Virus record (IMG/VR): IMGVR_UViG_3300024239_000011
Coordinates: 372,001 to 436,000 of that record
Direction: 5' to 3' (one strand)
Length of the DNA: 64,000 bases
In this document: positions 1 to 64,000 of the stretch, piece after piece
Layout: each line of letters begins with the position of its first letter
How positions within the stretch are numbered: the first letter of the stretch is position 1
Position numbers and translations under genes: made by a program
The notes under the pieces: generated by a model
Seen by the model: the letters and a program-made list of their open reading frames with translations, nothing else
The model's database searches: none
Told to the model about the DNA's origin: nothing

Positions 1-192
1 GGCGCTTCCACACGTCGGGCAACACGGAATGTCATCACCATGGATCACGTGCCAACATTTTCGCTGCAAACACCAATCATCGGGATACATCACCAAATAG
101 GTCGCAAGTTCTTCCCAGTGATCCCACTTAGGAAGGTTGTACCATTTCATACGATTTGACGTATTAAGGTAATCAATAAGACGCGATTTCAT
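1..192 (-). CDS. 5' part of a gene running off the window edge; zinc-ribbon N-terminus typical of phage free-standing endonuclease-like proteins
   Basis: Manual translation MKSRLIDYLNTSNRMKWYNLPKWDHWEELATYLVMYPDDWCLQRKCWHVIHGDDIPCCPTCGSA; SD GGAGA just upstream; TATAAATA at 236-243. Confidence 0.5.
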   Translation of the reverse strand, partial: MKSRLIDYLNTSNRMKWYNLPKWDHWEELATYLVMYPDDWCLQRKCWHVIHGDDIPCCPTCGSA

Positions 193-202
193 GGTGTTCT
201 CC

Positions 203-243
203 ATAGTCAGGTGGACTTTTAGTTGTCCACCTGACTATTTATA
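203..243 (-). promoter_or_regulatory. T4-like late promoter overlapping a 14-bp inverted repeat that abuts the SD
   Basis: atagtcaggtggac (203-216) / gtccacctgactat (225-238); TATAAATA on the minus strand at 236-243. Confidence 0.65.
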
Positions 244-252
244 CAACTTCCG

Positions 253-1362
253 TCAAGCTTCTAATATAAGTTCTTCGTATTTATCAGAAAACCACTCCCA
301 GTTGCGCATCAAATCCGGCATAAACGGTAGGTTCTCTGACTTCAACGCGATACGTACAGCCAGGATGATCATTTCGCGCTGGAAGTTCTTGTCCACGAAA
401 GCGAGGAAGTTGTCAGCCATTTCGAACCACGGCGTCAAATCGCTGCGGTCCTGGGCAAGCTTCAACTGCTTCTTCAACTCGTAGCACAGCGAAGTGGTCA
501 GCGAATACTTCACATCAAGACGGAGATCGGAGGGGATCGTCTTACGTTCACCAGTAAGAATGGTGATGGCGCGCGGTAGCTTGACCGTGTGACGCAGAAC
601 CGCCATGAAACGCAGGGCGGCGGCATCACCGACGCAACCAGCGATCCACTTCAGAAGGTCTTCGTCCTGCTGGGGCGACATTTCTTCCGTGAATTCTTCG
701 TCCCACAGCGCCTCGGACACGAACGACCATGTGCGAGGGGTCTGGAAACCACGGCTGGCAGAGCGAGGATTGAACTGGAAAAGATCGTCTTCTTTGGCGC
801 TCAAATAACCAACCACGTCCGGATGGATGCCGTTTTCATATGCCCACTTCTGCCAATCCGGGAACCAACGCATAAGCTCAAAATGTACCAGACGGTTGGC
901 AAGGGCGCTCGGCATGCTAACCGCAACAGCGCGGTCAGATTCGCGGTTACCAGCGGCTAGGAGGGCGCAATTCGGCGGGAGGTGGTATTCACCGATCTTG
1001 CGATCCAACACCCACTGTAGCGCCGCGCCCATGACCATCTTCGGGGCAGCGTTGATTTCGTCCAAGAAAATGATTGCGGAGCTATCGGGATCATCCGGCA
1101 ATTCGCTCGGATGTGCGTATTCCATCTTGTTGGTTTTTGGGTTGTAGAACGGAATGCCGCGAAGGTCGCTGGCTTCCTTGAGCAGCAAACGAATATCAAT
1201 GACCGGACGGTTCTGTTCTATTGCAATCTGCTTAACGATATCAGATTTGCCTAGACCCGGCGGACCCCAGATCATAGCAGGACGCTTGAGGCGAATCGAC
1301 TTGCGTAGCTGGCGCTTCAACGCGCTGGGGATAACGCGAAGAGGTTCGTGCGACGTACTCAT
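253..1362 (-). CDS. MoxR/CobS-like AAA+ ATPase
   Basis: Walker A WGPPGLGKS, Walker B IIFLDE, AGN sensor, ALANR arginine finger; start placed at MSTSHE after GGAAGG. Confidence 0.85.
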   Translation of the reverse strand: MSTSHEPLRVIPSALKRQLRKSIRLKRPAMIWGPPGLGKSDIVKQIAIEQNRPVIDIRLLLKEASDLRGIPFYNPKTNKMEYAHPSELPDDPDSSAIIFLDEINAAPKMVMGAALQWVLDRKIGEYHLPPNCALLAAGNRESDRAVAVSMPSALANRLVHFELMRWFPDWQKWAYENGIHPDVVGYLSAKEDDLFQFNPRSASRGFQTPRTWSFVSEALWDEEFTEEMSPQQDEDLLKWIAGCVGDAAALRFMAVLRHTVKLPRAITILTGERKTIPSDLRLDVKYSLTTSLCYELKKQLKLAQDRSDLTPWFEMADNFLAFVDKNFQREMIILAVRIALKSENLPFMPDLMRNWEWFSDKYEELILEA

Positions 1363-1455
1363 TAAAAATCCTTCCACCAAATGCCATGCGGTAAACCCGC
1401 GCAAACAGTTGATGGAGGATCACATAGCCGGTAATCCGGTGTCACTAAACTTTTT

Positions 1456-2871
1456 TTACTTGAATTCGCGCACAAATTCTAAGAAATCATCAGCGGGCAT
1501 CGGGCGTGCAAAGTAATATCCTTGAACAATGCGGACGTTATGCTGACGCATAAAATCAATTTGTGCTTCTGTTTCCACACCTTCTGCAACCATTTCGAGA
1601 TCAAGACTTTTGGCAATGGAAATAATCGCCTCGACTAACTTGGTATTTCCAGAAAGCACTTTATCAACAAACGATTTATCAATCTTCAAAACGTCTAGTG
1701 GAAATTCTGATAGATAGGCAAGGCTAGACCACCCAGTACCAAAATCGTCAATCGCGATGGTAACACCCAACTTACGCAGATGACGCAATACCGTAATGGC
1801 ATTGTGCTGGTTGCTCATAAAACTACTTTCGGTAATTTCCAGTTCAAGATTGGCTGGTGAAATTCCAGTTTCCAACAAGACATCACGAACATTACGTTCA
1901 AGTGAATTATGGACAAACTGTTGCGGTGCAACGTTCACTGCTAATTTAAGATCGATGCCATGTCCAGATAATACTTTGGCAAACTCACACGCTTTCCGCA
2001 ATACTAGCTGCCCAATAGCATCCACCATTCCCGAATCCTCTGCCACCGGAATAAATTTACCGGGCGGTATCATCTCACCGTTGAAATACCAGCGCACTAA
2101 GGCTTCCATCCCAACTACTCGTTTTTCGGTAATATCAATCTTTGGTTGATAATAGACGTGAAAGGTTTCCGGTTCATTTTCAAGGCAATACCGCAAATTC
2201 TGCTCAATAAAACGGCGTTCTTGGAAATTATCACTCATCTGTAAATTGAAAAATTCATAACGGTTTTTACCGTTAATTTTTGCTTCGTATAACGACATAT
2301 CTGCATACCGAACCAAATCGGTTACTGAATACGCATCATGAGGGAAAATCGCAATACCAATGCTGGCAGTGACTTCAAGATGATCACCGTCCATGGGTAT
2401 CGGTTCCAAAACTCTGTGAAGAATGTAGTTGGCCGTTTCGATAATTTCAGTAGTATCATATAATTGATCAATAATAATGGCGAACTCATCACCACCAATA
2501 CGAGCTACAGTTGCTTGCCGATTTATTACGGCACTCGAAATACGGTGCCCCAACTGTTGAATAAGGTAATCACCTTTTACATGCCCCATGGTATCATTAA
2601 GGTGCTTAAAACCATCAATATCAACGTACATTAAGCAAAAAGGGGATTCTGCATGGCGAACTAAATCATCAAGTTTGTCGAAAAATGCTGATCGATTGGG
2701 CATGTCCGTAAGGGGATCAATCCCAGATACCATCGCGATCCGATCCCGTAATTTCACATTATCAGCAACCACATCGCATGAGGTACAGTTGGGTTTGCAC
2801 TGTCTTATAATTACATGCAGACATCCAATCGAAAACGTCATAAAGGCGATGATGACTAAATGTTCCAGCAC
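1456..2871 (-). CDS. Diguanylate cyclase/phosphodiesterase (N-terminal TM + GGDEF + EAL)
   Basis: DPLTDMPNR, DIDGFKHLND, ARIGGDEF; EALVRW, LEITE, DDFGTG, LKID, AEGVE, QGY. Confidence 0.95.
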   Translation of the reverse strand: MLEHLVIIAFMTFSIGCLHVIIRQCKPNCTSCDVVADNVKLRDRIAMVSGIDPLTDMPNRSAFFDKLDDLVRHAESPFCLMYVDIDGFKHLNDTMGHVKGDYLIQQLGHRISSAVINRQATVARIGGDEFAIIIDQLYDTTEIIETANYILHRVLEPIPMDGDHLEVTASIGIAIFPHDAYSVTDLVRYADMSLYEAKINGKNRYEFFNLQMSDNFQERRFIEQNLRYCLENEPETFHVYYQPKIDITEKRVVGMEALVRWYFNGEMIPPGKFIPVAEDSGMVDAIGQLVLRKACEFAKVLSGHGIDLKLAVNVAPQQFVHNSLERNVRDVLLETGISPANLELEITESSFMSNQHNAITVLRHLRKLGVTIAIDDFGTGWSSLAYLSEFPLDVLKIDKSFVDKVLSGNTKLVEAIISIAKSLDLEMVAEGVETEAQIDFMRQHNVRIVQGYYFARPMPADDFLEFVREFK

Positions 2872-3245
2872 AACACAGCTTTCTTCATTGAAATTAATTG
2901 ATTTAGGTCGCCATCCAGCATTTTTAGCATCACCCCGTCACGTGGATGATACACGCTAATTTTGCGACTCTCGATAAAATATGGAAGATGCATATTGTGA
3001 TTAAGGTAAACAAGGTGTTTCGGCAGCACCTCAAAATCAGAAGGCATGTCAATAACATAACAATCAAAGAACCGTGACAATATTTCATGCCCTGTTTTGG
3101 TAAGAAGCAAACTAGACCCCTTCCCTCGGTTCTGAAACATCATCTTCAAAGCAATTGAGGTATCGACCCGTAAAATTTCCGTGTCGATACCTCGATTATA
3201 TGCTTGCTCTCGGATGAGTTTGATTATTCGTTCTTGTACACGCAT
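2856..3245 (-). CDS. Hypothetical phage protein
   Basis: 129-aa ORF; TAAATA ends 5 nt before the ATG. Confidence 0.65.
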   Translation of the reverse strand: MRVQERIIKLIREQAYNRGIDTEILRVDTSIALKMMFQNRGKGSSLLLTKTGHEILSRFFDCYVIDMPSDFEVLPKHLVYLNHNMHLPYFIESRKISVYHPRDGVMLKMLDGDLNQLISMKKAVLCWNI

Positions 3246-3262
3246 GACCCTATTTATGGGTT

Positions 3263-3583
3263 TTATCGGGGCTTGTCCTCATCACTTTCAACATCACTTT
3301 CAGCAATACGCTCACCCGTAACCAGCTTAAATACGGAAAATTTATCCGTCTTGAAAATCTTGTTGAGCTTTTCAGCAAGATTGAAAGCATGACCAGGGTT
3401 AGAAAAACTTACTTTTTTATACTTCGGACCCGGATAATCAAGCAACGAATGAAGGCTACGAAGATTGATTGGGCGACCATCGTAAAAAACAGCGTAAATT
3501 GCCTCTGCCTCCAATACCTGTTCGGACTTGAAGGTTTTTGGATCAGTAAAGTTGAGCAAAATTTTCGGCTTTGGTCTGCTCAT
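3263..3583 (-). CDS. Conserved jumbo-phage hypothetical protein (MSRPKP...YPGPKYKKVSFSNPGHA family)
   Basis: Recalled as common in GAP32/RAK2-like jumbo phages; SD and two upstream TAAATA motifs (3612, 3649). Confidence 0.75.
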   Translation of the reverse strand: MSRPKPKILLNFTDPKTFKSEQVLEAEAIYAVFYDGRPINLRSLHSLLDYPGPKYKKVSFSNPGHAFNLAEKLNKIFKTDKFSVFKLVTGERIAESDVESDEDKPR

Positions 3584-3717
3584 ATTCTCTTCCTCTAAAC
3601 AGTGGCAGGGGTATTTAGTACCTCCCGGCTACTGCTTAACTCCCGTTGTATTTAGTGAAGAAACCCAAAACCACATACACTTTCATTGCACCGCACCAAA
3701 TCATCATGTACATATAA

Positions 3718-3743
3718 CAAGAGCCGCTTTAAAGCGGCTCTTG
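3718..3743. terminator. Probable intrinsic terminator hairpin
   Basis: Palindrome caagagccgcttt/aaagcggctcttg just past the glutaredoxin stop. Confidence 0.6.
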
Positions 3744-3752
3744 TATTGTGTT

Positions 3753-4016
3753 TTAGGACACCCCTAATCTCGTTTCGATCCCAGACTCGACCAGCCTATC
3801 ATAACCACCAATTACCTGTTCCGACCCATCGTTCTCAACAACCACGATATGCGGCACGGTACGAACGGCGGGGTAGCGTTCCACAAACTGCTGGCGAATG
3901 GTCGGGTCGTTCAATGACTTCTCAACATACGCGATTCCTTTCTGGGACAGCCAAGTTTTGGCTTTCACACAGTAAGAGCAACTTGTGGTAGAATATACTA
4001 CAACTTCAGACATCAT
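3753..4016 (-). CDS. Glutaredoxin
   Basis: CSYC active site, RTVP cis-Pro motif, IGGYD. Confidence 0.9.
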   Translation of the reverse strand: MMSEVVVYSTTSCSYCVKAKTWLSQKGIAYVEKSLNDPTIRQQFVERYPAVRTVPHIVVVENDGSEQVIGGYDRLVESGIETRLGVS

Positions 4017-4088
4017 ATTATCCTCGTTCTTGTTTTGTTCTATCAATTAGGAGGTGGGTGGAATTTATCCACCCACCGGGAAAAGTTA

Positions 4089-4994
4089 CTATTCGATTTC
4101 CCCAAATGCACTATAACACAAGGGTTCCTCGGTATCGATCTGAACCACGCGGTATTCCTCCAACCGGTCAGACCCAATATCACCCGTCTCGGTGGCGTTA
4201 CCTCGGGGGTGGCAAACACACCGCATTCCATTGATTACGCTATCAAATCGCGTATGAGTATGTCCAAAGGTCCACAATGCGATTTTGTTATTTACATCAA
4301 GGGCGCGTACAGTTGCCATATGTGAGTTGCCATACATACCGTTGGCGGGATCGTTCTTTCGCCAGGAAAGACACCGGGGATCGGGGGCACTATGCGTTGA
4401 ACAAACGATCTTACGCACCGCCTGATCATTCTGCACCGCACGAACGATCTCACCCAACGCAAATGCCTGAGCAGCGGCAAAAAACTCCGGTCCCTGTGAT
4501 CCAAAATTCATATAATAGTCGCCGCTGCCACCCACACGCACTTTGGTGCCTGTCTCAGGACAATCCACGAACTTCCCGCGCCATGCTTCCTTTGCCAACG
4601 CAGCGGTGTAATACGTCCCAGCACCAAAGGCAAAGTCGTACCAACCATTACATCCGGTAAACAATACATCACCCACTAGAATAGGCGATGCTCCATCGTG
4701 GTAGTGAACGCCCATAGCAGCGCATTCCTCACGGAACAACATCATCGCCGCGTCTATAGAGACGTTCATAACCATATTGAGGTAATAGTGATCGTGGTTC
4801 CCATCCACAAAGATCACAATTTCGTAATGCTCACGAGCATTACGAAGAATCTTCAACGTTTCACGATAGTCGTTGGAAATATCCCCACCGATGATCAGTA
4901 CCGATGACCCCGAATTCTTCCATACCGACCAATCCACGGATGCGGTACCACCCCATTTGTCACAGTGAAGATCGGAGCAAAGATCAATGAGCAT
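4089..4994 (-). CDS. Calcineurin-like metallophosphoesterase
   Basis: SDLH, GGD, GNHD, THSAP and GHTH motifs. Confidence 0.9.
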   Translation of the reverse strand: MLIDLCSDLHCDKWGGTASVDWSVWKNSGSSVLIIGGDISNDYRETLKILRNAREHYEIVIFVDGNHDHYYLNMVMNVSIDAAMMLFREECAAMGVHYHDGASPILVGDVLFTGCNGWYDFAFGAGTYYTAALAKEAWRGKFVDCPETGTKVRVGGSGDYYMNFGSQGPEFFAAAQAFALGEIVRAVQNDQAVRKIVCSTHSAPDPRCLSWRKNDPANGMYGNSHMATVRALDVNNKIALWTFGHTHTRFDSVINGMRCVCHPRGNATETGDIGSDRLEEYRVVQIDTEEPLCYSAFGEIE

Positions 4995-5027
4995 TGGGTT
5001 TAACTCTCAGCAATACAAGCTGATATA

Positions 5028-5258
5028 TTACGACCCAATCCGTCCGCCGTCAATAACAATCGTCCCGGTTGCAATCGCATTTTGCGGCGGTACTGCCCCA
5101 GACAGCCGGTCGTTCAATTGCACGTTCTTCAGAAGCAACTCGTTAATTGCGCCAACCAATTCAGCCGCTTGCGGCATAGGAATGGTCATTTCACGGCTAC
5201 CAGCCTGAACACATTGGTTAAATCGTCTTAGAAATTTTTCAACTGCTTCAATTTTCAT
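5028..5258 (-). CDS. Hypothetical protein
   Basis: 76-aa ORF translationally coupled to the upstream gene. Confidence 0.6.
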   Translation of the reverse strand: MKIEAVEKFLRRFNQCVQAGSREMTIPMPQAAELVGAINELLLKNVQLNDRLSGAVPPQNAIATGTIVIDGGRIGS

Positions 5259-5706
5259 CTTGTGATTTTTCCACTCTTAATGACTTGGGAATATAGTATT
5301 CCCGATGATCAACCTCATGGACATCCGTCTTGTCATTCGACCATCCCGAAACAATAAATCCATCACGAGATACAACATAGGTAAAATCATGAATAGCACT
5401 GAAATGATGCACCCTCACCACCAGTTTTTGAATAATACCGGTTTGATTGCGACTAAACTTGTCAAGTAACTCATGTACTTCAACAAGAGTGGCATTTTTA
5501 CCAGTCAAATCTCGCTTCGTCGGGGTGGGAATAAAATCTCCATTCTGAATTAATCTACGATCCTCAAGAAGCTGTTCAACACCATGATAGGTTACCCCCA
5601 ATTCATCGGGAAGTTGTTGAAAAAAATTAGTAGCCATTGTGACAATGTTTTCTGGCAACCATAATCCGACGTGATAGCGCCGAACAGTCTTCTTTCGAGA
5701 TTTCAT
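5248..5706 (-). CDS. Hypothetical phage protein (possibly a small RNase-like alpha/beta fold)
   Basis: 152-aa ORF with ATGA overlap to RNase H; YH...TYH...DR...KLVVR...WxNxxxDxH pattern. Confidence 0.6.
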   Translation of the reverse strand: MKSRKKTVRRYHVGLWLPENIVTMATNFFQQLPDELGVTYHGVEQLLEDRRLIQNGDFIPTPTKRDLTGKNATLVEVHELLDKFSRNQTGIIQKLVVRVHHFSAIHDFTYVVSRDGFIVSGWSNDKTDVHEVDHREYYIPKSLRVEKSQDEN

Positions 5707-6674
5707 GCGCGATAGCCCGCAGCAAACATATCAGTAAACTCCGCTGATCCTTTTGAGATCATGTCCAAACTCCATTTACCACAGAATTTGAGAAAATGGG
5801 TACCGATTTGTGCTCGCTGATGGGGCTGTTTCGCCTCTTCGATTATTGCATCCATGAGTTGTTTTATTTCGACGGGCTGAGCATTAAGGTCAATCAACTC
5901 ACGGTTACGCTCATAATCCTTTTTAACACGATGGGTTTTCTTCTCATGATCCTCCCACTCGTGATTCATCACGTTGTTCCACGAGAACCCTTTACGGTGT
6001 CGGTCCTCGTATGCTTCCTGAAGCACCGTTGTACGCACGCCAGGATATGCCGAAAAAACATTATCCGAGGTATCTCCCCGAATGCATTTTTCAAATAAAA
6101 TCCATTCGGGGTCTGGTGGGCGAACCGGCTCCTTCGATTTTTTGTCCATTACCGGTTCGCCCTTGTCATCAAAGAACCCATCAAGGGAAATGGTTTCCTG
6201 CTTCATGCCGTCATAGATTTGAACGTTCTTCGCCAGAAGTTGGCGGAAGTCAGTATCCGAAGAAACGATGATATGCTCAGCCTCCGGGTGTTGTCGTATC
6301 CACCCGGCTACGAGGTCATCCGCTTCAAGGATATCACACTTCAGTACCGTCACATTAGTACGGTCGCGCACGAAATCCGTCAGTGCCTCAAGAGCATTGT
6401 AAAACACTTTGTCTTCTGCTCGTTCCTCAGGGGTTTTAGCAGAATCCTTTTCCGCGCGATTTGCCTTGTAGGGGGCATAAATTTCTTTACGCCAGCTACG
6501 CCCATCCAAGGCAATTACAAGATGAACAGTACCAAACATACGCCACGCTTTACGAACACTGTTCAGGATCAAATGTAATGCCATGCTCCCTTTTTCCGAT
6601 GGGTCATTCGCCTTGATGACGTGACGGCAGCGGTGGAACATGTTATTCAGGTCAACAAGCAGGTACTTAGCCAT
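5703..6674 (-). CDS. rnh: T4-like RNase H / 5'-3' flap exonuclease
   Basis: LLVD, ALDG.SWRK, YKANR, EADD, SSDTD and RGDTSDN motifs. Confidence 0.9.
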   Translation of the reverse strand: MAKYLLVDLNNMFHRCRHVIKANDPSEKGSMALHLILNSVRKAWRMFGTVHLVIALDGRSWRKEIYAPYKANRAEKDSAKTPEERAEDKVFYNALEALTDFVRDRTNVTVLKCDILEADDLVAGWIRQHPEAEHIIVSSDTDFRQLLAKNVQIYDGMKQETISLDGFFDDKGEPVMDKKSKEPVRPPDPEWILFEKCIRGDTSDNVFSAYPGVRTTVLQEAYEDRHRKGFSWNNVMNHEWEDHEKKTHRVKKDYERNRELIDLNAQPVEIKQLMDAIIEEAKQPHQRAQIGTHFLKFCGKWSLDMISKGSAEFTDMFAAGYRA

Positions 6675-7493
6675 TTAGCCAATCTCAGTTTTACCGTCTT
6701 CGCGTCGGAAAACGCGGACATGTGATGCCGAAGTTACGAAGGCGTCAGTGGCTTCGTCGGTGTCATCGCCAATCGAGCGGCAGATGTCCTCAAACCAACG
6801 ATCCACAATCATACGGTCAGTGAACCCAGTATACCCGGACGCCGTAAGGGTATCGATGAACTTATCATTCCAGTCCAATTCGAAGTACAACCCATTGACG
6901 CCAAGTTCTGGGTCATACTCACTGTCGATGACCCCAATATAAGGCTTGCCCTGAAGGGTCGCCACTTCCTTGTCATGCTGATGTTGAGTGATCTTCCCCG
7001 CAGCCAGATCAATTCCATGAAGCGCGACTTTTAAATCCACGCTGTCTTCAGCATGCGTCGCCTTGGCTACCTCGGTATCATGGGTGTATCGGTCGATTTC
7101 GCCATGGCGCAACTTAATACCCAATTCACCAATAACGCGGTCGCGGTCACTGTGTTTGTAATTGATAGCATTGGATGCCATCTCGAAATCACGTTCATTG
7201 ATACGCTGATGTTCAAACTCAACAATCAACCGCGCCAATTCGCGTGTATCACCCTCTGGATATTTTAAATCCAGAACCGCAAGATCATATTCGTATTGAC
7301 TGATCTTTTCATATTTCAGATCAAGTCCCAGATTGAGCATTTTGTATTCGAACGACCCAGTTTCATGATCAATTTCGATCATGCGGCGCTCAAGTGCTTC
7401 GCCGGTAAGATAGTATTCAGCTTCCGCACGAGCGCGGGTCTTACCCTTAAGCCCCCAACTGGCGGGCCATACAGAAAATGGTAATTTAAACAT
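6675..7493 (-). CDS. Conserved jumbo-phage hypothetical protein with about four internal ~35-aa helical repeats
   Basis: Repeats KISQYEYD / RINERDFE / EIDRYTHD / KITQHQHD; C-terminal FELDWNDKF...DRWF; TAAATA at 7532. Confidence 0.7.
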   Translation of the reverse strand: MFKLPFSVWPASWGLKGKTRARAEAEYYLTGEALERRMIEIDHETGSFEYKMLNLGLDLKYEKISQYEYDLAVLDLKYPEGDTRELARLIVEFEHQRINERDFEMASNAINYKHSDRDRVIGELGIKLRHGEIDRYTHDTEVAKATHAEDSVDLKVALHGIDLAAGKITQHQHDKEVATLQGKPYIGVIDSEYDPELGVNGLYFELDWNDKFIDTLTASGYTGFTDRMIVDRWFEDICRSIGDDTDEATDAFVTSASHVRVFRREDGKTEIG

Positions 7494-7561
7494 AACAACC
7501 TCATAGAGTGTGTGAAGTTAAGTGTGTGTTTTATTTAGCTTTCAGAAATCACCACTCTAGT

Positions 7562-7608
7562 ATTTCATGGTTTCTTGCTCGTTCGCACGGGACAAGAAAC
7601 CATGAAAT
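7562..7608. repeat. 16-bp perfect inverted repeat (terminator or processing stem)
   Basis: atttcatggtttcttg (7562-7577) / caagaaaccatgaaat (7593-7608), just past the stop of the clamp-like gene. Confidence 0.7.
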
Positions 7609-7615
7609 GTACATA

Positions 7616-8359
7616 TTATTGGTTCTTTTTGGATGGAAGGATGTAGTTGTAGACCGCCAAACCAGATTCGATGGCGATCTGAAGGGCACCTTTGTCGGTA
7701 ATGCTCATAGTGCAATCCGCACCATCACTCAGACGAAGAATCTGAAGTGTTTGAGAAATTGGGAATGCCAGCGGGGCACGCAACGTACCCAGAACACCCT
7801 TCTCAAAAACCATAGTACCCTTGTGGCTGGCAGCTTCGGGATCACCGAAGAAAATCACCAAATCACCGTCAACCGTATTGATCTGGAAATGGGTTTCCTG
7901 GCTGGAATACATACCCGCACGCTGGGCAAATTCCTTTATCATTGACTTTGTGGGTGCGATTTCCACGTTCCACGAAGCACCAAGGAACTTCGGCTGTTCC
8001 GGGATGACTTCTTTCGCCATCAGGCGATAATGATCTTTTGAACCCGCTTCGTCCTTGAAAATAATCTCTTCAGCAATGTTTTCACCACCACGATCACGAT
8101 ACTTCACCGAAACGGTAGCACCATCGGTCTTGTAATTCGGAAATTCAACCAATTGCTTGAGCAAGCCAAGATTAGTCAGACCGAAAACCCCTTTTAAATC
8201 CGCAAGCGGATCAATCAAGTGTCCCTTGATAATAACAGACTTATCAGAAGCCAAAGATTCGATTTCAGTTGCAGTATCACTACCAATGACCTTGACTATT
8301 TCGATGAAGCCAAGAGCGCCGCCAGTATGTTTCACGATGTCACGGAGTTCATTACGCAT
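7616..8359 (-). CDS. Probable DNA polymerase sliding clamp (gp45-like)
   Basis: 247 aa, beta-rich two-domain pattern, FGLTNL and terminal YNYILP; lies between the polymerase and RNase H. Confidence 0.6.
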   Translation of the reverse strand: MRNELRDIVKHTGGALGFIEIVKVIGSDTATEIESLASDKSVIIKGHLIDPLADLKGVFGLTNLGLLKQLVEFPNYKTDGATVSVKYRDRGGENIAEEIIFKDEAGSKDHYRLMAKEVIPEQPKFLGASWNVEIAPTKSMIKEFAQRAGMYSSQETHFQINTVDGDLVIFFGDPEAASHKGTMVFEKGVLGTLRAPLAFPISQTLQILRLSDGADCTMSITDKGALQIAIESGLAVYNYILPSKKNQ

Positions 8360-8485
8360 TTTCAGAGCCTTTATTATCCAGTTTGTTTGGTTCTAAGCGT
8401 TCAGCCTTTTGGCCGTCAATTTTTAAATCGTCGCTTCTTCGACATGCGCCGCCCGACGCGAGAAAATTGTGATTGATGGGTTCCA

Positions 8486-8860
8486 TCATTTCACGGCATC
8501 CCCGTATTTGATCTGAAGCTCTTCAAGAAGTTTCCGCTCCGCTTCTTCACTTGCGAGTTTCTTTTTGGCTTTACGCGCCAATGCTTTCATTTCACGATCT
8601 TTGCGTGCTTTTTCTTCTTTACGTTTCTCAGCAAGTATCCACTCTTTATACTGCTCTACGGTCTCACATATGAACTTATTCGGGTCTACGGGTGTCTCAA
8701 TAACAATAAAATCGTATTTGTGGCTCGCTTGTTTGAGTAGTTGAAAAGTTTCGTCATCAACTTCAGCAAAATCCGTGAACTTTGTTATGATCCATGGTTC
8801 ATAAGCATCATCATAACCATACCCAGCGGATTGCCCCAAAATTATTGCTACTTTATGCAT
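8486..8860 (-). CDS. Hypothetical protein with charged coiled-coil C-terminus
   Basis: ORF with SD GAGG upstream of MHKVA. Confidence 0.6.
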   Translation of the reverse strand: MHKVAIILGQSAGYGYDDAYEPWIITKFTDFAEVDDETFQLLKQASHKYDFIVIETPVDPNKFICETVEQYKEWILAEKRKEEKARKDREMKALARKAKKKLASEEAERKLLEELQIKYGDAVK

Positions 8861-8870
8861 GTGATGTGCC

Positions 8871-10565
8871 TCAAAATGAGAATAGGTCAGTATCAAGCTC
8901 GACCTTAGGTTTCTTTCTACTACCAGCAGACTTGGTTCCCGCAGCGATTACCGATTGTGCATTTTTCGCAACTACGAACATGTCTTCGAAAGTCGTATTG
9001 TTACTAATACGAGACAAATCCCACTGAAGAATGCCAATCAGATTGTCAATCTTCACGTCGATCATCGAGTTTTCCATTTTCTCGTGATCGAATGGCATCT
9101 TCTTAAACCAATCAGGTAGATTATGTTCCGGTACATCTACCGGGCGGGCAATACTTTCAATTCCGTAGGGATTACTTTTCAACTGACAAACCACCACCTT
9201 GTCACCATCCTTAATCGGCGGTGTGGCATGGTCAGTCATGATTTCAAGCATGTTGTTGAAGTTGATCGCGGCGCGAACGTGACCGGGCATGTTGACCTTA
9301 CCGGTCTTGATGTCGATTTCACAATCTTCGTCGTCTTCGAAATTGATATCATCAACCTCAAGTTCTTCCAGCTTGTTGCCGTACTTGGTTAACCCCTTGA
9401 TGGCGGTGGGACGACCTTTCTGCCAACCGGGACGCGCTTGGAACTTTTCACGGAAATCGCGGACGTAATCGATCACTTCGTCTTCCGGGATACCCTTCAG
9501 AACCTTGATCAGCACCTCTTCAAGGAAGTCCTGCACAAACGCCGGGGTGTCCGAACGCTTGGTTTCAAGACCCATCGCCTTCAGCTTGCCGGGCTTGCCG
9601 TCCACGTCATACCGCTTGCCTTCGTTGTCGATGACCAGCGCGGCATACCGCTTCTTCTTGATGTACATGGCGTTTTCCGCCACGATTTCACGACCAGCCG
9701 CAATGATCGCGCCGCGCTCAAGACCAGTATTGAACGTCCGATCCATGAACTCAGGGAAGGACTCGTTGGTCACATCTGCGATGTCGTCGTACAGCTTGAT
9801 GATGGCGTCCTTGTCGGTCCAATCGAAGGTCGGCGCCATGCCACCGAACTTACCACCGAACACCCCGGTACCGCCGTCCCCAAGCGTGGTGACGGTTTCC
9901 ACGATGGGCGGGAATGCCTTCTCAAGCTTCGCGGTGAATTCGTTTTCCCATGCTTCGATATCGGCATCTTCGCCGCATTCACGGATTTCATCTTCACTGA
10001 GCGCCATTTGAAGTACATCTGTCTGCTCAGCGGTCAACTCCTTGAGAACCGCAATGATCGCATTGTCATCGCCGGATTCAGTCGCCTTGTGGAACTTCCC
10101 AAAGATTTCACCAAGCTGTTCTTCGGACGAAATCACGTTGGTTTTCGGGGTCGCTTTAGTCCAAGCGTTGTAAACGCTGAAATACGCGGAGTCGGTATCA
10201 CCATAAATCATCGCCGGTCCCAAGTGATTGTAGTCACCCGTGACCAATTCGTTGATCTTGCCCATCATGTGACGCACGATACAGCGACCCGTCAGGGTAA
10301 CAGACTGCCCGATCCGAGGATCGAACCAACGCGACCCTTCGTTCAAGATGCAACCATACAACGAGTTAAGCTTAATCTTTGCAATCAATTGTTGCATATC
10401 CCAGTATTCGTACTGGTCCATGTAATACTGCTTATTTGCAGGGAGAATATGTCCATCTTTGAAGATCAGATCATACTCGATCATATAAGCCTTGAGGGCT
10501 TCAACATCACGCGCCGATACCAAACCCTTTAGATGGTCCAAGCTATATTCTTTTACTTCGGACAA
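8871..10565 (-). CDS. Family B DNA polymerase, C-terminal subunit (second fingers helix, palm, thumb)
   Basis: Motif B KIKLNSLYG, motif C YGDTDS, KKKRYA, KAMGLETKRSDTP; TTG start. Confidence 0.95.
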   Translation of the reverse strand: MSEVKEYSLDHLKGLVSARDVEALKAYMIEYDLIFKDGHILPANKQYYMDQYEYWDMQQLIAKIKLNSLYGCILNEGSRWFDPRIGQSVTLTGRCIVRHMMGKINELVTGDYNHLGPAMIYGDTDSAYFSVYNAWTKATPKTNVISSEEQLGEIFGKFHKATESGDDNAIIAVLKELTAEQTDVLQMALSEDEIRECGEDADIEAWENEFTAKLEKAFPPIVETVTTLGDGGTGVFGGKFGGMAPTFDWTDKDAIIKLYDDIADVTNESFPEFMDRTFNTGLERGAIIAAGREIVAENAMYIKKKRYAALVIDNEGKRYDVDGKPGKLKAMGLETKRSDTPAFVQDFLEEVLIKVLKGIPEDEVIDYVRDFREKFQARPGWQKGRPTAIKGLTKYGNKLEELEVDDINFEDDEDCEIDIKTGKVNMPGHVRAAINFNNMLEIMTDHATPPIKDGDKVVVCQLKSNPYGIESIARPVDVPEHNLPDWFKKMPFDHEKMENSMIDVKIDNLIGILQWDLSRISNNTTFEDMFVVAKNAQSVIAAGTKSAGSRKKPKVELDTDLFSF

Positions 10566-10620
10566 CTCTTTTTCCCTCAGACTAAATAACTACAGGATCA
10601 TTCCAAATGAGAGGTGTCAC

Positions 10621-11607
10621 GTGGAAACCACGGTAGCTTGTATGATTTGCGGAGAGAGGCATAAGCGAATCACTCGTACTCATCTCAAAAAGCATGATAT
10701 GACGACCGATCAGTACAAAGCAATTTTCCCGGATGCCCCTATTGTGAGCGAAGAACTCTCGTATAAACTTGGCGAATATGGTCGTAGTGACGACTGCCAT
10801 AATAGAAAAGAAGAATACCGCAAGATGGTCGGAGATAATCAGCGCGGACGAAAGCGTTCGGATATTACGCGCCAACGAATCTCTGAAGCACGAACTGGTG
10901 TATCTTGGGGATCGCATACCGAAGAACACAAAGAATACATGCGCGAAGTGATGCGCGAAGATGCGAAACGGCGCCTAGCAGAAGGCATTTGGCCGCCTGT
11001 CCAAACCCCAGAAGGGAGAAAACGGAACTCCGAACGCATGAAGCAAAAATGGGCAAACGGGGATTTCAACCATTTACAACAAGTAACTCGTACAAATTGG
11101 GAAAACGGAGTGTTTGCGAATGTTTGGACAGAAGAACTACGTGCCAAACAATCTGCGAACCGCGTCCGGTACCTTAAAGAGAACCCAACCAAGAAAACCG
11201 ATACCGGGCTTGAATTAAACTTCAAAGCGTTTCTCGAACAGCACGGGATCGCGTATGAGCATCAATACATCGTTGATGACACTCGGTCGGGGCAATGGCT
11301 GTTCGATTTCTACATCCCGTCCCTCAATCTACTGGTCGAAGTCGATGGGGAATACTACCACACAATCAGCCTGCGGCAGATCAACCGGGATAAGCGCAAG
11401 CAGAACTGTGCATGGAAACGTGGATACCATTTCTTGCGTATTTCCGACAAAGACTGGCGCCCCGAATTGGTATTCGAGACGCCAGATGCCTGGAAGGAAC
11501 ATAGCATTGCTTTAGTGGATCACCGCCGGAACGACCAGTTGATCGAAGTGCGCGTGGCTGCTGTACCATCCGATGCCGAGTTGGCAAGCGACTTATTCAG
11601 TTGGTGA
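10621..11607 (+). CDS. Free-standing homing-endonuclease-like protein: Ros/MucR-like zinc finger + NUMOD3 + DUF559/Vsr-like PD-(D/E)XK nuclease
   Basis: CMIC...HLKKH, HTEEHKE and RQRISEA NUMOD3 motifs, FDFYIP...VEVDGEYYH; GTG start after GAGGT; CTAAATA at 10582. Confidence 0.8.
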   Translation: METTVACMICGERHKRITRTHLKKHDMTTDQYKAIFPDAPIVSEELSYKLGEYGRSDDCHNRKEEYRKMVGDNQRGRKRSDITRQRISEARTGVSWGSHTEEHKEYMREVMREDAKRRLAEGIWPPVQTPEGRKRNSERMKQKWANGDFNHLQQVTRTNWENGVFANVWTEELRAKQSANRVRYLKENPTKKTDTGLELNFKAFLEQHGIAYEHQYIVDDTRSGQWLFDFYIPSLNLLVEVDGEYYHTISLRQINRDKRKQNCAWKRGYHFLRISDKDWRPELVFETPDAWKEHSIALVDHRRNDQLIEVRVAAVPSDAELASDLFSW

Positions 11608-11631
11608 CCAACCACAGTTTCTCGTCAACAT

Positions 11632-11787
11632 TTACTCGATCATGTCCAGTAAAGCCTCTGCGATTTCTGTGGCTTTACTAGCCGATACTTGATAGCAAAC
11701 ACCCTCAATCACGAGCATGGCACCTTCATCGGAGCCAACAACGACCGGGACCACTGTTTCAAAGAGTTCATCATCCCATGTGTTCAT
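11632..11787 (-). CDS. Small hypothetical protein (51 aa, below ORF-track cutoff)
   Basis: Manual translation MNTWDDELFETVVPVVVGSDEGAMLVIEGVCYQVSASKATEIAEALLDMIE. Confidence 0.5.
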   Translation of the reverse strand: MNTWDDELFETVVPVVVGSDEGAMLVIEGVCYQVSASKATEIAEALLDMIE

Positions 11788-11806
11788 AATTCGACCCGGA
11801 GCAACG

Positions 11807-11835
11807 ATGGCGTCATGATCAAATCATGACGCCAT
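11807..11835. repeat. 13-bp inverted repeat
   Basis: atggcgtcatgat-caa-atcatgacgccat, just past the pentapeptide gene stop. Confidence 0.65.
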
Positions 11836-11840
11836 TGCGT

Positions 11841-12122
11841 TTAGTAACGATCAGTACCAGTAGTTCCGGCACTATTTACGGTGTTCTGCGTCGGCTCCAT
11901 AAGCTTTGCAATGTTAACACCGTTTATCACCAGACCAGTTATATCGACATTTTCAAATACCGCATGGCTCAGATCAACATCGTTGAAATTTGCCCCGGCG
12001 AGTGAAACATCGATAAACTCTGCGTCTCGCATGTTAGCGTCTTGGAAGCGGGCACTAACAAAATTTGCCCCGCAAATAATTGCCCGGTTTGGTTGATCGC
12101 TATCAGTTGTACGCTTTGGCAT
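11841..12122 (-). CDS. Pentapeptide repeat protein
   Basis: ANFVS ARFQD ANMRD AEFID VSLAG ANFND VDLSH AVFEN VDITG. Confidence 0.85.
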   Translation of the reverse strand: MPKRTTDSDQPNRAIICGANFVSARFQDANMRDAEFIDVSLAGANFNDVDLSHAVFENVDITGLVINGVNIAKLMEPTQNTVNSAGTTGTDRY

Positions 12123-12640
12123 TACGCCCTCCATTCACTGTTGTGATTAACAAAAGAATAATTTCTGTACAAATAAAGTGCAAATATGTTGCAAGACGCG
12201 CCAAGGACATCACCACACATCCCGGCATATGAATTTTCTGAGAAATTGTAGTAGAACCAAAAAGGTGCTGATAGCAAATTGAACAGTCTCAGTGTTTGTG
12301 GGTTTGTACTAAAACTGGCGTAAGTATTGAGTATAGATGCAATCCCGACCATCACGTTAGGCACCGTTACCGCAGTGGCACCGATCATGATGACAGGCAA
12401 AATGTAGAATATCGATTTGACATATGCATTATTGGTATTCAACGCAACTATACCTCTTACCCCAGCAATCCCATCTATGATAGCTCCGGAATATGCGTCC
12501 AACAGAAAGTAATGGACTACGTAACATCCAATACCGATAGTCCCCGCCATAATGATATGGCGTGTTGTCTTCCAAAAGGTCGATGTGACGCCAACAATTA
12601 AACCAACAAAACCAATGAGTTGAGCTACCGTTTCGAACAT
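12122..12640 (-). CDS. YgjV-like multi-pass inner membrane protein
   Basis: AQLIG...HYFLLDAYSGA...R...LR...WFYYN pattern, hydrophobic. Confidence 0.7.
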   Translation of the reverse strand: MFETVAQLIGFVGLIVGVTSTFWKTTRHIIMAGTIGIGCYVVHYFLLDAYSGAIIDGIAGVRGIVALNTNNAYVKSIFYILPVIMIGATAVTVPNVMVGIASILNTYASFSTNPQTLRLFNLLSAPFWFYYNFSENSYAGMCGDVLGASCNIFALYLYRNYSFVNHNSEWRA

Positions 12641-13071
12641 GGCACACGTTCCCAATGGTTCCACGGGTCATCCCAACTTGCGATATTGAACCCGTACACG
12701 GTCGCCAAGTGTTCGGATTGTGCATGTCCAGGGCGGATCGAAACCGTAAGAATCTTATCTGCATACAGGGTTAGGCGATGTTGCCACAGCAAATGTGCAA
12801 GCCTTTTTCCACGATGTGAGGGAAGAATGATCCCACCAAGCAAATGGGTCGAAGGCATGTCATACGGATAACATCCATTGACAATAACGCTACACCAGCC
12901 GACAACGGTTTCTTCTTCTTTCAACCACCATGATTTGATTGGTCCATACTGACAGTTCGTAATTTCTGCTGTCGTATACCAATCACCATCATGCATATTC
13001 TCGGACGCCAGTTGCTCATAGTAAGGCAAATCACGTTCCGTAAGTTCATGAAAACTATACTTCATTGGCAT
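12625..13071 (-). CDS. GNAT-family acetyltransferase
   Basis: ILPSHRGKRLA acetyl-CoA motif A; terminal ATVYGF. Confidence 0.75.
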   Translation of the reverse strand: MPMKYSFHELTERDLPYYEQLASENMHDGDWYTTAEITNCQYGPIKSWWLKEEETVVGWCSVIVNGCYPYDMPSTHLLGGIILPSHRGKRLAHLLWQHRLTLYADKILTVSIRPGHAQSEHLATVYGFNIASWDDPWNHWERVPCSKR

Positions 13072-13597
13072 TTTCTATTGATGAATAGTGGTCAGAGACG
13101 ACCGTGAATTCTATAGTGGGTGTCATGCCATCTTTCGGACAAGCAGCCTGATACTCTTTGATCCAGCACCCGACGAAATTAGCCCAATCCATCGACCGAT
13201 CTTCCTCGGCAGACCCAATGATCATGTCAAATTTGCATGCGGAAAAAGAGGTGGTGCGCATGGCGTCGCGCATTCGGTCAACCTGTTCCATCGCCCACCG
13301 GCACCCATCCGACCCATACGAAAAACCAACCGTGATCGTGGTGGTGCGACGAACAGGTACGTCACAACTCAAGGTGTTGTATAACAGGGGGACCGTCTTG
13401 CTCTTAGGCGTTGGTTTAAAACTCAACCACGCCTTCAGTTTTTCCCAGATGGTGGGTTTGACTTCTCGTGAGGTCGGTAAGACAATGCTTTGTTGACGGG
13501 TTTCGCACTGAATGGACGGTCCCCCCGTACACCAGAACTGCTGATCGCCAATCTTGACGTAATTTTTGACCATGATTGGGTTGGGCAAATCCATCAT
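13055..13597 (-). CDS. Hypothetical protein with possible divergent tail-tube (gp19-like) C-terminus
   Basis: KFDMII...FVGCW...PTIEFTVVSD resembles recalled tail-tube C-termini. Confidence 0.4.
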   Translation of the reverse strand: MMDLPNPIMVKNYVKIGDQQFWCTGGPSIQCETRQQSIVLPTSREVKPTIWEKLKAWLSFKPTPKSKTVPLLYNTLSCDVPVRRTTTITVGFSYGSDGCRWAMEQVDRMRDAMRTTSFSACKFDMIIGSAEEDRSMDWANFVGCWIKEYQAACPKDGMTPTIEFTVVSDHYSSIENANEV

Positions 13598-13863
13598 CAG
13601 TCCTCACGCGGGTCCACGGGCGGACGTGGCATCGGCATCCAAACAGTCGGATTGTACTGGGTTCCACCCAGGTAATCGTTCAACGCATCATCAGATTCGA
13701 AAACGCCTTCCGGATCGAACGATACCCATTGATCACGGAACCATTGTCCGCAGCACGGCTCGTAGGCGACGTAGCTGCCGTCAGGGAGATACCCAGCAAC
13801 ACACAGAATGATACGAGTGCCGTCTTTTGGTGCTGTTGATATGTCTTGCCACATGAACATCAA
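13597..13863 (-). CDS. DUF551-like phage protein
   Basis: WQDISTAPKDGT...PTVWMPMP. Confidence 0.8.
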   Translation of the reverse strand: MMFMWQDISTAPKDGTRIILCVAGYLPDGSYVAYEPCCGQWFRDQWVSFDPEGVFESDDALNDYLGGTQYNPTVWMPMPRPPVDPRED

Positions 13864-14090
13864 TACTTTCCTACGATGGCTCGGATCGCCCCAAGATAAT
13901 CTGATGATCGAAGATTGCGCAACGCTTCACGCAATTTCTGATCGGCAGCCGCCCAACGTGCCGCAGATTCACGGCACAATTGTTCAAATGCCCGTTGCGA
14001 GTGAACTATTTCGTCAAACGACGGAACGAAAGGGTCTTTGGGTAGCAGCTTCATTTCATCACCTATCTGATGGGTCGTAAGCCCGTACAT
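13860..14090 (-). CDS. Hypothetical protein
   Basis: Coupled ORF in the small-gene run; start uncertain. Confidence 0.5.
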   Translation of the reverse strand: MYGLTTHQIGDEMKLLPKDPFVPSFDEIVHSQRAFEQLCRESAARWAAADQKLREALRNLRSSDYLGAIRAIVGKY

Positions 14091-14166
14091 CAGCAGTTTT
14101 CGCCCCAGGTATCTTCCCGAGGTTCGGCTTGATGCGCCAGTTCGCGCAGCGTTTCGAGCGGGATGG

Positions 14167-14514
14167 TCATGGGTTTCCTTTCTGTCTGGTTAATCGACGC
14201 TCATCACAATCTTTACGCCATTTCTGCAACCGTGCAGTCACAACCGGATCGAGACTTGCCAATAATTCCTCACCTTCGTTGCAATAATGGTAATAAAGCG
14301 GCTGCCATTCGTCATCGTCAGTTAATCCGTAATGTCGATTGAGCTTAATTTCGGCATCGCGACATTCAAGGTGATGGCGTAAAACATAAACGTCCCCGTC
14401 ATAAACGCCTCTGTATTCACTGTATGCTTGACCGAGTGTAATCATGGTTTGGCATCCCTGACACCGATGCTCTTTCCGAGCGGTGCGGGTTTGTTCCGTC
14501 AGACAAACCATCAC
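14167..14514 (-). CDS. Hypothetical phage protein with zinc-binding motif
   Basis: ARKEHRCQGC...HLEC; GTGA overlap with the upstream gene. Confidence 0.65.
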   Translation of the reverse strand: MMVCLTEQTRTARKEHRCQGCQTMITLGQAYSEYRGVYDGDVYVLRHHLECRDAEIKLNRHYGLTDDDEWQPLYYHYCNEGEELLASLDPVVTARLQKWRKDCDERRLTRQKGNP

Positions 14515-14732
14515 GTTTCCTCGCTCGCATACATGCGGTGGCTTTCTGCATGCCCTTTGATCCAATTTCGAAGTCGTTGGAGACGAACCACCGCCCGCAA
14601 ATATTCGTTTTTGTCAATCATGATGTGGTCTAGTCCTGGCTCAGATGGTTCATACGTCCCACCAACCAATGCCTGCATGACTTCATCAATCGACACTGCG
14701 AACCGGTCAAAATCATTTTCGTTTGAATACAT
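14511..14732 (-). CDS. Hypothetical protein
   Basis: ORF in a coupled run; start at MYSNE after GGGGG. Confidence 0.55.
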   Translation of the reverse strand: MYSNENDFDRFAVSIDEVMQALVGGTYEPSEPGLDHIMIDKNEYLRAVVRLQRLRNWIKGHAESHRMYASEET

Positions 14733-14736
14733 GACA

Positions 14737-15009
14737 TCATCCCCCATTCTCGGTAACACCACGTCGGGTGCCCGTACCTTGTTTGAATTCCTGCGACATA
14801 GCGAAGATCAAATCCGCCTTCCTCTTTTCTAGGAAGTCCATCACCTCGGCATGGGTCAGGCTTACGATAGGTGTGGAGAATTGGTCACCATCGCTATCGC
14901 GCCCGCTTGCCATCACAGTAAACCCGCTACGGGAATGCGATTTGGCCTTTCCAAGCGCGGCTTCCACATCGCTGAGTTTCTTCGCCAATTCCACTATAAT
15001 TTGGCTCAC
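14737..15009 (-). CDS. Hypothetical protein
   Basis: GTGA-coupled 90-aa ORF. Confidence 0.55.
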   Translation of the reverse strand: MSQIIVELAKKLSDVEAALGKAKSHSRSGFTVMASGRDSDGDQFSTPIVSLTHAEVMDFLEKRKADLIFAMSQEFKQGTGTRRGVTENGG

Positions 15010-15269
15010 CGTTTCGACTCCTTCTTGATCTTGAACCCTTTGAACACGGGCGGGATCACGGTGGGCGTGCTGCTGATACGGCCACCAGAGTAATGGTCGC
15101 CGCTGTTGTCCAGGCGACCACCTTCAATGATTACTTCAAGGTCATCTGCCACAACGTGGATGTTGTGTTCTTCCATGAGATAATCCGCAACGATCTCGCG
15201 GATGTCCTTCTCGTTGATAGTCACCGTGAGGACTTCGGTGATACTGATACCGGATACTTTCTTGTCCAT
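15006..15269 (-). CDS. Hypothetical protein
   Basis: 87-aa ORF with GC3-rich codons. Confidence 0.6.
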   Translation of the reverse strand: MDKKVSGISITEVLTVTINEKDIREIVADYLMEEHNIHVVADDLEVIIEGGRLDNSGDHYSGGRISSTPTVIPPVFKGFKIKKESKR

Positions 15270-15322
15270 TGACGCTCACCATCTTGAGTAGTATGGTATG
15301 ACTGTTACAGGGAGTACCGACG

Positions 15323-15490
15323 ATGCATACGATCCAACGCATTACCGATATGCTTCAACAAGAGCATGACGGCTACACAATCAACTATTCGGTTCTGCAT
15401 GATCTGGCATCACACGCATTGCCCGAGAACCCCGATCTCAAACACACCCTGGTCAGCGTGATCAATCGCTGTAGGCGTATTTTGAAGTAG
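15323..15490 (+). CDS. Small hypothetical protein (55 aa) with its own sigma70-like promoter
   Basis: MHTIQRITDMLQQEHDGYTINYSVLHDLASHALPENPDLKHTLVSVINRCRRILK; SD GGGAG; TTGACG-N17-TATGGT at 15269-15297. Confidence 0.6.
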   Translation: MHTIQRITDMLQQEHDGYTINYSVLHDLASHALPENPDLKHTLVSVINRCRRILK

Positions 15491-15625
15491 CCGGGCTTCC
15501 ACCGGTCCCCGACACTTAATCACTGGCATACTTCATCAGCCAGCCCCGCTGTCGTCACGTCCGTACCCGGTCCCCGTCTACGTGGTCGGCGTTGGTACGG
15601 AACAGTCTGTCCACCTCGGTGTGCG

Positions 15626-16309
15626 TTAGTAGTCGTAGCGGTTGGGGTGCGTTTCTTCGAGATATTCGGTATCCACAATGACACGGGTTTTTGCAGCGTG
15701 CATGAAGAACATGTCACGCTCGAACCCATAGAGGTTGCCCATGAACAGGTCTTTCTTCACGTCAGTACCACGAAGCGTCACCGAGAACAATTTACCATCC
15801 TCACCAATACCAAGCTGAATAGCGCAGCTATACTTGGTAGTGTTGGAATCCTTGTCTAAGTAGAGCCAATACGATCTGTATTGGCTTTTTTCAAGTATGG
15901 CAGTGACGGCATCGTCGCAAGCTTCGTTGTCGCTGCGAACCCATTCCTTGAACTTCTCGACCAACTCGGACAACTTAATCACCTCCGGGGCGCTAGTCCC
16001 CAATAGGTTCTCAAGGTCTTTCTCAAGTTGCTGGGCACCCATCGTTTCGATCAAGGCACCCAGTTTTCGTTGGACAATACCGAGAACGATATTATTGTAA
16101 CCGGGCAACCCAAGCTGACTTAAATCGACCTTAAGCGTTTCCTGAATCGCTTTTTCAAGATTTCGACCGAACTCAGAGTATGAGCGCAAAGCGTTTTCAA
16201 CAATGTCCTCGACCGTTTTTTCGATCTTGGTTTGTATCATTGTTTCAAGTTTACCGCTTTCTGATAGATGGCGTATTGATTGCAACACCACGTCTTCGAA
16301 CTGTTTCAT
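15626..16309 (-). CDS. Conserved phage hypothetical protein
   Basis: ALRSYSEFG...LGLPGYN...IKLSELV pattern; ATGA-coupled start MKQFE. Confidence 0.7.
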   Translation of the reverse strand: MKQFEDVVLQSIRHLSESGKLETMIQTKIEKTVEDIVENALRSYSEFGRNLEKAIQETLKVDLSQLGLPGYNNIVLGIVQRKLGALIETMGAQQLEKDLENLLGTSAPEVIKLSELVEKFKEWVRSDNEACDDAVTAILEKSQYRSYWLYLDKDSNTTKYSCAIQLGIGEDGKLFSVTLRGTDVKKDLFMGNLYGFERDMFFMHAAKTRVIVDTEYLEETHPNRYDY

Positions 16310-16608
16310 TTGTTTTTCTCGTAGTAATGGTCGTGAAGCTGACAATTGTTGATGACCATGCCTTCTTCGAACCAGTTGTTTCCGTTTTCTTGATTGTAAG
16401 CCTTATCTTCCGGGTGTGGTGATAGGCAGATATCCAAGGCAGGCAAAGGAAGAGTATTGCCATCAACGATGTTCAGAATAGAAAACGCTACGCCATCGCA
16501 CCGCTCCTTGGGCGATTTGTCGGGCAAATTTGCCCAGAAATCAGCAATCCCCCGGATGTGGCGAAGGAATATGTCCCGGACTTCTTCAGCCGTATATGCA
16601 CGCGACAT
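16306..16608 (-). CDS. Conserved phage hypothetical protein
   Basis: RAYTAEEVR...ERCDGVAFSILNIVDG...LP...PHPEDK. Confidence 0.7.
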   Translation of the reverse strand: MSRAYTAEEVRDIFLRHIRGIADFWANLPDKSPKERCDGVAFSILNIVDGNTLPLPALDICLSPHPEDKAYNQENGNNWFEEGMVINNCQLHDHYYEKNK

Positions 16609-16609
16609 A

Positions 16610-16996
16610 TCAGTGATCCTTTATGTGCGTGTCATACGCGCTTTGATCCATAAGACGGTCCAACTCTTCCGGTGCCGTGATCCGCAGCTTGACGAACCAT
16701 CCTGCATCCATTGGCGAGATGTTGATCAATGAGGTGTCTGTGATCAGCGCATTATTGACCTCAACTACCTCACCGGAAAGCGGTGCAAACACATCACTGG
16801 CAGCTTTAACCGACTCGACTACGGCTAAATCCATCCCTCTAGAAACAGTTTTCCCGACCTCTGGGAGGTCAACAAACACAATGTCACCGAGTGCATGTTG
16901 CGCATAATTAGTGATGCCCACGGTGGCAATGTCGCCCTCCACGGAAACCCATTCATGTTCGGAGGTGAACTTGATCATTTCGTTTGAAAATCCCAC
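16610..16996 (-). CDS. gcvH: Glycine cleavage system H protein (lipoyl carrier)
   Basis: HEW, VGITNYAQ..LGDIVFV, VESVKAASD with the lipoyl-Lys, N.SP...GW. Confidence 0.95.
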   Translation of the reverse strand: MGFSNEMIKFTSEHEWVSVEGDIATVGITNYAQHALGDIVFVDLPEVGKTVSRGMDLAVVESVKAASDVFAPLSGEVVEVNNALITDTSLINISPMDAGWFVKLRITAPEELDRLMDQSAYDTHIKDH

Positions 16997-17080
16997 ATGA
17001 TTCGATTACTAGGTATTCTATTGGTCATGCAGAGACATCCGCAATTTTTATATGCTGCTGATAAAAAGGACAGTATTCTA

Positions 17081-17428
17081 ATGGCTTTTGAGTACCGGAT
17101 CGTATCGGAGCAAGAATTCCGAACCAAACTGATAGAAGCACTGAAGAATTGCCCGGCTAAATCGGTCACTGGACCGGGCAGAAGCGGTGCAATTGCTGCT
17201 GCCTATACCAGCCACCTTTTGGACATACCGTTTGTCCCTTATGGTCGAAAAGTTGGACCCGACCTCCAACCGCTCTTAATTGTGGATACCGCGCTGTATT
17301 CTGGTTCCACCATGCGGAAAGCCGAGAAGCAATATCAGGGCGCCCATTTAATCAAGCGGTGGCTGTATGCAGAACCGCCGATGGTGCGGTTCTGGTACGA
17401 ATTCCCATTCGATACGGCATCCGCATAA
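17081..17428 (+). CDS. Minimal type I phosphoribosyltransferase-like protein
   Basis: GPGRSG pyrophosphate loop; LLIVDTALYSGSTM PRPP-binding loop. Confidence 0.65.
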   Translation: MAFEYRIVSEQEFRTKLIEALKNCPAKSVTGPGRSGAIAAAYTSHLLDIPFVPYGRKVGPDLQPLLIVDTALYSGSTMRKAEKQYQGAHLIKRWLYAEPPMVRFWYEFPFDTASA

Positions 17429-17481
17429 GGAAAGGGCGCCCTTCTCATCGGTAGTCACTAGGACACATTGCATCGATCAAT

Positions 17482-19113
17482 TCATGCCGCCAACATCTTA
17501 CCCAGGTCTTGGTCAATTTCGACACCCACTGCCATCTTGAAGTAGGTACCGGACTTCTTCTTCATCGACTTACGGTCGGCATACCACCGAGCCAACAAAC
17601 CCGGAATAACGCCTTCAATATCGGTACGAAAGATGGTGCCGTTGGCAGACAAGCAGAGGTTGCTCCCCTCGGCAAAAATCCACTCGTAGATTTCCTTTGC
17701 GGTCATTTCGTCCGAACGGGACATGGGTACCCCATTCTTGTCGAAATCAACGGTTAAGGTCACATCGCTCTGCTTCATAACCTCTTGGAATTCGACCGAG
17801 CCGAACATTTCATGCCATGCGTCCGTTGGACTCATACCGTCCGCGATACGTTGGTCAATGAGACGGCGCGTCATGGTCTGGCGAATTTGCCCAACCACGG
17901 TTTCCGGGGACATGTTCAATGCGCGAATGCACGACGGGTACAGCGAGTTAATGTCGCAGGCACCTACCCAGCGGTGTAGACCGGTAATAGGGTCACGAAC
18001 GTAAGCGCCCGCCGCCTTGCCTTCCTGCCGAAACCCACGCTTATCAAAGACAATGAAACCGCGCTCATGCGCCTCGTTCACAATGGCTTGGTCGATGATC
18101 GCCACCGAACCCATTGTCGCCTTGAAATCCACACAGATCGAGTGCGCAAGCTGATTGTGAAGCTCGATGAACTTCTTCTTGCGGTCAATCTTCACCAGCA
18201 GCATGGTATCCTGCCGGTTATAGGCGATGAACTTGTTGAAGTCCTTGTTATACAAATCGTGCAGCGACCCTTCGTAAGGGGTCTTGTTCTCATTCACCTC
18301 AAGCTCGCCCACGAAGTCCAGCTTGTAGCTATGAAGCTCCTGATAGGTGTTCTTCTTGTACAGTTCGAGATAGTCAAGGTGTGCCTTACCAACAGTGTCG
18401 AAGGTAAAGACTGTCTTGTTGAACTGCTCGTACTCGCGGCGTACCGGTTCTTTGTCCCACAAACACATACCCTTGGTGTATTCATCACCAAGCGCCTTCT
18501 TGATGCGCAGAACCATGTAGGGAATATCGAAGCCCGTCGAGTTCCAGCCGGTAAATACGTCAACGTCCTCAACGACTTTGAGAAACATTTCCAACATGTC
18601 CCGTTCATTCTTGAACAGGTAGGTGTTGTCAAATTCCGCAACCGCTTCCTTGGCCTCGTCCCATGTCATGGTCTTGGGCGGGACCGCAAGCGTGATCATC
18701 GTGTCAGCCCAACTCAGGTAGACCGAGATCGCATTTACCGGTGCGTAGGGGTTCTCTGGGTTTGAAAAACCGATATCCGGGGAATAATCAACTTCGATAT
18801 CCAGGCATCCTAAATTCAATACCGGTGTCGGTTTTCCGTGATAATGTTCGTATAAAGTATTGAACAATACATTGGTATCGCTTTCAAAAAGGGACTGACC
18901 ATCAAGTTCCTGTTTTTTTGCATAAAACTTGCTTCGATTATTTGTCTCAAATTTTGATAGACGTTCTCCAAAAATGGAGTTGTAGTCACCATTTTTATCA
19001 CGGTAGTAAAGCCTATATGACGGCTCTATCTTGCGTTCTACTCGTTTTCCTGCAACACGTTCAGAAACAAGAATCTTGTCCTCATCTCGATCAAGTATGG
19101 CATCAACATACAT
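17482..19113 (-). CDS. Family B DNA polymerase, N-terminal subunit (N-domain, 3'-5' exonuclease, motif A, first fingers helix)
   Basis: ExoI LDIE, ExoII WNSTGFDIPY, ExoIII YNRQD, motif A DINSLYPS, G.IPGLL..WY..RK. Confidence 0.95.
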   Translation of the reverse strand: MYVDAILDRDEDKILVSERVAGKRVERKIEPSYRLYYRDKNGDYNSIFGERLSKFETNNRSKFYAKKQELDGQSLFESDTNVLFNTLYEHYHGKPTPVLNLGCLDIEVDYSPDIGFSNPENPYAPVNAISVYLSWADTMITLAVPPKTMTWDEAKEAVAEFDNTYLFKNERDMLEMFLKVVEDVDVFTGWNSTGFDIPYMVLRIKKALGDEYTKGMCLWDKEPVRREYEQFNKTVFTFDTVGKAHLDYLELYKKNTYQELHSYKLDFVGELEVNENKTPYEGSLHDLYNKDFNKFIAYNRQDTMLLVKIDRKKKFIELHNQLAHSICVDFKATMGSVAIIDQAIVNEAHERGFIVFDKRGFRQEGKAAGAYVRDPITGLHRWVGACDINSLYPSCIRALNMSPETVVGQIRQTMTRRLIDQRIADGMSPTDAWHEMFGSVEFQEVMKQSDVTLTVDFDKNGVPMSRSDEMTAKEIYEWIFAEGSNLCLSANGTIFRTDIEGVIPGLLARWYADRKSMKKKSGTYFKMAVGVEIDQDLGKMLAA

Positions 19114-19126
19114 ATAAACACCTCGG

Positions 19127-19408
19127 TTAAACTAGCGAGCGGAACAAACCAAGAACATTGATCGCAGCAAAAACCACGTTCAATGCCATAATAAAAGCAT
19201 TATTTCTCATGATTGCCGACGTAATCAAACATACGTTACTCACGAGAAAAATGGTGTATAAAAGCTGGAAGGGAGTCGCCTGCTGATAGATTGCCATCAA
19301 GACTGCACCCGCCATTCCGGCGATGGTACCGACAACTTCAATCAGCAATGCGACTCGCTTATTAGCCCAGTCGTCCATGATCTGTGAAAAGAGGTTCGGA
19401 CGATCCAC
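19127..19408 (-). CDS. Small 3-TM membrane protein
   Basis: Three hydrophobic segments; terminal INVLGL. Confidence 0.65.
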   Translation of the reverse strand: MDRPNLFSQIMDDWANKRVALLIEVVGTIAGMAGAVLMAIYQQATPFQLLYTIFLVSNVCLITSAIMRNNAFIMALNVVFAAINVLGLFRSLV

Positions 19409-19413
19409 TGGAT

Positions 19414-19704
19414 TTACTCAGCGGAACCGGCCATGGCTTCATCAAGATAGCCAGCACGATGTAGAAGCTGCTCGACCACACCGATCTTGTCCTGCTCATC
19501 ACCAAGCGAACGCTTATGGGCAACGGCAAGCGCCTTCGACAGATCGGCAGGCTTCACGTCCAGCTTCTCAGCCAGGGACTTGGTAGCCTCCTTCAGACCT
19601 TCCTTCATATAAGCAATGTCGTTAAGGGTCTGAATACCTTCCTTGATGAAGGACTCCAGTTCAGGATCGTGGTTGCCGGGGGTAACGGTGGCGTCATCAG
19701 CCAT
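19414..19704 (-). CDS. T4 DsbA / GapR-like double-stranded DNA-binding protein
   Basis: Helical L..FIKEG...I...KE.LKE....AEKLDVKP..L.KA..VAHK pattern; next to the polymerase; TTGACC-N18-TAAGAT at 19763-19792. Confidence 0.6.
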   Translation of the reverse strand: MADDATVTPGNHDPELESFIKEGIQTLNDIAYMKEGLKEATKSLAEKLDVKPADLSKALAVAHKRSLGDEQDKIGVVEQLLHRAGYLDEAMAGSAE

Positions 19705-19822
19705 TTAAATCTCCATTAGGAATCTTGCCAGTGAAAAAGCCCGATCTCTCGGTTACTGGGCGATCTTATGGAGTCTGATCAGTGGGGGTCAATTTAAAAC
19801 CGGGCAGGCGGCCAACCGGTGA

Positions 19823-20176
19823 TTACTTCTTCGTTTTCTTGGAGTTCCGGTGTTGTTTCCAAGCAGTGGCATAGAGAACGTCTTGCCATTTCTTACCATA
19901 CCGCTCCTTAAACTCTGGTTTGCGGTCGTTGATCCACCCTTCCATTCCGGGCGGTGCCACTTCCATTACTTGCCCCTCGGATATTGTCCGAACGACAATG
20001 GCGGATTCGCCTAGGAACGACTCAAATGCCTTTTTGGTGTCAAAGTCGTTCCGGCGAAGGTTTCCAAGCTGATCCAAGAACATCACCGAGAATTTCTTCA
20101 TCAGCGGAACAAGAGCTTCTGGGGTTTGTTCAAACCCATCAATGATCTCGGATAATAACATGGCGGCAATCCCCAT
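19823..20176 (-). CDS. Hypothetical late protein
   Basis: APPGME.WI...K..FK.RYG...VLYATAWK motif; TAAATA at 20193; alternative start MLLSEII. Confidence 0.65.
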   Translation of the reverse strand: MGIAAMLLSEIIDGFEQTPEALVPLMKKFSVMFLDQLGNLRRNDFDTKKAFESFLGESAIVVRTISEGQVMEVAPPGMEGWINDRKPEFKERYGKKWQDVLYATAWKQHRNSKKTKK

Positions 20177-20179
20177 TTA

Positions 20180-20689
20180 CTAGTTCTCATCGTATTTAGC
20201 CATATCCTCCATATCCTTTGTAATACGGCGCTTAGCGTCCCACCGCTTACCACTCTTCTCAGCCTTGCGCTGACCGCGCCGGGTTTCACTGTGACGAGCC
20301 GTCAGAAACACCTTGTACCGATGAGGGGAATTATCAGGAAAACCCTTATAGAGTTCCTTCACCCGATACACCCACTCGACCGCCGCATCCAAACTTACAA
20401 ACGGTCCAATGGGATCGGGAACCGGAACCCAATATGGTCCCACATATTCAGTATCACCCGTGAGGATACATGAATAGCTATTCCGCCAATGATTACCACC
20501 AATATAATACCGCCCGAATTCAAAATACCGAAACCCCTTGTACGGTTGTGTGTATTCTTCCTCGGTGTACCAACCCGCCCCCCTTGGCGAATCTTCAACA
20601 TAGGCGAACTTCCAGCCCTTTCGTTCACAGATTTGCCGCTTGGTTCCAGCCGACCAACGACCATCATTCCTTGCACGTGCGCGTGACAT
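20180..20689 (-). CDS. Hypothetical basic protein
   Basis: 169-aa ORF with SD GGAGG. Confidence 0.65.
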   Translation of the reverse strand: MSRARARNDGRWSAGTKRQICERKGWKFAYVEDSPRGAGWYTEEEYTQPYKGFRYFEFGRYYIGGNHWRNSYSCILTGDTEYVGPYWVPVPDPIGPFVSLDAAVEWVYRVKELYKGFPDNSPHRYKVFLTARHSETRRGQRKAEKSGKRWDAKRRITKDMEDMAKYDEN

Positions 20690-20788
20690 GCGTCGCCTCC
20701 CTGATCTTCTTGTTATGCCCTAAGAGGTATTTCACAACTCCGTCATACCAATCGTGTTCTTCACGATCATATTCGGTCATTTCGATGG

Positions 20789-21027
20789 GCGTTCCATGGG
20801 TTGGCGAACGCAGCAGCCATTACCGGCACGCGGACGCAATTCGGATGTTTGGTGGAATCAGCCTAATCCGGAAACAATCGTTCCAGCATTAGGCGCGTAT
20901 ACCGCATAGTCAGATAGTGCGGTCATACCTTGATGAAAACCTCGGCATATAGAGGTTTTCAAAGAGATATCATTGCCACGCAAGTATCTCTGAGCGTTAC
21001 TATACAACTCAAACAAATATCTGTCAA
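20789..21027 (-). ncRNA. Candidate structured non-coding RNA or leader behind a consensus sigma70 promoter
   Basis: TTGACA-N17-TATAGT (20999-21027) followed by five hairpins; no minus-strand ORF of 60 aa or more. Confidence 0.45.
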
Positions 21028-21031
21028 TAGG

Positions 21032-21676
21032 CTATATCGCCAACCGCTTGTATTCACTCAACATCGCACCCGACCGCTTCCAATTGTCACTTTCCGGGAT
21101 GTCACGATTGTATTCAGACCACCGTGGACCGCGCTGAATTACAGTATGAAGAGGATACTGGTTATATTCAACCACCTCGACAATACCGAGATTGATCATA
21201 GAAACGATAATTCGTTCAGTATTGGGCGTGCTGTGCCAGATCGCACCCCACATACGCGGTTGATGTGGAAACGGCGCTACGTACCCCATCATTTGCATGG
21301 TGGATTTACCAAGCTTGCGCACCTTACCCTTCATGATCTTGGCTTTCGCCGCATCATCTAGAATGGGGGTGGTGATGCTCTTGATGTATGCCGCATGCTG
21401 TTTCTGCCTTTTGGTAGTGTAAGCGTCAATGCGCTCCTGAATTTCGTCTTCTTCCTCAAGAGCAAATTCACGCCCTTGCTGCTGGACCAGCATAGCTGCC
21501 CGACGAATAACCATCAGAGGTTCTTCGGGGCGCGTGATCTGGTTCGCCACCAAATACATGCACACTTCCCCGACAACATCTACCACACGGGTATAGGTGC
21601 GATGGCGAAAAACCAACCGTTGTGCCAGTTCCGGCTTGAACGCGGCAATCGCATCGATCAATTCTTGGCGGCGCAT
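21032..21676 (-). CDS. Hypothetical protein
   Basis: 214 aa; SD GGAG; TTGACA-N18-TATGAT at 21703-21732. Confidence 0.7.
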   Translation of the reverse strand: MRRQELIDAIAAFKPELAQRLVFRHRTYTRVVDVVGEVCMYLVANQITRPEEPLMVIRRAAMLVQQQGREFALEEEDEIQERIDAYTTKRQKQHAAYIKSITTPILDDAAKAKIMKGKVRKLGKSTMQMMGYVAPFPHQPRMWGAIWHSTPNTERIIVSMINLGIVEVVEYNQYPLHTVIQRGPRWSEYNRDIPESDNWKRSGAMLSEYKRLAI

Positions 21677-21744
21677 GGCACGTTGTCTCCGAATACTTGA
21701 CCATCATAATATTCGTGACTCGTATTTGTCAAGTGATGCACAAG

Positions 21745-21776
21745 AAAAAGGGCTGATCTTGCGACCAGCCCTTTTT
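21745..21776. terminator. Intrinsic terminator (bidirectional type)
   Basis: aaaaagggctg-N10-cagcccttttt. Confidence 0.8.
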
Positions 21777-21811
21777 ACGCTTCCTGAATGTTCGAGAGAC
21801 AGGGGCGCAGA

Positions 21812-22297
21812 TTACGTCGGGAAGTTGAACTTACCGAAGCCACTGGCGGCGCGCTTGACGCCGGTCGGGTCGGTGTTGTCGTCATTGACCACCGGAGCGG
21901 GGGTCGAAGTGGGAACGGAAACCGCCGGGACACTGGACATGGGCTGGGTGGTCGAAGTCGATCCGGTCGTCACGGCGGTGCCATGCAGCGCATCGAACTC
22001 GTCAGGGGTCATGGCGTGCTGATTGGTGGCGTCGTAGTTGGACGCCGACTCGTTCGGCGGCAGATACAGGGTGGCGACGACGTGCTGACCGTCCTCGCTG
22101 CGGACGACGGTGATCTGCTCTTCACGATAGCTGTAGTTGGACAGCGCCAGGACGTTGGTGTGCAGGTAATCGCGCACCTGACGGGTGCGGACCCACGTAC
22201 CACGCTTCTTGACTTCGTTGGCGATATCCACGCTGGTGAACATCTTGCCCTGCCCGATGTATTCCTGAACAACGGCTTCGATCTTATCCTGGCTCAT
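21812..22297 (-). CDS. Hypothetical protein, probable winged-helix N-domain and Thr/Ser/Pro-rich tail
   Basis: FTSVDIANEVK...RQVRDYL helices followed by a beta wing; TTGACT-N17-TATTAT at 22327-22355. Confidence 0.65.
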   Translation of the reverse strand: MSQDKIEAVVQEYIGQGKMFTSVDIANEVKKRGTWVRTRQVRDYLHTNVLALSNYSYREEQITVVRSEDGQHVVATLYLPPNESASNYDATNQHAMTPDEFDALHGTAVTTGSTSTTQPMSSVPAVSVPTSTPAPVVNDDNTDPTGVKRAASGFGKFNFPT

Positions 22298-22370
22298 GGC
22301 AAATACCCCGAGAAATGGTTTAAAAAATAATAGATGTTTTCTTTTAAAAAGTCAACCCACCACACAAATT

Positions 22371-22404
22371 TCGCGAGGTATCTGCCCCTGTAGATACCTC
22401 GCGA
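22371..22404. terminator. 13-bp stem just past the PARP stop
   Basis: tcgcgaggtatct-N8-agatacctcgcga. Confidence 0.6.
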
Positions 22405-22411
22405 CTTGTTT

Positions 22412-23932
22412 CTAGCGTTGTTCCAGTTCGATCAGGTGAGTAATCGTGGACTGGGCGGGATCAGCGACGATGAATTCATCGTTCGCCAGATCAGCACCAC
22501 CAGGGGCGTAGATCGAGTTGAAACCACGCGGAGTACCCGACGATAGGGCACGCGGGGCACAGTGAATCTTGCCCATGGTGAACTTGGTGATGAACAGGAA
22601 GGCGTTGCCGCGATGACCGCTGTTGGACAGACCCGACCGCGACCAGTTATTGAGGGCGTAATTCAGAGCCTTCGTGGACACGTTGGCGGCATAGACGCCA
22701 TTACCGTACATACGACCGGTCACGCCCGGCGCGTTCACCGGGGGAACGTAGAAACCATTCATCATGATCGACAGGACGTTGCGGTTCGGGGAACCATGGA
22801 ACAGGTCCACCACGTCATAGTCGCTGACGATGGTCTTGCCACCGCCGGGACGCTTGTGACCGATGATGGTACCAGCAGCACCCTGCTTGGCAGCTTCCAT
22901 GCGCTCCATCATCTTCATGAAACGGGCACGTTCCGCAATGCCTTCCACGTCGTAGCAACGAACCGGCTTCCAGCTATCCAACTGACGATGGTTACGGGTG
23001 CTGTTGAGGTAGTGAAACAGCGTTTCGGTGGTGTCGCGATCCGACATGAACATCTTGATCGGCAGATCGGGCGCCTTACCGTCGTCGGCGTCGTTGGTGA
23101 TCTGCACAGTGGACTTCATCTGGTCCAGCAGATCGTATTCCGCCAGCAACTTCGCCATGTCGAAAATCAGGTCGCTGTCCTGAATAGTATAACCGCGAGC
23201 AAATGGGCGCGGAATCAGCGAGAAAGTCTGGGTATTCAAATCACGGAAATCGCGATTGGACATGTCGGCGCTCGAACCATCGGTCGGGATGAAATTCTTC
23301 AGATCATCCAGCACCGCCAACGCCCGGTTGATGTGATCCAAGGTCAGCGGACCCAGCGGGGTTTCCAGACCATGGGCGGTCATCTTGAATGTAGTCGCCG
23401 TGGTAATGTTGTGAATGTTCTCTTGGAACAGTTGACTGAGAACCTTCTGAACCTGCGGCTCGGAGAACTGACTGAACATGGCAGCCAGACCGCTGTTGCC
23501 ATTCGTTTTCGAGACAGAGGCAGTCGCGGCAGCACCACTCACCTTGCGGATATTGGGCGAACCCACGGTCGGCTGAACCACGTCCACCTTGACGTAGTTT
23601 TCGCGATACTTAGTGCCGTCAGCGGCAGTCTTGGACTTGCCCTTTTCCTTGTCCTTGACGATGGTGGCGAACTCGGCTTCCAGCGACGACAGGTCGGTGT
23701 CGGGACCGCGAACGTCGTACACACCGCCGTCAGCGGTACCGCCCGCCAGACGACCGTAGTGCGAGAACAAGCGATATTGCCCGGTGGACTCGTTGTGCAT
23801 TAGTTCCAAACAGTAGAATTTGTTATTATTCCCGTCCACGTTGCTACACATGAGCAAAGCCCACTTAATAGTTTTATCAAAACCATCCGTGTCGTCAGTG
23901 GGGACTTTAACTGCGCGATAGGACTTGGACAT
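22412..23932 (-). CDS. Poly(ADP-ribose) polymerase (WGR + regulatory helical + catalytic domain)
   Basis: NNNKFY...HYGR (WGR); TPLGPLT..HI..A (regulatory); LFHGS, GRMYGNGVYAA..STKALNY, NDEFIV (H-Y-E triad); TTGACA-N16-TAAGAT at 23962-23989. Confidence 0.92.
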   Translation of the reverse strand: MSKSYRAVKVPTDDTDGFDKTIKWALLMCSNVDGNNNKFYCLELMHNESTGQYRLFSHYGRLAGGTADGGVYDVRGPDTDLSSLEAEFATIVKDKEKGKSKTAADGTKYRENYVKVDVVQPTVGSPNIRKVSGAAATASVSKTNGNSGLAAMFSQFSEPQVQKVLSQLFQENIHNITTATTFKMTAHGLETPLGPLTLDHINRALAVLDDLKNFIPTDGSSADMSNRDFRDLNTQTFSLIPRPFARGYTIQDSDLIFDMAKLLAEYDLLDQMKSTVQITNDADDGKAPDLPIKMFMSDRDTTETLFHYLNSTRNHRQLDSWKPVRCYDVEGIAERARFMKMMERMEAAKQGAAGTIIGHKRPGGGKTIVSDYDVVDLFHGSPNRNVLSIMMNGFYVPPVNAPGVTGRMYGNGVYAANVSTKALNYALNNWSRSGLSNSGHRGNAFLFITKFTMGKIHCAPRALSSGTPRGFNSIYAPGGADLANDEFIVADPAQSTITHLIELEQR

Positions 23933-24021
23933 ATTGATGCTCCAACGAATCATTTGACCGCATCTTAACGTCAAAAATTAAATTGTCAATGGGAAGAACA
24001 ATAAATATAATATAAGAAACT

Positions 24022-25182
24022 ATGGAGAAAATTATGCCAATCTGTAAACATTGTGGCACAGAAACCACACATATCCCAACTCATTATCGACTGCACTGCC
24101 AAGAGTATAAAGAATTCATCACCCAAATTGAAGAGAAACTTACCAAAGAATTTATGATCGCCGAATACATTATTGCTGAAAAATCAGTGGTTGATTTAAC
24201 ACGAGAACTTGGTTTGGAAAAAGGGCGATTGATTGAACAGAAACTCGATGAATATGGTATCGTGCGCCGTCGTAATTACTCATCCACTAAAACCGTCCGT
24301 GATAAGAAGAAACAAACCTATCGTGAACGGTATGGCGTCGATCATCAATCTCAGATCGATACAGTCAAAGAAAAGAAGAAACAAACCTATCGTGAACGGT
24401 ATGGCGTAGAGCATGCGTTGCAATATGCAGAATTTTTTGAAAAAGCTCGACAGACTACCCGCGAACGTTTTGGGGTTGACTACGCCCTTCAAACCGAGGA
24501 GTCCCGCGCAAAACAACGCCAAACTAATTTAGAACGTTATGGTGTTGAGTATTTGCAATCGCGCAATATGCAGGAACAATCAAAACAAACATGTTTAGAA
24601 AAATATGGGGTTGAATATGTGATGCAATCAAACGACATCAAAGCACGCATGGTTGCCACCCACACCGATTTATATGGCGGGATGCTCCGTGGATCACCGT
24701 CCATACGGGGACAAATAGAAAGGACAACTCTCAAACGGTATGGCGTGAAGAATATTTCTACTATAACCCGCGATAAAGCAAAAGCAACCTGTGTACGTCG
24801 TTATGGTGTTGAATTTGCTATGCAAAACCCAACGATTTATGAACAGCAACGCAAATCTGCGTTCCGACGCAAACTATTTGTTTTCCCATCAGGTCACAAA
24901 GAATATCTTCACGGCTATGAGCCGATGGTTATTCTCGACCTACTCAAAGCCGGAATACCCGAAGAGGAAATCATCACTTCTGCCCGCAAAATGCCAAAAA
25001 TCACCTACCAAACCTCCGATGGTAAAACCCACCGCTACTACCCAGACATCTACCTGCCACGATACAATATGTTCATTGAAGTGAAATCCATCTATACGTA
25101 TCGCGCCAACAAAGATATCAACCTACTAAAACGAGAAGCCTGCATTGATGCAGGCTTCCGTTTTAATTTTGCAATACGCTGA
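24022..25182 (+). CDS. Free-standing endonuclease-like protein with ~23-aa (R/K)YGV repeats and C-terminal PD-(D/E)XK domain
   Basis: CKHC...HC finger; about 8 YGV/FGV repeats; RYYPDIY...IEVKS; ATAAATA at 24001. Confidence 0.8.
   Translation: MEKIMPICKHCGTETTHIPTHYRLHCQEYKEFITQIEEKLTKEFMIAEYIIAEKSVVDLTRELGLEKGRLIEQKLDEYGIVRRRNYSSTKTVRDKKKQTYRERYGVDHQSQIDTVKEKKKQTYRERYGVEHALQYAEFFEKARQTTRERFGVDYALQTEESRAKQRQTNLERYGVEYLQSRNMQEQSKQTCLEKYGVEYVMQSNDIKARMVATHTDLYGGMLRGSPSIRGQIERTTLKRYGVKNISTITRDKAKATCVRRYGVEFAMQNPTIYEQQRKSAFRRKLFVFPSGHKEYLHGYEPMVILDLLKAGIPEEEIITSARKMPKITYQTSDGKTHRYYPDIYLPRYNMFIEVKSIYTYRANKDINLLKREACIDAGFRFNFAIR
24304..24407 (+). repeat. 35-bp exact direct repeat with 69-bp period inside the endonuclease gene
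   Basis: aagaagaaacaaacctatcgtgaacggtatggcgt at 24304 and 24373. Confidence 0.85.
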
Positions 25183-25187
25183 TCCGG

Positions 25188-25412
25188 TCACTTATCTACT
25201 TTTACCGGGAGATCAGGAATCTCCCGCGAAGAATAAGCGCAGATAATTTTGGTTTCCGGATGGGTCAGCCACCCACCACCAGCACCACTGCGCCACTCAA
25301 CATAAGTAACGACTTGCGGATTACAGTTTTGTGAAGGGCGAGTAGTGGGTTCGGTACCTTCAACACACCCAAATAGTGCTAAACAAGCACCAACAACTAA
25401 CATCTTACGCAT
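25188..25412 (-). CDS. Small putative lipoprotein
   Basis: MRKMLVVGACLALFGC lipobox; overlaps the metG stop. Confidence 0.55.
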   Translation of the reverse strand: MRKMLVVGACLALFGCVEGTEPTTRPSQNCNPQVVTYVEWRSGAGGGWLTHPETKIICAYSSREIPDLPVKVDK

Positions 25413-26928
25413 TCTTCGGTACCTCAATACGCGGGAAGACAATTGACGGTTCGGGAAGCTTCGCCTCGTAGGGGATGAGAACGTCCTGATGCCGAATTTC
25501 CGCACTGCACAGTTTTAGAATTTTTTCCGCCGATGCGGGAATGACCGGCTGAAGCAGGAACGCCACCTTGACGACGTTCTGAAGAGTGTCGCTCAACACC
25601 TCGTTCAGCTTGTCCGGATCATCTTTCAGCTTCCACGGCTCAGCCGCCGAGAACACACGATTGATATCCGTGGTTGCCGCATGAAGGTGTTCCAGGGCGC
25701 CACGGAAATCCAACGCAGCAAATGCCGCTTGGGCAAAGCTGGCGTAGGTTTCCACCCGGCTGGTCAAGGAAGACCCCACCGCCGAAAACCGCACGATGCC
25801 ATCACAATGGCGATGCAACAGGGTTAGTGCCCTGTTCAACAGGTTACCCAGATCATTGGCGAGTTCGCTATTGTACCGCTTCGTGATGGCATCTTCCGAG
25901 AATTCTCCATCATCACCGAAATTGACTTCACGAAGCAGGAAATACCGCAGCGCGTCCAACCCGTATTTTTCGATTAACGCGGGGACACTGACCGCATTCC
26001 CTTCAGACTTGCCAATCTTCTGCTGTTTGACCAGTTTGTTGCTCGGACGCGTCCACCAACCATGGGCGAATACGCGATTGGGAACCGGCAGACCCGCAGC
26101 CAAAAGAAAAGCAGGCCAAAACACAGCATGGAAACGAACGATATCCTTGCCAACGACATGGGTTACGTCATAACCAGTCCAATCGGTTGCGGGATACCCG
26201 GCAACGGAAAGGTAATTGGTCAGCGCATCCAACCACACATAAATGACGTGTTTTTCGTCCCCAGGCACCGGGATGCCCCAGGAAATGGACGACCGCGACA
26301 CACAAAGGTCATCAAGCCCGCCCTTGACAAATTGCCGCACCTCATTCCGGCGCGGCACCGGCTGAACAAAATCCGTTTCGTACAACTTCAGGAGTTCGTC
26401 GCCCCATTGCGAGAGCCGGAAGAAATAGGCTTCCTCTTCCACCCACTCACACGTGGCGCCGGTTGGATTTGCAGTGACAATCTTACCACCATCAGTATTT
26501 TCGGTAATCGTCACCTCGGACTCTGTGTAATAGGCTTCGTCCTTGAGAGCATACCACCCACCATAGGTGCCCTTGTAAATTTGGTTACGCTCGACCAGGG
26601 TGTTCCATAAATGAATTACCGCTTCGCGGTGCCTGTCATCGGTGGTGCGGATAAAATCGTCGGGAACAACCCCGATCAACGGAAGCAAATTGCGAAAATG
26701 TTGGGAAACATCGTCCACGAAGTCCTTCGGTGCAATTCCTGCCAGTGCAGCCGATTTCTGGACCTTCTGACCATGTTCATCGGTTCCAGTGGTGAACAAC
26801 ACCTCATCGCCATGAAGGCGGTGGAAACGCGCCAAAACGTCGCAAACCACAGTGGTGTACGCATGACCGATATGGGGACGGTCATTCACGTAATAGATGG
26901 GGGTCGTGATTAGCCGCTGTTTGTTCAT
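25405..26928 (-). CDS. metG: Methionyl-tRNA synthetase (short monomeric MetRS1 type)
   Basis: ITTPIYYVN..PHIGHAY, GTDEHGQK, YVWLDALTNY, GKDI.RFH..FWPA, KIGKS (KMSKS-like). Confidence 0.96.
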   Translation of the reverse strand: MNKQRLITTPIYYVNDRPHIGHAYTTVVCDVLARFHRLHGDEVLFTTGTDEHGQKVQKSAALAGIAPKDFVDDVSQHFRNLLPLIGVVPDDFIRTTDDRHREAVIHLWNTLVERNQIYKGTYGGWYALKDEAYYTESEVTITENTDGGKIVTANPTGATCEWVEEEAYFFRLSQWGDELLKLYETDFVQPVPRRNEVRQFVKGGLDDLCVSRSSISWGIPVPGDEKHVIYVWLDALTNYLSVAGYPATDWTGYDVTHVVGKDIVRFHAVFWPAFLLAAGLPVPNRVFAHGWWTRPSNKLVKQQKIGKSEGNAVSVPALIEKYGLDALRYFLLREVNFGDDGEFSEDAITKRYNSELANDLGNLLNRALTLLHRHCDGIVRFSAVGSSLTSRVETYASFAQAAFAALDFRGALEHLHAATTDINRVFSAAEPWKLKDDPDKLNEVLSDTLQNVVKVAFLLQPVIPASAEKILKLCSAEIRHQDVLIPYEAKLPEPSIVFPRIEVPKNA

Positions 26929-26993
26929 GGGTCATTCCTGTCTACTCGAACCCAGACCGTTTAGCACGTCAGATGTATAGAATCAAGGCAGAC

Positions 26994-27022
26994 AAAAAGA
27001 AAAGGGCGGTTTCCCGCCCCTT
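26994..27022 (-). terminator. Intrinsic terminator
   Basis: GC stem gggcgg/ccgccc with a U-tract on the minus strand. Confidence 0.7.
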
Positions 27023-27275
27023 ACCAAGGGTCCACCATTTGGCGTTTGAGCCGACGACCTTCCTCGGCGGAAACAATTCGTCCTTCACCCATGTCCTTGA
27101 TGAAGTTCTCGCATTCCGCCTTGGTCATCACGTCCGATACGAAATGCGTACCGACAACACAATGTGTACCGACAACTTCAGGAACCGAAACGGGAACCGG
27201 CTGGGGTCGATACCCACGCACTGCCTGCTCGGATTGCTGCAAATACTGATACGGTTTCATTTCGAACCTACGCAT
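27021..27275 (-). CDS. Hypothetical protein
   Basis: Start overlapping the HNH stop, SD GAGG. Confidence 0.5.
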   Translation of the reverse strand: MRRFEMKPYQYLQQSEQAVRGYRPQPVPVSVPEVVGTHCVVGTHFVSDVMTKAECENFIKDMGEGRIVSAEEGRRLKRQMVDPW

Positions 27276-27621
27276 AATCAGCCTCGTGTTTCTTTCGAAG
27301 ATGTTCTGGGTAGCGCCCAGAACGTGCCCATAAATCTTCTTTCGGGCGTTCAGCAACTCGTTGCCGACCGCGTTCCTCATTGCACTTTTTACAAGCTGCA
27401 ACGTGCCGTTTATCTTCGGTCATCACTTGGCGTTGTGGGTGAAATCGATCAAACAAATGATCAAGGGTACAAAGATTATCGGGGAAATGCCGTGTCTTCG
27501 TACACGTATCATGATCGAAATCCAACAACATCGGATTACCGCACCAATAACATTTTCCACCTTGCTCGTGGTAGCATTTGATGCGGGAACGACGCCTTTT
27601 TTCAGAAGACGAAATAGTCAT
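27268..27621 (-). CDS. Small HNH endonuclease
   Basis: QGGKCYWCG...TLDHL...VAACKKCN. Confidence 0.85.
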   Translation of the reverse strand: MTISSSEKRRRSRIKCYHEQGGKCYWCGNPMLLDFDHDTCTKTRHFPDNLCTLDHLFDRFHPQRQVMTEDKRHVAACKKCNEERGRQRVAERPKEDLWARSGRYPEHLRKKHEADYA

Positions 27622-27627
27622 ATTGGA

Positions 27628-27942
27628 TTATTTACGAATCACCTTAACGTGGATGCGGTGGAAGAACGTCGAGAAGTCCCACTTGGACATGGGAACCCCC
27701 TCGATCTTGATCTTCACATTAGGGTTGTAGTCCGCAGTAAACCACTTCAGAAGTTCTTTAAACGCTTTACACGCGGCTTTTTCTTCCTCGTCAGATGGGC
27801 GATGCCCTGGACCTTGCCCGTGAAACCGATACCCATAGAGTTCGGCTTCGTCGCCCGCGTACCTGTTATTACCATGGTAGCATTCCACCAACTCGGCATA
27901 CAACCGGGCAATATCTTTTACTGGGAGGTTGATCAAGGACAT
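27628..27942 (-). CDS. Hypothetical protein
   Basis: 104-aa ORF. Confidence 0.6.
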   Translation of the reverse strand: MSLINLPVKDIARLYAELVECYHGNNRYAGDEAELYGYRFHGQGPGHRPSDEEEKAACKAFKELLKWFTADYNPNVKIKIEGVPMSKWDFSTFFHRIHVKVIRK

Positions 27943-28044
27943 TACTTATACCTATCAAGTACAATCACAAGAATGGCGAACCCCATAAGTAGGACTTGGG
28001 TGGGCGTCAAACATTCCGCCCACCCAACCCCTTATACCAGCATA

Positions 28045-30498
28045 TTAGGCAGCTTTCTTGCCCAAAATCGCAGCTTCCTTAGCGGCTTCTTTCTGATCCT
28101 TCACACGCTGAAGGCTATCCGCCACGGTCTTGTCAAGTCGCAGTTCCACGAATCTCGGGAGGAAAAGTGAGTACCGACCGTTGCTTCCCGTGGGCGGCAT
28201 GATGTCGTTGGCTTTGACGGTCATGATCTTACCGATCACATTATCACGATCCTTCCAAAGCTGCTGACGCATGGCATCGGTATAGCCCGACACGTCAACC
28301 GAAAGCAAACCATCCGACGTGCGGCAGGTAATCGATCCGAATGTGCTTTCGTTCTTACCGTTACCGGCGACGAAGCCGACGATTTCCAGATCAACCTCAA
28401 ACTCCATCTTGAGCTTGACCTGTTCCTTTGAAGTGCCATCCTTCCAGATAGCGCCCGGCATCTTGATGACGGTGCCTTCCTTGCCGCGACCCAGCATGTC
28501 GATATAGTGTTCGTAGGCTTCGCGCAGCGAATGAACCACGCGGGTCGGGATCAGGCGAACCAGACCAGTTTCGGTCAGCTTCGTCATCAGGGCGCCCAGT
28601 TCGTCTTCCGGCAGCGTCTTGATCGCAGCCAGGGTCATACCCGCCAACTGCGCCACCAGAGACAGCAGACGTTCGCGGTACGCGACGTTGTACTTGCCCT
28701 TTGGCTTCACTTCTGACAGCGGGATTTGGTCCCAGATCATGTAGATCGGCTGCTCGTTGGCAGCGAAGGTACCGCCCTTGAGAACGCTATTGAGGATACC
28801 GTTACCGATCTCGCGCGGCAGAACCTTGCCGTCACGCAACACCAGCAATTCGCCGTGTTGCTGCGTGCCCGTGGACAGGCGAGAACGGATTTCGTCCACC
28901 AGGGCGGGGAACTGCTCGATGGGGAACGGCGAACCCTGACGGCTGGCGATACCAACCACACCCGCAGCTTCGTTGTCCACGTTGGCGAACATACCGTCCG
29001 CCTTCTCCTGGGATAGCACACCAAGCTTCCAGTCCCACGTGTCCAGCTTCACATCTTTAGGAAGCGAACAGCGCATGTACGGGAACTCGGGGATCAACCC
29101 CTTCACCGCCTTGTTGATGGTGCTTTCAGAGAAATTAGCGCGCAAATCCTTGCGCACGATGCGCCACAATAGATCAGCCGAAGCCTGGGTCAGGCGTTCA
29201 GTTTCCGCCCGGAACGCTTCACGGGCATCGCCGCCGGTCAGCTTGCGGGCGATCAGTTCATCGAGAATCTGCCACGTCTTGGCGTCGAAGGTGGCGGCAC
29301 CAAACGGACCCGTGGGACGCGCCGGAATGATGCCGTAGGTCTTGAAGGGGTTGTAGGTGTATTCCAGCACCCGGCAGAAAGCGGCGTCGCCCGCCGCGCC
29401 CTTAACCATCGACTCCTTGGCGTTCTTGCTCGATTCACCCGCGATCTTGTCGATCAACGCGAGGATGGCATCGGACCCGCCATTAGACGAAGCGGCAACC
29501 ACGGGCGCCGACTTGCCCATATCAAAATCGATCCAAGCAGCCGACGTACCGGCGGTGTAAAGGGCATTGGAATTCTTGATCAGGACGCCACCAACCTGGG
29601 CACAATAATCCGCGAATTCCTTGGCGGCATCCGGGGCGTCGAAATCGATCAGCTTCTTCGGAGCAACATAGACGTTGCCATCGGTGAAATGCTGGAACAT
29701 CCCGGTAAGGGCAGCCAGCACCTCGACGCGATCCTTCTGGGTGATCGAGCAGGTACCCGCCTTGAAATCCGCAAACGGGATCACATCGACCACCGCGAAC
29801 TTGGTCGGAGTGGCAGCCGTGAACCCGCCATCCAAAACGATGCTGCCCGGCACTCCGGGCAGCATCTTTTCCAGACCCTTTACGATATCCGGATAGCTGT
29901 GGTTCTCGCGCCCGAAGCTGGCATGCAGGGTTACGGTACCCGCATCCTTATTGATCACCGCGAACAACCGGGACGCCAGTTTGACATCCAAATACTGGGG
30001 ACCGGTCGGCAGGGTCGTGGAAACCGTCGCCACTTGGGCGCCGAAAATGGGGATCAGATACTTAGTGGCATCACCACCGATCTGGCTCAGAACCGCATTA
30101 ATCTCGTAGGGACGGATATTGCAGCGAAGGTCGCGCAGCAGAATGCGGCGGTACCAAAGATTCCATTCCTTAGCATCGGAAAGATTCGCCGCCTTCATCG
30201 CAGCAGCGCGGGCGTTATCGCCCGACAATTCACGGGACGCCAGCTTGCTGGTCAAGTTGGTGAAATCCGCCCACGACAGGGTATCGACCGCAAACAGGTC
30301 ACCCAGATCATTGCCGTCTTCCTGAATTTCAGGAGCCTTGGTCAGACCAAAGGTCTGATAGTTGTCGTAACAGAGCCGGGCGCCTTCGAAGAACTCGATG
30401 CATCCCGCATCCCAGGCAGCGCGAATGATGGTTTCCTTCGCAGCCGTATCGCTGGCAGCGGTAGCGGCAAGTTTCTCGACAACGTGAATGGGCTTCAT
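28045..30498 (-). CDS. ATP-dependent DNA ligase with an extra degenerate ligase module at the N-terminus
   Basis: C-terminal module: EKADG, SRQG, HGEL, WDQIP, EGTVIK, VKLK, LPRF; the N-terminal module repeats DBD+NTase with degraded motifs; TTGATT-N17-TAGGAT at 30526-30554. Confidence 0.9.
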   Translation of the reverse strand: MKPIHVVEKLAATAASDTAAKETIIRAAWDAGCIEFFEGARLCYDNYQTFGLTKAPEIQEDGNDLGDLFAVDTLSWADFTNLTSKLASRELSGDNARAAAMKAANLSDAKEWNLWYRRILLRDLRCNIRPYEINAVLSQIGGDATKYLIPIFGAQVATVSTTLPTGPQYLDVKLASRLFAVINKDAGTVTLHASFGRENHSYPDIVKGLEKMLPGVPGSIVLDGGFTAATPTKFAVVDVIPFADFKAGTCSITQKDRVEVLAALTGMFQHFTDGNVYVAPKKLIDFDAPDAAKEFADYCAQVGGVLIKNSNALYTAGTSAAWIDFDMGKSAPVVAASSNGGSDAILALIDKIAGESSKNAKESMVKGAAGDAAFCRVLEYTYNPFKTYGIIPARPTGPFGAATFDAKTWQILDELIARKLTGGDAREAFRAETERLTQASADLLWRIVRKDLRANFSESTINKAVKGLIPEFPYMRCSLPKDVKLDTWDWKLGVLSQEKADGMFANVDNEAAGVVGIASRQGSPFPIEQFPALVDEIRSRLSTGTQQHGELLVLRDGKVLPREIGNGILNSVLKGGTFAANEQPIYMIWDQIPLSEVKPKGKYNVAYRERLLSLVAQLAGMTLAAIKTLPEDELGALMTKLTETGLVRLIPTRVVHSLREAYEHYIDMLGRGKEGTVIKMPGAIWKDGTSKEQVKLKMEFEVDLEIVGFVAGNGKNESTFGSITCRTSDGLLSVDVSGYTDAMRQQLWKDRDNVIGKIMTVKANDIMPPTGSNGRYSLFLPRFVELRLDKTVADSLQRVKDQKEAAKEAAILGKKAA

Positions 30499-30553
30499 AT
30501 GAGACGACTCCGTGAACGATAAATAATCCTAGCAGGCTTTCCGGAGAAAATCA

Positions 30554-30943
30554 ATGCCACGTGGACATGTTATCGCTGGTGTAATAATTATGGCATTAGC
30601 TGCGTGTGCGCCACGCTTTGACCAGAATGAATTTTTGTTGGTAGCGTCAGTGAAACAACAATCACTCAACGGATTCAAAGCATGCGACACCGACCCTTAT
30701 AGTGCAATTGATCAGTATGGGTCAAAAACTTTTGAAGCAACTCAATTATACGCCATTTACAGTGAATACTTGTTAGATAATCGGTTGTCTTATCAGATGT
30801 CTAACCAGCTTTATGCCATGGCCAACGAATTAACTGCCAAAAAAGGTAAAGTAGTTAGCAAATTTTACTGTCGTGAAAAATTCAACAACCTAACAATCGC
30901 CGCCGACAGAATTTTAGAAGCATTAGCCAAAAAGGACAGGTAA
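30554..30943 (+). CDS. Late lipoprotein
   Basis: Lipobox ALAAC; SD GGAG; ATAAATA at 30519. Confidence 0.7.
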   Translation: MPRGHVIAGVIIMALAACAPRFDQNEFLLVASVKQQSLNGFKACDTDPYSAIDQYGSKTFEATQLYAIYSEYLLDNRLSYQMSNQLYAMANELTAKKGKVVSKFYCREKFNNLTIAADRILEALAKKDR

Positions 30944-30944
30944 A

Positions 30945-31193
30945 ATGACAACTAATATTTTAGAAGACCTTATCGGATCGGACGATAAAATCGTAAAAAC
31001 AACAGCCGTCAAATTAAAGGCATATCAAGGTGCTTTGGAAATGGGTGAAATGTCCAAAGCGGAATACGACGAACTGATAGCAGACTTACTTGATCTTTCA
31101 GGAATTGATCATCTGGCGTCCGATCTTGAACGAAAGACTGCTATAAGAAAAGCATTTGAAACTATGTTAAGTATAGCATCAGTAGTGGCTTAA
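30945..31193 (+). CDS. Hypothetical protein paired with the lipoprotein
   Basis: 82-aa helical ORF 1 nt downstream. Confidence 0.65.
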   Translation: MTTNILEDLIGSDDKIVKTTAVKLKAYQGALEMGEMSKAEYDELIADLLDLSGIDHLASDLERKTAIRKAFETMLSIASVVA

Positions 31194-31840
31194 CGGGAAA
31201 ATACCTGTTCCATAAGGTCTTCAAGTTCTTCAGTCTTGACCACCGTGAACCCCATCCGATTAAGCTCTTCAATGAACATTTGCGGAGTTTTTTCATCAAC
31301 TTTACGATAGTCGTTCGGGAGTTCTTGCCACGGACGAAGCATCGGATGGGTTTTTGCACGAGGATTCACTTTTTCACCATAGCGCCAACCTTTCTGTACC
31401 CGTTCGTTCATCCACATAGTATGCTGTGATTTAGCAATCGCTTCGCATAGTTTTTCATAAGAATCGTCTTTGACCACAATGGCGTCAGCGAGCATTTCGC
31501 GCTGCTGTGATATTTCAACCTGGGTTGTTTCTAATAAAAAGTCTTTGTCGTAGTAGGTATTCCACTGCTCTAAAACGGTCTTGATTTCTTTGTTGGTCAA
31601 ATCACGCTTCAAAGGAATGTCGTAGATATGTTTTCCATCAGCCATTTTACGGTGAATCAACATAACTTCAGCGGGACCACCTTTCGGGCGCACTAATGAT
31701 ACTGATGAAATGATGTTCTGCGGTCCATAAGTCTCTACGATCTTAAACCACCGACGAACGTCGGTCTTACTAAGCTCTTCATCGACTTGGATTCGGATAT
31801 AGCGTGGTAGTTTGACGGCCACTGGTTGGGACGCATCCAT
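31190..31840 (-). CDS. RyR-domain protein
   Basis: H..WM.ER...GWRYG.....KTHPMLRPW.ELP. Confidence 0.85.
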   Translation of the reverse strand: MDASQPVAVKLPRYIRIQVDEELSKTDVRRWFKIVETYGPQNIISSVSLVRPKGGPAEVMLIHRKMADGKHIYDIPLKRDLTNKEIKTVLEQWNTYYDKDFLLETTQVEISQQREMLADAIVVKDDSYEKLCEAIAKSQHTMWMNERVQKGWRYGEKVNPRAKTHPMLRPWQELPNDYRKVDEKTPQMFIEELNRMGFTVVKTEELEDLMEQVFSR

Positions 31841-31852
31841 TAGATCACCTCT

Positions 31853-32164
31853 TTATGAATTTTTCTTTGTATCTTCGTACACCGCACCAAATATATACGA
31901 CCCTAAAATTGCACCCGCCAATGAAAATGCCGATGTAACAATGGTTTCATATAGACGACTATCAGTACCTTTATACATGATATAGCCTATACAAATTGCA
32001 CAAAATACTAACGTGCAAATAATCAGTTTACGTCTTATTTTCCACGAACCATTATTATTACGATTTATCGCAGCCAGAGCATGACCCATCGGAGCAAGCT
32101 CTGGTATAACCGCAATTGCTGGATTTACCGCCATCGATGTATTAATACTCTCGTCCTCACTCAT
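31853..32164 (-). CDS. Small 2-TM protein (holin-like candidate)
   Basis: WKIRRK + TM1, TM2 ending GSYIFGAVYED. Confidence 0.55.
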   Translation of the reverse strand: MSEDESINTSMAVNPAIAVIPELAPMGHALAAINRNNNGSWKIRRKLIICTLVFCAICIGYIMYKGTDSRLYETIVTSAFSLAGAILGSYIFGAVYEDTKKNS

Positions 32165-32677
32165 ATTCTTTCTCCTTTCGTCGTTGGAGAGCTTCACTTA
32201 TCTTTTTCTTATGCTCTTCTGAAAGTTTTCTACCTCTATTACCAGAACCGAGTTTCATGCGCGTTTCATCAGAAATAATGCGTTTATGATTTGCCTCTCC
32301 AATTTTTCGTCTATGTTCTTCTGAAAGTTTTCTTCCAGATAACGCCTTGCTCAAGTTTTGACAATGTTCTTCTGAAAAATTTCTTCCATAATTAGGATGA
32401 TTTTCACCAGTATTTAGTTCTCGAAGTTTTTCTCGTGTTTCATCTGACAATTTCATTCCTGTGTGACTATCGGACATTTTCTTACATATTTCTTCGCTCA
32501 TCTTTTTTCCAAACCAATGTCCCAATAGTTGAATTGACTGCCAGGGAACATTTCATTGCTCTCATCAGTTCCGCCAAAAGCGCGCGGTATGACATGATGC
32601 GTCTCAGTATAACAAGTTGGAACATCACGATTTCTGGCGCGTTCAATAAGTTGCGCATAAACAAATTCATGTTTCAT
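32157..32677 (-). pseudogene. Disrupted HNH-NUMOD3 homing endonuclease
   Basis: 5' part Y..LI.RA..R....YTETHHVIPRAFGGTD; 3' NUMOD3 repeats in another frame; the IVELTAREHFIA codons lie on the opposite strand (32525-32561). Confidence 0.8.
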
Positions 32678-32781
32678 AATGAGAAAACTCCTGATATAAA
32701 TAGCGTTGGTGGGACAGCCCGGCATACTCCTGACTGGGTTTTCTGTCGTTACGAGCGACAGAATTACCATCAGTATTTAGC

Positions 32782-32809
32782 AAAAAGGGCGGGATTTCTC
32801 CCGCCCTTT
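32782..32809. terminator. Intrinsic terminator
   Basis: aaaaagggcggga-tttc-tcccgcccttt. Confidence 0.8.
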
Positions 32810-32841
32810 CTTATAAGAACAACTGATGTAATTGTGTTAAA

Positions 32842-35028
32842 TTACACAATATTCCATTCGTTGCCATTCCACACCAAGGTTACAGCTTCGTAACCGTACT
32901 CAATAACCTTGGTAGCAGCGCCATCAATGGTTTCCGAGCCATTCGGTGTAATGGTGATGTTGTTGGTACCAGCATCGCCCTTACCGTCCTTGATCACGTA
33001 CACCTTACCAGCACCAGCATCGGCGCCAACCGGGAGATTGACGGCGGTTGCTTCACCGGCAGTCTTGTTGACAATGATGGTGTGGTCGGTGTTCGCAACG
33101 GTGACAGCACCAGCGGCGGTTACGATGCGAATCTTGTACTTGTCGGCGGACACGAAATTGTCGGACACCCACTTCTTGGAGACAAGGGCGTTGTTCGACA
33201 CAACATTTGCTTCGTAACCGGTCGGTGCCAGGATTTCGCCCATACCCTTCGGCTCAAGCGAAACGTCGATGTTGCTGTCAGCACCAGCAGCAGCAATCTT
33301 CACAGCGCCACCAGCAGCGGCGTTAGTGAATTCAATGCTGTTCACGCCCGAAGCGACACCAGCAAACTTAGCGATGTTTTCAGAGCCAGCGGTCTGGACG
33401 TAGATCACACCGTCAACACCGGATGCACTGTCGCCGCCACGCAGAACGATGTCACCACCAGCAGCAGCGCCGGTACCGTCACCACCTTCGAGGATCAGAT
33501 CACCCTTTTTGGTGCCGGTATTGGTACCACCACGCAGGGTAAGGGTCTGATCATCGTCAGCCTGGATTACACCATCGGTATTTGCGGCACCAATGAACAC
33601 CTGACCATTGTCCTGTGGAACAAGGCGGATGTTGACATTACCAGACCCGGCTTGGTTCTTTGCAATAAGTTGCACTTCTCCACCGGTAGAACGCTGGGTG
33701 ATTTGCATATAATCACCATCGGCATTACCAGCATTACCGAATACTTCCAGAACTTCCTTGTTGGATGCGTGACCCGAAGAACCACTGTAGAAAATGATCT
33801 TATCATTATCAGCAGAAGCTTCCACATCTACCTTGGTATCACCATCGGTATCGGTCAAGCTGTTGGTAGAAATGTCTGCCCAAGACAGCGCACCGCTAAC
33901 CACACGCAGGATTTGACCTTCGGTTCCCAGACTATCAAGACCAGTACCACCGTTTTCAACCGCCAGCACACCCGTGATCGTGGAAAGATCGTTGGTGGCA
34001 TATTCCAGTGCAGTACCTTCGGCATTTACACGAAGAACCTGATTTGCAGTACCAATTGTGGTAAGACCAGTACCACCCTTTGTGGTGGACAGAGTACCAC
34101 CAATATTATCCAGGGTCAGGTCGGCTTCATTCACGTCAATGGTCAACGCAGAAATGACCGAGCCAGTACCACCAGTCAAGGTAATCTTGGTCGAAGCAGC
34201 GGTTACATCTGCAAGAGCAGTGACGCCGGTACCACCATTTGCAACGTCGAGAGTGCCAGTGACGCCATTGTCAGCCGAGAGATCGATAGCACCCCAGGCA
34301 GCAGTACCGGAACCGTTAGAAACAAGAACCTGCCCAGAAGTAGCGGACGACTTAATAGCAAGCTTATCGCTACCATCGATGTAAACGGTTACGTCATCAA
34401 CATTTACGTCAAGAACGTTTCCAGCCTTGGAAAGACCGGCACCCGGAGTGGCAACACCAGCAGCCGAGAACTGGGTGAAGCCCAGATCGTCAGTACCAAG
34501 GACTACATTACCATCAATATTAGACAGAACCCAGCCGGTATCTGCGTTTACAGTACCTTCTTCAACGAAGACGAACATACCACCAGAAACTTCGTTGCTT
34601 GGGGTATTATCAGCATCGGTGGAACGGGTCCATGATTCGGATGCAACAACATAGATACCATTGGTCTTTGCATCGTTCTGTGCCTTAACCAGAATACGAT
34701 CACCAACCTGAAGGGTCACACCGTCAACGGTCTGAACACCAGACAAAGTGATGTCGGTAATGGTGGCAGCACGAACCGATGCCTTAATATCAAGACCCTG
34801 AACAACGGCATCAACATAATTCTTAGATGCCATCTGTTCAGCAGACAGTTCAAGGGCAGAACCATCTTCAGCGACAACGATGGCTTTACCACCATTGCCG
34901 GTCAACGAAAAGGTTTTAATAGTTTCAAGTTTAGTATCATAACTCTGAACTACATTAGTAGACAGAGCATTAGAAATGCGTGCATCAGCAAGGGTCTGAA
35001 TTACGCCAGTATTAGTGCGAAACGACAT
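32842..35028 (-). CDS. Virion fibre/structural protein (paralogue of 35787-38072)
   Basis: ASKNYVD..VQGLDIK.SVR, DGVTL.VGDR, GGTG repeats; TAAATA at 35075. Confidence 0.8.
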   Translation of the reverse strand: MSFRTNTGVIQTLADARISNALSTNVVQSYDTKLETIKTFSLTGNGGKAIVVAEDGSALELSAEQMASKNYVDAVVQGLDIKASVRAATITDITLSGVQTVDGVTLQVGDRILVKAQNDAKTNGIYVVASESWTRSTDADNTPSNEVSGGMFVFVEEGTVNADTGWVLSNIDGNVVLGTDDLGFTQFSAAGVATPGAGLSKAGNVLDVNVDDVTVYIDGSDKLAIKSSATSGQVLVSNGSGTAAWGAIDLSADNGVTGTLDVANGGTGVTALADVTAASTKITLTGGTGSVISALTIDVNEADLTLDNIGGTLSTTKGGTGLTTIGTANQVLRVNAEGTALEYATNDLSTITGVLAVENGGTGLDSLGTEGQILRVVSGALSWADISTNSLTDTDGDTKVDVEASADNDKIIFYSGSSGHASNKEVLEVFGNAGNADGDYMQITQRSTGGEVQLIAKNQAGSGNVNIRLVPQDNGQVFIGAANTDGVIQADDDQTLTLRGGTNTGTKKGDLILEGGDGTGAAAGGDIVLRGGDSASGVDGVIYVQTAGSENIAKFAGVASGVNSIEFTNAAAGGAVKIAAAGADSNIDVSLEPKGMGEILAPTGYEANVVSNNALVSKKWVSDNFVSADKYKIRIVTAAGAVTVANTDHTIIVNKTAGEATAVNLPVGADAGAGKVYVIKDGKGDAGTNNITITPNGSETIDGAATKVIEYGYEAVTLVWNGNEWNIV

Positions 35029-35132
35029 CAGTCAGCCTCCTTAAAACTCCATAGGCGTTAACTCGCCATAGTAGTATTTACCCTGTCGGAGACTTTTTTA
35101 TAACCAAACACTAGAAAAACCAAAAACGCTAC

Positions 35133-35612
35133 TTACACTACATACCAGTTAGAACCATCACACATTAACGTCACAGATTCTCTATCTTGATTTATAATTA
35201 GGGAATTTTGACCATCAATAGTTTGCCCACCCTGTCCCATGATTGTTATGGGATTAGTTGATGCTGCCCCACCCGCGTCTTTCACAATAACTTCTTTACC
35301 CGCAAGTACACTTGTATTACCCAAGGTTACAGTACGAGGACCATTTATCGAATTCATCAGAACGACTTGATCTGGCTGAGCAGTTTGGTAATCAGTATTC
35401 TTGACTTGAACAACTTTTAAGGTGCTGTCAAGCTGAACCCAAAAACCACTAATTTTCTGGTAAAAACGCGGTAGCGTCCCAGTACGGATATAGAGATCAC
35501 CGTCCGTCCCAACACCGTTCGGCGCGGTATTACCCTGATAAATCGTGGGTCCGCCCTTACCGATGCGAAACGACGAAAAGGATGTCCCTTTAAGATTATT
35601 CGTCGTTGCCAT
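35133..35612 (-). CDS. Small virion structural protein
   Basis: G.DGDLYIR motif; C-terminal VKD..G.A..N.ITI...TIDG domain shared with 32842-35028; TAAATA at 35679. Confidence 0.7.
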   Translation of the reverse strand: MATTNNLKGTSFSSFRIGKGGPTIYQGNTAPNGVGTDGDLYIRTGTLPRFYQKISGFWVQLDSTLKVVQVKNTDYQTAQPDQVVLMNSINGPRTVTLGNTSVLAGKEVIVKDAGGAASTNPITIMGQGGQTIDGQNSLIINQDRESVTLMCDGSNWYVV

Positions 35613-35741
35613 ATATCTTCCAATTCGCAAGTCAGACTTACATCTGTCGGGCATTAACCCGTCTAAACGAACCAAACTTATTTAGTCAAAGGGGACTATA
35701 CCAGGGGTCGGTGAAGTACAACAAATTAAAAGGTCAAAAGA

Positions 35742-35769
35742 AAAGCCCTGGTGTTTCCACCAGGGCTTT
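35742..35769. terminator. Intrinsic terminator
   Basis: aaagccctggtg-tttc-caccagggcttt. Confidence 0.8.
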
Positions 35770-35786
35770 CTTTGTTTAGCTGTTTA

Positions 35787-38072
35787 TTAGCTAACAGCCT
35801 TGTACTCAACGGTAACAATGGCAGAACCGCCAGCAGTCGGAGCGGTTGCAAAACCACCCAGGCTAACAGCAGCACCGGCAATATCGCTTTCAAAGTCGCC
35901 ATCGATCACATAGGTACCCGTGGAGGTAAGATCGATTTCGCTGTTGGCAGCAATAGTAACGGCACCAGCAGTGATTGCAGCATCCGTGTCGGTGCTGAAT
36001 GCAGAGGTAACCTTTACGATTACACGAGCCGCATAATACTTCTTGGTACCAACCTGCGGGACATTACCAATGGCGAAGGACTGAGCAGTACCATCAGCAG
36101 TGACCACGGTACGAATGGTGAGTTCGTCAGTAGTGGTTGCAATGGCATTGTCAACATACGACTTCGTGGCAACCGAATTGGCGTCGGTAACGACGTAACC
36201 CGATGGGACGAGAATCTGACCAGCGCCCTTCGGTGCCAGTACGATATCAACAGAGCTATCAGTGCCTTCCGCAAGCAGCTTAAGTTCACCACCAGCAGCC
36301 GAGTTCAACATCTTGAAGTAATTGACGGCGCTCGCTACACCATCGATCACCAGAACGTCTTTCTCTGCCGAATCCTGTAACTTCACTACGCCGCCGCCAG
36401 TGCCACCGGCACCACCGCGAACAATAACGTTACCGCTAGTGAAGGAGTTAACACCGTCACCGCCTTCAAGAACGAGCGAACCTGCATCCGCCGCCGAGCT
36501 ATTACCGCCCTTCAGAGTCAGATTGCTGTCATTGTCAGCCTGGATCACACCGTCGCCAGTGTCACCGATGAACACGTTACCGTTGCCCTGCGGTACCAGA
36601 CGAATATCCACGTCACCAGTGGTTGTGGAATTCTTAGCTTCAATACGGAATTCCGACTTAGCACCGGAAGTCGCATGGGTAAACTTAGCGTAAGTATCAA
36701 CGCCATCCACAGTTTCAAAATCTGCGATATGGTTGGCAGCAGTACCGTTACCACGAGCGTAGATTTCAACCTTACCAGATTCGGTAGTGTCGTTGGACAT
36801 AGTACGAACGAAAGTATACGCATCGTCCGACTTGATCTGATATGCACCATCAGTCAAAGCAGTGGTCAACGCAGTGACCTCGGAACGGGTCATCAAAGCG
36901 TTGTCAGAGGTGGAGACATAGCCAGACGGCAGCAATACTTCACCAGTACCCGGATCAAGAATAATGTCGCCAGCAACTTCCGACTTGCTGATACGCAAAT
37001 CGCCAGTAGTGGCGTCAACGTCCAAGGTAGCCTTGTTGGTCGCGGAACCACCAGTGGCTTCCACAACCACATCACCAGTAGCATTGCGCAACGAACCGAG
37101 ATAACCCCAGGCGGCATCGGCGCCCGCACCAGCGGAAACGAGAGTCTGATTTACCAGACCTTCACCCACGGCAACACTTCCGGCAGCGTTGATACGTGCA
37201 GTTACACCATCAACAACAACCTGAAGACCATTGGTAGCGTCAATGGTCAGACCCTTGGTGCTGTCAGCAACAACCTGAAGACCATTAGTGGCGTCAATCG
37301 TCAAAGCCTTGGCCGCATCAGCAACAACGGCAACGCCTGTTGCACCAACCGACAAAGCCTTGGTAGTGTCCACTACTACTTGAAGACCGCCAGTAGTGGT
37401 CAGCCCTTTATCAGCAGCGATATCAAGTTCGAGATCACCACTGGTGAATTTCAAACCGGAGTCGGTAGTAACCAGAGCAACCGCAACCTGCCCACCGGTC
37501 AGTTCGATACCATTACCAGCCGAAAGCTGACCGGCACCAGTGAACTGAGTGAAAGTGAGTTCAGTTGTTCCGATAACGATAGGATCGTTGGTAGCAAGCA
37601 CCCAACCTTCCTGGGCATGCGAACCTTCCTCGATGAAGGTGAACATACCAGCGGTAACTTCACCAGACGGGTTACCGTCCGCATCATCAGCACGACCCCA
37701 TGCATCAGAACCGACAACATAGATACCATTTTCAGTAGCATCAAGCTGCCCAATGACCAAAACTCGGTCACCCACGGTCAAGGTCACACCATCAACAGTC
37801 TGCGTACCAGACAGGGTGATGTCGGACGACGCAAGGACACGAACCGACTTCTTAACATCCAGTCCTGTTGCGACGGAATCGACATACCACTTAGAAGCGG
37901 CAGAATTCGGATCGGCAGGGTTCTGTGCAACCTGAATCTCGGCAAGATCAGTGCCATTCTTGGTAAGCTTAAAACGGTTATTCGCCGCATCCCACTCTAC
38001 GGAACCACCCTTCTTTCCGTATTGGACTGCGGACGCCACTCCGTTCAAGCCAAAATTCTTATGTGTAGCCAT
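35787..38072 (-). CDS. Virion fibre/structural protein
   Basis: Same modules as 32842-35028; 18-aa tandem repeats (VVAD..K.LTIDATNGLQ) near 37200-37420; TAAATA at 38138. Confidence 0.8.
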   Translation of the reverse strand: MATHKNFGLNGVASAVQYGKKGGSVEWDAANNRFKLTKNGTDLAEIQVAQNPADPNSAASKWYVDSVATGLDVKKSVRVLASSDITLSGTQTVDGVTLTVGDRVLVIGQLDATENGIYVVGSDAWGRADDADGNPSGEVTAGMFTFIEEGSHAQEGWVLATNDPIVIGTTELTFTQFTGAGQLSAGNGIELTGGQVAVALVTTDSGLKFTSGDLELDIAADKGLTTTGGLQVVVDTTKALSVGATGVAVVADAAKALTIDATNGLQVVADSTKGLTIDATNGLQVVVDGVTARINAAGSVAVGEGLVNQTLVSAGAGADAAWGYLGSLRNATGDVVVEATGGSATNKATLDVDATTGDLRISKSEVAGDIILDPGTGEVLLPSGYVSTSDNALMTRSEVTALTTALTDGAYQIKSDDAYTFVRTMSNDTTESGKVEIYARGNGTAANHIADFETVDGVDTYAKFTHATSGAKSEFRIEAKNSTTTGDVDIRLVPQGNGNVFIGDTGDGVIQADNDSNLTLKGGNSSAADAGSLVLEGGDGVNSFTSGNVIVRGGAGGTGGGVVKLQDSAEKDVLVIDGVASAVNYFKMLNSAAGGELKLLAEGTDSSVDIVLAPKGAGQILVPSGYVVTDANSVATKSYVDNAIATTTDELTIRTVVTADGTAQSFAIGNVPQVGTKKYYAARVIVKVTSAFSTDTDAAITAGAVTIAANSEIDLTSTGTYVIDGDFESDIAGAAVSLGGFATAPTAGGSAIVTVEYKAVS

Positions 38073-38183
38073 TGAAATTAATCTCCCTTGTTAAGCAGAA
38101 CGAACTAACGTCTAAGTGAACCTATGGAGTTCGAGATTATTTAGCATCGAACAAAAAAGACTGGGTATAATCGATATAAAACG

Positions 38184-39557
38184 TTAGACATAAGTAACGG
38201 TTACTGTGGCAGAACCGACAGTGGATGCGTTAGGATCGCAGAAAACCTTAATATCGGTGTCGCCACCAGTAGAATAGCTGTGTGCCGGGTTGGTTTCGTA
38301 TACACCAACCTCGCTTAAATCACAGTCAGCATCTCCAAGAAGACGATCATGTATTACATCATCGCCCACCAAAATTGATGGCAAAGTGCCATCAAACGCA
38401 GTCATTACTTCAACAACGACTGATGTAATACGCGACCCACTACTAACCGTAGTTGCATATATTTCGCCCGATGAAGCAGCAGTGATCGAAACAGTGATAC
38501 TTTGTGCATCAGTAACCGACGAATCTTTCGATGAAATCAGTGTCCACGATCCAGATTTCCATAGGTAAATCGCCCATTCATTATTTCCATTATTTTCCAC
38601 GAAAACTTGGCTGCCATCCGACAGACCTGTCAATGCATTTCGTGCAGTCAAATCCACAACCACAATCATACCGGATGCAGCACCGGAACCCCCAGTGGAA
38701 GCAATACCACGTTCGACCAAAATACCAGACGAAGCAGTTTCAAGTCGGATATAGATCGGACGGGCATTGTTACTTGGTTTAATATTGGTATATCCACCAG
38801 CAACCGTATCACTTAGATATATCAAATCTCCCGGTTGTCCAGGGAGATTCAATCCGGTTTCTAGTTTTCCAATAGGCTCAAACGCGAACCAGTCGAGATT
38901 CGCATTATCTACATAACTGAAACTATCTTTAACAATACCTACAACTCGCTCAGACGCATTAACATCATTTGCCTGTGCTTTCTGGTACGTGCCACTATTG
39001 GTCAACCAAATAACATCTTCCTTATTAAACCCATGGGATACCTGTCGTACTCGGACGAAACGCTTCTTCAGATTGCGCATCATGAAACGGCTCATCAAAT
39101 CTGTTTGAAATTCTTTAGGCAGAAATCCTGGGGCAACCGGCGTTAATACCGGCAAACCTTCATCATTCAATTCAAAAACAAATCCAAACCCAGTTGACCC
39201 AATACCAACACCAGAAACAGAGGGATCATTGAAAATGTTATAACGATCTACATCCTCTACCTCACAAGTCACGCTATTCATGGTCTTGCTAATTATGGAG
39301 GAAATTTGTACGGCAATGCCGCCCTCGGTGGTGGCAACCCAATCACCTACCTGAACATCCAAACCATTGTACTCAAACGGTGTTTGACTGAGATGATAGC
39401 TATGCACCTGTGGATCAACTATCATAGTTATATTCCACTTATAGTCATAGAACAGCCACGGATCGCCGGAACCATCATCATGATCCCAGGTGGCTATTGG
39501 GGTAATGTTTGTTACCTTGACGCGTAGAAGTTTTGGTGGTGTTACCGTCATGCCCAT
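38184..39557 (-). CDS. Virion structural protein
   Basis: 457 aa, beta-rich, in the late block; TAAATA at 39575. Confidence 0.7.
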   Translation of the reverse strand: MGMTVTPPKLLRVKVTNITPIATWDHDDGSGDPWLFYDYKWNITMIVDPQVHSYHLSQTPFEYNGLDVQVGDWVATTEGGIAVQISSIISKTMNSVTCEVEDVDRYNIFNDPSVSGVGIGSTGFGFVFELNDEGLPVLTPVAPGFLPKEFQTDLMSRFMMRNLKKRFVRVRQVSHGFNKEDVIWLTNSGTYQKAQANDVNASERVVGIVKDSFSYVDNANLDWFAFEPIGKLETGLNLPGQPGDLIYLSDTVAGGYTNIKPSNNARPIYIRLETASSGILVERGIASTGGSGAASGMIVVVDLTARNALTGLSDGSQVFVENNGNNEWAIYLWKSGSWTLISSKDSSVTDAQSITVSITAASSGEIYATTVSSGSRITSVVVEVMTAFDGTLPSILVGDDVIHDRLLGDADCDLSEVGVYETNPAHSYSTGGDTDIKVFCDPNASTVGSATVTVTYV

Positions 39558-39593
39558 CCCTCAACCGTTTCTCTTATTTATTCGGTAAGGGAT

Positions 39594-40865
39594 TTATTCA
39601 AATGCGTATATTGCTCCCGCATCACCATTACCATTACTGTCGCGCCGAGACGCGCCGACAATAATTTTCCCACTATCAACAATTACCGGCAGACCGAAAT
39701 AATCGTTCATAGTGCCATCTGATGCTTTTATTTTACTGACAGGTTGAATGGCACTCGGCTTCCAACGACCATAAACATTTTCATATAGATAGGCACACCC
39801 GGTACCATTGTCATTTCTCTGGGCACCCACAATCGCGATATCAACCGAAGGATCAATTGATACAGAAATGCCTTGGCTATCTACCGATGACACCGAACTA
39901 TCCGTTATCAACCCCCCGGTATTACGTGCATTTAGTATGGCACGCTGGTTCCATTGGTTTGAATTCTCGAATATATATGCACAACCACCCTCACCAACAG
40001 GGGCGCCAACAATTAGCGATGTCCCTTTTAATTCTAATGAAGTACCAAATCGTGAATTTTCAATTTCTTGGTCAGGCACCACCCGAACGGAAGACCATTG
40101 CCCAGGTGCATTTCGTGTATAGATATACACTGCACCAGAACGAACGTTCTCTTTCCATGCACCCACTGCAATACTGTTAGAATTGGATGATAATGAAATT
40201 CCAAATTCAGCACCGCTCTCAGGTACGGTCGCCGTTAATACAGTTTCAAGCGCCCATGATGCATTACTACCAGTAAACACATGAACGCGCCCGGCATTCA
40301 AACCAGACCCATCAACATCATCCCCCGGTGCGCCAATTGCGATAATGGACCCATGAAGTGAAACGGACATTCCAAACTGGGCGCCAGCTTGTTGGTCTGT
40401 ACTTACCAACCGCGCAACAGGATCAGTACCCCATATCCCATCTGTCCGTTTGAATACATATGCGGCACCACGCGAACCATTTTCCAGATATGCGCCCGCA
40501 ACAATATAATCACCATAAACGGCAACCGAATAACCAAGCTGGGCACTAGCTTCTATATACGCCCCACCCGTCAGGGTGGTGACATAATCCCAACCACCAT
40601 TAGAATATACGTATACGTAAATTGCACCCGCACCAGTATTCCCCCCAACTTCATGATTTGGGGCGCCGACCACAAGGGTCGCTTCATGTAAGGCAATAGA
40701 ACGCCCAAACTGATCCGATGCGGCGACATCCGATGCGACTATAGCTGACCCAAGCTGAGAGCAAATAAACCGAGCAATCGGTGGCGGCGGCGGATAAACA
40801 TTCGTATGAATGCCTATCTGCCCCGTCATCGTAACACTACGTAGTTGATATATTGCTTGAGACAT
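39594..40865 (-). CDS. FG-GAP repeat beta-propeller protein
   Basis: About seven FG.S..L....VGA.....GA.YVF repeats. Confidence 0.9.
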   Translation of the reverse strand: MSQAIYQLRSVTMTGQIGIHTNVYPPPPPIARFICSQLGSAIVASDVAASDQFGRSIALHEATLVVGAPNHEVGGNTGAGAIYVYVYSNGGWDYVTTLTGGAYIEASAQLGYSVAVYGDYIVAGAYLENGSRGAAYVFKRTDGIWGTDPVARLVSTDQQAGAQFGMSVSLHGSIIAIGAPGDDVDGSGLNAGRVHVFTGSNASWALETVLTATVPESGAEFGISLSSNSNSIAVGAWKENVRSGAVYIYTRNAPGQWSSVRVVPDQEIENSRFGTSLELKGTSLIVGAPVGEGGCAYIFENSNQWNQRAILNARNTGGLITDSSVSSVDSQGISVSIDPSVDIAIVGAQRNDNGTGCAYLYENVYGRWKPSAIQPVSKIKASDGTMNDYFGLPVIVDSGKIIVGASRRDSNGNGDAGAIYAFE

Positions 40866-40881
40866 CTAGTGCCCCTAAAGA

Positions 40882-41901
40882 TTAGGAAATCGGGGGTTCA
40901 ACCAGATTATCGCCACTATTCTTGGTAAGAATTGCAATACGTGATCCGCCCAGAATTTGTTTCGTCTCGTTGAAATTGTAATTTACGGGTCCAAAACAAC
41001 CAGTATAGGTTCGAGTTTGGGCAGGGGTATACATGGTAATGTCAGCTTTTTGTTCAGCAATGAACGACGTAGCCTGAACCAACGAAATCAAGTCCATTTC
41101 TTCCATGTAAATATGGCGGTCAGTACAAAGACCGAACGGGAACTTAATCACGTGAGTAATGTTTGACAAAATGTTCGGATGGTTCCAATTCATAGACATA
41201 CCGTACAGATTGTGGAAGCTCGGAGTACCAATACGGCGCTTCGGAGAAGCAAAATTTACGTCTTTTTCACGCACCACGGTCATTTCGATTTCTTGACCCG
41301 ATGAGCGCCCGGAGGTCACGTCCAACGAGAACACCGGCAGTGTACCGGTGGTCTTCATTGCACCGGTCTTCGGGTTCACTGGACGCTGAATGCAAAGCAT
41401 CGTATTACCGTCGTTCAAGGTATTGACCTTCTGGTTGGTCCACATCGCAATCACAAATCCGCGCGGAACAATGGTGTGACGATATGCATAAACATTAGTC
41501 CAACGCTTAGGTGCGTTTGCTTCAGTCCAACATGTGATGAAAGGGGTATCTGGATCAATATTATCAAATCCCGGAATCTGGCGTTCAGTACCCCAGAAAA
41601 TCTTTAACTGTTTGACATGATTTTTTGTGACGCCAGCCACAGTAATCGGTGTTACGACACCTTCAATAAGGATACGCCACTTCTGTGTTGGATCAGTTCC
41701 AATGATTGGGTCCACTGCACTAGTTGCTTCAAGAAGCACTTTGCGAGCGGTACCAGAATTTACTTCCGGAACCACGTCAGTAAACCATGTTGGTTGGGTG
41801 CCGTCTGGATGAGACGCCCCACCACGGAAATTCTGGATTATGCTATTTACCATATCCAGAGAATCGTTATTCTTGTAACTGTATTTCGTGAAACCGGGCA
41901 T
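40882..41901 (-). CDS. Virion structural protein (paralogue of 44670-46496)
   Basis: CIQRPV, VVREKD, FPFGL.T.R..Y.EEMDLI; TATAAATA at 41935-41942. Confidence 0.75.
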   Translation of the reverse strand: MPGFTKYSYKNNDSLDMVNSIIQNFRGGASHPDGTQPTWFTDVVPEVNSGTARKVLLEATSAVDPIIGTDPTQKWRILIEGVVTPITVAGVTKNHVKQLKIFWGTERQIPGFDNIDPDTPFITCWTEANAPKRWTNVYAYRHTIVPRGFVIAMWTNQKVNTLNDGNTMLCIQRPVNPKTGAMKTTGTLPVFSLDVTSGRSSGQEIEMTVVREKDVNFASPKRRIGTPSFHNLYGMSMNWNHPNILSNITHVIKFPFGLCTDRHIYMEEMDLISLVQATSFIAEQKADITMYTPAQTRTYTGCFGPVNYNFNETKQILGGSRIAILTKNSGDNLVEPPIS

Positions 41902-41945
41902 CGAAATAACTCCTACATCAGCAGACGTTTACTCTATTTATATGT

Positions 41946-44657
41946 TTACTCCCAAGTAATGACCACACGACCATCACCACCGCTAGTGCGAATATCAAGA
42001 CCATCACCGCTACCATCTTGCCAGCGATCCCCACCAACCCCAATACCATCACTCCAACCAACCTCAATACTAGGATTGCCCGGCATTACCCCGGTACCGT
42101 CTACAAAAGTCGGATTGATAATAAGTTTGGGATGGGAATAACTTGAACCACCACCAGCGCCGCCACGAGAAGTGCCACCACCACCGTAGTAACCATCGCC
42201 ACCACCAGCACCACGTTGAACTCCTAAACCACCCTCGAAACGCTGCCCATTCTTTGGTGGAGTTGGTGCATTCGTCGGATTAGATGCAAGACCGCCATCG
42301 TACTGCGTTCCGGGTTTACCGCCTATATCGGTTCCGTCCCCATCACGCCCATCCTGACCATCAAAACCACCGGCACCGCCCATACCTTGCGAACCACCAC
42401 CACCGGCACCGGCAACAAGAACAGGGCTGTCAAAAACATCAACAGTATAACTTTCGAGTATATCAGCAAGATTAGGATCATTTGCAATTACAGACTGGAT
42501 AGAAATCTCAGTACGACCACCGCCACCACCGCCATATTCCAACCCATTACGCGAACCACTGCCTCCGTTTGGCCAACCGCCAAATTTTGTTTGACCGCCA
42601 ACACCAACTTTAACAGTAACCTGCCGTCCCGGTGGGACATACATCTGACCGGATGCATACGCACCAGCACCGCCCATAGACGGTCCATGCTCGTATTTTA
42701 TAACATCCCACACAGACCATGTATGTGTAATCCAACGCCCGCCCGCACCACCCGCACCCCATAGGTGAAGTGTAAGGGTCGCGGGCATGCGTGACACAGT
42801 AAGTATTTGGTCGGCACCGCTTGCATCAAATATTGCGTATTGTTCGTCGTTGTTGACGTATACATTATCCCCAGTCACTTCAATCAATGGACCCGGAGCG
42901 AATTCGCAATAGAAAGTACGATAGCTTCGGCTGCCATTTTCATCTACTGCTGATACGGTAAATTCGGCATGTCCTTCAACTAACGTAGTCCCGGACAGAA
43001 CCCCGTCCTCCGACAAAAGAATACCTTGGGGTAGTGCGCCATTATCAATAAAGTATTTGATTGGTTTGTCATCATGACCATGACGCGGGTTGACCGCAGT
43101 AAGCTTGAAATTGATTGGTTTACTGGTACGGAGCCATCCAAGATTATTAGGCGTTTCCCAAATTGGGAATGGTTCCGCCCCAGTCCGCCCTTGCGCTTTA
43201 ATTCCAAAGGCAAATGTCACGCCATGCTGGCGCCCATAAGTTGGTGGTTGGTGATCACTCGATACCAACCGCACTTGACGGCACCAATCTGGCACAAACG
43301 ACAGCGGAACAGTCAATTGCTTGCAATTATTTGAAACCCCTGCATAGTATTTGAGTGTTTCAAATACCAGCTTACTATTACAGAATTTCTCAACCGGAAC
43401 AGCAGACAAACTCAAAATCATTGGGGTTAATGCCGTTACCGTATCTACACGCAGATCAGTGATGTTGATTGTATTAACTGTCCGCTCAAAAACAGAATAC
43501 TCAGGCATGTCAAAATCATACTGCGACAACCATTTACCAGTATAAAACACCGTGGTAAACAACAATGACACTACATCATGTGTAAACTTATACTCATGCC
43601 ATATTGAACTCATATATACATACGAACGATTGTCAAATGTATAGGTATGCAATGTAAGATCACTCTTGATATCATTGCAATATTTCATAGAATACAAGGT
43701 TGATAATGTATTAAATTTAGAACAGTAATTTTTTGGCGAGTAACCATACACGAATGCACCAGTTCTGGTAAAATCATCCCGAAGTTTCACAAATGTATCG
43801 GCGTGATAACCAGTTGTTCTGGCACAAAAAATATCCAGAATTTTTAAAAACCAATCCATGTTGGTAAGTTGGCAACGATAGCCTTTGGTAAAACCAGTAG
43901 GCTCCCACCCATTATAATGACAAACTGGCTTCAGATGCTCAGTTCCAACATCAGATACTTCATATTGCTGTACAACTTTTTCCACATCTAAACTAGTGGT
44001 CGCGCCCAGAAAACAAACCCCTTGTGGACGGTAGGTTGCGCTATGCACCCACGTCATTGTCAATGGAGTATAACGATTGGCAATATTAGCAGTGAAATCC
44101 ACTTCCCGCGAATACCCCACGTTCTCGGCAAGAGTGGGGGCTGGCATCACAACGGGTGTATTTCGCAAAGACGCAACCGAACGCACGGTCGAACCCGGAT
44201 ATCCAGGGCATTTACGTGTCGCTTCATCAAGAAACCGGTCAAATATCGCGCCAGCATACGGATATGTACGAATAAATTTACTGGTGTTAGAAAGATCAGT
44301 TTCCGTCACAATCTTGGTGGTCGGCGGTACATATGCCGATTTATCCAATATGAAATTAGTTTCTTGTATTGTTAAAGGTTCGGCAATCCACACCGCATTA
44401 TTCACATCCACCAAGTAAGCACGATATGAAGTTAACCCATGTGTCCAAAATGATCCAATCGAATACCCAAGTGTCTGATCATCACCACTTGTTGGCGCTC
44501 GATCCGCATTAAGTTTATATTTGACTAACCATGTTGGTGATGCGGGCGCATCTGCACGTTCAATATAAATTGATGTGCCAGAAACCATAACGACTTTCCA
44601 CGGTTCGGGCGTACCGGTATTCGTCGTCAAATACCGGTAGCCCACAAATACCGCCAT
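41946..44657 (-). CDS. Large virion protein with putative Ig domain and C-terminal glycine-rich domain (adhesin / receptor-binding candidate)
   Basis: GALPQGILLSEDGVLSGT Ig motif; LWGAGGAGG...GGGGGG...VAGAGGGG...GYYGGG. Confidence 0.75.
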   Translation of the reverse strand: MAVFVGYRYLTTNTGTPEPWKVVMVSGTSIYIERADAPASPTWLVKYKLNADRAPTSGDDQTLGYSIGSFWTHGLTSYRAYLVDVNNAVWIAEPLTIQETNFILDKSAYVPPTTKIVTETDLSNTSKFIRTYPYAGAIFDRFLDEATRKCPGYPGSTVRSVASLRNTPVVMPAPTLAENVGYSREVDFTANIANRYTPLTMTWVHSATYRPQGVCFLGATTSLDVEKVVQQYEVSDVGTEHLKPVCHYNGWEPTGFTKGYRCQLTNMDWFLKILDIFCARTTGYHADTFVKLRDDFTRTGAFVYGYSPKNYCSKFNTLSTLYSMKYCNDIKSDLTLHTYTFDNRSYVYMSSIWHEYKFTHDVVSLLFTTVFYTGKWLSQYDFDMPEYSVFERTVNTINITDLRVDTVTALTPMILSLSAVPVEKFCNSKLVFETLKYYAGVSNNCKQLTVPLSFVPDWCRQVRLVSSDHQPPTYGRQHGVTFAFGIKAQGRTGAEPFPIWETPNNLGWLRTSKPINFKLTAVNPRHGHDDKPIKYFIDNGALPQGILLSEDGVLSGTTLVEGHAEFTVSAVDENGSRSYRTFYCEFAPGPLIEVTGDNVYVNNDEQYAIFDASGADQILTVSRMPATLTLHLWGAGGAGGRWITHTWSVWDVIKYEHGPSMGGAGAYASGQMYVPPGRQVTVKVGVGGQTKFGGWPNGGSGSRNGLEYGGGGGGRTEISIQSVIANDPNLADILESYTVDVFDSPVLVAGAGGGGSQGMGGAGGFDGQDGRDGDGTDIGGKPGTQYDGGLASNPTNAPTPPKNGQRFEGGLGVQRGAGGGDGYYGGGGTSRGGAGGGSSYSHPKLIINPTFVDGTGVMPGNPSIEVGWSDGIGVGGDRWQDGSGDGLDIRTSGGDGRVVITWE

Positions 44658-44669
44658 TACAAAAGCCTC

Positions 44670-46496
44670 TTAATTAGAACCACCACCACTCGTCAATACA
44701 AACACACGAATAAATTCATCCGGTCGTGTGCCATAATTAGACGAATACGCAGTGTATTCACGTGCTTCACCATAGACGTTGATATTAACCGCTTGACCGC
44801 CCTGATACGCCGGTCCTTTTGAAATCGCAATCAAATCCATTTCTTCGGTGTAAGCCATGCGGGTGGTCGTCAACCCAAATGGGAATACCAGAACATATTC
44901 ACCATCATCTGTCGTCACAGGGCTACGCCATGCATTCGGGAAATGATGAATGGAATTTCCTAAATTACCCGACTGATTACTGAGTTCATTTGAATAGACA
45001 ACCCCAGTTACATTCGGATCATATCCAGTACCACCAGACAAAGTTGGCGGTGCTGTTATCTTGTCTGTAGGCGAGGTAACACTAATACTGTATCGGTTAC
45101 CATCAACCCCCTTACTATTGTAGGTAATGGTCAAATAACCATTACCAGAAGTCGGGTCATAGTTGCCATTATACGAAGCCACCTTAATCGCACCCAACGA
45201 GGATGCACGAAGTACGTTGACTACATTATTAAGAGTCTGTTCGACATTTCCCGGCACCACTTTGATCTGGCGATCACCGGGATTACCATCGGTAAAGGTA
45301 TAAGTGACGTTGTTGAGAACGATTGAATCACTAAGAGCCGATGGGTCGGAAGTCGTTGAATATGCCGGTACGCCCTTGAAAGTCACCGTCCCCGTGGCAG
45401 CAACCGCCGAATCTACACCTCCCGCCCAGGGAGTAACCATGATAGTAGCTGCATTAGATGAAGACATCGACAATCCCAAATCAGCAACACGCCCAGGCTT
45501 TGCGGAATACATAAACACACGGGACAAGTTATCCGTGGTTACAGACGCAATCACCCGACCATTGATACGATTGTCCCAGGTATCAGCATTAATAGCATCA
45601 ACCAAATTTTTTGCTAAAGCCACTGGCGTCCCAGTGGTCAATTTATGTTCCCCAGCAAGCAAACCACTGGTCGGGTTAATTACAAACTTTGCGCCATTAA
45701 TTGTTAAATTCCCCGCGTCAATCGATGCAACTCCTGCCGGTGCTTTAAATTCAACATATGCGGTAGCACGAGTGCCAGCAGCGGCCATTTCCGAACCGGT
45801 GGTCGGCACATCGGTGTCTTTTTCACGAACAACAGTATAATACCATTTATCAGAAAGTTCACTTGCACCTACGCGAGGAACAGTATTATGAATGGCAAAT
45901 ACCGGTTGTGTACCAGTAATGAAGGTAGTACCATCACACTTAACCGGACGCTGACAGCACACCAGACCCATATAACGCATATCTTCAATACGCAATTGAT
46001 CCCAAACGATGAGAGCAAAACCACGCGAGGTCTGTGTGTAACGATATGAATACTGATACGATTCAGACATACGAGTTGACGTGATGCTTTCACCACCCTG
46101 AATCAAAACACAACGATGTGAATATGTTGTGTTAATTCCTTCAGCTTCGTTCATAGTCTCGACAGTACCGAGATACATAATCAATTGATTGTTCTGATAC
46201 CCATCAACTATAAACCCAACCCGATACTTTTTCTTATCTTCAACCGGATTTGCCGCATGAGTGGTATTAAGAGGTGATAGCGGATCAACAGTATTACTTG
46301 ATTGAAAAATCACGGTAGTCGCTTCATTAAGGCTAACCGCAGTGGGATCGGAACTACCGGGTTTGGCCTTATAGATCAATTCCCATCCATGATCTTGGAA
46401 ATCCTTGAAAATATTGGATGCGATTGCCTTGGGGTCGAGTGTTGCACCCGACGATACCATCTTGGAAAAATTGTTCCGTTCTACTGTGAAACCCAT
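44670..46496 (-). CDS. Virion structural protein with inserted beta-rich domains
   Basis: CCQRPV, VVREKD, FPFGLTTTRMAYTEEMDLI; TATAAATA at 46531-46538. Confidence 0.75.
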   Translation of the reverse strand: MGFTVERNNFSKMVSSGATLDPKAIASNIFKDFQDHGWELIYKAKPGSSDPTAVSLNEATTVIFQSSNTVDPLSPLNTTHAANPVEDKKKYRVGFIVDGYQNNQLIMYLGTVETMNEAEGINTTYSHRCVLIQGGESITSTRMSESYQYSYRYTQTSRGFALIVWDQLRIEDMRYMGLVCCQRPVKCDGTTFITGTQPVFAIHNTVPRVGASELSDKWYYTVVREKDTDVPTTGSEMAAAGTRATAYVEFKAPAGVASIDAGNLTINGAKFVINPTSGLLAGEHKLTTGTPVALAKNLVDAINADTWDNRINGRVIASVTTDNLSRVFMYSAKPGRVADLGLSMSSSNAATIMVTPWAGGVDSAVAATGTVTFKGVPAYSTTSDPSALSDSIVLNNVTYTFTDGNPGDRQIKVVPGNVEQTLNNVVNVLRASSLGAIKVASYNGNYDPTSGNGYLTITYNSKGVDGNRYSISVTSPTDKITAPPTLSGGTGYDPNVTGVVYSNELSNQSGNLGNSIHHFPNAWRSPVTTDDGEYVLVFPFGLTTTRMAYTEEMDLIAISKGPAYQGGQAVNINVYGEAREYTAYSSNYGTRPDEFIRVFVLTSGGGSN

Positions 46497-46533
46497 CGCT
46501 AATCTCTCCTACACTCGCTGGTCAGCCTACTAT

Positions 46534-47445
46534 TTATAAAATCTTGAGGAACGTAGCATCCATCGTTATAGAGCTACTTGATGTCCCTGTATTTCTAATA
46601 CGCCAATAGGTGCGGCGCGACATATTGTCTTCAAGATTATGAATATAGACAAAACGGGGTCCATAAAACCGTCGCGCCTCACTAATATAGCTTCCGTCAT
46701 CCGTCAGAAAACCATTAACCGCAATGAAACGATACGGATTAATGTCTTCGCGCGGTGAATACGAATGACATTCAACTACTGATGGGCGATTTACACTCAG
46801 ATTTAAAATCATTGCCGAGTATCCGGTTTCAAGCTCAAAATCATATTTTTCATCTGGGGCTAAAACCGGCGTTGAATACGTGATTTTTCGTTCTTCAATA
46901 CCCGATATACTTCCCGCCCCATCCGGACCAACATATCGATACCCTTCAACAACAAGCGTATCCGCTACAATAGCCGGAAGCTCATTGGGGAAATGAATTA
47001 CCCCCGCCTTAAAATCGAACACCCATTCTTCATTCTCAGTAAGGGGATTTAGTCGATTATCAGCCGCAATCACATTCGCATATATACGCGGCTGATAAGC
47101 ATTGCCAAACGACGGCGGTATCCAATTTTTTACTCGATTGGATTCTACCATTGGTGATGTTAGACGGTCATAAACCGTGATCCATGTTTTCTTTCCGGGC
47201 ACGGATGGATCAGGGACGCAATACACCGAACGCGAACCAACTCGCACTTGCACATCATCGGTATCCGCTGCGGGTGGGGCTTCTGTAATACCCTTGGATC
47301 GCATCCATACGTTTTCACCGGGAATAATGACGCCAGCACGAATTGCTTCGTTTGGTCCTTCTTTATTGATGGTATCGGTGGTAGCCGCACCATAGATGAT
47401 TTTCTTCCACAAGAAGTCCAGTTTTTTCGAGTCTGAAATCGCCAT
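46534..47445 (-). CDS. Virion structural protein, KK.DFLWK family member 1
   Basis: MAISDSKKLDFLWKKIIYG...WIPPS...EEWVFD..AGV. Confidence 0.75.
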   Translation of the reverse strand: MAISDSKKLDFLWKKIIYGAATTDTINKEGPNEAIRAGVIIPGENVWMRSKGITEAPPAADTDDVQVRVGSRSVYCVPDPSVPGKKTWITVYDRLTSPMVESNRVKNWIPPSFGNAYQPRIYANVIAADNRLNPLTENEEWVFDFKAGVIHFPNELPAIVADTLVVEGYRYVGPDGAGSISGIEERKITYSTPVLAPDEKYDFELETGYSAMILNLSVNRPSVVECHSYSPREDINPYRFIAVNGFLTDDGSYISEARRFYGPRFVYIHNLEDNMSRRTYWRIRNTGTSSSSITMDATFLKIL

Positions 47446-47446
47446 T

Positions 47447-49645
47447 TTAATTGATCTCCAAACCAGTAATTGCTTGGTTTTTTGCAAGACGGAAACGAAC
47501 CAATATTGCGCTATTGACTGAATTTGACGAGGTTTCCTCACCAAAGAAAGCAATAAAACGTCCAGAAGTTCCGTTAGCTGGGGTACCGAATGCACAACCC
47601 GGAGAATTAACCCCTCGATCAGGAACACCAATACCGTCATAACGCCGATACAAGTCCCACCATCCATTGAGGGTATTATTTAACCCCTGAATACCCGGCA
47701 ACATGACCCACATTCCTGCATAAGTTCCCTCAACATGTATCTTGATGGATGAACATGCACGACGCCGCAACATAAAGGTGGCATATTGAGGTGCATGTGG
47801 TGGGCGCGTAGAAAAATCTGGACCTTCTGGGAGATACTGGGTGTAGTCAGTAAGGTCGTGCTTCAATACACCACCAACAACCGATGCGGCGGCAGAAGAG
47901 ATTTCCCGAGCCGGTTCCCATGGTGCCGACAGTAGCAACCCGATTTCACCGGTACTAACCACTGGTGTGTCTTCATCATGACTTATATTAACACGCATTG
48001 CATGAGCAACGGCATCTGCGGGGATTTCGCCTAATGCTGGGTCAACCTTAACATTCGTTTCTGTAATCACACCACCAAGCCCAACGGCGGGTTCACCCGA
48101 CATAATCAGAAGTTTCTTTGGTGCCACTGCCCATGGACTATTACCAAGCGGCAGCCGAACTCTGGTACGAATTTCCGCCTCCGTATGCACATCACCAGAA
48201 ACCACAAACTCAAGCCCACTTTGGCTGTAAGTAGGCATATGGCTCGGTAGCACAGCGGGGAGATTGTATTGTCCAGGGTCAATAAATACCGGATCACCAA
48301 CTACCGGCTCCGTGCTAATTTCCATAACACCCTTGTCGTAAAACACATTTGTCGAAAGATTGAAACCAGTGACACTTGCCGTTAGCGTTGAATTCTCGGT
48401 GTAATGCGGAATACCACTTGAATGAACAATGTTCGGTAATGAGGGGGCGATGGTATTAAAAGTCGCGGATGGAACCTCGATGACTTCATCCACAACGAAC
48501 AGTACCTCGTTCGTCTCACCCGAGGCAGTATGAAGCATTTTCATGGAGTTCAATCCAGCTTGAACCGTGGTCGCGATTCCCGCAGTCAGCGACTTATGGA
48601 AACCGGGTTTGTCAGCGGGGAAGTCAGGATTATCAATGATAGTAAGTGCGCCATCGGTCGTTACATTATCACCAGACCCAAGTGTAACAACACCCGCAAT
48701 ATTACCATTGATAATTGCTTGAACATCACCTGAATTACCCGGTCCAAAATTAGTAACTGGAAGCGAAGTAACCTCGCCGGATGCAACGGCGGTAACAGGG
48801 GTACCACCAGCAAGTGGGACACTACCAGAATTATTGATAACACCATCACAAATTACAACATTCGCACCATCCAACCCACTGATACTATCCTCAATTACTA
48901 AGGTTTTGGATGATAACGGTGCTGGCGGCGCGGGCACAAGCAGCCCCAGGATTTCGTTTAAGTCATCAAGTGCATCTACAATACGAGTTGCAGCAGTCCA
49001 TGATTGTATAGCCGGTTGACTTCCTTCTACACGACCATTACTCCAAAGCCCATCGGTAGGAATACCAATCATGTCACCGACGCTTGATGGATCACCACTA
49101 TTAGTGCCACCAGAGCCAACTCCCTTGGTGCCAATGTAACGGCACCCCTCAATGTAGATATCCACCACCCCATTTGGTAAATTGTTCGGGAAGTGTAGGA
49201 CACCAGCTTGGTAGTCAAATACCCACTCTTCATTATTAGTCAATGCGTTTAAGACAACCCCGCCAGCAGAAGGAATGCCCTTATAAACCTTTAGCATATA
49301 ACTAGGGTCTACCGATGGCGGAATCCAGTCAGTGATACGGTTGGCCTTTTCCATTGGGTTGCCAGTTGAACTGACCACGGCAATCCATGTCTTATTCCCA
49401 CTGACAGTTGGATCGGCAACACATTTAATCGCCTTCGCCCCTTTCTGAACGACAACAACTGTGGTATCAGTAGCAGGGGCAGCGGTTGGAATTTGATCCG
49501 CTTGTGCCCATACCTGATTACCGAAAACCGGTAACGGCGACCCAATAGATTCGTTAGAACCATCCTTACTCGCGGTCGTCTCGGTGACGCCGTACATGAT
49601 CTTCTTCCAGAGGAAGTCCAGTTTCTTTTGATCAGCAATGGACAT
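47447..49645 (-). CDS. Virion structural protein, KK.DFLWK family member 2
   Basis: MSIADQKKLDFLWKKIMYG; shares C-terminal modules with the next two genes. Confidence 0.8.
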   Translation of the reverse strand: MSIADQKKLDFLWKKIMYGVTETTASKDGSNESIGSPLPVFGNQVWAQADQIPTAAPATDTTVVVVQKGAKAIKCVADPTVSGNKTWIAVVSSTGNPMEKANRITDWIPPSVDPSYMLKVYKGIPSAGGVVLNALTNNEEWVFDYQAGVLHFPNNLPNGVVDIYIEGCRYIGTKGVGSGGTNSGDPSSVGDMIGIPTDGLWSNGRVEGSQPAIQSWTAATRIVDALDDLNEILGLLVPAPPAPLSSKTLVIEDSISGLDGANVVICDGVINNSGSVPLAGGTPVTAVASGEVTSLPVTNFGPGNSGDVQAIINGNIAGVVTLGSGDNVTTDGALTIIDNPDFPADKPGFHKSLTAGIATTVQAGLNSMKMLHTASGETNEVLFVVDEVIEVPSATFNTIAPSLPNIVHSSGIPHYTENSTLTASVTGFNLSTNVFYDKGVMEISTEPVVGDPVFIDPGQYNLPAVLPSHMPTYSQSGLEFVVSGDVHTEAEIRTRVRLPLGNSPWAVAPKKLLIMSGEPAVGLGGVITETNVKVDPALGEIPADAVAHAMRVNISHDEDTPVVSTGEIGLLLSAPWEPAREISSAAASVVGGVLKHDLTDYTQYLPEGPDFSTRPPHAPQYATFMLRRRACSSIKIHVEGTYAGMWVMLPGIQGLNNTLNGWWDLYRRYDGIGVPDRGVNSPGCAFGTPANGTSGRFIAFFGEETSSNSVNSAILVRFRLAKNQAITGLEIN

Positions 49646-49649
49646 TTAC

Positions 49650-51800
49650 TTACACCCCAATGAAGCTCAAACCAGTAATCGCCTTGCCCGCAGTGAGCGA
49701 AAAACGAACCAGAATAATGTTGTTTGTTGAATTTGTACTGGATTGGGTACCGAACGTCACCCGCACCTGTCCGGTGGACCCGGTGGCAACTGCCCCCATG
49801 GCACACCCAGCACCATTAGACCCAACGTCAGGCACGCCAGCACCATCATAAAGCTGTTTAGCTGACCACCAGCCATTCAGCGTATTCTTGGTCGTTATGC
49901 CAGGAAGTTTCACCCATAGCCCATCATAAGTACCAGTTACGTCAATGACAAAACCTGATTGGGCACGACGGCGGAACATGAAAGTTATGTATTGGGTCGC
50001 TGCTCGTCCACTCAGATTCGGTCCAGGGGGCAAATACCCAGTGCTATAATCGGTCGCATCATGTTTTAATATCCCGCCGACAACAACCGCATCCCATGCC
50101 TGTAATGCCGCTGATGAAACCCAATCAGGTGTTATCAAATTAACATCACCAGCCGGGGTATCCGTATTGCCTAAAATAATACGACCCGCATTACCACCAG
50201 TTGGGTTCGTACCCATATTCGTCACCGCAATCGATGTTTCACGGATGCCTGTAGTTGGAGTACCGGTCATTACGTTAACCTTGAGCGACGATGTATTCCA
50301 TTGCCCATCGCCCGCCGGATTACGCCCACGAACGCGCACATTAGCGGTAGTATGTACCGATCCCCCGATAGTGAATACTTGATCGAAGATGTTTTGATTG
50401 GGCAAATCCTTAGTGAATACCGCAGGCATTCCCGCATTACCCGGTCCAATATCCACCTGGGTACCAATGGTCGGGACACTTCCAATTTGGATGTTGCTTT
50501 TTGAAAGATACGTTAACCCAGCCAATTTCGATACAGTAGCTCCAACCTTCAGTGTTGCCCCCGCACCGTAATGCGGAATACTGCTGCTGTATGACAAAGT
50601 ACCAGCGGTTCCCTCTGCCACGGTTAACGCTGTAGTGGACGGAATATCAATACGATCATCATACACAAAGAATACTTCATTCGTGGCGCCACCATCGGTA
50701 TGACTCATGCGGAACTTGTTTAGCCCCGCCGGTATAGATGATGTTATTTTAGCACTCAACGCACGCCAGAACCCAGGTTTATCGGTCGGGTAGTCTATAT
50801 CCGCAGTGACAATAAGGGAGCCATAGGTACCACTTTTGTCCGTATTATCTATAACGACCTTACCACTCTCCGTGCCATTCACCAGGGCAGCTAATGTTCC
50901 GCTAATCCCACTACCAAAACCGGTTAGCGCAGTTGTACTCGCAGTTGCCGCCGCAATACGGTAAATCTTGGTTCCACTTGCAGGACTTCCACCACCAGTA
51001 TTGTCCACCGTGCCTTCTGCAAGCAGGATATTTTCCGAGCCAACTGCATCGGCACCCCCGGTCATCACCAAGGTCAATGTGCTGAGATTTGGTGGTGGGG
51101 AAGGAAGCAACTTTCCAAGTAATTCATTAAGATCATCAAGTGCATCAACAACTTTTGTAGATGAATTCCAGTTTTTAATTGCAGCATTTTGATCCAACGA
51201 CCCATCAGTAGGTGTACCTAGGGTAATACCATCAGCCGTACCAGACCCCCCAGTACCTCCCGCTGAAATACCACGTCGTCCAACGTACTTATAACCAATG
51301 ACATATACATCAGATGTTGCCAATGCTGATGGGATATTGTTTGGAAAATGCAAAACGCCTGCTGCATAGTCAAACACCCACTCTTCGTTATTAGTCAATT
51401 GATTTAGCTGTTTTCCACCGGCATTTGGATCACCCGCATACACCTTGATCTGGTAGCTGGGATGAATAATAGGGGGAACCCAATCCATATGACGATTGGT
51501 TGCAAGAAAAGGACTTGTTGTGGCATCAATAACGGTAATCCATGTTCGGCGCTCGGTTACGGTGGAATCGACTGCACACTTAACTGCCACCGACTGCCCG
51601 AAGAATTGCACTACCCCCTGGGTAGCACCGGGCGCGGGTGATGGAATTTGATCACTTTCAGACCATAACTGACTTTGCAAGACGACCGGTGCCGATGATA
51701 TGAACTCGTTCGGCGCCGCTTTATTCACGTCCGTCTCAGTACGGGAGAAAATAGTTCGCTTCCAAAGGAAATCTACTTTCTTATCGGTATTGATTGCCAT
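49650..51800 (-). CDS. Virion structural protein, KK.DFLWK family member 3
   Basis: MAINTDKKVDFLWKRTIFS; DALDDLNE, SSIPHY, NGWW, ILVRF. Confidence 0.8.
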   Translation of the reverse strand: MAINTDKKVDFLWKRTIFSRTETDVNKAAPNEFISSAPVVLQSQLWSESDQIPSPAPGATQGVVQFFGQSVAVKCAVDSTVTERRTWITVIDATTSPFLATNRHMDWVPPIIHPSYQIKVYAGDPNAGGKQLNQLTNNEEWVFDYAAGVLHFPNNIPSALATSDVYVIGYKYVGRRGISAGGTGGSGTADGITLGTPTDGSLDQNAAIKNWNSSTKVVDALDDLNELLGKLLPSPPPNLSTLTLVMTGGADAVGSENILLAEGTVDNTGGGSPASGTKIYRIAAATASTTALTGFGSGISGTLAALVNGTESGKVVIDNTDKSGTYGSLIVTADIDYPTDKPGFWRALSAKITSSIPAGLNKFRMSHTDGGATNEVFFVYDDRIDIPSTTALTVAEGTAGTLSYSSSIPHYGAGATLKVGATVSKLAGLTYLSKSNIQIGSVPTIGTQVDIGPGNAGMPAVFTKDLPNQNIFDQVFTIGGSVHTTANVRVRGRNPAGDGQWNTSSLKVNVMTGTPTTGIRETSIAVTNMGTNPTGGNAGRIILGNTDTPAGDVNLITPDWVSSAALQAWDAVVVGGILKHDATDYSTGYLPPGPNLSGRAATQYITFMFRRRAQSGFVIDVTGTYDGLWVKLPGITTKNTLNGWWSAKQLYDGAGVPDVGSNGAGCAMGAVATGSTGQVRVTFGTQSSTNSTNNIILVRFSLTAGKAITGLSFIGV

Positions 51801-51802
51801 CC

Positions 51803-54568
51803 TTAATTCCCCCTGAACACAAGACCGCTAATTGCATCGTTTCCGGTCAACTTAAATCGTACCAACAGAATATTGTTCGTAGAAAAATGAGTATTTGCCT
51901 GACCAAACGTTACTCCAAATGTGCCGCTATGACCATTCATTTTTCCAATACTAGGATCGCCACACCCAGGAGAAGTTCCTGGCATACCCGGAACCCCACC
52001 AACTGCATCGAAATCCATCATCGCATCCCACCATCCGTTGGGAGCATCAGACAAATCAAGCAAGTCGCCGGTAAACGGATCGGTCAAACCATACATTTTC
52101 AACCAGCACCCAGAGTAGGTACCAGTAATATCTACCAACATTGAGGTGACAGCCGAACGGCGAACCATAAACGTTGTATATTGTGTCGCATTCTGCCCAC
52201 TCAAATCCGGACCAACCGGGAGATACCCATCGGAATAGTTGGTATGGTCACAGCGCAACACACCACCAACTATTGCCGCATCCCAGGTGTTGAGTGCTGC
52301 CGATGCATTCCAATCACCGGTCAGCAACCCGCTTTTATCGTCTGCTGGCGTATCCCCATTACCCATGGTGACACGGACCCCGAAATCTGGCGCATTAGTG
52401 GGTTTTACCCCAAGATTCACCAACGAAATCCCATTTTCAATCATAGGACCATTCACCCCTGACGGTGGCGATCCCGCCATTACATTAAACCCAATAGTAT
52501 CTTCCGACCAATCACCATACCCATTAGTGTTTTTTCCACGTGTACGCAGCTTAGATGTCGTATGGATACTTCCACCAATAATAAATGGCACATCAGATGC
52601 GGTAATGACAGTGCCGCTCGGGGATGCCGGAATACCATATTCGCCCGCATTAATAACAACTGGTATACCAATCTGTGGATTGGTTCCTGCTTCAATCATT
52701 GGCGTGGCATAGGCGCCACCATGGGTGACCATGTTGCTATAGCTCGCAGTCACCTTCAAGGTCGAGGTGGACGCATAGTGCGGTACCGAGCTTGAATAAA
52801 CAATGACTTGATTACCTTCAGTAATCTGCCGATTCTCAAACACCGGTAACCCCGAAATAGAATCTTGATCATTGTCCACAATGGTACCAGACCCTTGTGA
52901 AGTCGCCAGGGTAGCATTGACGGGATCACTCAAGATAATCTTGAACGCCTCATTGCCTTCGACCAGCAAATCGTCTGTAGTGTTGATCTGAATTTTTTTG
53001 ACCGTCTCACCGGGCTGAAATTGAAGGATACCACTCTTAGCAGTGTAATCCTGCCCACCCACCGCAGTTCCGTCCTGGGTTTGATAGGACACTGACACAA
53101 TTACGGTAGTCGGAACCGACAGATTAACGGTAAATTCAATCACACCACCTTCGGTTGCGCTTGCATTTCCAATACTGATCGCGGGTACTACCACGGAAGC
53201 ATCTTCCAAAAGGAAGAACACGCGGTTGGTTGATCCGGTTTGCGTATGAACCAATTGCACACTGTTGATACCCGTATTCAACGTAGGCATCGTGATACGA
53301 GCGTCTATAGAGCGCCACAGACAGGCAGGACCGCCCACTGGGTAAATGCTATCAGCCAACACTTCCAGGGCATCGTAGGTGCCTGTATTGTCCGCTGCGT
53401 TAAGGGCAACCGACCCGGCTGCCTGTCCGTTTACCATCGCTACCAGAGAACCGGTATTCCCCGACCCAAACGCGGTGACAATATTGGTTTTCACGGGAGT
53501 CTGGTTGACTACATAGATCGGCTGACCCGCAGTTGGACCAGAACCCGTATGATCAATCGTTCCCGGAGGGACGATCCCCATTTGCCCGTCAATTACTTGA
53601 AGAGTCTTTGATGACAAAGCCGGTGGTTGATCCGGAAGAATGACGCCGAGTAATTTATTCAGTTGATCCAATGCATCAGCAATAGTAGTGTTTTCATTCC
53701 AACCAGTGATTGCGGGTGGCTTACACCCCTCCGCGCGTGGATCATCAAAATGACCGGTGGTTGGTGTTCCAATAGTATTACCCGGTGCAGCTACTTTAGC
53801 ATCAATAGTCACCGTATCGCCCGTAGTTGTAATAATGGCGTTCGGACCCGGTTTCAAAGTCTTAAAACGGAATGTGTTGTCTACTCGATGCGAATAAACA
53901 CTAGTACCATTCCCAATATTGATAATATCAATATGATCTATAGGAGCGGATGGTGCAGAAATACCAATCTCATCACCCAAATCCATAACTAATGTGCCAT
54001 TCAAACCCTTTATGGTCTTGAACATTAACTCGTTGCCAACCTGCCCACCAAATACACCAGCACCGGTCCCGATATTGATTGCGGAAACCGGTGGGGCGCT
54101 CTGAGTAGTCGTCGGACCAGCCGAGATCACCAGTGAACAACCGTTGTCAATGATGGTTACGTTGTTCCCCGCATACAGGCGCTTAAAGCGAAGGATGCCG
54201 TTTTTTTCTCCATGATAGATGGGTTTGCCTTCTTCGTCGTCACCCAGGTTGATGGCGCCGACAATCGATGGACTATCATTCAACGCTGCAATTACAAGTG
54301 CGTCAGCTTCTTCCGTGATGCCGATCCCGGTACCCGCCTTTAGACGACGAAACTGAAATTCTGGACCGACCCGCTGTTTAAACACAGTAGAGCCTTCCAT
54401 ACCCAAATTCACACCAATGGACGCATCGACGGTTTCAATAATGATTTTATCTGCACATTGACGTAGCGAGACATTATTCCCGCCCTTAAGAGTACGAAAC
54501 CGAAGGGTTTCTCCCTCTAATCCGGCATAAATTTCAATAGCATTGCCAATATTCTGCCCATCGGTCAT
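51803..54568 (-). CDS. Virion structural protein with about five N-terminal repeats and an inserted Calx-beta domain
   Basis: N.G....VF......F.F(R/K).L..G repeats; EG...FTVNLS...VSY.T.DGTA..G.DY...SG.L.F.PGET.K Calx-beta. Confidence 0.8.
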   Translation of the reverse strand: MTDGQNIGNAIEIYAGLEGETLRFRTLKGGNNVSLRQCADKIIIETVDASIGVNLGMEGSTVFKQRVGPEFQFRRLKAGTGIGITEEADALVIAALNDSPSIVGAINLGDDEEGKPIYHGEKNGILRFKRLYAGNNVTIIDNGCSLVISAGPTTTQSAPPVSAINIGTGAGVFGGQVGNELMFKTIKGLNGTLVMDLGDEIGISAPSAPIDHIDIINIGNGTSVYSHRVDNTFRFKTLKPGPNAIITTTGDTVTIDAKVAAPGNTIGTPTTGHFDDPRAEGCKPPAITGWNENTTIADALDQLNKLLGVILPDQPPALSSKTLQVIDGQMGIVPPGTIDHTGSGPTAGQPIYVVNQTPVKTNIVTAFGSGNTGSLVAMVNGQAAGSVALNAADNTGTYDALEVLADSIYPVGGPACLWRSIDARITMPTLNTGINSVQLVHTQTGSTNRVFFLLEDASVVVPAISIGNASATEGGVIEFTVNLSVPTTVIVSVSYQTQDGTAVGGQDYTAKSGILQFQPGETVKKIQINTTDDLLVEGNEAFKIILSDPVNATLATSQGSGTIVDNDQDSISGLPVFENRQITEGNQVIVYSSSVPHYASTSTLKVTASYSNMVTHGGAYATPMIEAGTNPQIGIPVVINAGEYGIPASPSGTVITASDVPFIIGGSIHTTSKLRTRGKNTNGYGDWSEDTIGFNVMAGSPPSGVNGPMIENGISLVNLGVKPTNAPDFGVRVTMGNGDTPADDKSGLLTGDWNASAALNTWDAAIVGGVLRCDHTNYSDGYLPVGPDLSGQNATQYTTFMVRRSAVTSMLVDITGTYSGCWLKMYGLTDPFTGDLLDLSDAPNGWWDAMMDFDAVGGVPGMPGTSPGCGDPSIGKMNGHSGTFGVTFGQANTHFSTNNILLVRFKLTGNDAISGLVFRGN

Positions 54569-54571
54569 TGA

Positions 54572-54892
54572 TTAAACCCCTTCTGCAAACCCATAGGCTA
54601 TGACGGACACCCCAGCAACATCAGACATCACAACGATGTTGTATCCCTCTTCCAGGGCTATACCTCGAATTTCATAATAGTCATTTGCATTAATAGTACG
54701 AACCGGGCGAATAAGTTCGTCAGTTTGTGGATAGCATTGGTTCTCGGAATATCCGATCCTCACGTTTGCCTCGGTGGCGGTGTGATTGCACACCGTGACC
54801 ACGACAGTGCTATCCGAGTTGGGCGCACCAGCCGCAACAACGAAAGGTGTGTTAGCTTCAAGAACTGCTTTTCCGAAAAGTTTTGCGGACAT
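54572..54892 (-). CDS. Small virion structural protein
   Basis: 106 aa, beta-rich; TAAATA at 54920. Confidence 0.65.
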   Translation of the reverse strand: MSAKLFGKAVLEANTPFVVAAGAPNSDSTVVVTVCNHTATEANVRIGYSENQCYPQTDELIRPVRTINANDYYEIRGIALEEGYNIVVMSDVAGVSVIAYGFAEGV

Positions 54893-54940
54893 GCTGAACC
54901 CCTTTAATACCGTTCCCAGTATTTAGCAGGATGCAAGACC

Positions 54941-55339
54941 TCAGTAATCCAGTCCCATAATAGACCATCGTTCGCTTGCCACAATACGTCTCATTGCCGG
55001 ATGATTAATAATGAAATCATGAATTTCCCAGTTTTCATGGTCCGCCCATTTTGTTTCACTCAGATCATATACATCTATTGTGTCATCATTAAAATATAAT
55101 GGTAACGTATCGTGATATTCAACACCAATCGATTTGCATGTCATTGAATGGTCACTCTGGTACGAATCCCAAACAATCAAATCTTTTCCAGAAATTACAC
55201 CACGTAATTCATTTGATCGGCTTCTCTCAATCCATGCAGTTAATTCCCGTACTGATGGGTTTCGAATCGTTGTTACTTCTTTTCCATTAGGTAGCGTAAC
55301 AATCGGATATCGTTCTTCTTTTAAATCGGCGTATCTCAT
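54941..55339 (-). CDS. Hypothetical protein (possible internal head protein)
   Basis: N-terminus MRYADLKE; NPS..EL...RG...VWD...H. Confidence 0.6.
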   Translation of the reverse strand: MRYADLKEERYPIVTLPNGKEVTTIRNPSVRELTAWIERSRSNELRGVISGKDLIVWDSYQSDHSMTCKSIGVEYHDTLPLYFNDDTIDVYDLSETKWADHENWEIHDFIINHPAMRRIVASERWSIMGLDY

Positions 55340-55343
55340 TGTT

Positions 55344-56510
55344 TCACCCCAATGAAGAAAAGAAAAATAACTTTGCTCGGTTGACCCGTGATGCCACTAC
55401 ATCAAGATTATCTTTTCGCACTACATCATCTGGACGTTGTGGGGTGTAACTTCCAGTAGTAACATCACCCACCCGCATAGTCGTGGCCGCAATAGATCGT
55501 GCATCCACATTGCCGCACTTATCCACCGCAAACCCAGTTGGGACATCCGTTGCTCTAATGGTAATGCTTATCGGAGTTGATATCGGACCTAATAGCTGGA
55601 ACGGTTCCGCAACTTCTAAAACACTGTAGGTATACCCATATTCGGTCATACCGGGCGCCATAGTCCCCATAACAGTGTAAACTCCGTCATTAACGCCACT
55701 TCCTGTAATTTCAATAACAGTTCCCGAAAATAAACCATGGCTACCAAAGTCTATAGTACGTGACAATAAGGTATGGGAATCCGACACAAACACATCACTG
55801 TGACTAAACGTAACCGAGGGTTTTGGCCCCCCTAGATTAAAGGCAGCGGCTCCGGTAAATGTTTCTTGCAGAACCAGCTTATGAATTGTTTCACCATCGA
55901 TGTTTGACAACACCACGTCATCAATCATCCACCATCCGGTTTGGTCACCCGCGTTCGCCGCATATATCCACATCCCTGGTTCAAATCCCGATGACGTAAA
56001 ATTTACCGTGGTACTGCTAAAATACCCATGACCATTTTCATTTCCGGCAAAAATATCATTCCCAACAATCGGCGCCAGAACAGATGGCTGTAGAATCAAG
56101 GGCGTGGATAAAGTTGAAATAGATGTCCAAATCTCAAAGGCACCATCCCCGGTATTATCATTGTCAATAGTGACACGATAGCTTCCCGGTACGCTCATCT
56201 TATCGGCTGATACATCTGCGCTAATAATCAGGCTATTGCCATCATAACCAATGCTTACGCCCGAACCCGCCTGAATATCACGAAATTCAAGAATACCCGC
56301 ATCATTGCCCGCATAAACACCAAGCGAATTATTCCCACCAAGATTACGCGCACCCGCAACCGGAATCGAACCAGACGGCTGGCGATCAACAAAAGCTCGT
56401 GCATCGGCATCAAAAACCAGTATTGAACCATCCCGAATAGAATCATTAAGCTTGAGGCTCAATCCACTGGACGCTTTGTTCGAGCCGGTACGTGTAGCGA
56501 AAATAGCCAT
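55344..56510 (-). CDS. Virion structural protein
   Basis: One copy of the N.G...VY....LEFR.I.AG repeat also found in 51803-54568. Confidence 0.7.
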   Translation of the reverse strand: MAIFATRTGSNKASSGLSLKLNDSIRDGSILVFDADARAFVDRQPSGSIPVAGARNLGGNNSLGVYAGNDAGILEFRDIQAGSGVSIGYDGNSLIISADVSADKMSVPGSYRVTIDNDNTGDGAFEIWTSISTLSTPLILQPSVLAPIVGNDIFAGNENGHGYFSSTTVNFTSSGFEPGMWIYAANAGDQTGWWMIDDVVLSNIDGETIHKLVLQETFTGAAAFNLGGPKPSVTFSHSDVFVSDSHTLLSRTIDFGSHGLFSGTVIEITGSGVNDGVYTVMGTMAPGMTEYGYTYSVLEVAEPFQLLGPISTPISITIRATDVPTGFAVDKCGNVDARSIAATTMRVGDVTTGSYTPQRPDDVVRKDNLDVVASRVNRAKLFFFSSLG

Positions 56511-56514
56511 CCAA

Positions 56515-56931
56515 TCACCTGTTCAGTAGTATTTTCTTAATCACCCCGAACGCAGCGACCCCTTCATGGGTTGCGGGAACCGGGAGAATATGCGAGCGAT
56601 CCAACCGGGCACGGAGCCATGTGAAATTACCTTCAAACACAAATGCCTCGGTGCCGGTATCCCCCACACAACCCGGTGAACCGGTAGGATGTGCCCGATC
56701 TCGTGGGTATTCAGCAAATGGCTGACAACCATTCAGCCAAATAGGGAACCAGTCTGTTTCGGCGGGTTCTGAAGCAAGTGCCGCCTCTATCCATACACGA
56801 CCTTGGAAATTATGGTAATGAACGGCAACCGTATACGATCCACCACCAACACCATACCATTCATCGATCCTGATGATATCACCAGTTTTTTCAAAGACAC
56901 CGCTGGTGTCATCCAAGAGAAAAATTGACAT
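56515..56931 (-). CDS. Conserved jumbo-phage structural/hypothetical protein
   Basis: NFQGRV.IEA.LA..P...DWF...F.GNFTWLRA; TAAATA at 56953. Confidence 0.7.
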   Translation of the reverse strand: MSIFLLDDTSGVFEKTGDIIRIDEWYGVGGGSYTVAVHYHNFQGRVWIEAALASEPAETDWFPIWLNGCQPFAEYPRDRAHPTGSPGCVGDTGTEAFVFEGNFTWLRARLDRSHILPVPATHEGVAAFGVIKKILLNR

Positions 56932-57007
56932 ATGACCCCCAGTGATTTGCATTATTTATCCAAGGTATCGTTATTTTTCATAGACGCATTTGTCCGCGCG
57001 AATTACT

Positions 57008-57484
57008 TTACCTCGTGATCAAACCCTTGAAAGTCCCACTTCTATTTATGGTAAGAACTTCCTTGCGGTTCTTCTTTGGGTTTGCATATGAACAATGAAC
57101 CCACCCACTATTGGGATCGTTCTTCGAGGGATCAAAAAATTCGAGAATCAGTTGGTCAAAATCCAAATTGTCCTTGATCCATTGAGCAATTTCAGGGTTG
57201 CCCTTACCAATCACCTCAAAATCCGCAGCCTGACCGACCATGTGTTGGGAATTCTTTGCGGCACCTATGGCTTCATTCAACGCCGGGCAGCGATAGCCGC
57301 TATTGATAGTAATGGGTAGCCCAAAATGGCTACGAACCGGCTGAAGAATATGAATTGCCAAGTTACGAAGGTTTGTAATCACTTCCGGGGTCGGAAGATT
57401 GTCGATACCTAAACGCTCACCTTCCTGGGATTTCAGGAACTCATTGAGGGTAAAATTGGCCGACAGTTTTATGCTGGTGTCCAT
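57008..57484 (-). CDS. Peptidase M15A (endolysin candidate)
   Basis: LSANFTLNEF, NSGYRC..LN, SQH..GQAAD, DQLILE, WVH; TAAATA at 57511. Confidence 0.9.
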   Translation of the reverse strand: MDTSIKLSANFTLNEFLKSQEGERLGIDNLPTPEVITNLRNLAIHILQPVRSHFGLPITINSGYRCPALNEAIGAAKNSQHMVGQAADFEVIGKGNPEIAQWIKDNLDFDQLILEFFDPSKNDPNSGWVHCSYANPKKNRKEVLTINRSGTFKGLITR

Positions 57485-57560
57485 ACGTGTCCTCCTAATC
57501 TCGGATTGTATATTTAGGATGGAATAAAACTCCTAAATAAGTCGAGAAAAAGAGGCGTCC

Positions 57561-58598
57561 ATGAAACTACTAGAATTAGACAAAAAAGGCGATCTTACAT
57601 ATGAGACGCAGTACAAATACTTGTACCATCTGACGGATCATCACGGGTTTGCCTATTCCATAGATCAAAATGCTCTTCGGACACTCCGATACAACTATAT
57701 CAGTACAACCTACGACCCGAAGATGAATAGCGTCTACGGGCAATGGCATCATCATTTCAAATTCGTACTGAAAGCCCAACCATTGGTCAAAAAATACGGC
57801 GCGTTTCCGTTCGACGCCCATATTCAAGTTGGGAATGAAGGGTATAAATCCCTGAATGAACAGGAACTAGGTTTGAACACCCGTGAGGTATCACCACTGA
57901 AAGATTATGTTGTTGGGGCAATATTACTCTTCCCATTGTTCAGCCAAACCGGGGTACAATGGTTGCTTTATAACAACCATGCGTCAAAAAGTTTTATGGA
58001 TACTGCCAAAGCCGAGGCACCCCGTGCAATTGAAACTCTGTATACGTTTTTAATCGAGTGGAAGAAACCGGTGTGGATCGGAAACATGCATCGGAAACCC
58101 AGTGAACAGGATTTGGCGTTTTTGAAGGATGCCCTACATATCCACCAGCGCGGCGGCGATTTTGATGAGGGCATGCGCGAACTCGCGGACAAGTATAACA
58201 TAGTTGATCATTCTGGAAGAATACTCGATAAACAAACAGTTTGGCGCACACAGCAATCCGAGCAGGCATACAATATGTTAAATGCCTATTATGGCGAGCG
58301 TAAATTCAAGGATGTAAATGTCAACGTCGTTCGCCGTATCATTAAGGGCATCTTTGACATTTTGAAGCTCAACAACAATATACAATCCATCGTGATGAAT
58401 GCTATCGAAAAAGCTGGGTTATTTCATCCGGCGACGGCTGCGGTCGATTGGGCCATCATCATCAAAGAACTGATGTACGGCGACATTGATGGTACGCTAG
58501 AAGCAATTCAATGGGTGTCGGAAGATCGCAAACGGAATCGTGATTGGTATGACAAAGACCCAACTTCGTATGCCACGCACTCCAAAACTATGTTCTAA
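57561..58598 (+). CDS. Late protein with possible ADP-ribosyltransferase-fold N-domain
   Basis: LYHLT...YISTT...NEQE; N-terminus MKLLEL; CTAAATA at 57533. Confidence 0.5.
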   Translation: MKLLELDKKGDLTYETQYKYLYHLTDHHGFAYSIDQNALRTLRYNYISTTYDPKMNSVYGQWHHHFKFVLKAQPLVKKYGAFPFDAHIQVGNEGYKSLNEQELGLNTREVSPLKDYVVGAILLFPLFSQTGVQWLLYNNHASKSFMDTAKAEAPRAIETLYTFLIEWKKPVWIGNMHRKPSEQDLAFLKDALHIHQRGGDFDEGMRELADKYNIVDHSGRILDKQTVWRTQQSEQAYNMLNAYYGERKFKDVNVNVVRRIIKGIFDILKLNNNIQSIVMNAIEKAGLFHPATAAVDWAIIIKELMYGDIDGTLEAIQWVSEDRKRNRDWYDKDPTSYATHSKTMF

Positions 58599-58659
58599 TG
58601 GTTTGACTTTACAACCTTAGTAATATATTATTCAAGCTACAACATAGGAGACCCGCGCC

Positions 58660-58947
58660 ATGTCTAATCGATGGCAAGATCAAGTTGCCAAGTTGCGTCG
58701 CGAACTTGAATGGGGACGAGGGCGTACATTGTCGCAACAGACCTGTAACATTATGGAAAGCTCGGCGTTAGAAATCGAGCAGTTAGGACATGAAATTCAG
58801 CAATGTCAGCGTGCCACTATGCAAATGTGCATAGACGAGTTAATCGATGCAGCAGCAATGTTTATCGATGACGACAACCCGGAACGACGCGGCATTCTGT
58901 TAGCCGTCAGCCACATTCGCCAAATGATGGCTGATCAACCCGCCTAA
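58660..58947 (+). CDS. Hypothetical early protein
   Basis: SD GGAG; TTGACT-N17-TATTAT at 58603-58631. Confidence 0.7.
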   Translation: MSNRWQDQVAKLRRELEWGRGRTLSQQTCNIMESSALEIEQLGHEIQQCQRATMQMCIDELIDAAAMFIDDDNPERRGILLAVSHIRQMMADQPA

Positions 58948-58951
58948 AAAT

Positions 58952-58982
58952 AGAAACCCCGTGCTGTTGGCACGGGGTTTCT
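58952..58982. terminator. Bidirectional terminator between convergent genes
   Basis: agaaaccccgtgc-N5-gcacggggtttct. Confidence 0.8.
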
Positions 58983-59002
58983 GGATTTTAGGGAGAGGAG
59001 TC

Positions 59003-59179
59003 TTACGCGCCGGGGCGCTCAATCTCCACAACTACCGAACCGTCAATTTGAGCAACCGACTGTTCAATAAGCTGTTCAATTGCAGCAATAGCTTCATCTG
59101 GAAGGACGTTGGTGGCACTGTCGCTCTTCACAAGCTTGCTTAATTTTACAACGAGGTATTGTTCTTTTACACTAGCCAT
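59003..59179 (-). CDS. Small conserved hypothetical protein
   Basis: MA.V.E..LV+KLSKLVK...VVEIE; TATAAATA at 59217-59224. Confidence 0.65.
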   Translation of the reverse strand: MASVKEQYLVVKLSKLVKSDSATNVLPDEAIAAIEQLIEQSVAQIDGSVVVEIERPGA

Positions 59180-59254
59180 AGGTTCTCTCGCCAAACAGGT
59201 GAGGTTATCTATGGTTTATTTATACTTTGTTCGCATTTACCCGTGAAAATCGAG

Positions 59255-59560
59255 TTATTCGTCGTGATCTCGGTCTTGAGTACGCACCCCATTCACGCGG
59301 CTATTGATATCAGGCAATTTCCCGCGCAACGTTACCAAATTGGTAATCATACCGGTGAGTTGATCCCGATAAAGTCGAAGAGTATTTTCAAGATCAAGAA
59401 GTGCCATTTTCAACATTTCGTTGACGCTGACCATTCCGGCAATTTTACTCTTAACCGATGTTAACTGACGCACTAACTCCGCATTTTCCTCTTCCTTGCG
59501 TTGAAGATCAGCCTTGAGCTTCGCCATTGGTGTATTGGAAAGATCAATAAGATCACCCAT
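59255..59560 (-). CDS. Coiled-coil hypothetical protein
   Basis: Heptad-rich ORF coupled to the upstream stop. Confidence 0.55.
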   Translation of the reverse strand: MGDLIDLSNTPMAKLKADLQRKEEENAELVRQLTSVKSKIAGMVSVNEMLKMALLDLENTLRLYRDQLTGMITNLVTLRGKLPDINSRVNGVRTQDRDHDE

Positions 59561-60149
59561 CTTGGTCATCCCATGCCCAAAAGTTATCAGGTGCATCATC
59601 CGCGCCTGAAGTAATTTCTTGTTCGGTCAATTCGACCACGGGAATATTCCATGACCCAAACGTTTCAAGAATATCTTCCACAGCGGGAATGCTTGACGGA
59701 TCATCATTGGCGCTTTCAGGAAGGATTTCCCACAACACCACGTCTTTAACCTGTTGATCCCATACGAATGATGGGTCAACCTTGTACCCACCCTGGCGAA
59801 GCCCGATCATCATTCGCTCAAACTTGGTTTTGCGACCACGTTTCTTGCCTTTTTTCTTAATCGTGCCATCCGCTCCGATGTTGAATACACGAGCAAACCT
59901 CTCCGGGTGCATGCCATCTAATGCCTTAATAGCTGCGGCACTTACACGAATACGCTTGGTATCATTGACGCCCGAAAGGTTAAAAAGAAGTTTACCTTCG
60001 TCATTACGTTCAATACTCTGCACCACAAAGACACCCTGTACGACCCCATTTGTGGGACCAAGACCTTTGGTCTTATAACACGCTTCCACCTCAAGGTTTG
60101 GATGAATAATTCCTTTTTGGACAAGAGATTCAGCTAGAACCGTCTCCAT
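59553..60149 (-). CDS. Hypothetical protein
   Basis: LDGM.PER.A..FN...DG...GKKRGRK; SD GGAGG. Confidence 0.7.
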   Translation of the reverse strand: METVLAESLVQKGIIHPNLEVEACYKTKGLGPTNGVVQGVFVVQSIERNDEGKLLFNLSGVNDTKRIRVSAAAIKALDGMHPERFARVFNIGADGTIKKKGKKRGRKTKFERMMIGLRQGGYKVDPSFVWDQQVKDVVLWEILPESANDDPSSIPAVEDILETFGSWNIPVVELTEQEITSGADDAPDNFWAWDDQDG

Positions 60150-60450
60150 TCATTTCCTCCAACAGTTCTTCGAACGGACGCATCCTGGGATGCCCCCGAG
60201 GGTTCGATCTGGATTTATCGAAGCCCCGCTGTGAGGAACAAAATGAAACCTATTGCATTCTTGTCCGCTTGGTCAAGGATTTTTATTTACGGCTACAGTT
60301 GAAAACTTGAAATTGTATTTCGTATATACTCCCGCTTGCAATCCACCAAAGAAATCAGAGGAAGACCGGAATGATACTACCTAGCGTATGCTATATAGAA
60401 TCATGGCGAGCAGAGATTCGTTAATCTCTGCTCGCCATGACGATAAAGCG

Positions 60451-60735
60451 TTAATGGATGAGGTCAGGATTACCGGGATGGAAGTTGGCAATTTCATAGT
60501 CCGCAGGGGAAATCCAGCCGACATACCCCCACGGGGTCGAAATCACGATGTCACTCCCTCGGCATCCAACAACCCGCCCGATAAGCGGCTTGATCACTGG
60601 ACACGCCGTCCCGCCCACCAGAACCGTCGTCAACGTGACCCGCACGAACACACCGTCCAGCGCGATACCCAGATAATTCGACTCGTTGTTACCAGCGCCA
60701 AATACGGTGACATCTGATGAAATAGTTGGTTGCAT
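60451..60735 (-). CDS. Hypothetical protein with hairpin-occluded SD
   Basis: 94-aa ORF; TTGATT-N17-TATACT at 60762-60790. Confidence 0.55.
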   Translation of the reverse strand: MQPTISSDVTVFGAGNNESNYLGIALDGVFVRVTLTTVLVGGTACPVIKPLIGRVVGCRGSDIVISTPWGYVGWISPADYEIANFHPGNPDLIH

Positions 60736-60740
60736 GGCTT

Positions 60741-60790
60741 GTGCCCCTGCTTATTTTGAATAGTATAGCAGGGGCACGAAGTAAAATCAA
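60741..60790 (-). promoter_or_regulatory. Sigma70-like promoter overlapping an 11-bp inverted repeat that covers the SD
   Basis: gtgcccctgct (60741-60751) / agcaggggcac (60767-60777). Confidence 0.65.
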
Positions 60791-60999
60791 GTCAGTGCCA
60801 GTTCGTCCCGGATTTCCAAAGCACGTTTTTCTATCCATGGATGCAGTATATCTTTGGCTTTACGGGCATCATTCACCCATAGTGCGTTCATAACCTGTTC
60901 CAGCGGTTCCTTGGTGTCATCCGGAAACGGCGCAGGCAGATCGCCGGAAGTCCACCACATCCAGCTTTTCTTGAATCGTGCCTTGATTTGCTCAAACAT
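60787..60999 (-). CDS. Hypothetical protein
   Basis: Start MFEQIK overlaps the clpA stop. Confidence 0.55.
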   Translation of the reverse strand: MFEQIKARFKKSWMWWTSGDLPAPFPDDTKEPLEQVMNALWVNDARKAKDILHPWIEKRALEIRDELALT

Positions 61000-63274
61000 C
61001 GTACTTGAACTCCAACTCATTATTGCTTACGCCGATGACGACTGTTCCGCCCTTAACCAGCTTACCGAACAACATTTCACGGGAGAGCGGCTTTTTCACA
61101 TACTGCTGGATTACGCGCGCCAACGGTCGCGCACCCATCTTCGGATCATAGCCTTCCCGCGCCAACCACCGCTTGGCAGGCATGTTCACCACGACCTTAA
61201 CCCGGTTCTCCTGGCTCAAATCGTTTAGTTCGTTGATGAACTTGGTAACGACCTTCAACATGTCAGGTTCGGTCAGCGCCCGGTACTTAACAATGGCATC
61301 CAAGCGATTACGGAATTCCGGCTTGAACCGTTCGTTGATCACTTTGTCTTCTGCGCCGCTCCGGTCATCGCTGGCAGTGAAACCAATAGAGTTCTTTTGT
61401 AGCTCCGTGGCGCCCGCATTCGAGGTCATGATCAGATAGACGTTTCGGAAATCGACTTCCTTCCCGCTACCGCTGGTCAGCTTACCGGTGTCCATGACCT
61501 GTAGGAAAAGATCATAGATATCCGGATGCGCCTTCTCGATTTCATCAAGCAACAGCACGCAATGCGGCGTCTTTTCAATCATGTTGATCAGTACACCGGA
61601 CCCCGCATTCCCATCCTCGTACCCAACGTAGCCAGGGCGCCCACCGATCAACGTGGCAGCCGCATGTTTTTCCTGATACTCGGACATGTTCAAGCGCACC
61701 AATTCGATCCCGAGGGTCGCGGCAAGCTGAACTGCTGTCTCGGTCTTGCCAACGCCCGTTGGACCGGCGAAAAGGTAGCATCCAAGCGGCTTGCGCTTGT
61801 CCCGAAGCCCGGCGCGGCTCTGGTACACAGCATCAATCAAGGTGTCAATAGCACGGTCCTGCCCGAACACCACCCCTTTCAAATCCTTTTCAAGACGTGA
61901 AAGACGCTTAATGTCGTCGTCCTTAACCGATTTTGGCGGAATTTTGGCAATGCGAGCAACCTGCTGCTCGATTTCAAAAACTCCAATAATCTTCTTCCGC
62001 TTGGTAGGAGGTTTGACCCGTTCCGCCGCCCCCGCTGCATCCATCACATCAATTGCCTTGTCAGGTAAGAAGCGCCCATGGACATACCGAACCGTCAAAT
62101 CTACCGCAGCCTGTAAAGCTTCATTCTGATATACAACCCCGTGATAACCCTCATAATGATCTTTTAGACCCTGAAGAATTTGTACCGCATCGGTCGAGCT
62201 TGGTTCAAACACATCCACCCGATGGAAACAACGATTGAATGTTCGATCTTTCTGAAAATACTTACGATCATCCTGATAAGTCGTGCTACCGATGGTCTGA
62301 ATTTCACCCCGATTCAAATACGGCGCTAGAATATTGGCAATGGATGGTCCACCCTCACCACCCGACACACTGGTCATGTGAATATTGTCGATCACAAGAA
62401 CCGCATGCGGCTTAGTCAGGAGAGCATTGATCACCAACTTCAGGCGTTCTTCAAATTCACCTCGGAATTTAGCGCCTGCGATCAACGACGGAAGGTCAAG
62501 CTGGTATAGCACCGCATCTTTTATGGTATCCGGAACATCCCCATTCACAATCTTCTTGGCAATACCCTCAAGGATCGCAGTCTTCCCAACACCAGCTTCC
62601 CCCAACAATAATGCGCTGTTCTTGCGGCGACGCGCCAGGATGCTAATTACCGTTGCTATTTCGTTCTCACGACCAACCAACGGGTCAATTTTTCCCGCCT
62701 TGGCAAGATCATTGAGATTGATACACAGCGCCTTGAGAATTTGATCAGTCTTGCTTTCTGCGGCTGGTTTTTGAGTAGGAGACGGAAGACGACCATATTC
62801 CGAATTTACGGTATCAGTTGGTACCGCACTCAGCGAACTATCAGCAAGATATTGTATTAAACGAAAATGATCCAAACCGAATGCAGCACATATAGTTGTC
62901 GAATGACAATCGTCTTCGGTAAGAATAGCAACCAAAATATCTTTACATCGAAGGGTATCCCGCCCAGATGACAGACATTGCACCACGGTACGATGCTTCA
63001 CCCGTTCTAGTGCGGGAGTTTGACCCGGTATATTTTTAATTACTCTTGTGGGAATAACACCAGAATTCAAATATTCATCAAGTACATCCCGCATACCATC
63101 AATATCAATTCCTAGATCATCTAAAATATCGATAATGTCGTCCTCTTCTAAAAGAGAACGGAGTACATGTTCAGTAGTAACGATTTCATGACGCAACCGC
63201 TGTGCAATATTATAAGCTCTCTGAATTGGAGCAACAACCAGTTGATGGTTTACTTCTATACTAGAAACAGACAT
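60992..63274 (-). CDS. clpA: ClpA-like AAA+ unfoldase
   Basis: Clp N-domain, IDPLVGRE, GEAGVGKT, GPTGVGKT, GYVG, LLLDEIEK, IGF loop, GAR; no ClpB middle domain. Confidence 0.93.
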   Translation of the reverse strand: MSVSSIEVNHQLVVAPIQRAYNIAQRLRHEIVTTEHVLRSLLEEDDIIDILDDLGIDIDGMRDVLDEYLNSGVIPTRVIKNIPGQTPALERVKHRTVVQCLSSGRDTLRCKDILVAILTEDDCHSTTICAAFGLDHFRLIQYLADSSLSAVPTDTVNSEYGRLPSPTQKPAAESKTDQILKALCINLNDLAKAGKIDPLVGRENEIATVISILARRRKNSALLLGEAGVGKTAILEGIAKKIVNGDVPDTIKDAVLYQLDLPSLIAGAKFRGEFEERLKLVINALLTKPHAVLVIDNIHMTSVSGGEGGPSIANILAPYLNRGEIQTIGSTTYQDDRKYFQKDRTFNRCFHRVDVFEPSSTDAVQILQGLKDHYEGYHGVVYQNEALQAAVDLTVRYVHGRFLPDKAIDVMDAAGAAERVKPPTKRKKIIGVFEIEQQVARIAKIPPKSVKDDDIKRLSRLEKDLKGVVFGQDRAIDTLIDAVYQSRAGLRDKRKPLGCYLFAGPTGVGKTETAVQLAATLGIELVRLNMSEYQEKHAAATLIGGRPGYVGYEDGNAGSGVLINMIEKTPHCVLLLDEIEKAHPDIYDLFLQVMDTGKLTSGSGKEVDFRNVYLIMTSNAGATELQKNSIGFTASDDRSGAEDKVINERFKPEFRNRLDAIVKYRALTEPDMLKVVTKFINELNDLSQENRVKVVVNMPAKRWLAREGYDPKMGARPLARVIQQYVKKPLSREMLFGKLVKGGTVVIGVSNNELEFKYDV

Positions 63275-63337
63275 ACCTTAACCTTTAAAGCCTAGGACTC
63301 TTAGGTTAAGGTATGTCTGATCTATTTGTACTGTCAA
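63268..63337 (-). promoter_or_regulatory. Sigma70-like promoter overlapping a 17-bp perfect inverted repeat that covers the clpA SD and ATG
   Basis: cagacataccttaacct (63268-63284) / aggttaaggtatgtctg (63303-63319); TTGACA-N18-TACCTT (63308-63337). Confidence 0.75.
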
Positions 63338-63341
63338 TTTA

Positions 63342-63848
63342 TTAGGGCAGCGAATTCTTGATGCTATTGACATCCCGGATTGCCTGCTCCGTGATGGAGC
63401 GGCAGTCGCCCACGTTAGCGCCGTCGTAGCGCACCATTCGCACATCGCGAATGGCAACGTTGACGATCATAACGATCTCGCGCTCGATCTCATGGACAGA
63501 AGCGTGGTCGATGTAGCCGACGCCACCCGTGGGATTGTCGTAGTCCACCCCACGACCGGTCGGGGAGAAGGTTTGATGCCGGGCGTAAAGGTGCGCCAAC
63601 GCATCCTGGCTGGTGTTGTGCAAGTCCATCAACATGTCTTGACACGACCGATTATTCTCATAAAGCGCGGGTTGTCCATTCCCGCCCATGACCCCGGTGC
63701 GCTTGGCTTCCCAGCAGGCGCGGTCGTAGATATCGCAGGCAGCATGTGCCGGGCTGGTAGACAGGATCAGAGCAGATGCGGCAACCAGAGCCGTCGCCGC
63801 AGCGAGGATCACCAGACGATAGTTGGTCATGGCAGAAACGCGGGTCAT
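63342..63848 (-). CDS. Exported hypothetical protein
   Basis: Signal peptide ending AHA; four Cys; SD AGGAGG; TTGACA-N17-TAGAAT at 63876-63904. Confidence 0.7.
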   Translation of the reverse strand: MTRVSAMTNYRLVILAAATALVAASALILSTSPAHAACDIYDRACWEAKRTGVMGGNGQPALYENNRSCQDMLMDLHNTSQDALAHLYARHQTFSPTGRGVDYDNPTGGVGYIDHASVHEIEREIVMIVNVAIRDVRMVRYDGANVGDCRSITEQAIRDVNSIKNSLP

Positions 63849-64000
63849 GGTGTCCTCCTTCAAACCTATAATTGCATTCTACCCGTTTGAAGTGGTCATG
63901 TCAACCATGTCTACGAATGATTGGGACGTATAAGTTCTCGGTACTTCCTAAGAACTAACTTTTGTTCATCAGTTAGGTTGGTTGGCACTGTAATTTCAAT

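What the first reader, a model, noticed from the sequence alone, without database searches (positions are those of the whole stretch)
8871..19113. Family B DNA polymerase split at the fingers tip into two genes about 7 kb apart
Seen: 17482-19113 carries the exonuclease, motif A and the first fingers helix (WYADRK). 8871-10565 starts before motif B (KIKLNSLYG) and carries motif C. About 16 unrelated small genes lie between them. No intein motifs or intron-like sequence are visible at either junction. Established: some Aeromonas T4-like phages have gp43 split into 43A/43B in the fingers, and Aeh1 nrdA was split by a homing endonuclease. Inference: a heterodimeric polymerase whose active-site aspartates come from two chains. 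The endonuclease beside the C-half may have caused the split, and the gap then filled with accessory genes.
Basis: partly seen in the sequence, partly recalled or inferred. Interest (0 to 1): 0.7.

Follow-up and report, generated by a model that had tools for sequence, protein, structure and literature searches.

The report
Two-gene DNA polymerase in huge phage
A 543-kb phage encodes its replicative family B DNA polymerase as two separate genes, cut at the tip of the fingers domain and pushed 6.9 kb apart by a homing endonuclease and about 16 small genes; this kind of split is already known from T4-like phages and turns out to be common among jumbo phages.

Summary
17482-19113(-) encodes the exonuclease domain, motif A and the first fingers helix. 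8871-10565(-) encodes the second fingers helix (motif B), motif C and the thumb. The two match complementary parts of Pfam PF00136, and no other PolB or PolA is in the 543-kb genome. The break maps between RB69 gp43 residues ~486 and ~555. Neither junction has an intein, intron or excision joint. The C-half has its own ribosome-binding site and TTG start. Contigs from four runs confirm the layout.

The outer flanks match those of intact polymerase genes in relatives, and none of the intervening ORFs occurs there, so the 6,916 bp is an insertion. A Vsr/DUF559-like homing endonuclease (10621-11607, +) abuts the C-half start. A complex model passes (0.83; best control 0.00).

The split is not unique. 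Aeromonas phage 25 gp43A/43B breaks at the same site. At least 35 homolog clusters end there too, scattered over the tree, mostly with adjacent halves where the context could be read. One run carries a second allele of the endonuclease region, with synonymous recoding next to motif B.

Most likely this is a non-covalent two-subunit polymerase. Whether this endonuclease caused the split is unresolved.

The parts
17482..19113 (-). PolB N-half (543 aa): N-terminal domain, 3'-5' exonuclease (Exo I D105/E107, Exo II N191/D196, Exo III Y298/D302), palm motif A (D387, SLYP 390-393) and first fingers helix (W510, R514). It ends 33 residues after WYADRK at a TGA stop.
8871..10565 (-). PolB C-half (564 aa): second half of the fingers-tip insertion, second fingers helix with motif B (K63, N67, Y70, G71), palm motif C (D123 T124 D125 S126), KKRY (304-307) and thumb. 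It has its own RBS (GAGGG, 8 nt spacer) and TTG start, with an in-frame TAG 8 codons upstream. A lineage-specific insertion of about 110 aa lies at residues ~133-246.
10566..17481 (.). 6,916-bp block between the halves. None of its ORFs has a homolog near polB in about 90 relatives. Its composition equals that of the genome (GC 0.487; tetranucleotide distance at the 10th percentile).
10621..11607 (+). Free-standing homing-endonuclease-like gene (328 aa from GTG 10621; the ORF opens at 10492). It has a Ros/MucR-type zinc finger, NUMOD3 and a Vsr/DUF559/MTES_1575-like nuclease. It is divergent from the C-half start, 55 bp away.
10428..11523 (.). Polymorphic segment. In run X3 a second allele (depth 56 against 32) replaces these 1,096 bp with 1,135 other bases, and X4 diverges at the same point. 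The first 30 alternative bases are 70% identical at DNA level but encode 9 of 10 identical residues (C-half codons 37-46).
10329..10337 (-). C-half codons 77-79 (G-S-R, just after motif B), fully recoded synonymously in the X3/X4 haplotype (GGG>GGA, TCG>AGT, CGT>AGA). Codon 59 also changes CAA>CAG. This is a candidate endonuclease target/immunity site or a co-conversion tract.
11841..12134 (-). Pentapeptide-repeat protein (97 aa) inside the block.
12122..12664 (-). YgjV-family inner-membrane protein (180 aa) inside the block.
12625..13071 (-). GNAT acetyltransferase-like protein (148 aa) inside the block.
15626..16345 (-). Phage protein of unknown function, phrog_2600 (239 aa), inside the block.
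16610..16996 (-). Glycine-cleavage H-protein (lipoyl carrier) homolog (128 aa) inside the block.
16997..17428 (+). Hypothetical phage protein (143 aa), convergent with the N-half stop. No nuclease signature; a weak phosphoribosyltransferase-like fold lead only.
19414..19704 (-). Upstream synteny anchor: a DsbA-like small DNA-binding protein found upstream of polB (usually within 1.5 kb) in 75 of about 90 relatives' loci.
7616..8359 (-). Downstream synteny anchor: a 247-aa protein (phrog_12062; annotated as sliding clamp in phage Phosso) found downstream of polB in 71 of about 90 relatives' loci.

Best explanation
The phage's only family B replicative polymerase is made as two polypeptides. They are translated independently and assemble non-covalently.

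**How the enzyme forms.** The N-subunit supplies the exonuclease, motif A and the first fingers helix. The C-subunit supplies the second fingers helix (motif B), motif C and the thumb. The palm sheet and the fingers helical hairpin are completed across the subunit interface.

**Where the cut lies.** It sits in a clade-specific insertion at the fingers tip. This loop tolerates interruption and has been split (or re-fused) many times in jumbo-phage PolBs and in T4-like Aeromonas phages.

**What is particular here.** In this lineage the intercistronic gap has grown to 6.9 kb. It holds a free-standing homing endonuclease next to the C-half start and about 16 resident accessory genes.

**Shown:** gene structure, break site, synteny, absence of splicing signals, recurrence in relatives, and the population polymorphism.
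**Inferred:** assembly and activity of the two chains, the order of events, and activity of the endonuclease.
For: - **Complementary halves.** The Pfam and RB69 matches are complementary. All catalytic residues are invariant against relatives at 40-55% identity.
- **No alternative polymerase.** There is no second PolB and no PolA.
- **Independent translation.** The C-half has GAGGG-8nt-TTG and cannot be extended upstream. The N-half ends at a TGA, followed by TAG 8 codons on.
- **No room for a split intein.** The N tail and C head together match the intact fingers tip of Phosso/CBB almost residue for residue.
- **No joining signals.** No intein hit, no intron, no flanking repeats, and no DNA joint skipping the block in four runs.
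- **Insertion into a syntenic site.** The outer flanks are syntenic with relatives and the inner ORFs are absent from them.
- **Complex model.** N(300-543)+C scores 0.83 with best control 0.00. That mark was reached by 58 of 80 solved complexes and 2 of 110 mismatched pairs. The runs agree in >=95% of contacts and the partner's pLDDT is >=74. Motif A (380-399) contacts motif C (119-133), and fingers helix 503-542 contacts C 6-66.
- **Purifying selection on the C-half head.** Across two natural haplotypes, 9 of 10 residues are kept at 70% DNA identity, and 7 of 7 nearby substitutions are synonymous.
- **Precedents.** Phage 25 43A / endonuclease / 43B is split at the same site, and the halves co-purify and are active (PMC2988022). 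PhiKZ DNAP-N/C come from separate genes (gp82 and gp50) and form a stable 1:1 complex (PMC13648687).
- **Recurrence.** 35 cluster representatives end 28-52 aa after WYxxRK. The state needs 26 changes on the tree, at least 16 of them forced by well-supported branches.
- **Different endonucleases at the same site.** L026/L082 carry a phrog_655 endonuclease between their halves.
Against: - There is no RNA, protein or biochemical evidence for this phage; no RNA run holds it.
- The complex model may score high from memory of single-chain PolB structures, and my own alignments were used.
- The C-half uses a TTG start and lies 6.9 kb downstream of the N-half, so equal expression is not guaranteed.
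- The share of split forms among cluster representatives is inflated, because half-length proteins cannot cluster with full-length ones. Among the best 80 IMG/VR loci only 3 were split.
- The tree is a quick search, and some 'split' calls could be truncated ORFs.
- A minimal Pol III alpha-like fragment exists elsewhere in the genome, so PolB is not the only polymerase-like gene.
Confidence: 0.8

Rival explanations
1. Origin rival A: this homing endonuclease itself cut and split a contiguous polB (as mobE did in Aeh1 nrdA), and accessory genes accumulated afterwards.
For: - The endonuclease directly abuts the C-half start.
- Other endonuclease families sit at the same site in L026/L082 and in phage 25.
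- The endonuclease region is polymorphic, with synonymous recoding next to motif B.
- Endonuclease paralog fragments occur elsewhere in the genome.
Against: - Several relatives have the same split with adjacent or overlapping cistrons and no endonuclease: Atu_ph07, L010, L011/L012 and L094/L095.
- Phosso, a close relative of Atu_ph07, is intact. This shows a split can arise recently and without leaving an endonuclease behind.
- The same ambiguity was already noted for phage 25 versus 44RR (PMC2988022).
Confidence: 0.4
2. Origin rival B: the split arose first by simple mutation in the unconstrained fingers-tip loop (a stop plus a nearby start). The intercistronic gap then became a safe landing pad for the endonuclease and for successive gene insertions.
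For: - Adjacent two-cistron forms are the commonest context sampled.
- The ends of the window's halves align with those of endonuclease-free split relatives.
- The block has genome-typical composition, which suggests long residence or internal origin.
Against: - No intermediate (adjacent halves) is known in a close relative of this phage: no relative above ~55% identity was found.
- Endonuclease gain followed by deletion could equally leave adjacent cistrons.
Confidence: 0.45
3. The halves are relics of a broken polymerase gene, and replication uses another enzyme.
For: A Pol III alpha-like minimal fragment is present elsewhere in the genome.
Against: - Both halves are full-length with every catalytic residue intact.
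- Two haplotypes differ mainly at synonymous sites.
- There is no other PolB or PolA.
- Dozens of lineages keep the same two-part form.
Confidence: 0.04
4. The two parts are joined after transcription or translation (intron, trans-splicing, split intein) or by DNA excision of the block.
For: Inteins do occur in related PolBs: PA5oct/MIJ3 at another site (PMC6892783), and many metagenomic homologs have large inserts.
Against: - No intein family hits either half, and there are no spare residues at the junction.
- No Rfam intron.
- Opposite-strand genes lie inside the block.
- No recombinase, no flanking repeats, and no skipping joint in four DNA runs.
Confidence: 0.03
5. Assembly artefact: the 6.9 kb was wrongly placed between two parts of one gene.
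For: None beyond the metagenomic origin of the contig.
Against: - The X1 contig spans the whole region and the X2 contig spans both junctions, both colinear with the window. X3 and X4 contigs tile it in the same order.
- Each half ends or starts with proper stop or RBS-start signals.
Confidence: 0.01

Closest known systems
gp43A/gp43B split DNA polymerase of T4-like Aeromonas phages 25, 44RR and 31 (Petrov, Ratnayaka & Karam 2010, cited in PMC2988022)
   Same: Same enzyme family and the same break site. 43A ends about 31 residues after the first fingers helix and motif B starts 46 residues into 43B; the window's values are 33 and 62. The two cistrons are separate, a free-standing homing endonuclease lies between them in phage 25, and there is no intein.
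   Different: In phage 25 the gap is a single endonuclease gene (~0.85 kb). Here it is 6.9 kb with about 17 genes, and the endonuclease is of another family and on the opposite strand. The host genome is a 543-kb phage of the Rak2/Atu_ph07-like PolB clade, not a Straboviridae member.
Atu_ph07-type two-cistron PolB and metagenomic relatives (L010, L011/L012, L094/L095)
   Same: Closest sequence relatives (42-50% identity). Their junction lies within a few residues of the window's, inside the same clade-specific fingers-tip insertion.
   Different: Their halves are adjacent (18 nt, 10 nt or 2 nt apart, or a 4-nt overlap) with nothing in between. I found no paper that describes this split.
PhiKZ DNAP-N (gp82) / DNAP-C (gp50) (PMC13648687)
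   Same: A family B polymerase encoded by two separate genes. The motif A Asp is on one chain and the motif C Asp on the other, and a stable 1:1 active complex has been shown by cryo-EM.
   Different: The break lies in a palm insertion, so fingers and thumb are both on the C chain. It is a different phage family, and there is an extra Rhc subunit.
Intein-interrupted PolB of PA5oct/MIJ3 ('fractured gene' with split intein and HNH endonuclease; PMC6892783)
   Same: A related jumbo-phage PolB (42% identity in the N part), annotated as two polymerase genes with an endonuclease between them.
   Different: There the interruption is an intein at a downstream site and the product is presumably spliced. 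The window has no intein blocks.
Split PolB of Methanothermobacter thermautotrophicus (Kelman et al. 1999, cited in PMC7776575)
   Same: A family B polymerase made of two polypeptides from separate genes.
   Different: Archaeal, and split at another position according to my own recollection (not tested here). No endonuclease is associated.

Membership tests
Family B DNA polymerase (T4/RB69 gp43 type) | Exonuclease motifs Exo I (DxE), Exo II (Nx2-3FD), Exo III (Yx3D) | tested here: met
   D105/E107, N191/D196 and Y298/D302 are invariant in alignment A2; PF03104 scores 67 bits.
Family B DNA polymerase (T4/RB69 gp43 type) | Polymerase motifs A (DxxSLYPS), B (KxxxNSxYG), C (YGDTDS) and KKRY | tested here: met
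   Motif A is on the N-half (D387, S390-P393). Motifs B (K63, N67, Y70, G71), C (D123-S126) and KKRY (304-307) are on the C-half.
Family B DNA polymerase (T4/RB69 gp43 type) | Single polypeptide carrying all domains | tested here: not met
   Two ORFs 6,916 bp apart; no fused form in the genome or in reads.
gp43A/43B-type fingers-tip split PolB | Break between the first fingers helix and the motif B helix | tested here: met
   RB69 mapping 486 | 555; direct comparison with phage 25 43A/43B termini.
gp43A/43B-type fingers-tip split PolB | Each part has its own translation signals and there is no splicing element | tested here: met
   RBS and TTG for the C-half, TGA for the N-half, no intein or intron.
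gp43A/43B-type fingers-tip split PolB | The two polypeptides associate and are active | not testable with these tools
   Only a complex model: score 0.83 against best control 0.00.
Intein-split ('fractured') PolB | Intein splicing blocks flanking the break | tested here: not met
   No PF14890/Hint hit at E<=0.01 in either half, whereas the PA5oct halves hit it. The junction residues are accounted for by the intact relatives.
PhiKZ-type split PolB | Break inside the palm insertion, with fingers wholly on the C chain | tested here: not met
   The first fingers helix is on the N-half; the PhiKZ description is in PMC13648687.
Free-standing homing endonuclease (Vsr/DUF559-like nuclease with NUMOD3 and zinc finger) | Recognisable nuclease and DNA-binding modules | tested here: inconclusive
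   PHROG endonuclease families hit down to E 4e-15. The Pfam nuclease hits are below their curated cut-offs (MTES_1575 21.6 against 38.2; DUF559 17.2 against 20.6). ROS_MUCR is above its cut-off.
Free-standing homing endonuclease (Vsr/DUF559-like nuclease with NUMOD3 and zinc finger) | Sporadic presence beside a conserved target gene, with allele polymorphism | tested here: inconclusive
   It is absent from all relatives' polB loci. A second allele of the region exists in runs X3/X4, but its sequence could not be fetched.

The most novel reading that the evidence does not exclude
The fingers tip of this jumbo-phage PolB clade is a recurrent landing pad for unrelated homing endonucleases, and the two-subunit state is repeatedly created and fixed. 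In this phage the endonuclease is still active. On that reading, the two co-occurring haplotypes are rival endonuclease/immunity alleles: they differ by a 1.1-kb replacement plus full synonymous recoding of codons 77-79 right after motif B, which would be the cleavage site. Once opened, the gap has become a plastic region where accessory genes accumulate inside an essential gene.
Probability: 0.3. Interest if true: 0.6.

Novelty: new variant of a known kind. Interest (0 to 1): 0.45.

Why it matters
- **Annotation.** A replicative polymerase can tolerate its two halves being unlinked by many genes. Pipelines that expect one polB gene will mislabel such phages as having fragments or pseudogenes.
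- **Structure and engineering.** The recurrence of the cut at one loop across jumbo phages and T4-like phages marks the fingers tip as a natural permissive site. That is useful for split-polymerase engineering and for understanding fingers dynamics.
- **Homing-endonuclease biology.** Unrelated homing endonucleases associate with this site, and this phage carries a natural two-allele polymorphism. Together they offer a tractable case of homing-endonuclease-driven gene fragmentation in uncultivated huge phages.

Tried and rejected
- **Close relatives.** Megablast of the region against GenBank phages gave no match. Single-protein scans of viral contigs found nothing. The metagenome scan returned only the source contig. 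No relative above ~55% identity was found, so the history of the insertion cannot be traced step by step.
- **Alternative allele.** Exact-pattern scans for the 30-nt loose end found nothing in viral contigs or metagenomes, so the sequence of the 1,135-nt allele is unknown.
- **Transcription signals.** The promoter/terminator scan gave counts no higher than shuffled sequence, so no claim is made about transcription units.
- **Boundaries of the block.** The repeat search found no terminal direct or inverted repeats, and I saw no recombinase, so a mobile island or excisable element is rejected.
- **Splicing.** Rfam found no intron.
- **Endonuclease kinship.** The window's endonuclease shares only a short nuclease motif with PA5oct's intervening endonuclease (E 3e-4) and nothing with that of L026.
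- **ORF 16997-17428(+).** It was tested as a second nuclease. There is no support, only a weak phosphoribosyltransferase-like fold lead.
- **Foreign origin of the block.** Rejected on composition.

Full report
**1. What is there.**
The window is G000:C1:372001-436000 of a single 543,035-bp virus contig (Ga0247724_1000001). CheckV rates it 100% complete, and it comes from a subsurface/soil metagenome study.

ORF 17482-19113(-) encodes 543 aa. ORF 8871-10565(-) encodes 564 aa. The first hits PF03104 and PF00136 positions 14-137. The second hits PF00136 positions 147-236 and 272-346.

Against solved structures, N-half residues 101-413 and 488-518 align to RB69 gp43 110-437 and 456-486. C-half residues 58-131 and 297-475 align to RB69 555-629 and 698-849. 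The cut therefore falls between the two long fingers helices.

About 82 residues lie between the last and first RB69-aligned residues (25 on the N tail, 57 on the C head). RB69 has about 69 there.

Aligned with intact relatives (Phosso, CBB, XbC2, Vibrio phage 2.275.O), the N tail (…GVEIDQDLGKMLAA) and the C head (SEVKEYSLDHLKGL…) line up with consecutive parts of a clade-specific fingers-tip insertion. At most about ten linker residues are unaccounted for.

**2. Is it one gene in disguise? No.**
- No intein family hits either half, although the same search finds intein blocks in the PA5oct polymerase pieces.
- Rfam finds no intron between 8000 and 20000 at E<=1.
- The N-half stops at TGA, with TAG eight codons on.
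- The C-half has GAGGG, 8 nt, then TTG, and an in-frame TAG eight codons upstream of the TTG.
- The interval contains opposite-strand genes, has no flanking repeats, and I saw no recombinase.
- Contigs from four DNA runs show the same order. One contig in X1 covers 8800-19150 and one in X2 covers 8800-18593; either run may be the source sample. No joint skips the block.
- No other PolB or PolA copy exists in the genome.
- A minimal Pol III alpha-like fragment exists far away. This fits the description of group 2.2 jumbo phages (PMC7824862).

**3. The interval is an insertion.**
Two genes anchor the synteny:
- A DsbA-like 96-aa gene (19414-19704) lies upstream of the N-half.
- A 247-aa gene (7616-8359; annotated as sliding clamp in Phosso) lies downstream of the C-half.

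They flank polB in 75 and 71 of about 90 relatives' loci. Not one ORF from 10582-17428 has a homolog in those loci.

The block (6,916 bp) holds:
- a homing-endonuclease-like gene on the + strand, 55 bp from the C-half start;
- a pentapeptide-repeat protein, a YgjV-type membrane protein, a GNAT, a phrog_2600 protein and a GcvH homolog;
- about ten unknowns.

Its GC (0.487) and tetranucleotide usage are those of the genome, so it is not a fresh foreign island.

**4. Relatives.**
The nearest cultured relatives are jumbo phages (Atu_ph07, Phosso, PA5oct, CBB, GAP32, RaK2 and others) at 40-46% identity.
- CBB, XbC2, Phosso and Vibrio 2.275.O have an intact gene of ~1,000 aa.
- Atu_ph07 has two adjacent genes, 18 nt apart. 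Its junction lies within a few residues of the window's.
- PA5oct/MIJ3 are interrupted elsewhere by an intein (PMC6892783).

In an exhaustive search, 35 of 77 classifiable cluster representatives end 28-52 residues after WYxxRK; the window's N-half ends 33 after it. The sampled contexts vary:
- halves adjacent or overlapping: L010, L011/L012, L094/L095;
- one unrelated homing endonuclease (phrog_655) between them: L026/L082;
- no C-half within 5.6, 0.96 or 0.84 kb: L093, L096, L079.

On a tree of the N-parts the split state needs 26 changes. At least 16 are forced by well-supported branches, and the count is no lower than for shuffled labels.

Caveats:
- Representatives over-count split forms, because half-length proteins cluster apart from full-length ones.
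- Only 3 of the best 80 IMG/VR loci are split.
- The tree is a quick search.

**5. The known precedent.**
Aeromonas phage 25 carries 43A (498 aa), a homing endonuclease, then 43B. 43A ends about 31 residues after its fingers helix (FLQRK), and motif B starts 46 residues into 43B. This is the same structural site.

Those halves co-purify and are active, and it is unresolved whether the endonuclease caused that split (PMC2988022).

PhiKZ shows that a PolB encoded by two separate genes forms a stable, active 1:1 complex, though it is cut in the palm (PMC13648687).

**6. Does it assemble?**
A complex model of N(300-543) with the whole C-half scored 0.83, with best control 0.00.
- That mark was reached by 58 of 80 solved complexes and 2 of 110 mismatched pairs.
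- The three runs agree in >=95% of contacts, and the partner's pLDDT is >=74.
- Motif A contacts the motif C strands, and the two fingers helices pair.
- The model may partly recall single-chain PolB folds. It supports binding but does not show it.

**7. Population data.**
In run X3 two alleles coexist. The window's allele has depth 32. A second, at depth 56, replaces 10428-11523 with 1,135 other bases. That stretch covers most of the endonuclease gene and C-half codons 1-46. X4 diverges at the same base.
- The first 30 alternative bases are 70% identical in DNA but encode DGHILPKNKQ against DGHILPANKQ.
- The linked substitutions at codons 59 and 77-79 are all synonymous, including TCG>AGT and CGT>AGA.

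This shows purifying selection on the C-half head. It also shows recombination with a diverged homolog centred on the endonuclease. That fits homing with co-conversion or target-site immunity, but does not prove either.

**8. Verdict.**
The functional reading (a non-covalent two-subunit PolB) is well supported in silico and by precedent. The causal role of this endonuclease is open.

The split site and principle are already known. The new elements are:
- the 6.9-kb, ~17-gene separation in a 543-kb phage;
- the evidence that the fingers-tip split is widespread and recurrent in jumbo-phage PolBs;
- the natural two-allele polymorphism at the endonuclease.

Noticed in passing
window 22412-23974 (-): A 520-aa phage protein with WGR, PARP regulatory and PARP catalytic domains (PF05406, PF02877, PF00644, all above their cut-offs). 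A eukaryote-like poly(ADP-ribose) polymerase architecture is unusual in a phage.
   Followed up: no
window 16610-16996 (-): A glycine-cleavage H-protein (lipoyl carrier) homolog (PF01597, E 1e-43) sits inside the block that separates the polymerase halves. No partner P/T/L proteins were seen nearby.
   Followed up: no
window 9828-10169 (C-half residues ~133-246): An acidic, helical-looking insertion of about 110 aa between motif C and the KKRY region. It is absent from all relatives (tblastn matches break at residues 132 and 247). It has no Pfam or intein hit and is not part of the predicted interface.
   Followed up: partly
window 14812-15066 and 13947-15791: In run X3 a 971-nt contig carries 25 substitutions clustered in ~250 bp. 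Contigs of X3/X4 are fragmented here, whereas the N-half region is contiguous. This looks like a second microdiversity hot spot inside the block.
   Followed up: no
G000:C1:481167-481403 (-), outside the window (L098): A Pol III alpha-like fragment (PF07733, 37.7 bits) in a 194-aa frame with one in-frame TAG. It is probably the 'minimal split Pol III alpha' described for group 2.2 jumbo phages (PMC7824862).
   Followed up: no
G000:C1:189754-190263, 174294-174524, 218709-218885: Three partial paralogs of the homing endonuclease's DNA-binding or nuclease modules lie elsewhere in the genome, so this endonuclease family has several copies or remnants.
   Followed up: no
L097:3193-6675: In a JGI metagenome relative the polymerase appears in three or more pieces: a 551-aa N-half, then a 152-aa phrog_335 ORF, then a C-part whose matches fall in several frames. 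This may be a further-fragmented or decaying gene, or sequencing errors.
   Followed up: partly
L093:1281-8598: Another relative whose N-half (560 aa) is followed by 5.6 kb of unrelated ORFs with no C-half and no clamp-like gene. Wide separation or relocation of the halves is therefore not unique to the window.
   Followed up: partly
window 5703-6674 (-): A 5'-3' exonuclease (FEN/RNase H-like) homolog, conserved a few kb downstream of polB in several relatives (46% identity to L094:17172-18161, which carries PF02739). It is part of a conserved replication module.
   Followed up: no

Follow-up and report, generated by a model that had tools for sequence, protein, structure and literature searches.

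A homing endonuclease in the split DNA polymerase gene of a 543-kb phage ends in the peptide with which the polymerase is expected to hold the sliding clamp

The free-standing homing endonuclease that sits in the split family-B DNA polymerase (PolB) gene of a 543-kb phage ends in the same short C-terminal peptide as the polymerase itself, ELASDLFSW against ELDTDLFSF, and comparative evidence suggests that this peptide is a functional and exchangeable address label for the phage sliding clamp, although its binding to the clamp is inferred. The DNA analysed (hereafter the window) is a stretch of 64,000 nucleotides, bases 372001-436000 of a single 543,035-bp virus contig with 48.7% G+C coming from subsurface and soil metagenomes. 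The resemblance was first pointed out by a sequence-only reading, which noted that the codons differ and placed the match at protein level, and this observation is confirmed. The C-terminal polymerase subunit (polC) ends KVELDTDLFSF and the divergent endonuclease ends DAELASDLFSW, each followed by TGA; the last nine residues are encoded by GAG CTT GAT ACT GAC CTA TTC TCA TTT in the former and GAG TTG GCA AGC GAC TTA TTC AGT TGG in the latter, and the two 30-nt ends share only 18 of 30 bases, with Ser and Leu encoded by different codon families. A recent DNA copy of the polymerase 3′ end was thus considered and rejected. Only the start of the endonuclease needs correction: TTG 10492 was considered and rejected because it overlaps polC, whilst GTG 10621 has an RBS-like GAGAGGTG, is needed to keep the first Cys of the CxxC zinc finger and is the start used in public gene calls (328 aa). 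The coordinates are collected in the table.

Table. Features of the polymerase split site and its surroundings (window coordinates).
Position	Strand	Feature	Support
10621..11607	+	Free-standing homing endonuclease gene (328 aa): Ros/MucR-type C2H2 zinc finger, helical NUMOD-like repeats, EDxHD/Vsr-like nuclease, linker and tail	
10621..10761	+	N-terminal Ros/MucR-like zinc finger (CxxC...HxxxH), presumed DNA-binding module	Pfam PF05443 E=1.5e-6; C/H columns conserved in two alignments
11203..11520	+	EDxHD/Vsr-like catalytic domain (residues about 195-300)	AF2 pLDDT 88-98; similarity to PDB 3r3p; invariant residues (see text)
11521..11577	+	Linker (residues 301-319, RRNDQLIEVRVAAVPSDA), absent from type-B homologues and shared base for base with the alternative type-A allele	Alignments and variant contigs
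11578..11607	+	Tail ELASDLFSW plus stop, the polymerase-type clamp-interaction motif	Scoring matrix (see text); pLDDT below 50 for residues 320-328
8871..10565	-	PolB C-terminal subunit, polC (564 aa); last 9 codons (8874-8900) give ELDTDLFSF	Pfam PF00136
17482..19113	-	PolB N-terminal subunit (543 aa, exonuclease half), 5.9 kb beyond the endonuclease	phrog_262 / phrog_2062 DNA polymerase, E=3e-120
7616..8359	-	Sliding clamp (247 aa, PCNA fold), presumed receptor of the tails	ESM Atlas TM 0.75-0.78 to archaeal PCNA; AF2 pLDDT 96; Foldseek PCNA E about 1e-12, TM 0.66-0.73; no Pfam hit
10533..11520		Swappable cassette, replaced in a strain 99.2% identical over the flanking 7.25 kb by about 1027 unrelated bases encoding a type-A endonuclease body	Joint 10427 to 11524; two variant contigs
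10329..10532		Hypervariable tract in the 5′ end of polC next to the cassette, 33 differences in 200 nt against 23 in the preceding 7 kb, 12 amino-acid changes in the first 43 residues of polC; looks like co-conversion	Variant contigs and a polC variant

The polymerase tail is itself a conserved motif of the RB69/T4 gp43 and PIP kind, since 119 PolB homologues end almost without exception in [N/D/S]-L-F-x-[F/W] followed by 0-2 residues, and nine of 59 non-redundant tails end in W. When a position-specific scoring matrix built from these 59 tails (the phage's own polymerase excluded) was run over the C-termini of 789 crude genes of the genome, the endonuclease ranked first at 13.0 bits and the own polymerase second at 12.6 bits, whereas only about 0.08-0.23 tails of 10 bits or more are expected by chance. 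Similarly, the plain pattern LF.[FW] at the extreme C-terminus occurs in 4 of the 789 genes, against 0.19 expected from its internal frequency, and in 0 of 2474 decoy ORFs.

The best solved relative of the endonuclease is I-Bth0305I (PDB 3r3p, phmmer E=0.0011 over residues 198-278), the prototype of the EDxHD (Vsr-like) homing endonucleases (PMC3239194). Residues E198, D229, D242, H247 and D257 are invariant in 19 homologues and map onto E170, D196, N208, H213 and D222 of I-Bth0305I. The protein thus has the composite catalytic residues of this family and a separate N-terminal module presumed to read the DNA sequence, although the type of module differs from that of I-Bth0305I. Only weak, below cut-off Pfam hits to models related to the Vsr mismatch-repair endonucleases (PF18741, PF04480) were found; the latter are stand-alone enzymes of roughly 150 aa with intercalating Trp residues and a zinc site for T:G mismatch recognition, whereas architecture and context are here those of a homing endonuclease. 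Neither is the protein a Ros/MucR transcriptional regulator, a small (about 140 aa) protein consisting of that domain, since only profile positions 61-110 of 123 match at the N-terminus of a 328-aa nuclease. The finger is a borrowed DNA-binding module.

Homologues occupy the same place in other phages, between or beside the two polymerase halves, e.g., in the 545-kb contig L004, in the contigs L006, L007 and L009, in the contig of P0012 and in IMG/VR loci L010-L024. This is a family of free-standing homing endonucleases of the PolB split site, comparable to the seg and mob genes in split T4-type genes (PMC2988022). A megablast search of 8000-12000 against phages found no match, and tblastn of the endonuclease against phages found only distant partial hits; likewise, searches for related loci found none in IMG/VR with polC alone and none with the type-A alignment, and a metagenome scan with the clamp alignment returned only the source contig and two distant loci without a tailed endonuclease. 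One homologue of the endonuclease (P0011, 526 aa) is fused to an N6/N4 DNA methyltransferase domain (PF01555). In L004 and L006 the endonuclease alone fills the split, whilst in the window it is separated from the polymerase N-subunit by about 5.9 kb (11608-17481) with some 14 small minus-strand ORFs, including a pentapeptide-repeat-like protein, a membrane protein and a phrog_2600 protein. In L004 (10880-10900) the 3′ ends of the endonuclease and of the polymerase N-subunit overlap by 21 bp on opposite strands and both proteins end L-S-K-x-L-G, which implies a palindromic stretch at the junction. Polymerase C-halves of relatives also carry intein or intein-remnant segments (PF14890; L007:2315-3547, L009:3824-6007 and, in the contig L005, 4022-5032), and in L007 polC is broken into further pieces. 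The PolB gene is a hot spot for several kinds of mobile elements in this lineage.

The tail is an appendage. Homologues of the window's own type (type B, 30-58% identical) end 4-12 residues after the invariant R302, whilst the window's protein continues for 26 residues, and the AF2 model, confident for the nuclease domain, drops to pLDDT 54 and 43 in the last two blocks, as expected for a short linear motif on a flexible linker. About 19 type-B homologues have no polymerase-like tail, although their polymerases do, and about 8 further split-site homologues in IMG/VR lack it as well. The tail is therefore dispensable for the family.

Whether homologous endonucleases carry tails matching their own polymerase had been proposed beforehand as a test, and the answer is positive in the nearest relative phage and negative elsewhere. 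This relative (L007) shares the synteny of endonuclease, polC, clamp, virion protein and 5′-3′ exonuclease, and its clamp and polC are 64% and 57% identical to those of the window. Its endonuclease at the same site is of another subtype (type A) and only 25% identical, yet it ends DELPSDLFVWD and matches the window's tail at 7 of the 9 motif positions, whilst its polymerase ends SLDGDLFVF. The free position of the motif is therefore V in both proteins there and S in both proteins here, where V occurs in 7% and S in 31% of polymerase tails. This covariation rests on one position in two genomes (chance about 0.02 by polymerase-tail frequencies), but the tail DNA is only 15 of 27 identical, with synonymous differences throughout, which points to selection on the peptide. 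A third relative, L009, has a tandem in-frame fusion of a type-A and a type-B body and no tail.

Further evidence comes from the population in the source samples, for which contigs of four runs of the source study were aligned to 8700-11800. In one run (X3) a second allele joins 10427 to 11524 with 1135 other letters in place of the window's 1096, at a depth of 56 against 32 for the window allele, and a second run (X4) has the corresponding loose end; no empty-site allele was seen in the runs aligned. A polC variant from the 90% cluster, differing at 12 of its first 43 residues, led to two contigs (L085 and L086). L085 is 99.2% identical to the window over 7.25 kb, after which 33 differences cluster at 10329-10525, followed by a non-homologous stretch encoding a type-A endonuclease 57% identical to that of L007 and 32% to that of the window. 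Identity resumes from 11521 (i.e., codon 301), and the type-A frame reads on as RRNDQLIEVRVAAVPSDA up to the contig end at 11578, whilst in X3 both alleles converge on one downstream contig covering 11524-11800. Two unrelated nuclease bodies are therefore fused in frame to the same linker and tail, and the locus shows the co-conversion-like gradient typical of homing. Since tails accompany type A in two of three cases and type B only here, the window's protein is best read as a type-B body (residues 1-300) that replaced a type-A body and kept its linker and tail. However, the identical tail on the two alleles of one population could simply mark where recombination happened to end.

The motif is used more widely. 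In the same genome an N6/N4 DNA methyltransferase (genome 514288-515280, PF01555 E=2.6e-41) ends GGNDLFEW and a small DNA methyltransferase (474235-474786, phrog_799 E=8e-31) ends NSALFQF; their homologues lack these ends, apart from a 98%-identical copy, which suggests replication-coupled methylation through the clamp. A HaeIII-like restriction endonuclease (250478-251443, PF09556) ends INKDLFG, resembling the LFG ending of the T4 gp43 type, and lies next to a D12-class (Dam-like) methyltransferase in what looks like a phage-borne R-M-like pair (249515-251443). Its tail is kept only as a possible variant (one such tail against 0.085 expected). Three further methyltransferases and three paralogous endonucleases of the genome have no tail, so the label is selective, not general. 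In the cultured 469-kb relative Sinorhizobium phage Phosso (PV764938.1; clamp 39% identical) the unsplit polymerase ends NDLFTF, and a glycosyltransferase (223052-223924) and a 135-aa protein inside a preQ0/7-deazaguanine gene cluster (153487-153894) both end DLFDFG, making them candidate clamp-tethered DNA-modification factors in a tractable system. Moreover, 455-aa proteins with weak GT4/GT1 glycosyltransferase similarity in the contigs L020 (961-2328) and L023 (2013-3383) end TLFSFE and TLFAFE, like the polymerases of the same contigs (TLFEF).

The presumed receptor of these tails is the neighbour of polC, which folds in prediction into a PCNA-type clamp subunit. A single complex prediction of the clamp trimer with the polymerase, methyltransferase and endonuclease tails scored 0.16, under the mark of 0.32, a value which is by the method's own statement no evidence either way and may have been hurt by the six-chain design.

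In our interpretation, to which we give a probability of about 0.65, the roughly 28-residue flexible extension most likely tethers the endonuclease to clamps loaded on replicating or recombining phage DNA. Target search and cleavage of a cassette-less or rival polymerase allele in a co-infecting genome would then be coupled to the replication and recombination machinery that repairs the break and copies the cassette. The identity of the motif, its statistical rarity, its conservation with synonymous change and covariation in a relative, its retention across a body swap, the nuclease family and the clamp fold are established by the analysis, whilst physical binding to the clamp, site-specific cleavage and any effect on homing are inferences. 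The sequence-only reading had proposed either a mobile endonuclease that rides the clamp or a domesticated replication nuclease, and this interpretation is partly supported: the mobile alternative is favoured, but riding the clamp remains an inference.

The domesticated alternative, in which the Vsr-like enzyme is no longer selfish and works at the fork as a clamp-bound nuclease (analogous to NucS/EndoMS-PCNA, FEN1 or MutL-beta), e.g., on mismatches, nicks or stalled forks, is unlikely but survives best among the rivals. In its favour, the catalytic fold is that of the Vsr mismatch-repair endonuclease (PMC3239194), and the gene lies in a replication module with clamp, 5′-3′ exonuclease and polymerase. 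C-terminal clamp motifs are typical of replication and repair nucleases. On the other hand, the family is tied to the PolB split site across many phages and is patchy, two unrelated bodies alternate at the locus within one 99%-identical population next to a co-conversion-like tract, sequence-specific DNA-binding modules are present (the Ros/MucR finger, and NUMOD3 in type A), and most homologues have no tail. Slightly less likely, the tail could be a hitch-hiking relic of an earlier resident gene or allele, without function in the endonuclease and kept only because recombination boundaries fall upstream of it. A recombination boundary alone would give the base for base identity of the two alleles from codon 301, and most family members work without a tail; however, in L007 the tail is kept whilst nearly every codon differs and the body has diverged to 25% identity, both fusions are in frame and end exactly at the motif, and three protein families in one genome independently carry it. 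It is also improbable that the tail acts as a competitor or regulator that competes with the polymerase for the clamp pocket, displacing or pausing the replicase near the target or titrating the clamp, rather than helping target search. The tail belongs to the motif class of the polymerase tail and scores as high, and clamp pockets are known sites of partner competition (PMC9690074), but nothing distinguishes this from simple tethering, a trimeric clamp can hold several partners, and methyltransferases with the same tail argue for recruitment rather than inhibition. Chance, although the motif is short with five informative residues, is very unlikely given a genome-wide expectation of 0.03-0.2, the top rank of this tail and its recurrence in L007, with a matching free residue, and on two methyltransferases.

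C-terminal clamp-binding peptides are known from T4/RB69 gp43, gp33 and gp55 (PMC9690074) and from the PIP boxes of PCNA partners, which likewise place a short hydrophobic or aromatic motif at the extreme C-terminus on a flexible tail. Here the client is a homing endonuclease instead of a replicase or transcription factor, the consensus is that of the phage's own polymerase, and the clamp, of the trimer-type PCNA/gp45 fold, resembles PCNA more than gp45. I-Bth0305I and Hef of T4-related phages (PMC3239194) share the catalytic domain, the N-terminal modular DNA-binding region and the phage-borne association with a replication or recombination gene, whereas the present gene is free-standing in a split gene rather than intron-encoded, has a Ros/MucR-type zinc finger instead of NUMOD/HTH alone and carries a clamp-type tail not described for the family in the papers searched. 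In Aeromonas phages 25, 44RR and Aeh1 (PMC2988022) gene 43 is also split into two cistrons with a free-standing seg or mob endonuclease at the split; the endonuclease family differs, the gene is here on the opposite strand with 5.9 kb of extra genes before the polymerase N-subunit, and no clamp motif is reported for seg or mob enzymes. Selfish elements that use the processivity clamp to find replicating DNA include Tn7, through TnsE. Others are Tn3 TnpA (PMC11417375) and the RmInt1 group II intron protein (PMC6698660). These use the host beta clamp for transposition or retrohoming, whilst a DNA homing endonuclease would here use the phage's own PCNA-like clamp. The two methyltransferases, and the glycosyltransferases of relatives, are paralleled by T4 alpha-glucosyltransferase, which binds gp45 (Sommer 2004, via PMC13216743, where no C-terminal motif of this kind is described), and by DNMT1 with PCNA (PMC9690074); phage methyltransferases with such tails were not found in the literature searched. 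Nucleases with a terminal clamp-binding motif include ZRANB3 (HNH with PIP/APIM, PMC5481773). Archaeal NucS/EndoMS is another, and both are host genome-maintenance enzymes, not mobile elements. A homing endonuclease with a clamp motif was not found in our literature searches, so what seems new is the class of client, with unusually direct evolutionary evidence that the linker-motif unit is modular, and not the motif.

Homing endonucleases are thought to be coordinated with phage replication and repair only through timing of expression (PMC2988022). A physical tether to the clamp would give a direct mechanism, i.e., one-dimensional target search on clamp-loaded DNA, with cleavage restricted to replicating genomes where a repair template and the recombination-dependent replication machinery are at hand. 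It would also widen the known clientele of phage clamps beyond the replicase, late transcription factors and T4 alpha-glucosyltransferase to DNA methyltransferases and mobile nucleases. The survival of a linker-plus-motif unit across cassette replacement is a natural experiment on how short linear motifs are acquired. More tentatively, and with less than even odds, it is hard to exclude that in this lineage of jumbo phages the polymerase-type tail is a portable address label, captured by unrelated DNA enzymes (methyltransferases, glycosyltransferases, perhaps a restriction-like nuclease) and by selfish homing endonucleases, whose competing cassettes swap bodies while keeping the label. If so, homing would be physically coupled to the replisome, in what would be the first case of clamp-guided DNA homing, and would show a phage clamp tool-belt comparable to that of PCNA.

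Only 55 bp (10566-10620) separate the divergent starts of polC and the endonuclease, and transcription of polC must therefore run antisense through the endonuclease gene, which could regulate it by antisense; a promoter (sigma-70-type) and terminator scan of 10300-11900 found nothing above the shuffles. Elsewhere in the genome (359665-360504), a 279-aa ORF ends in ANQSAQGVLRLFG, which recalls the conserved C-terminus of flagellins.

What the first reader, a model, noticed from the sequence alone, without database searches (positions are those of the whole stretch)
21812..30498. Candidate phage DNA-break response module: PARP + winged-helix neighbour + tandem ligase
Seen: within 9 kb lie the PARP, an adjacent winged-helix-like gene and the double ligase. 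All three are on the same strand, each has its own sigma70-like promoter, and they share a GC3-rich codon style. Established: in eukaryotes, PARP signalling recruits ligase activity to breaks. Inference, speculative: a parallel sense-and-religate system that protects the phage genome from restriction or CRISPR cuts. Proximity alone is weak evidence.
Basis: inference. Interest (0 to 1): 0.65.

Follow-up and report, generated by a model that had tools for sequence, protein, structure and literature searches.

The report
Phage PARP, its partner, odd ligase
A 543-kb uncultured phage carries a eukaryote-type PARP enzyme whose real, widely conserved partner is the small winged-helix gene next to it (predicted to plug its tail in beside the PARP active site), while the nearby DNA ligase, an intact T4-type ligase fused to a dead second ligase module, is only a loose though recurrent neighbour.

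Summary
The genes are there, on the minus strand. They are a 161-aa winged-helix protein (21812-22297), a WGR/regulatory/catalytic PARP with an intact H-Y-E triad (22412-23932), and an 817-aa ligase (28045-30498).

The strongest result is the PARP + winged-helix pair.
- The 161-aa family lies downstream of PARP, on the same strand, in 33 of 51 informative PARP loci across the deepest branches of the phage PARP tree.
- No other gene family near PARP is nearly as frequent.
- A complex prediction passes its controls (0.73 vs 0.49). It puts the conserved C-terminal tail beside catalytic E500/H393.
- In another clade Macro-like and NADAR genes sit between the two.

The "double ligase" is not a duplication. 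A catalytically dead Pmar-Lig-type module without an OB domain is fused to an intact T4-type ligase.

Ligase linkage to PARP is moderate.
- The order is syntenic in close relatives.
- Across independent lineages a ligase (ATP- or NAD-dependent) lies within 10 kb of PARP in 6 of 17 (about 2 expected). DnaB and RNR controls give 0.
- Four of 12 near-complete PARP phages have no ligase.
- No PAR-reader domain is found on the ligase.

Verdict: partly supported. The module is an ADP-ribosylation system with a break-sealing theme, not a proven three-part machine.

The parts
21812..22297 (-). 161-aa PARP-partner protein (P0003). It has a winged-helix domain (aa 1-108, nt 21974-22297), a disordered Ser/Thr/Pro-rich linker (aa 109-147) and a conserved C-terminal tail ...S-G-F-G-K-F-N-F-P-T (nt 21815-21856).
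   Evidence: No Pfam, PHROG, NCBIfam or PADLOC hit. In the AF2 model aa 1-108 have pLDDT about 90 with H-H-H-beta-hairpin topology. Foldseek hits are weak, but almost all are winged-helix proteins. The family lies downstream of PARP on the same strand in 33 loci. It has 1,860 clusters in the 1.84-billion-protein library. The tail is predicted to dock on PARP.
22327..22355 (-). Promoter-like site of the 161-aa gene (TTGACT-17-TATTAT)
   Evidence: 10 of 12 matches; sequence read.
22371..22404 (.). 13-15 bp GC-rich inverted repeat between the PARP stop codon and the 161-aa promoter. It is terminator-like but has a poor T tract.
22412..23932 (-). PARP, 506 aa from the ATG at 23932. WGR is about nt 23639-23848, the helical regulatory domain about 23090-23461, and the catalytic ART domain about 22421-22813. 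Catalytic residues are H393, Y428 and E500 (numbering of P0002, which starts at the TTG at 23974).
   Evidence: Pfam PF05406, PF02877 and PF00644 are all above cut-off. H393, G394, Y428 and E500 are invariant in an 18-sequence alignment. The nearest solved structures are PARP2 and PARP1. There are 195 homologs of 36-68% identity.
23962..23989 (-). Promoter-like site of PARP (TTGACA-16-TAAGAT). It overlaps the TTG of the mechanical ORF, so the ATG at 23932 is the likely start.
24022..25182 (+). DUF7487 homing endonuclease. It is an insertion between MetRS and PARP and not part of the module.
   Evidence: Pfam PF24308, E 4e-67, and PHROG homing-endonuclease hits. GC3 is 0.40. It is absent at this place in relatives L003 and L007. 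Identical pieces occur in a wastewater run.
25405..26928 (-). Methionyl-tRNA synthetase. It is a syntenic neighbour with no evident role in the module.
   Evidence: Pfam PF09334, E 2e-100. Conserved in L003 and L007.
27268..27621 (-). HNH-endonuclease-like 117-aa ORF, probably a mobile insertion.
   Evidence: PHROG HNH families, E 2.5e-5. GC3 is 0.41.
29479..30498 (-). Ligase N-module (aa 1-340). It is a Pmar-Lig-type DNA-binding domain plus nucleotidyltransferase fold. It has no OB domain and its catalytic motifs are degenerate, so it is a pseudo-ligase.
   Evidence: phmmer against 6RAU/6RAR gives E 1e-22 over aa 20-229. Foldseek of the AF2 model hits 6RAS at E 6.5e-18. Motif I is K-L-(gap)-A-S, motif III LDGG, motif IV GGVLIK and motif V WIDFD, where active relatives have KLDG, LDGE, EGIMIK and WLKVK. 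It is also dead in L007, where the motif I lysine is lost as well.
28045..29478 (-). Ligase C-module (aa 341-817). It is an intact T4-type ATP-dependent DNA ligase with motif I K499-A-D-G.
   Evidence: PHROG_114, E 1e-129 over aa 342-810. PF01068 is above cut-off. T4 ligase 6DT1 matches at E 3e-25. It is 43-49% identical to Pseudomonas phage ligases. It is the only PF01068 hit in the genome.

Best explanation
The region holds two things.

(1) A two-gene ADP-ribosylation module.
- The first gene is a PARP of the PARP2/3 or bacterial type, with WGR, helical regulatory and ART domains and an intact H-Y-E triad.
- The second, just downstream, is a dedicated partner. It has a winged-helix domain, a flexible Ser/Thr/Pro-rich linker and a short conserved aromatic C-terminal tail.
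- Shown: the domain content, the conserved triad, and the conserved gene pairing across phage PARP lineages.
- Predicted: the tail docks on the ART domain. It contacts the strand before H393, the helix before the invariant H329, and the residues flanking E500.
- Inferred: as in PARP1-3 and the DNA-dependent Herpetosiphon PARP, nicks or ends bound by the WGR domain release the regulatory domain and switch the enzyme on.
- Inferred: the winged-helix partner sits on DNA and feeds its tail or linker into the acceptor side of the active site. It would be either the main acceptor or an HPF1-like specificity factor. ADP-ribose would then be laid down at DNA lesions on the phage or host genome.
- Erasers (Macro, NADAR) and NAD+ supply (NadE, NAMPT-like, NADAR-NMNAT) are encoded elsewhere in this genome. 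In another phage clade, Macro-like and NADAR genes lie inside the PARP-partner cluster.

(2) The phage's only ATP-dependent DNA ligase, 4 kb upstream.
- It is an intact T4-type enzyme carrying an N-terminal catalytically dead ligase module.
- That module is most plausibly an extra nick- or DNA-binding, or protein-docking, module.
- The ligase is a recurrent neighbour of PARP in independent lineages. This fits a shared break-handling theme. It is not an obligatory or physically demonstrated component.
For: Architecture and triad.

The pair.
- The partner family is the most frequent co-located family by far: 32 loci by BLAST cluster and 34 ORF hits by HMM, against 11 loci for the next real family.
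- It is always downstream and on the same strand, with a gap from -22 nt to 9 kb.
- It is present in all 17 informative rows of the window's PARP clade, in all 10 rows of a second clade, and in deep-branching lineages.
- A divergent version probably fills the same slot in a further clade (hhalign probability 78%, E 1.8e-5).
- This genome has exactly one PARP and one partner gene.

Binding.
- ipSAE was 0.73, 0.74 and 0.73. The best control scored 0.49 and the others 0.00.
- That mark was reached by 58 of 80 solved complexes and by 2 of 110 mismatched pairs.
- The runs agree in at least 47% of their contacts, and the partner's pLDDT is at least 67.
- The interface is partner aa 143-161 against PARP 318-326, 353-364, 382-391, 431, 464 and 499-501.

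Tails differ by clade but stay aromatic. They read F-x-K-F-N-F-P here and L-W-x-x-L-F...S-L-F-P in group A, and long forms carry an AbrB/MazE-like domain instead.

Erasers and NAD genes: the NADAR (PF08719, E 2e-35) and Macro-like genes between PARP and partner are shown. The own-genome copies are shown.

Ligase.

Background: bacterial PARPs are DNA-activated in vitro (PMC8120803, read).
Against: - There is no expression or biochemical data, and no RNA run holds the region.
- One complex control, with the partner kept and PARP replaced, scored 0.49. The tail is therefore somewhat 'sticky' in the model. My own alignments were used, so the calibration holds only roughly.
- In this phage a hairpin and a separate promoter-like site lie between PARP and the partner gene. 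Co-transcription is therefore not evident.
- Cultured PARP phages (XacN1, FBKp34) and several uncultured clades show no detectable partner near PARP.
- One of four randomly sampled family members had no PARP within 3.8 kb upstream.
- Foldseek similarity of the winged helix to solved structures is weak (best E 9e-3). DNA binding is not shown.
- The WGR match is only just above the Pfam cut-off, and the motif reads Y-G-R.
Confidence: 0.5

Rival explanations
1. PARP, the winged-helix protein and the double ligase form one sense-and-religate machine. PARP marks breaks made by restriction enzymes or CRISPR. The ligase is recruited through ADP-ribose binding by its dead N-module, and it reseals the phage genome.
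For: - Ligase-MetRS-PARP synteny is kept in the window's clade.
- A ligase lies within 10 kb of PARP in 6 of 17 independent lineages, against 2.0 expected (P about 0.007). ATP- and NAD-dependent ligases substitute for one another, and DnaB and RNR controls give 0.
- In L036 the ligase lies between PARP and the partner gene. In L034 it lies directly upstream of PARP.
- Rnl1, a weak RNA-ligase-like match and a PNK-phosphatase lie near PARP in other members of the window's clade.
- The dead N-module keeps a nucleotidyltransferase fold, with pLDDT 80-90 over aa 160-320. It also keeps conserved patches shared with L007. A retained non-catalytic function is therefore plausible.
Against: - No macro, PBZ, BRCT or WWE domain is found on the ligase.
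- The N-module evolves fast: 36% identity against 63% for the C half.
- The double form was found only in the window phage and L007. None of 2,342 phage records with a ligase match covers 80% of the query.
- Four of 12 near-complete PARP phages lack any ligase, and most ligases lie 16-330 kb away from PARP.
- Mobile and unrelated genes, and separate promoters, separate the genes here.
- Nothing bears on restriction or CRISPR.
Confidence: 0.17
2. Host takeover or counter-defence. The PARP modifies host proteins (RNA polymerase, nucleases, defence proteins) or drains or redirects NAD+, in the way T4 Alt and Mod enzymes act. The winged-helix protein is a transcription factor or a targeting subunit for host DNA. 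The ligase is unrelated.
For: - This is the function suggested in the literature for jumbo-phage PARPs (PMC7824862; PMC9503650).
- The genome carries its own NAD+ synthesis genes, NadE, NAMPT-like and NADAR-NMNAT. This fits heavy NAD+ use or host NAD+ depletion.
- Macro and NADAR could serve to undo host ADP-ribosylation.
Against: - The retained WGR and autoinhibitory helical domains, with invariant residues across phage PARPs, point to nucleic-acid-triggered activity rather than a constitutive toxin-like enzyme.
- The recurrent ligase neighbourhood is not explained.
- No head-packaging or MuF context is seen.
- There are no PADLOC hits.
Confidence: 0.22
3. The adjacency of the winged-helix gene is regulatory only. 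It is a small transcription factor controlling PARP or neighbouring genes, with no physical complex. The complex prediction is a false positive driven by a sticky disordered tail.
For: - Winged-helix proteins next to enzymes are usually regulators, and long forms carry an AbrB/MazE-type DNA-binding domain.
- One control reached 0.49.
- A separate promoter and a hairpin lie between the two genes here.
Against: - The gene is always downstream of PARP and on the same strand, often overlapping or within 25 nt. It is never divergent, as autoregulators often are.
- The terminal tail is conserved and specific to each clade.
- The prediction passes a mark reached by only 2 of 110 mismatched pairs, and it lands on the active-site face.
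Confidence: 0.15

Closest known systems
Bacterial and phage PARPs (Herpetosiphon aurantiacus PARP, Clostridioides difficile CD160 PARP, Xanthomonas phage XacN1 BBA65562)
   Same: The WGR, PARP_reg and PARP catalytic architecture and the H-Y-E triad are the same. XacN1-type phage PARPs are 27% identical over 93% of the length. HaPARP needs DNA for activity (PMC8120803).
   Different: The known bacterial systems pair PARP with PARG. No PARG was detected here, though that search's control rang nowhere, so it is uninformative. XacN1 and FBKp34 show no homolog of the winged-helix partner near PARP. The papers I read describe no partner.
Human PARP1/2 with HPF1
   Same: A separate small protein is predicted to bind the ART domain next to the catalytic glutamate. 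It also contacts the helix that, by my reading of the alignment, corresponds to the PARP1 H826 region. That is the face HPF1 uses (the mapping is from memory of PARP1 numbering, so it is an inference).
   Different: There is no sequence or fold relation to HPF1. The contact here is a short C-terminal peptide on a winged-helix protein. No catalytic residue is known to be contributed by the partner. The partner may simply be the substrate.
T4 DNA ligase (PDB 6DT1) and T4-like phage ligases (PHROG 114)
   Same: The C-module (aa 341-817) has the same domain order and motifs I, III, IV and V. It is 43-49% identical to Pseudomonas phage ligases.
   Different: It carries an extra 340-aa N-terminal module that no other phage record in the collection has.
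Pmar-Lig (Prochlorococcus marinus ATP-dependent ligase, PDB 6RAR/6RAS/6RAU)
   Same: The N-module shares its DNA-binding domain and nucleotidyltransferase fold. Stand-alone relatives P0004 and P0005 are 39% and 32% identical to it.
   Different: The N-module lacks the OB domain. It has also lost the D-G of motif I, the Glu of motifs III and IV, and both Lys of motif V.
Human DNA ligase III with its N-terminal PARP-like zinc finger, and the XRCC1-PAR recruitment route
   Same: Conceptually similar: a ligase with an extra N-terminal nick- or DNA-sensing module, encoded in a genome that also has a PARP.
   Different: The domains are unrelated, and no PAR-reader domain is detected. This is an analogy only.
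DarT-NADAR / DarTG reversible DNA ADP-ribosylation systems
   Same: In group A phages an ADP-ribosyltransferase gene is clustered with NADAR and Macro-like genes. NADARs reverse guanine ADP-ribosylation of DNA (PMC11543638 and PMC11125620, abstracts).
   Different: The transferase here is a PARP, not DarT, and it is not a toxin-antitoxin pair. In the window's genome NADAR and Macro lie 175 kb and 85 kb away from PARP.

Membership tests
PARP (PARP1-3-like, DNA-dependent ADP-ribosyltransferase) | ART catalytic domain with the H-Y-E triad | tested here: met
   PF00644 scores 56.4 bits against a cut-off of 26.7. H393, Y428 and E500 are invariant in 18 homologs. The segment around E500 aligns to the PARP2 'YNEYIV' segment.
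PARP (PARP1-3-like, DNA-dependent ADP-ribosyltransferase) | Helical regulatory (autoinhibitory) domain N-terminal to the ART domain | tested here: met
   PF02877 scores 37.5 bits against a cut-off of 26.8, over aa 172-295.
PARP (PARP1-3-like, DNA-dependent ADP-ribosyltransferase) | WGR domain | tested here: met
   PF05406 scores 24.7 bits against a cut-off of 22, over aa 43-112. Y73, G74 and R75 are invariant, so the motif reads Y-G-R rather than W-G-R. The PARP2 WGR aligns weakly.
PARP (PARP1-3-like, DNA-dependent ADP-ribosyltransferase) | DNA-break-stimulated (poly)ADP-ribosylation activity | not testable with these tools
   Needs an enzyme assay.
ATP-dependent DNA ligase, T4 type (C-module aa 341-817) | Nucleotidyltransferase motifs I (KxDG), III, IV and V | tested here: met
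   K499-A-D-G, HGELLV, EGTVIK and QVKLK are read from the alignments. PF01068 scores 32.6 bits against a cut-off of 26.2.
ATP-dependent DNA ligase, T4 type (C-module aa 341-817) | C-terminal OB domain | tested here: inconclusive
   PF14743 scores 21.2 bits, below its cut-off of 28. However, PHROG_114 covers aa 342-810 (E 1e-129) and T4 ligase 6DT1 aligns over aa 647-799.
ATP-dependent DNA ligase (N-module aa 1-340) | Ligase DNA-binding domain plus nucleotidyltransferase fold | tested here: met
   phmmer against 6RAU gives E 1e-22. Foldseek against 6RAS gives E 6.5e-18.
ATP-dependent DNA ligase (N-module aa 1-340) | Catalytic motifs and OB domain | tested here: not met
   Motif I has lost D-G, and in L007 it has lost the lysine as well. 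The Glu of motifs III and IV is replaced by Gly. Motif V reads WIDFD. The alignment ends before the OB domain of its 450-aa relatives.
Winged-helix DNA-binding domain (161-aa protein) | H1-H2-H3 followed by a beta-hairpin wing | tested here: met
   In the AF2 model the helices span aa 2-15, 22-31 and 38-52 and the strands aa 58-66 and 72-79, with pLDDT about 90.
Winged-helix DNA-binding domain (161-aa protein) | Significant structural match to solved winged-helix proteins, and DNA binding | tested here: inconclusive
   The best Foldseek E-value is 8.7e-3. The top hits are PadR, TFIIE, TFIIIC, Cdt1 and RTP, all winged helices. DNA binding was not tested.
PAR-dependent ligase recruitment (eukaryotic XRCC1/LIG3-like logic) | A PAR- or ADP-ribose-reader domain on the ligase or on an adaptor | tested here: not met
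   Pfam, NCBIfam and PADLOC find no macro, PBZ, BRCT or WWE domain on the ligase or its small neighbours.
PAR-dependent ligase recruitment (eukaryotic XRCC1/LIG3-like logic) | Co-occurrence of PARP and ligase across relatives | tested here: inconclusive
   A ligase lies within 10 kb of PARP in 6 of 17 ligase-bearing lineages, against 2.0 expected. DnaB gives 0 of 15 and RNR 0 of 11. However, 4 of 12 near-complete PARP phage genomes have no ligase.
HPF1-like PARP accessory factor | Binds the ART domain beside the catalytic Glu and changes acceptor specificity | tested here: inconclusive
   A contact with D499, F501, V387-F391 and Y322-T326 is predicted only. There is no homology to HPF1, and the effect on specificity cannot be tested here.

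The most novel reading that the evidence does not exclude
Huge phages carry a self-contained, reversible 'mark and seal' system for DNA ends. A WGR-PARP is held on DNA by a dedicated winged-helix protein whose tail completes or occupies the active site, a prokaryotic counterpart of PARP-HPF1. Together they ADP-ribosylate the partner or the DNA ends themselves at breaks. This shields the ends from host exonucleases. Macro or NADAR enzymes then remove the mark, and the neighbouring ligase (here with a dead-ligase sensor module) reseals the DNA. That would make the PARP-accessory-factor logic, so far known only from animals, an ancient phage invention.
Probability: 0.13. Interest if true: 0.85.

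Novelty: new variant of a known kind. Interest (0 to 1): 0.66.

Why it matters
Phage and bacterial PARPs are known, but their function is not, and none has a described partner. Three results matter.

- An uncharacterised family is tied to PARP. It has more than 1,800 sequence clusters and no Pfam, PHROG or NCBIfam model. Its members are consistently encoded just downstream of phage PARPs and are predicted to dock at the active-site face. This gives a concrete, testable handle on what prokaryotic PARPs do. It also bears on whether accessory-factor control of PARPs, as with HPF1 in animals, is older than eukaryotes.
- Two unrelated ligase types recur next to PARP, and Macro-like and NADAR genes lie inside the cluster in another clade. 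Both point to nucleic-acid break handling rather than plain host-protein modification.
- The fusion of a dead ligase module to an intact ligase is a clean example of a pseudo-enzyme domain recruited by its own enzyme family.

Tried and rejected
- Megablast of the region against deposited phages found no match.
- There are no tRNA genes in the window.
- Single-sequence scans of IMG/VR with PARP and with the ligase N half found almost nothing. Only the alignment-based scan worked.
- The word search with the ligase N half gave 3 hits. Its length window follows the whole 817-aa protein (449-1430 aa), and the two stand-alone hits (449 and 451 aa) sit at its lower edge. The small number therefore says nothing about how common stand-alone relatives are.
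- The PARG search found nothing, but its control rang in no genome, so it is uninformative.
- PolB was tried as a replication-module control. It was detected in only 3 of 37 records and could not be used. DnaB and RNR were used instead.
- The 28-sequence partner alignment had no stretch conserved enough for a collection scan. The 8-sequence alignment only re-found three known PARP contigs.
- The reciprocal context sampling was limited by short contigs. One had PARP directly upstream, one had a Macro-like gene, one was too short, and one had no PARP within 3.8 kb.
- Longer 'fusion' members of the partner family showed no consistent fused domain (Ham1, ACP). These are probably gene-calling run-ons.
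- GC3 as evidence of a functional link was rejected. The same style is shared by NadE, a ferredoxin-like gene, an IS1595 transposase and others.
- No RNA run holds the region. The reads tool gave contigs only, so transcription units could not be tested.
- PADLOC and NCBIfam gave nothing for PARP or the partner.

Full report
WHERE WE ARE. The window is bases 372001-436000 of a 543,035-bp IMG/VR virus record that CheckV rates complete. GC content is 48.7%. Near-identical DNA is held by four subsurface-metagenome runs of one study. The phage is uncultured, and megablast finds no near relative among deposited phages.

THE OBSERVATION. On the minus strand the order is as follows.
- Ligase, 30498-28045.
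- A 104-aa ORF, 27942-27628.
- An HNH-like ORF, 27621-27268.
- MetRS, 26928-25405.
- On the plus strand, a DUF7487 homing endonuclease, 24022-25182.
- PARP, 23932-22412.
- The 161-aa gene, 22297-21812.

Further downstream lie unknown ORFs and the N-terminal part of a split family-B DNA polymerase at 19113-17482. Four other genes lie between PARP and the ligase. Two of these are mobile endonucleases with low GC3 (0.40 and 0.41).

Promoter-like sites at 10 of 12 matches precede PARP and the 161-aa gene. A 13-15 bp hairpin separates those two genes. Upstream of the ligase the scan finds nothing, and by eye there is only an 8/12 match.

GC3 is 0.81, 0.70 and 0.71 for the 161-aa gene, PARP and the ligase. 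These are the highest value in the genome and twice the 98th percentile. Other top-GC3 genes are NadE, a ferredoxin-like gene, an IS1595 transposase and an acyltransferase/AMP-binding protein, scattered over the genome. The style therefore marks a class of genes, not this trio.

PARP. Pfam finds WGR, the helical regulatory domain and the catalytic domain, all above their cut-offs. In an alignment of 18 homologs H393, G394, Y428 and E500 are invariant. So are Y73-G74-R75 in the WGR domain. The nearest solved structures are PARP2 and PARP1. The word search returns 195 homologs of 36-68% identity, many on contigs of 100-850 kb. Deposited phages with a PARP include XacN1, Xoo-sp13, Stenotrophomonas CM1 and RAS14, Klebsiella FBKp34-like phages and Cellulophaga phages. 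Phage PARPs are therefore known. The literature I could read treats their role as unknown or as host-protein modification (PMC7824862, PMC9503650, PMC8120803).

THE 161-aa GENE IS THE REAL PARTNER. It has no hit in Pfam, PHROGs, NCBIfam or PADLOC.
- Structure. The AF2 model has a confident (pLDDT about 90) three-helix plus beta-hairpin domain in aa 1-108 and a disordered linker in aa 109-153. Foldseek matches are weak, but nearly all are winged-helix proteins.
- First homologs. The word search gave six homologs. Every one that came with context lies downstream of a PARP.
- Wider scan. I took 45 PARP loci from IMG/VR plus the metagenome contigs and searched them with a family HMM. The family is present in 33 loci. 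It is always on the PARP strand and always downstream, with gaps from an overlap of 22 nt to 9 kb.
- Ranking. In an all-against-all clustering of every ORF within 10 kb of PARP it is the top co-located family, with 32 loci. The next real family has 11.
- Phylogeny. On a PARP tree it is present in all 17 informative rows of the window's clade (support 100), in all 10 rows of a second clade ('group A'), in L025 and L057, and in a deep branch (L026, L027, L034, L036). The tree needs at least 5 gains or losses.
- A divergent version. In one 'negative' clade the gene directly downstream of PARP resembles the family's N-terminus by profile-profile comparison (78%, E 1.8e-5).
- Exceptions. XacN1, FBKp34 and the XacN1-like uncultured clade show no member near PARP.
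- Family size. A profile search of 1.84 billion representatives finds 1,860 clusters, 1,140 of them at E <= 1e-10.
- Reverse sampling. Of four members sampled at even steps down the listed hits, one had PARP 10 nt upstream, one had a group-A-type Macro-like gene upstream, one contig was too short, and one showed no PARP within 3.8 kb.
- Copy number. This genome has exactly one PARP and one family member.

PREDICTED CONTACT. The controlled complex prediction gave ipSAE 0.73, 0.74 and 0.73. The best control scored 0.49 (partner kept, PARP replaced), and the controls with the partner replaced scored 0.00. The mark was reached by 58 of 80 solved complexes and by 2 of 110 mismatched pairs. The runs agree in at least 47% of their contacts, and the partner's pLDDT is at least 67. 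Because my own alignments were used, these counts hold only roughly.

The confident contacts involve only the partner's last residues, F154 and F157-T161.
- On PARP they touch T318, L319, Y322, S325 and T326, in the helix before the invariant H329.
- They also touch F353 and M356-G364, and I382-V383.
- They touch V387-F391, the strand leading into H393.
- They touch N431 (just after Y428), K464, and D499 and F501 on either side of catalytic E500.

By my reading of the alignment to PARP1 this is the acceptor or HPF1-binding face. That mapping rests on remembered PARP1 numbering and is an inference.

The tail is conserved within clades: [S/T]-x-[F/M/I/Y]-x-[K/R/N]-F-x-[F/W/M]-P in the window's clade, and L-W-x-x-L-F...S-L-F-P in group A. 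Longer family members carry an AbrB/MazE-like C-terminal domain instead.

OTHER ADP-RIBOSE GENES. In group A the order is PARP, x, Macro-like (weak, E 0.0056), NADAR (E 2e-35), partner. NADAR also lies within 10 kb of PARP in L014, L018, L019 and L027. In the window's genome the equivalents are dispersed.
- A Macro gene lies at 479370-479981.
- A NADAR-NMNAT fusion lies at 219493-220884.
- Next to that fusion are a NAMPT-like gene and a glutamine-dependent NAD synthetase at 214243-216018.

The genome therefore encodes a writer, candidate erasers and NAD+ supply.

THE LIGASE. The C half (aa 341-817) is an ordinary T4-type ATP-dependent ligase. PHROG_114 matches at E 1e-129. Motif I is K499-A-D-G, and motifs III-V are present. 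T4 ligase 6DT1 matches at E 3e-25, and it is 43-49% identical to Pseudomonas phage ligases.

The N half (aa 1-340) is nearest to a different ligase lineage.
- It resembles Pmar-Lig (6RAU, E 1e-22; Foldseek 6RAS, E 6.5e-18).
- Stand-alone 450-aa relatives are 39% and 32% identical.
- It stops before the OB domain.
- It has lost the D-G of motif I, the Glu of motifs III and IV, and both Lys of motif V.

A relative, L007, has the same 788-aa fusion. There the N-module has lost the lysine as well. The N halves are 36% identical and the C halves 63%.

The ligase is therefore a fusion of an intact ligase with a dead ligase-derived module, kept in two diverged phages. It is not a tandem duplicate. 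None of the 2,342 deposited phage records with a ligase match covers 80% of the protein. It is the only PF01068 gene in the genome.

IS THE LIGASE LINKED TO PARP? Within the window's clade the order RyR protein, ligase, MetRS, PARP, partner, PolB is syntenic. This shows common descent rather than function.

Across 37 PARP-bearing IMG/VR records, 13 have an ATP-dependent ligase and 12 an NAD-dependent one. Of the 12 records that are at least 90% complete, 4 have neither. After collapsing close relatives, 17 lineages carry a ligase. Six of them have it within 10 kb of PARP.
- L024, L034, L035, L036 and L048 have ATP-type ligases at 1.4-7 kb.
- Group A has an NAD-type LigA at 4-7 kb.

Uniform placement predicts 2.0, giving P about 0.007. 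L053 and the window's own clade add two more cases. The same calculation for DnaB-type helicase gives 0 of 15 lineages (1.0 expected) and for RNR large subunit 0 of 11 (0.7 expected). The ligase proximity is therefore not simply 'PARP sits in the replication block'.

In other members of the window's clade an Rnl1 RNA ligase (L010), a PNK-phosphatase (L013) and a weak RNA-ligase-like match (L012) lie near PARP. This supports a shared break-handling theme. The sample is small, lineage independence is judged by eye from the tree, and most ligases lie far away.

WHAT I CONCLUDE. The core, conserved unit is PARP plus the winged-helix partner. The most likely mechanism is an ADP-ribosylation switch triggered by DNA lesions, in which the partner tethers PARP to DNA and presents its tail to the active site. 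The ligase is a recurrent but dispensable neighbour. Nothing supports PAR reading by its N-module, which looks like an additional DNA or nick-binding (or protein-docking) module. The restriction or CRISPR protection idea is neither supported nor excluded.

LIMITS. All functional statements are inferences from sequence, predicted structure and gene order. No RNA data exist for this phage. The word search sees only proteins of 0.55-1.75 times the query length, which affects as noted under Tried and rejected.

Noticed in passing
window 24022-25182 (+); also L010 8881-9891, L013 1124-2551, L034, L043: Homing endonucleases sit next to PARP again and again. They are DUF7487 here and in L010, LAGLIDADG in L013, and GIY-YIG in L034 and L043. 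A wastewater run holds contig pieces identical to the window's DUF7487 gene (23871-24402 and 24505-24877, 0 differences). Its PARP-like piece differs at 50 of 356 bases. The endonuclease therefore appears to move between phages and habitats.
   Followed up: partly
window 25405-26928 (-): A phage-encoded methionyl-tRNA synthetase (PF09334, E 2e-100) is kept between the ligase and PARP in relatives L003 and L007. ARAGORN finds no tRNA gene in the 64-kb window.
   Followed up: no
G000:C1 214243-220884 (outside the window): An NAD+ gene cluster. It holds a glutamine-dependent NAD synthetase (GC3 0.79, second highest in the genome), a NAMPT-like gene, a DUF723 endonuclease-like insertion, and a NADAR-NMNAT fusion (PF08719 + PF01467). 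A second weaker NADAR-like hit lies at 67760-68698.
   Followed up: partly
G000:C1 479370-479981 (outside the window): A stand-alone Macro-domain protein (PF01661, 32.8 bits) lies about 85 kb from PARP. It is a candidate eraser.
   Followed up: no
window 17482-19113 (-): A 543-aa ORF holds only the exonuclease domain and the first part of the polymerase domain of a family-B DNA polymerase. It is 71% identical to L003. This suggests a split PolB whose other part lies elsewhere.
   Followed up: no
(protein cluster records of P0001 and P0003): The ligase and the 161-aa protein are also on record on a contig of 869,618 bp. That is longer than the 543,035-bp IMG/VR record rated 100% complete. It may be a concatemer, a larger relative, or a sign that the record is incomplete.
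   Followed up: no
L037, L043, L050, L054, L055, L058 (group A), about 4-7 kb upstream of PARP: An NAD-dependent LigA (about 627 aa) lies on the PARP strand in the clade whose cluster runs PARP, Macro-like, NADAR, partner. A ligase that consumes NAD+ therefore sits beside a PARP that also consumes it.
   Followed up: partly
L012 9268-9939 and 10001-10465: Two partner-family genes lie in tandem downstream of one PARP. The first (224 aa) has two winged-helix-like repeats and no aromatic tail.
   Followed up: no
window 31190-31840 (-): A RyR-domain protein (PF02026) lies upstream of the ligase and is conserved in L007 (49% identity). Its function in phages is unknown.
   Followed up: no
L003 14502-14962: A weak ART-PolyVal match (PF18760) on the product of a gene that runs off the end of the locus, about 9.5 kb downstream of PARP in the closest relative. 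tblastn finds no counterpart in the window.
   Followed up: partly
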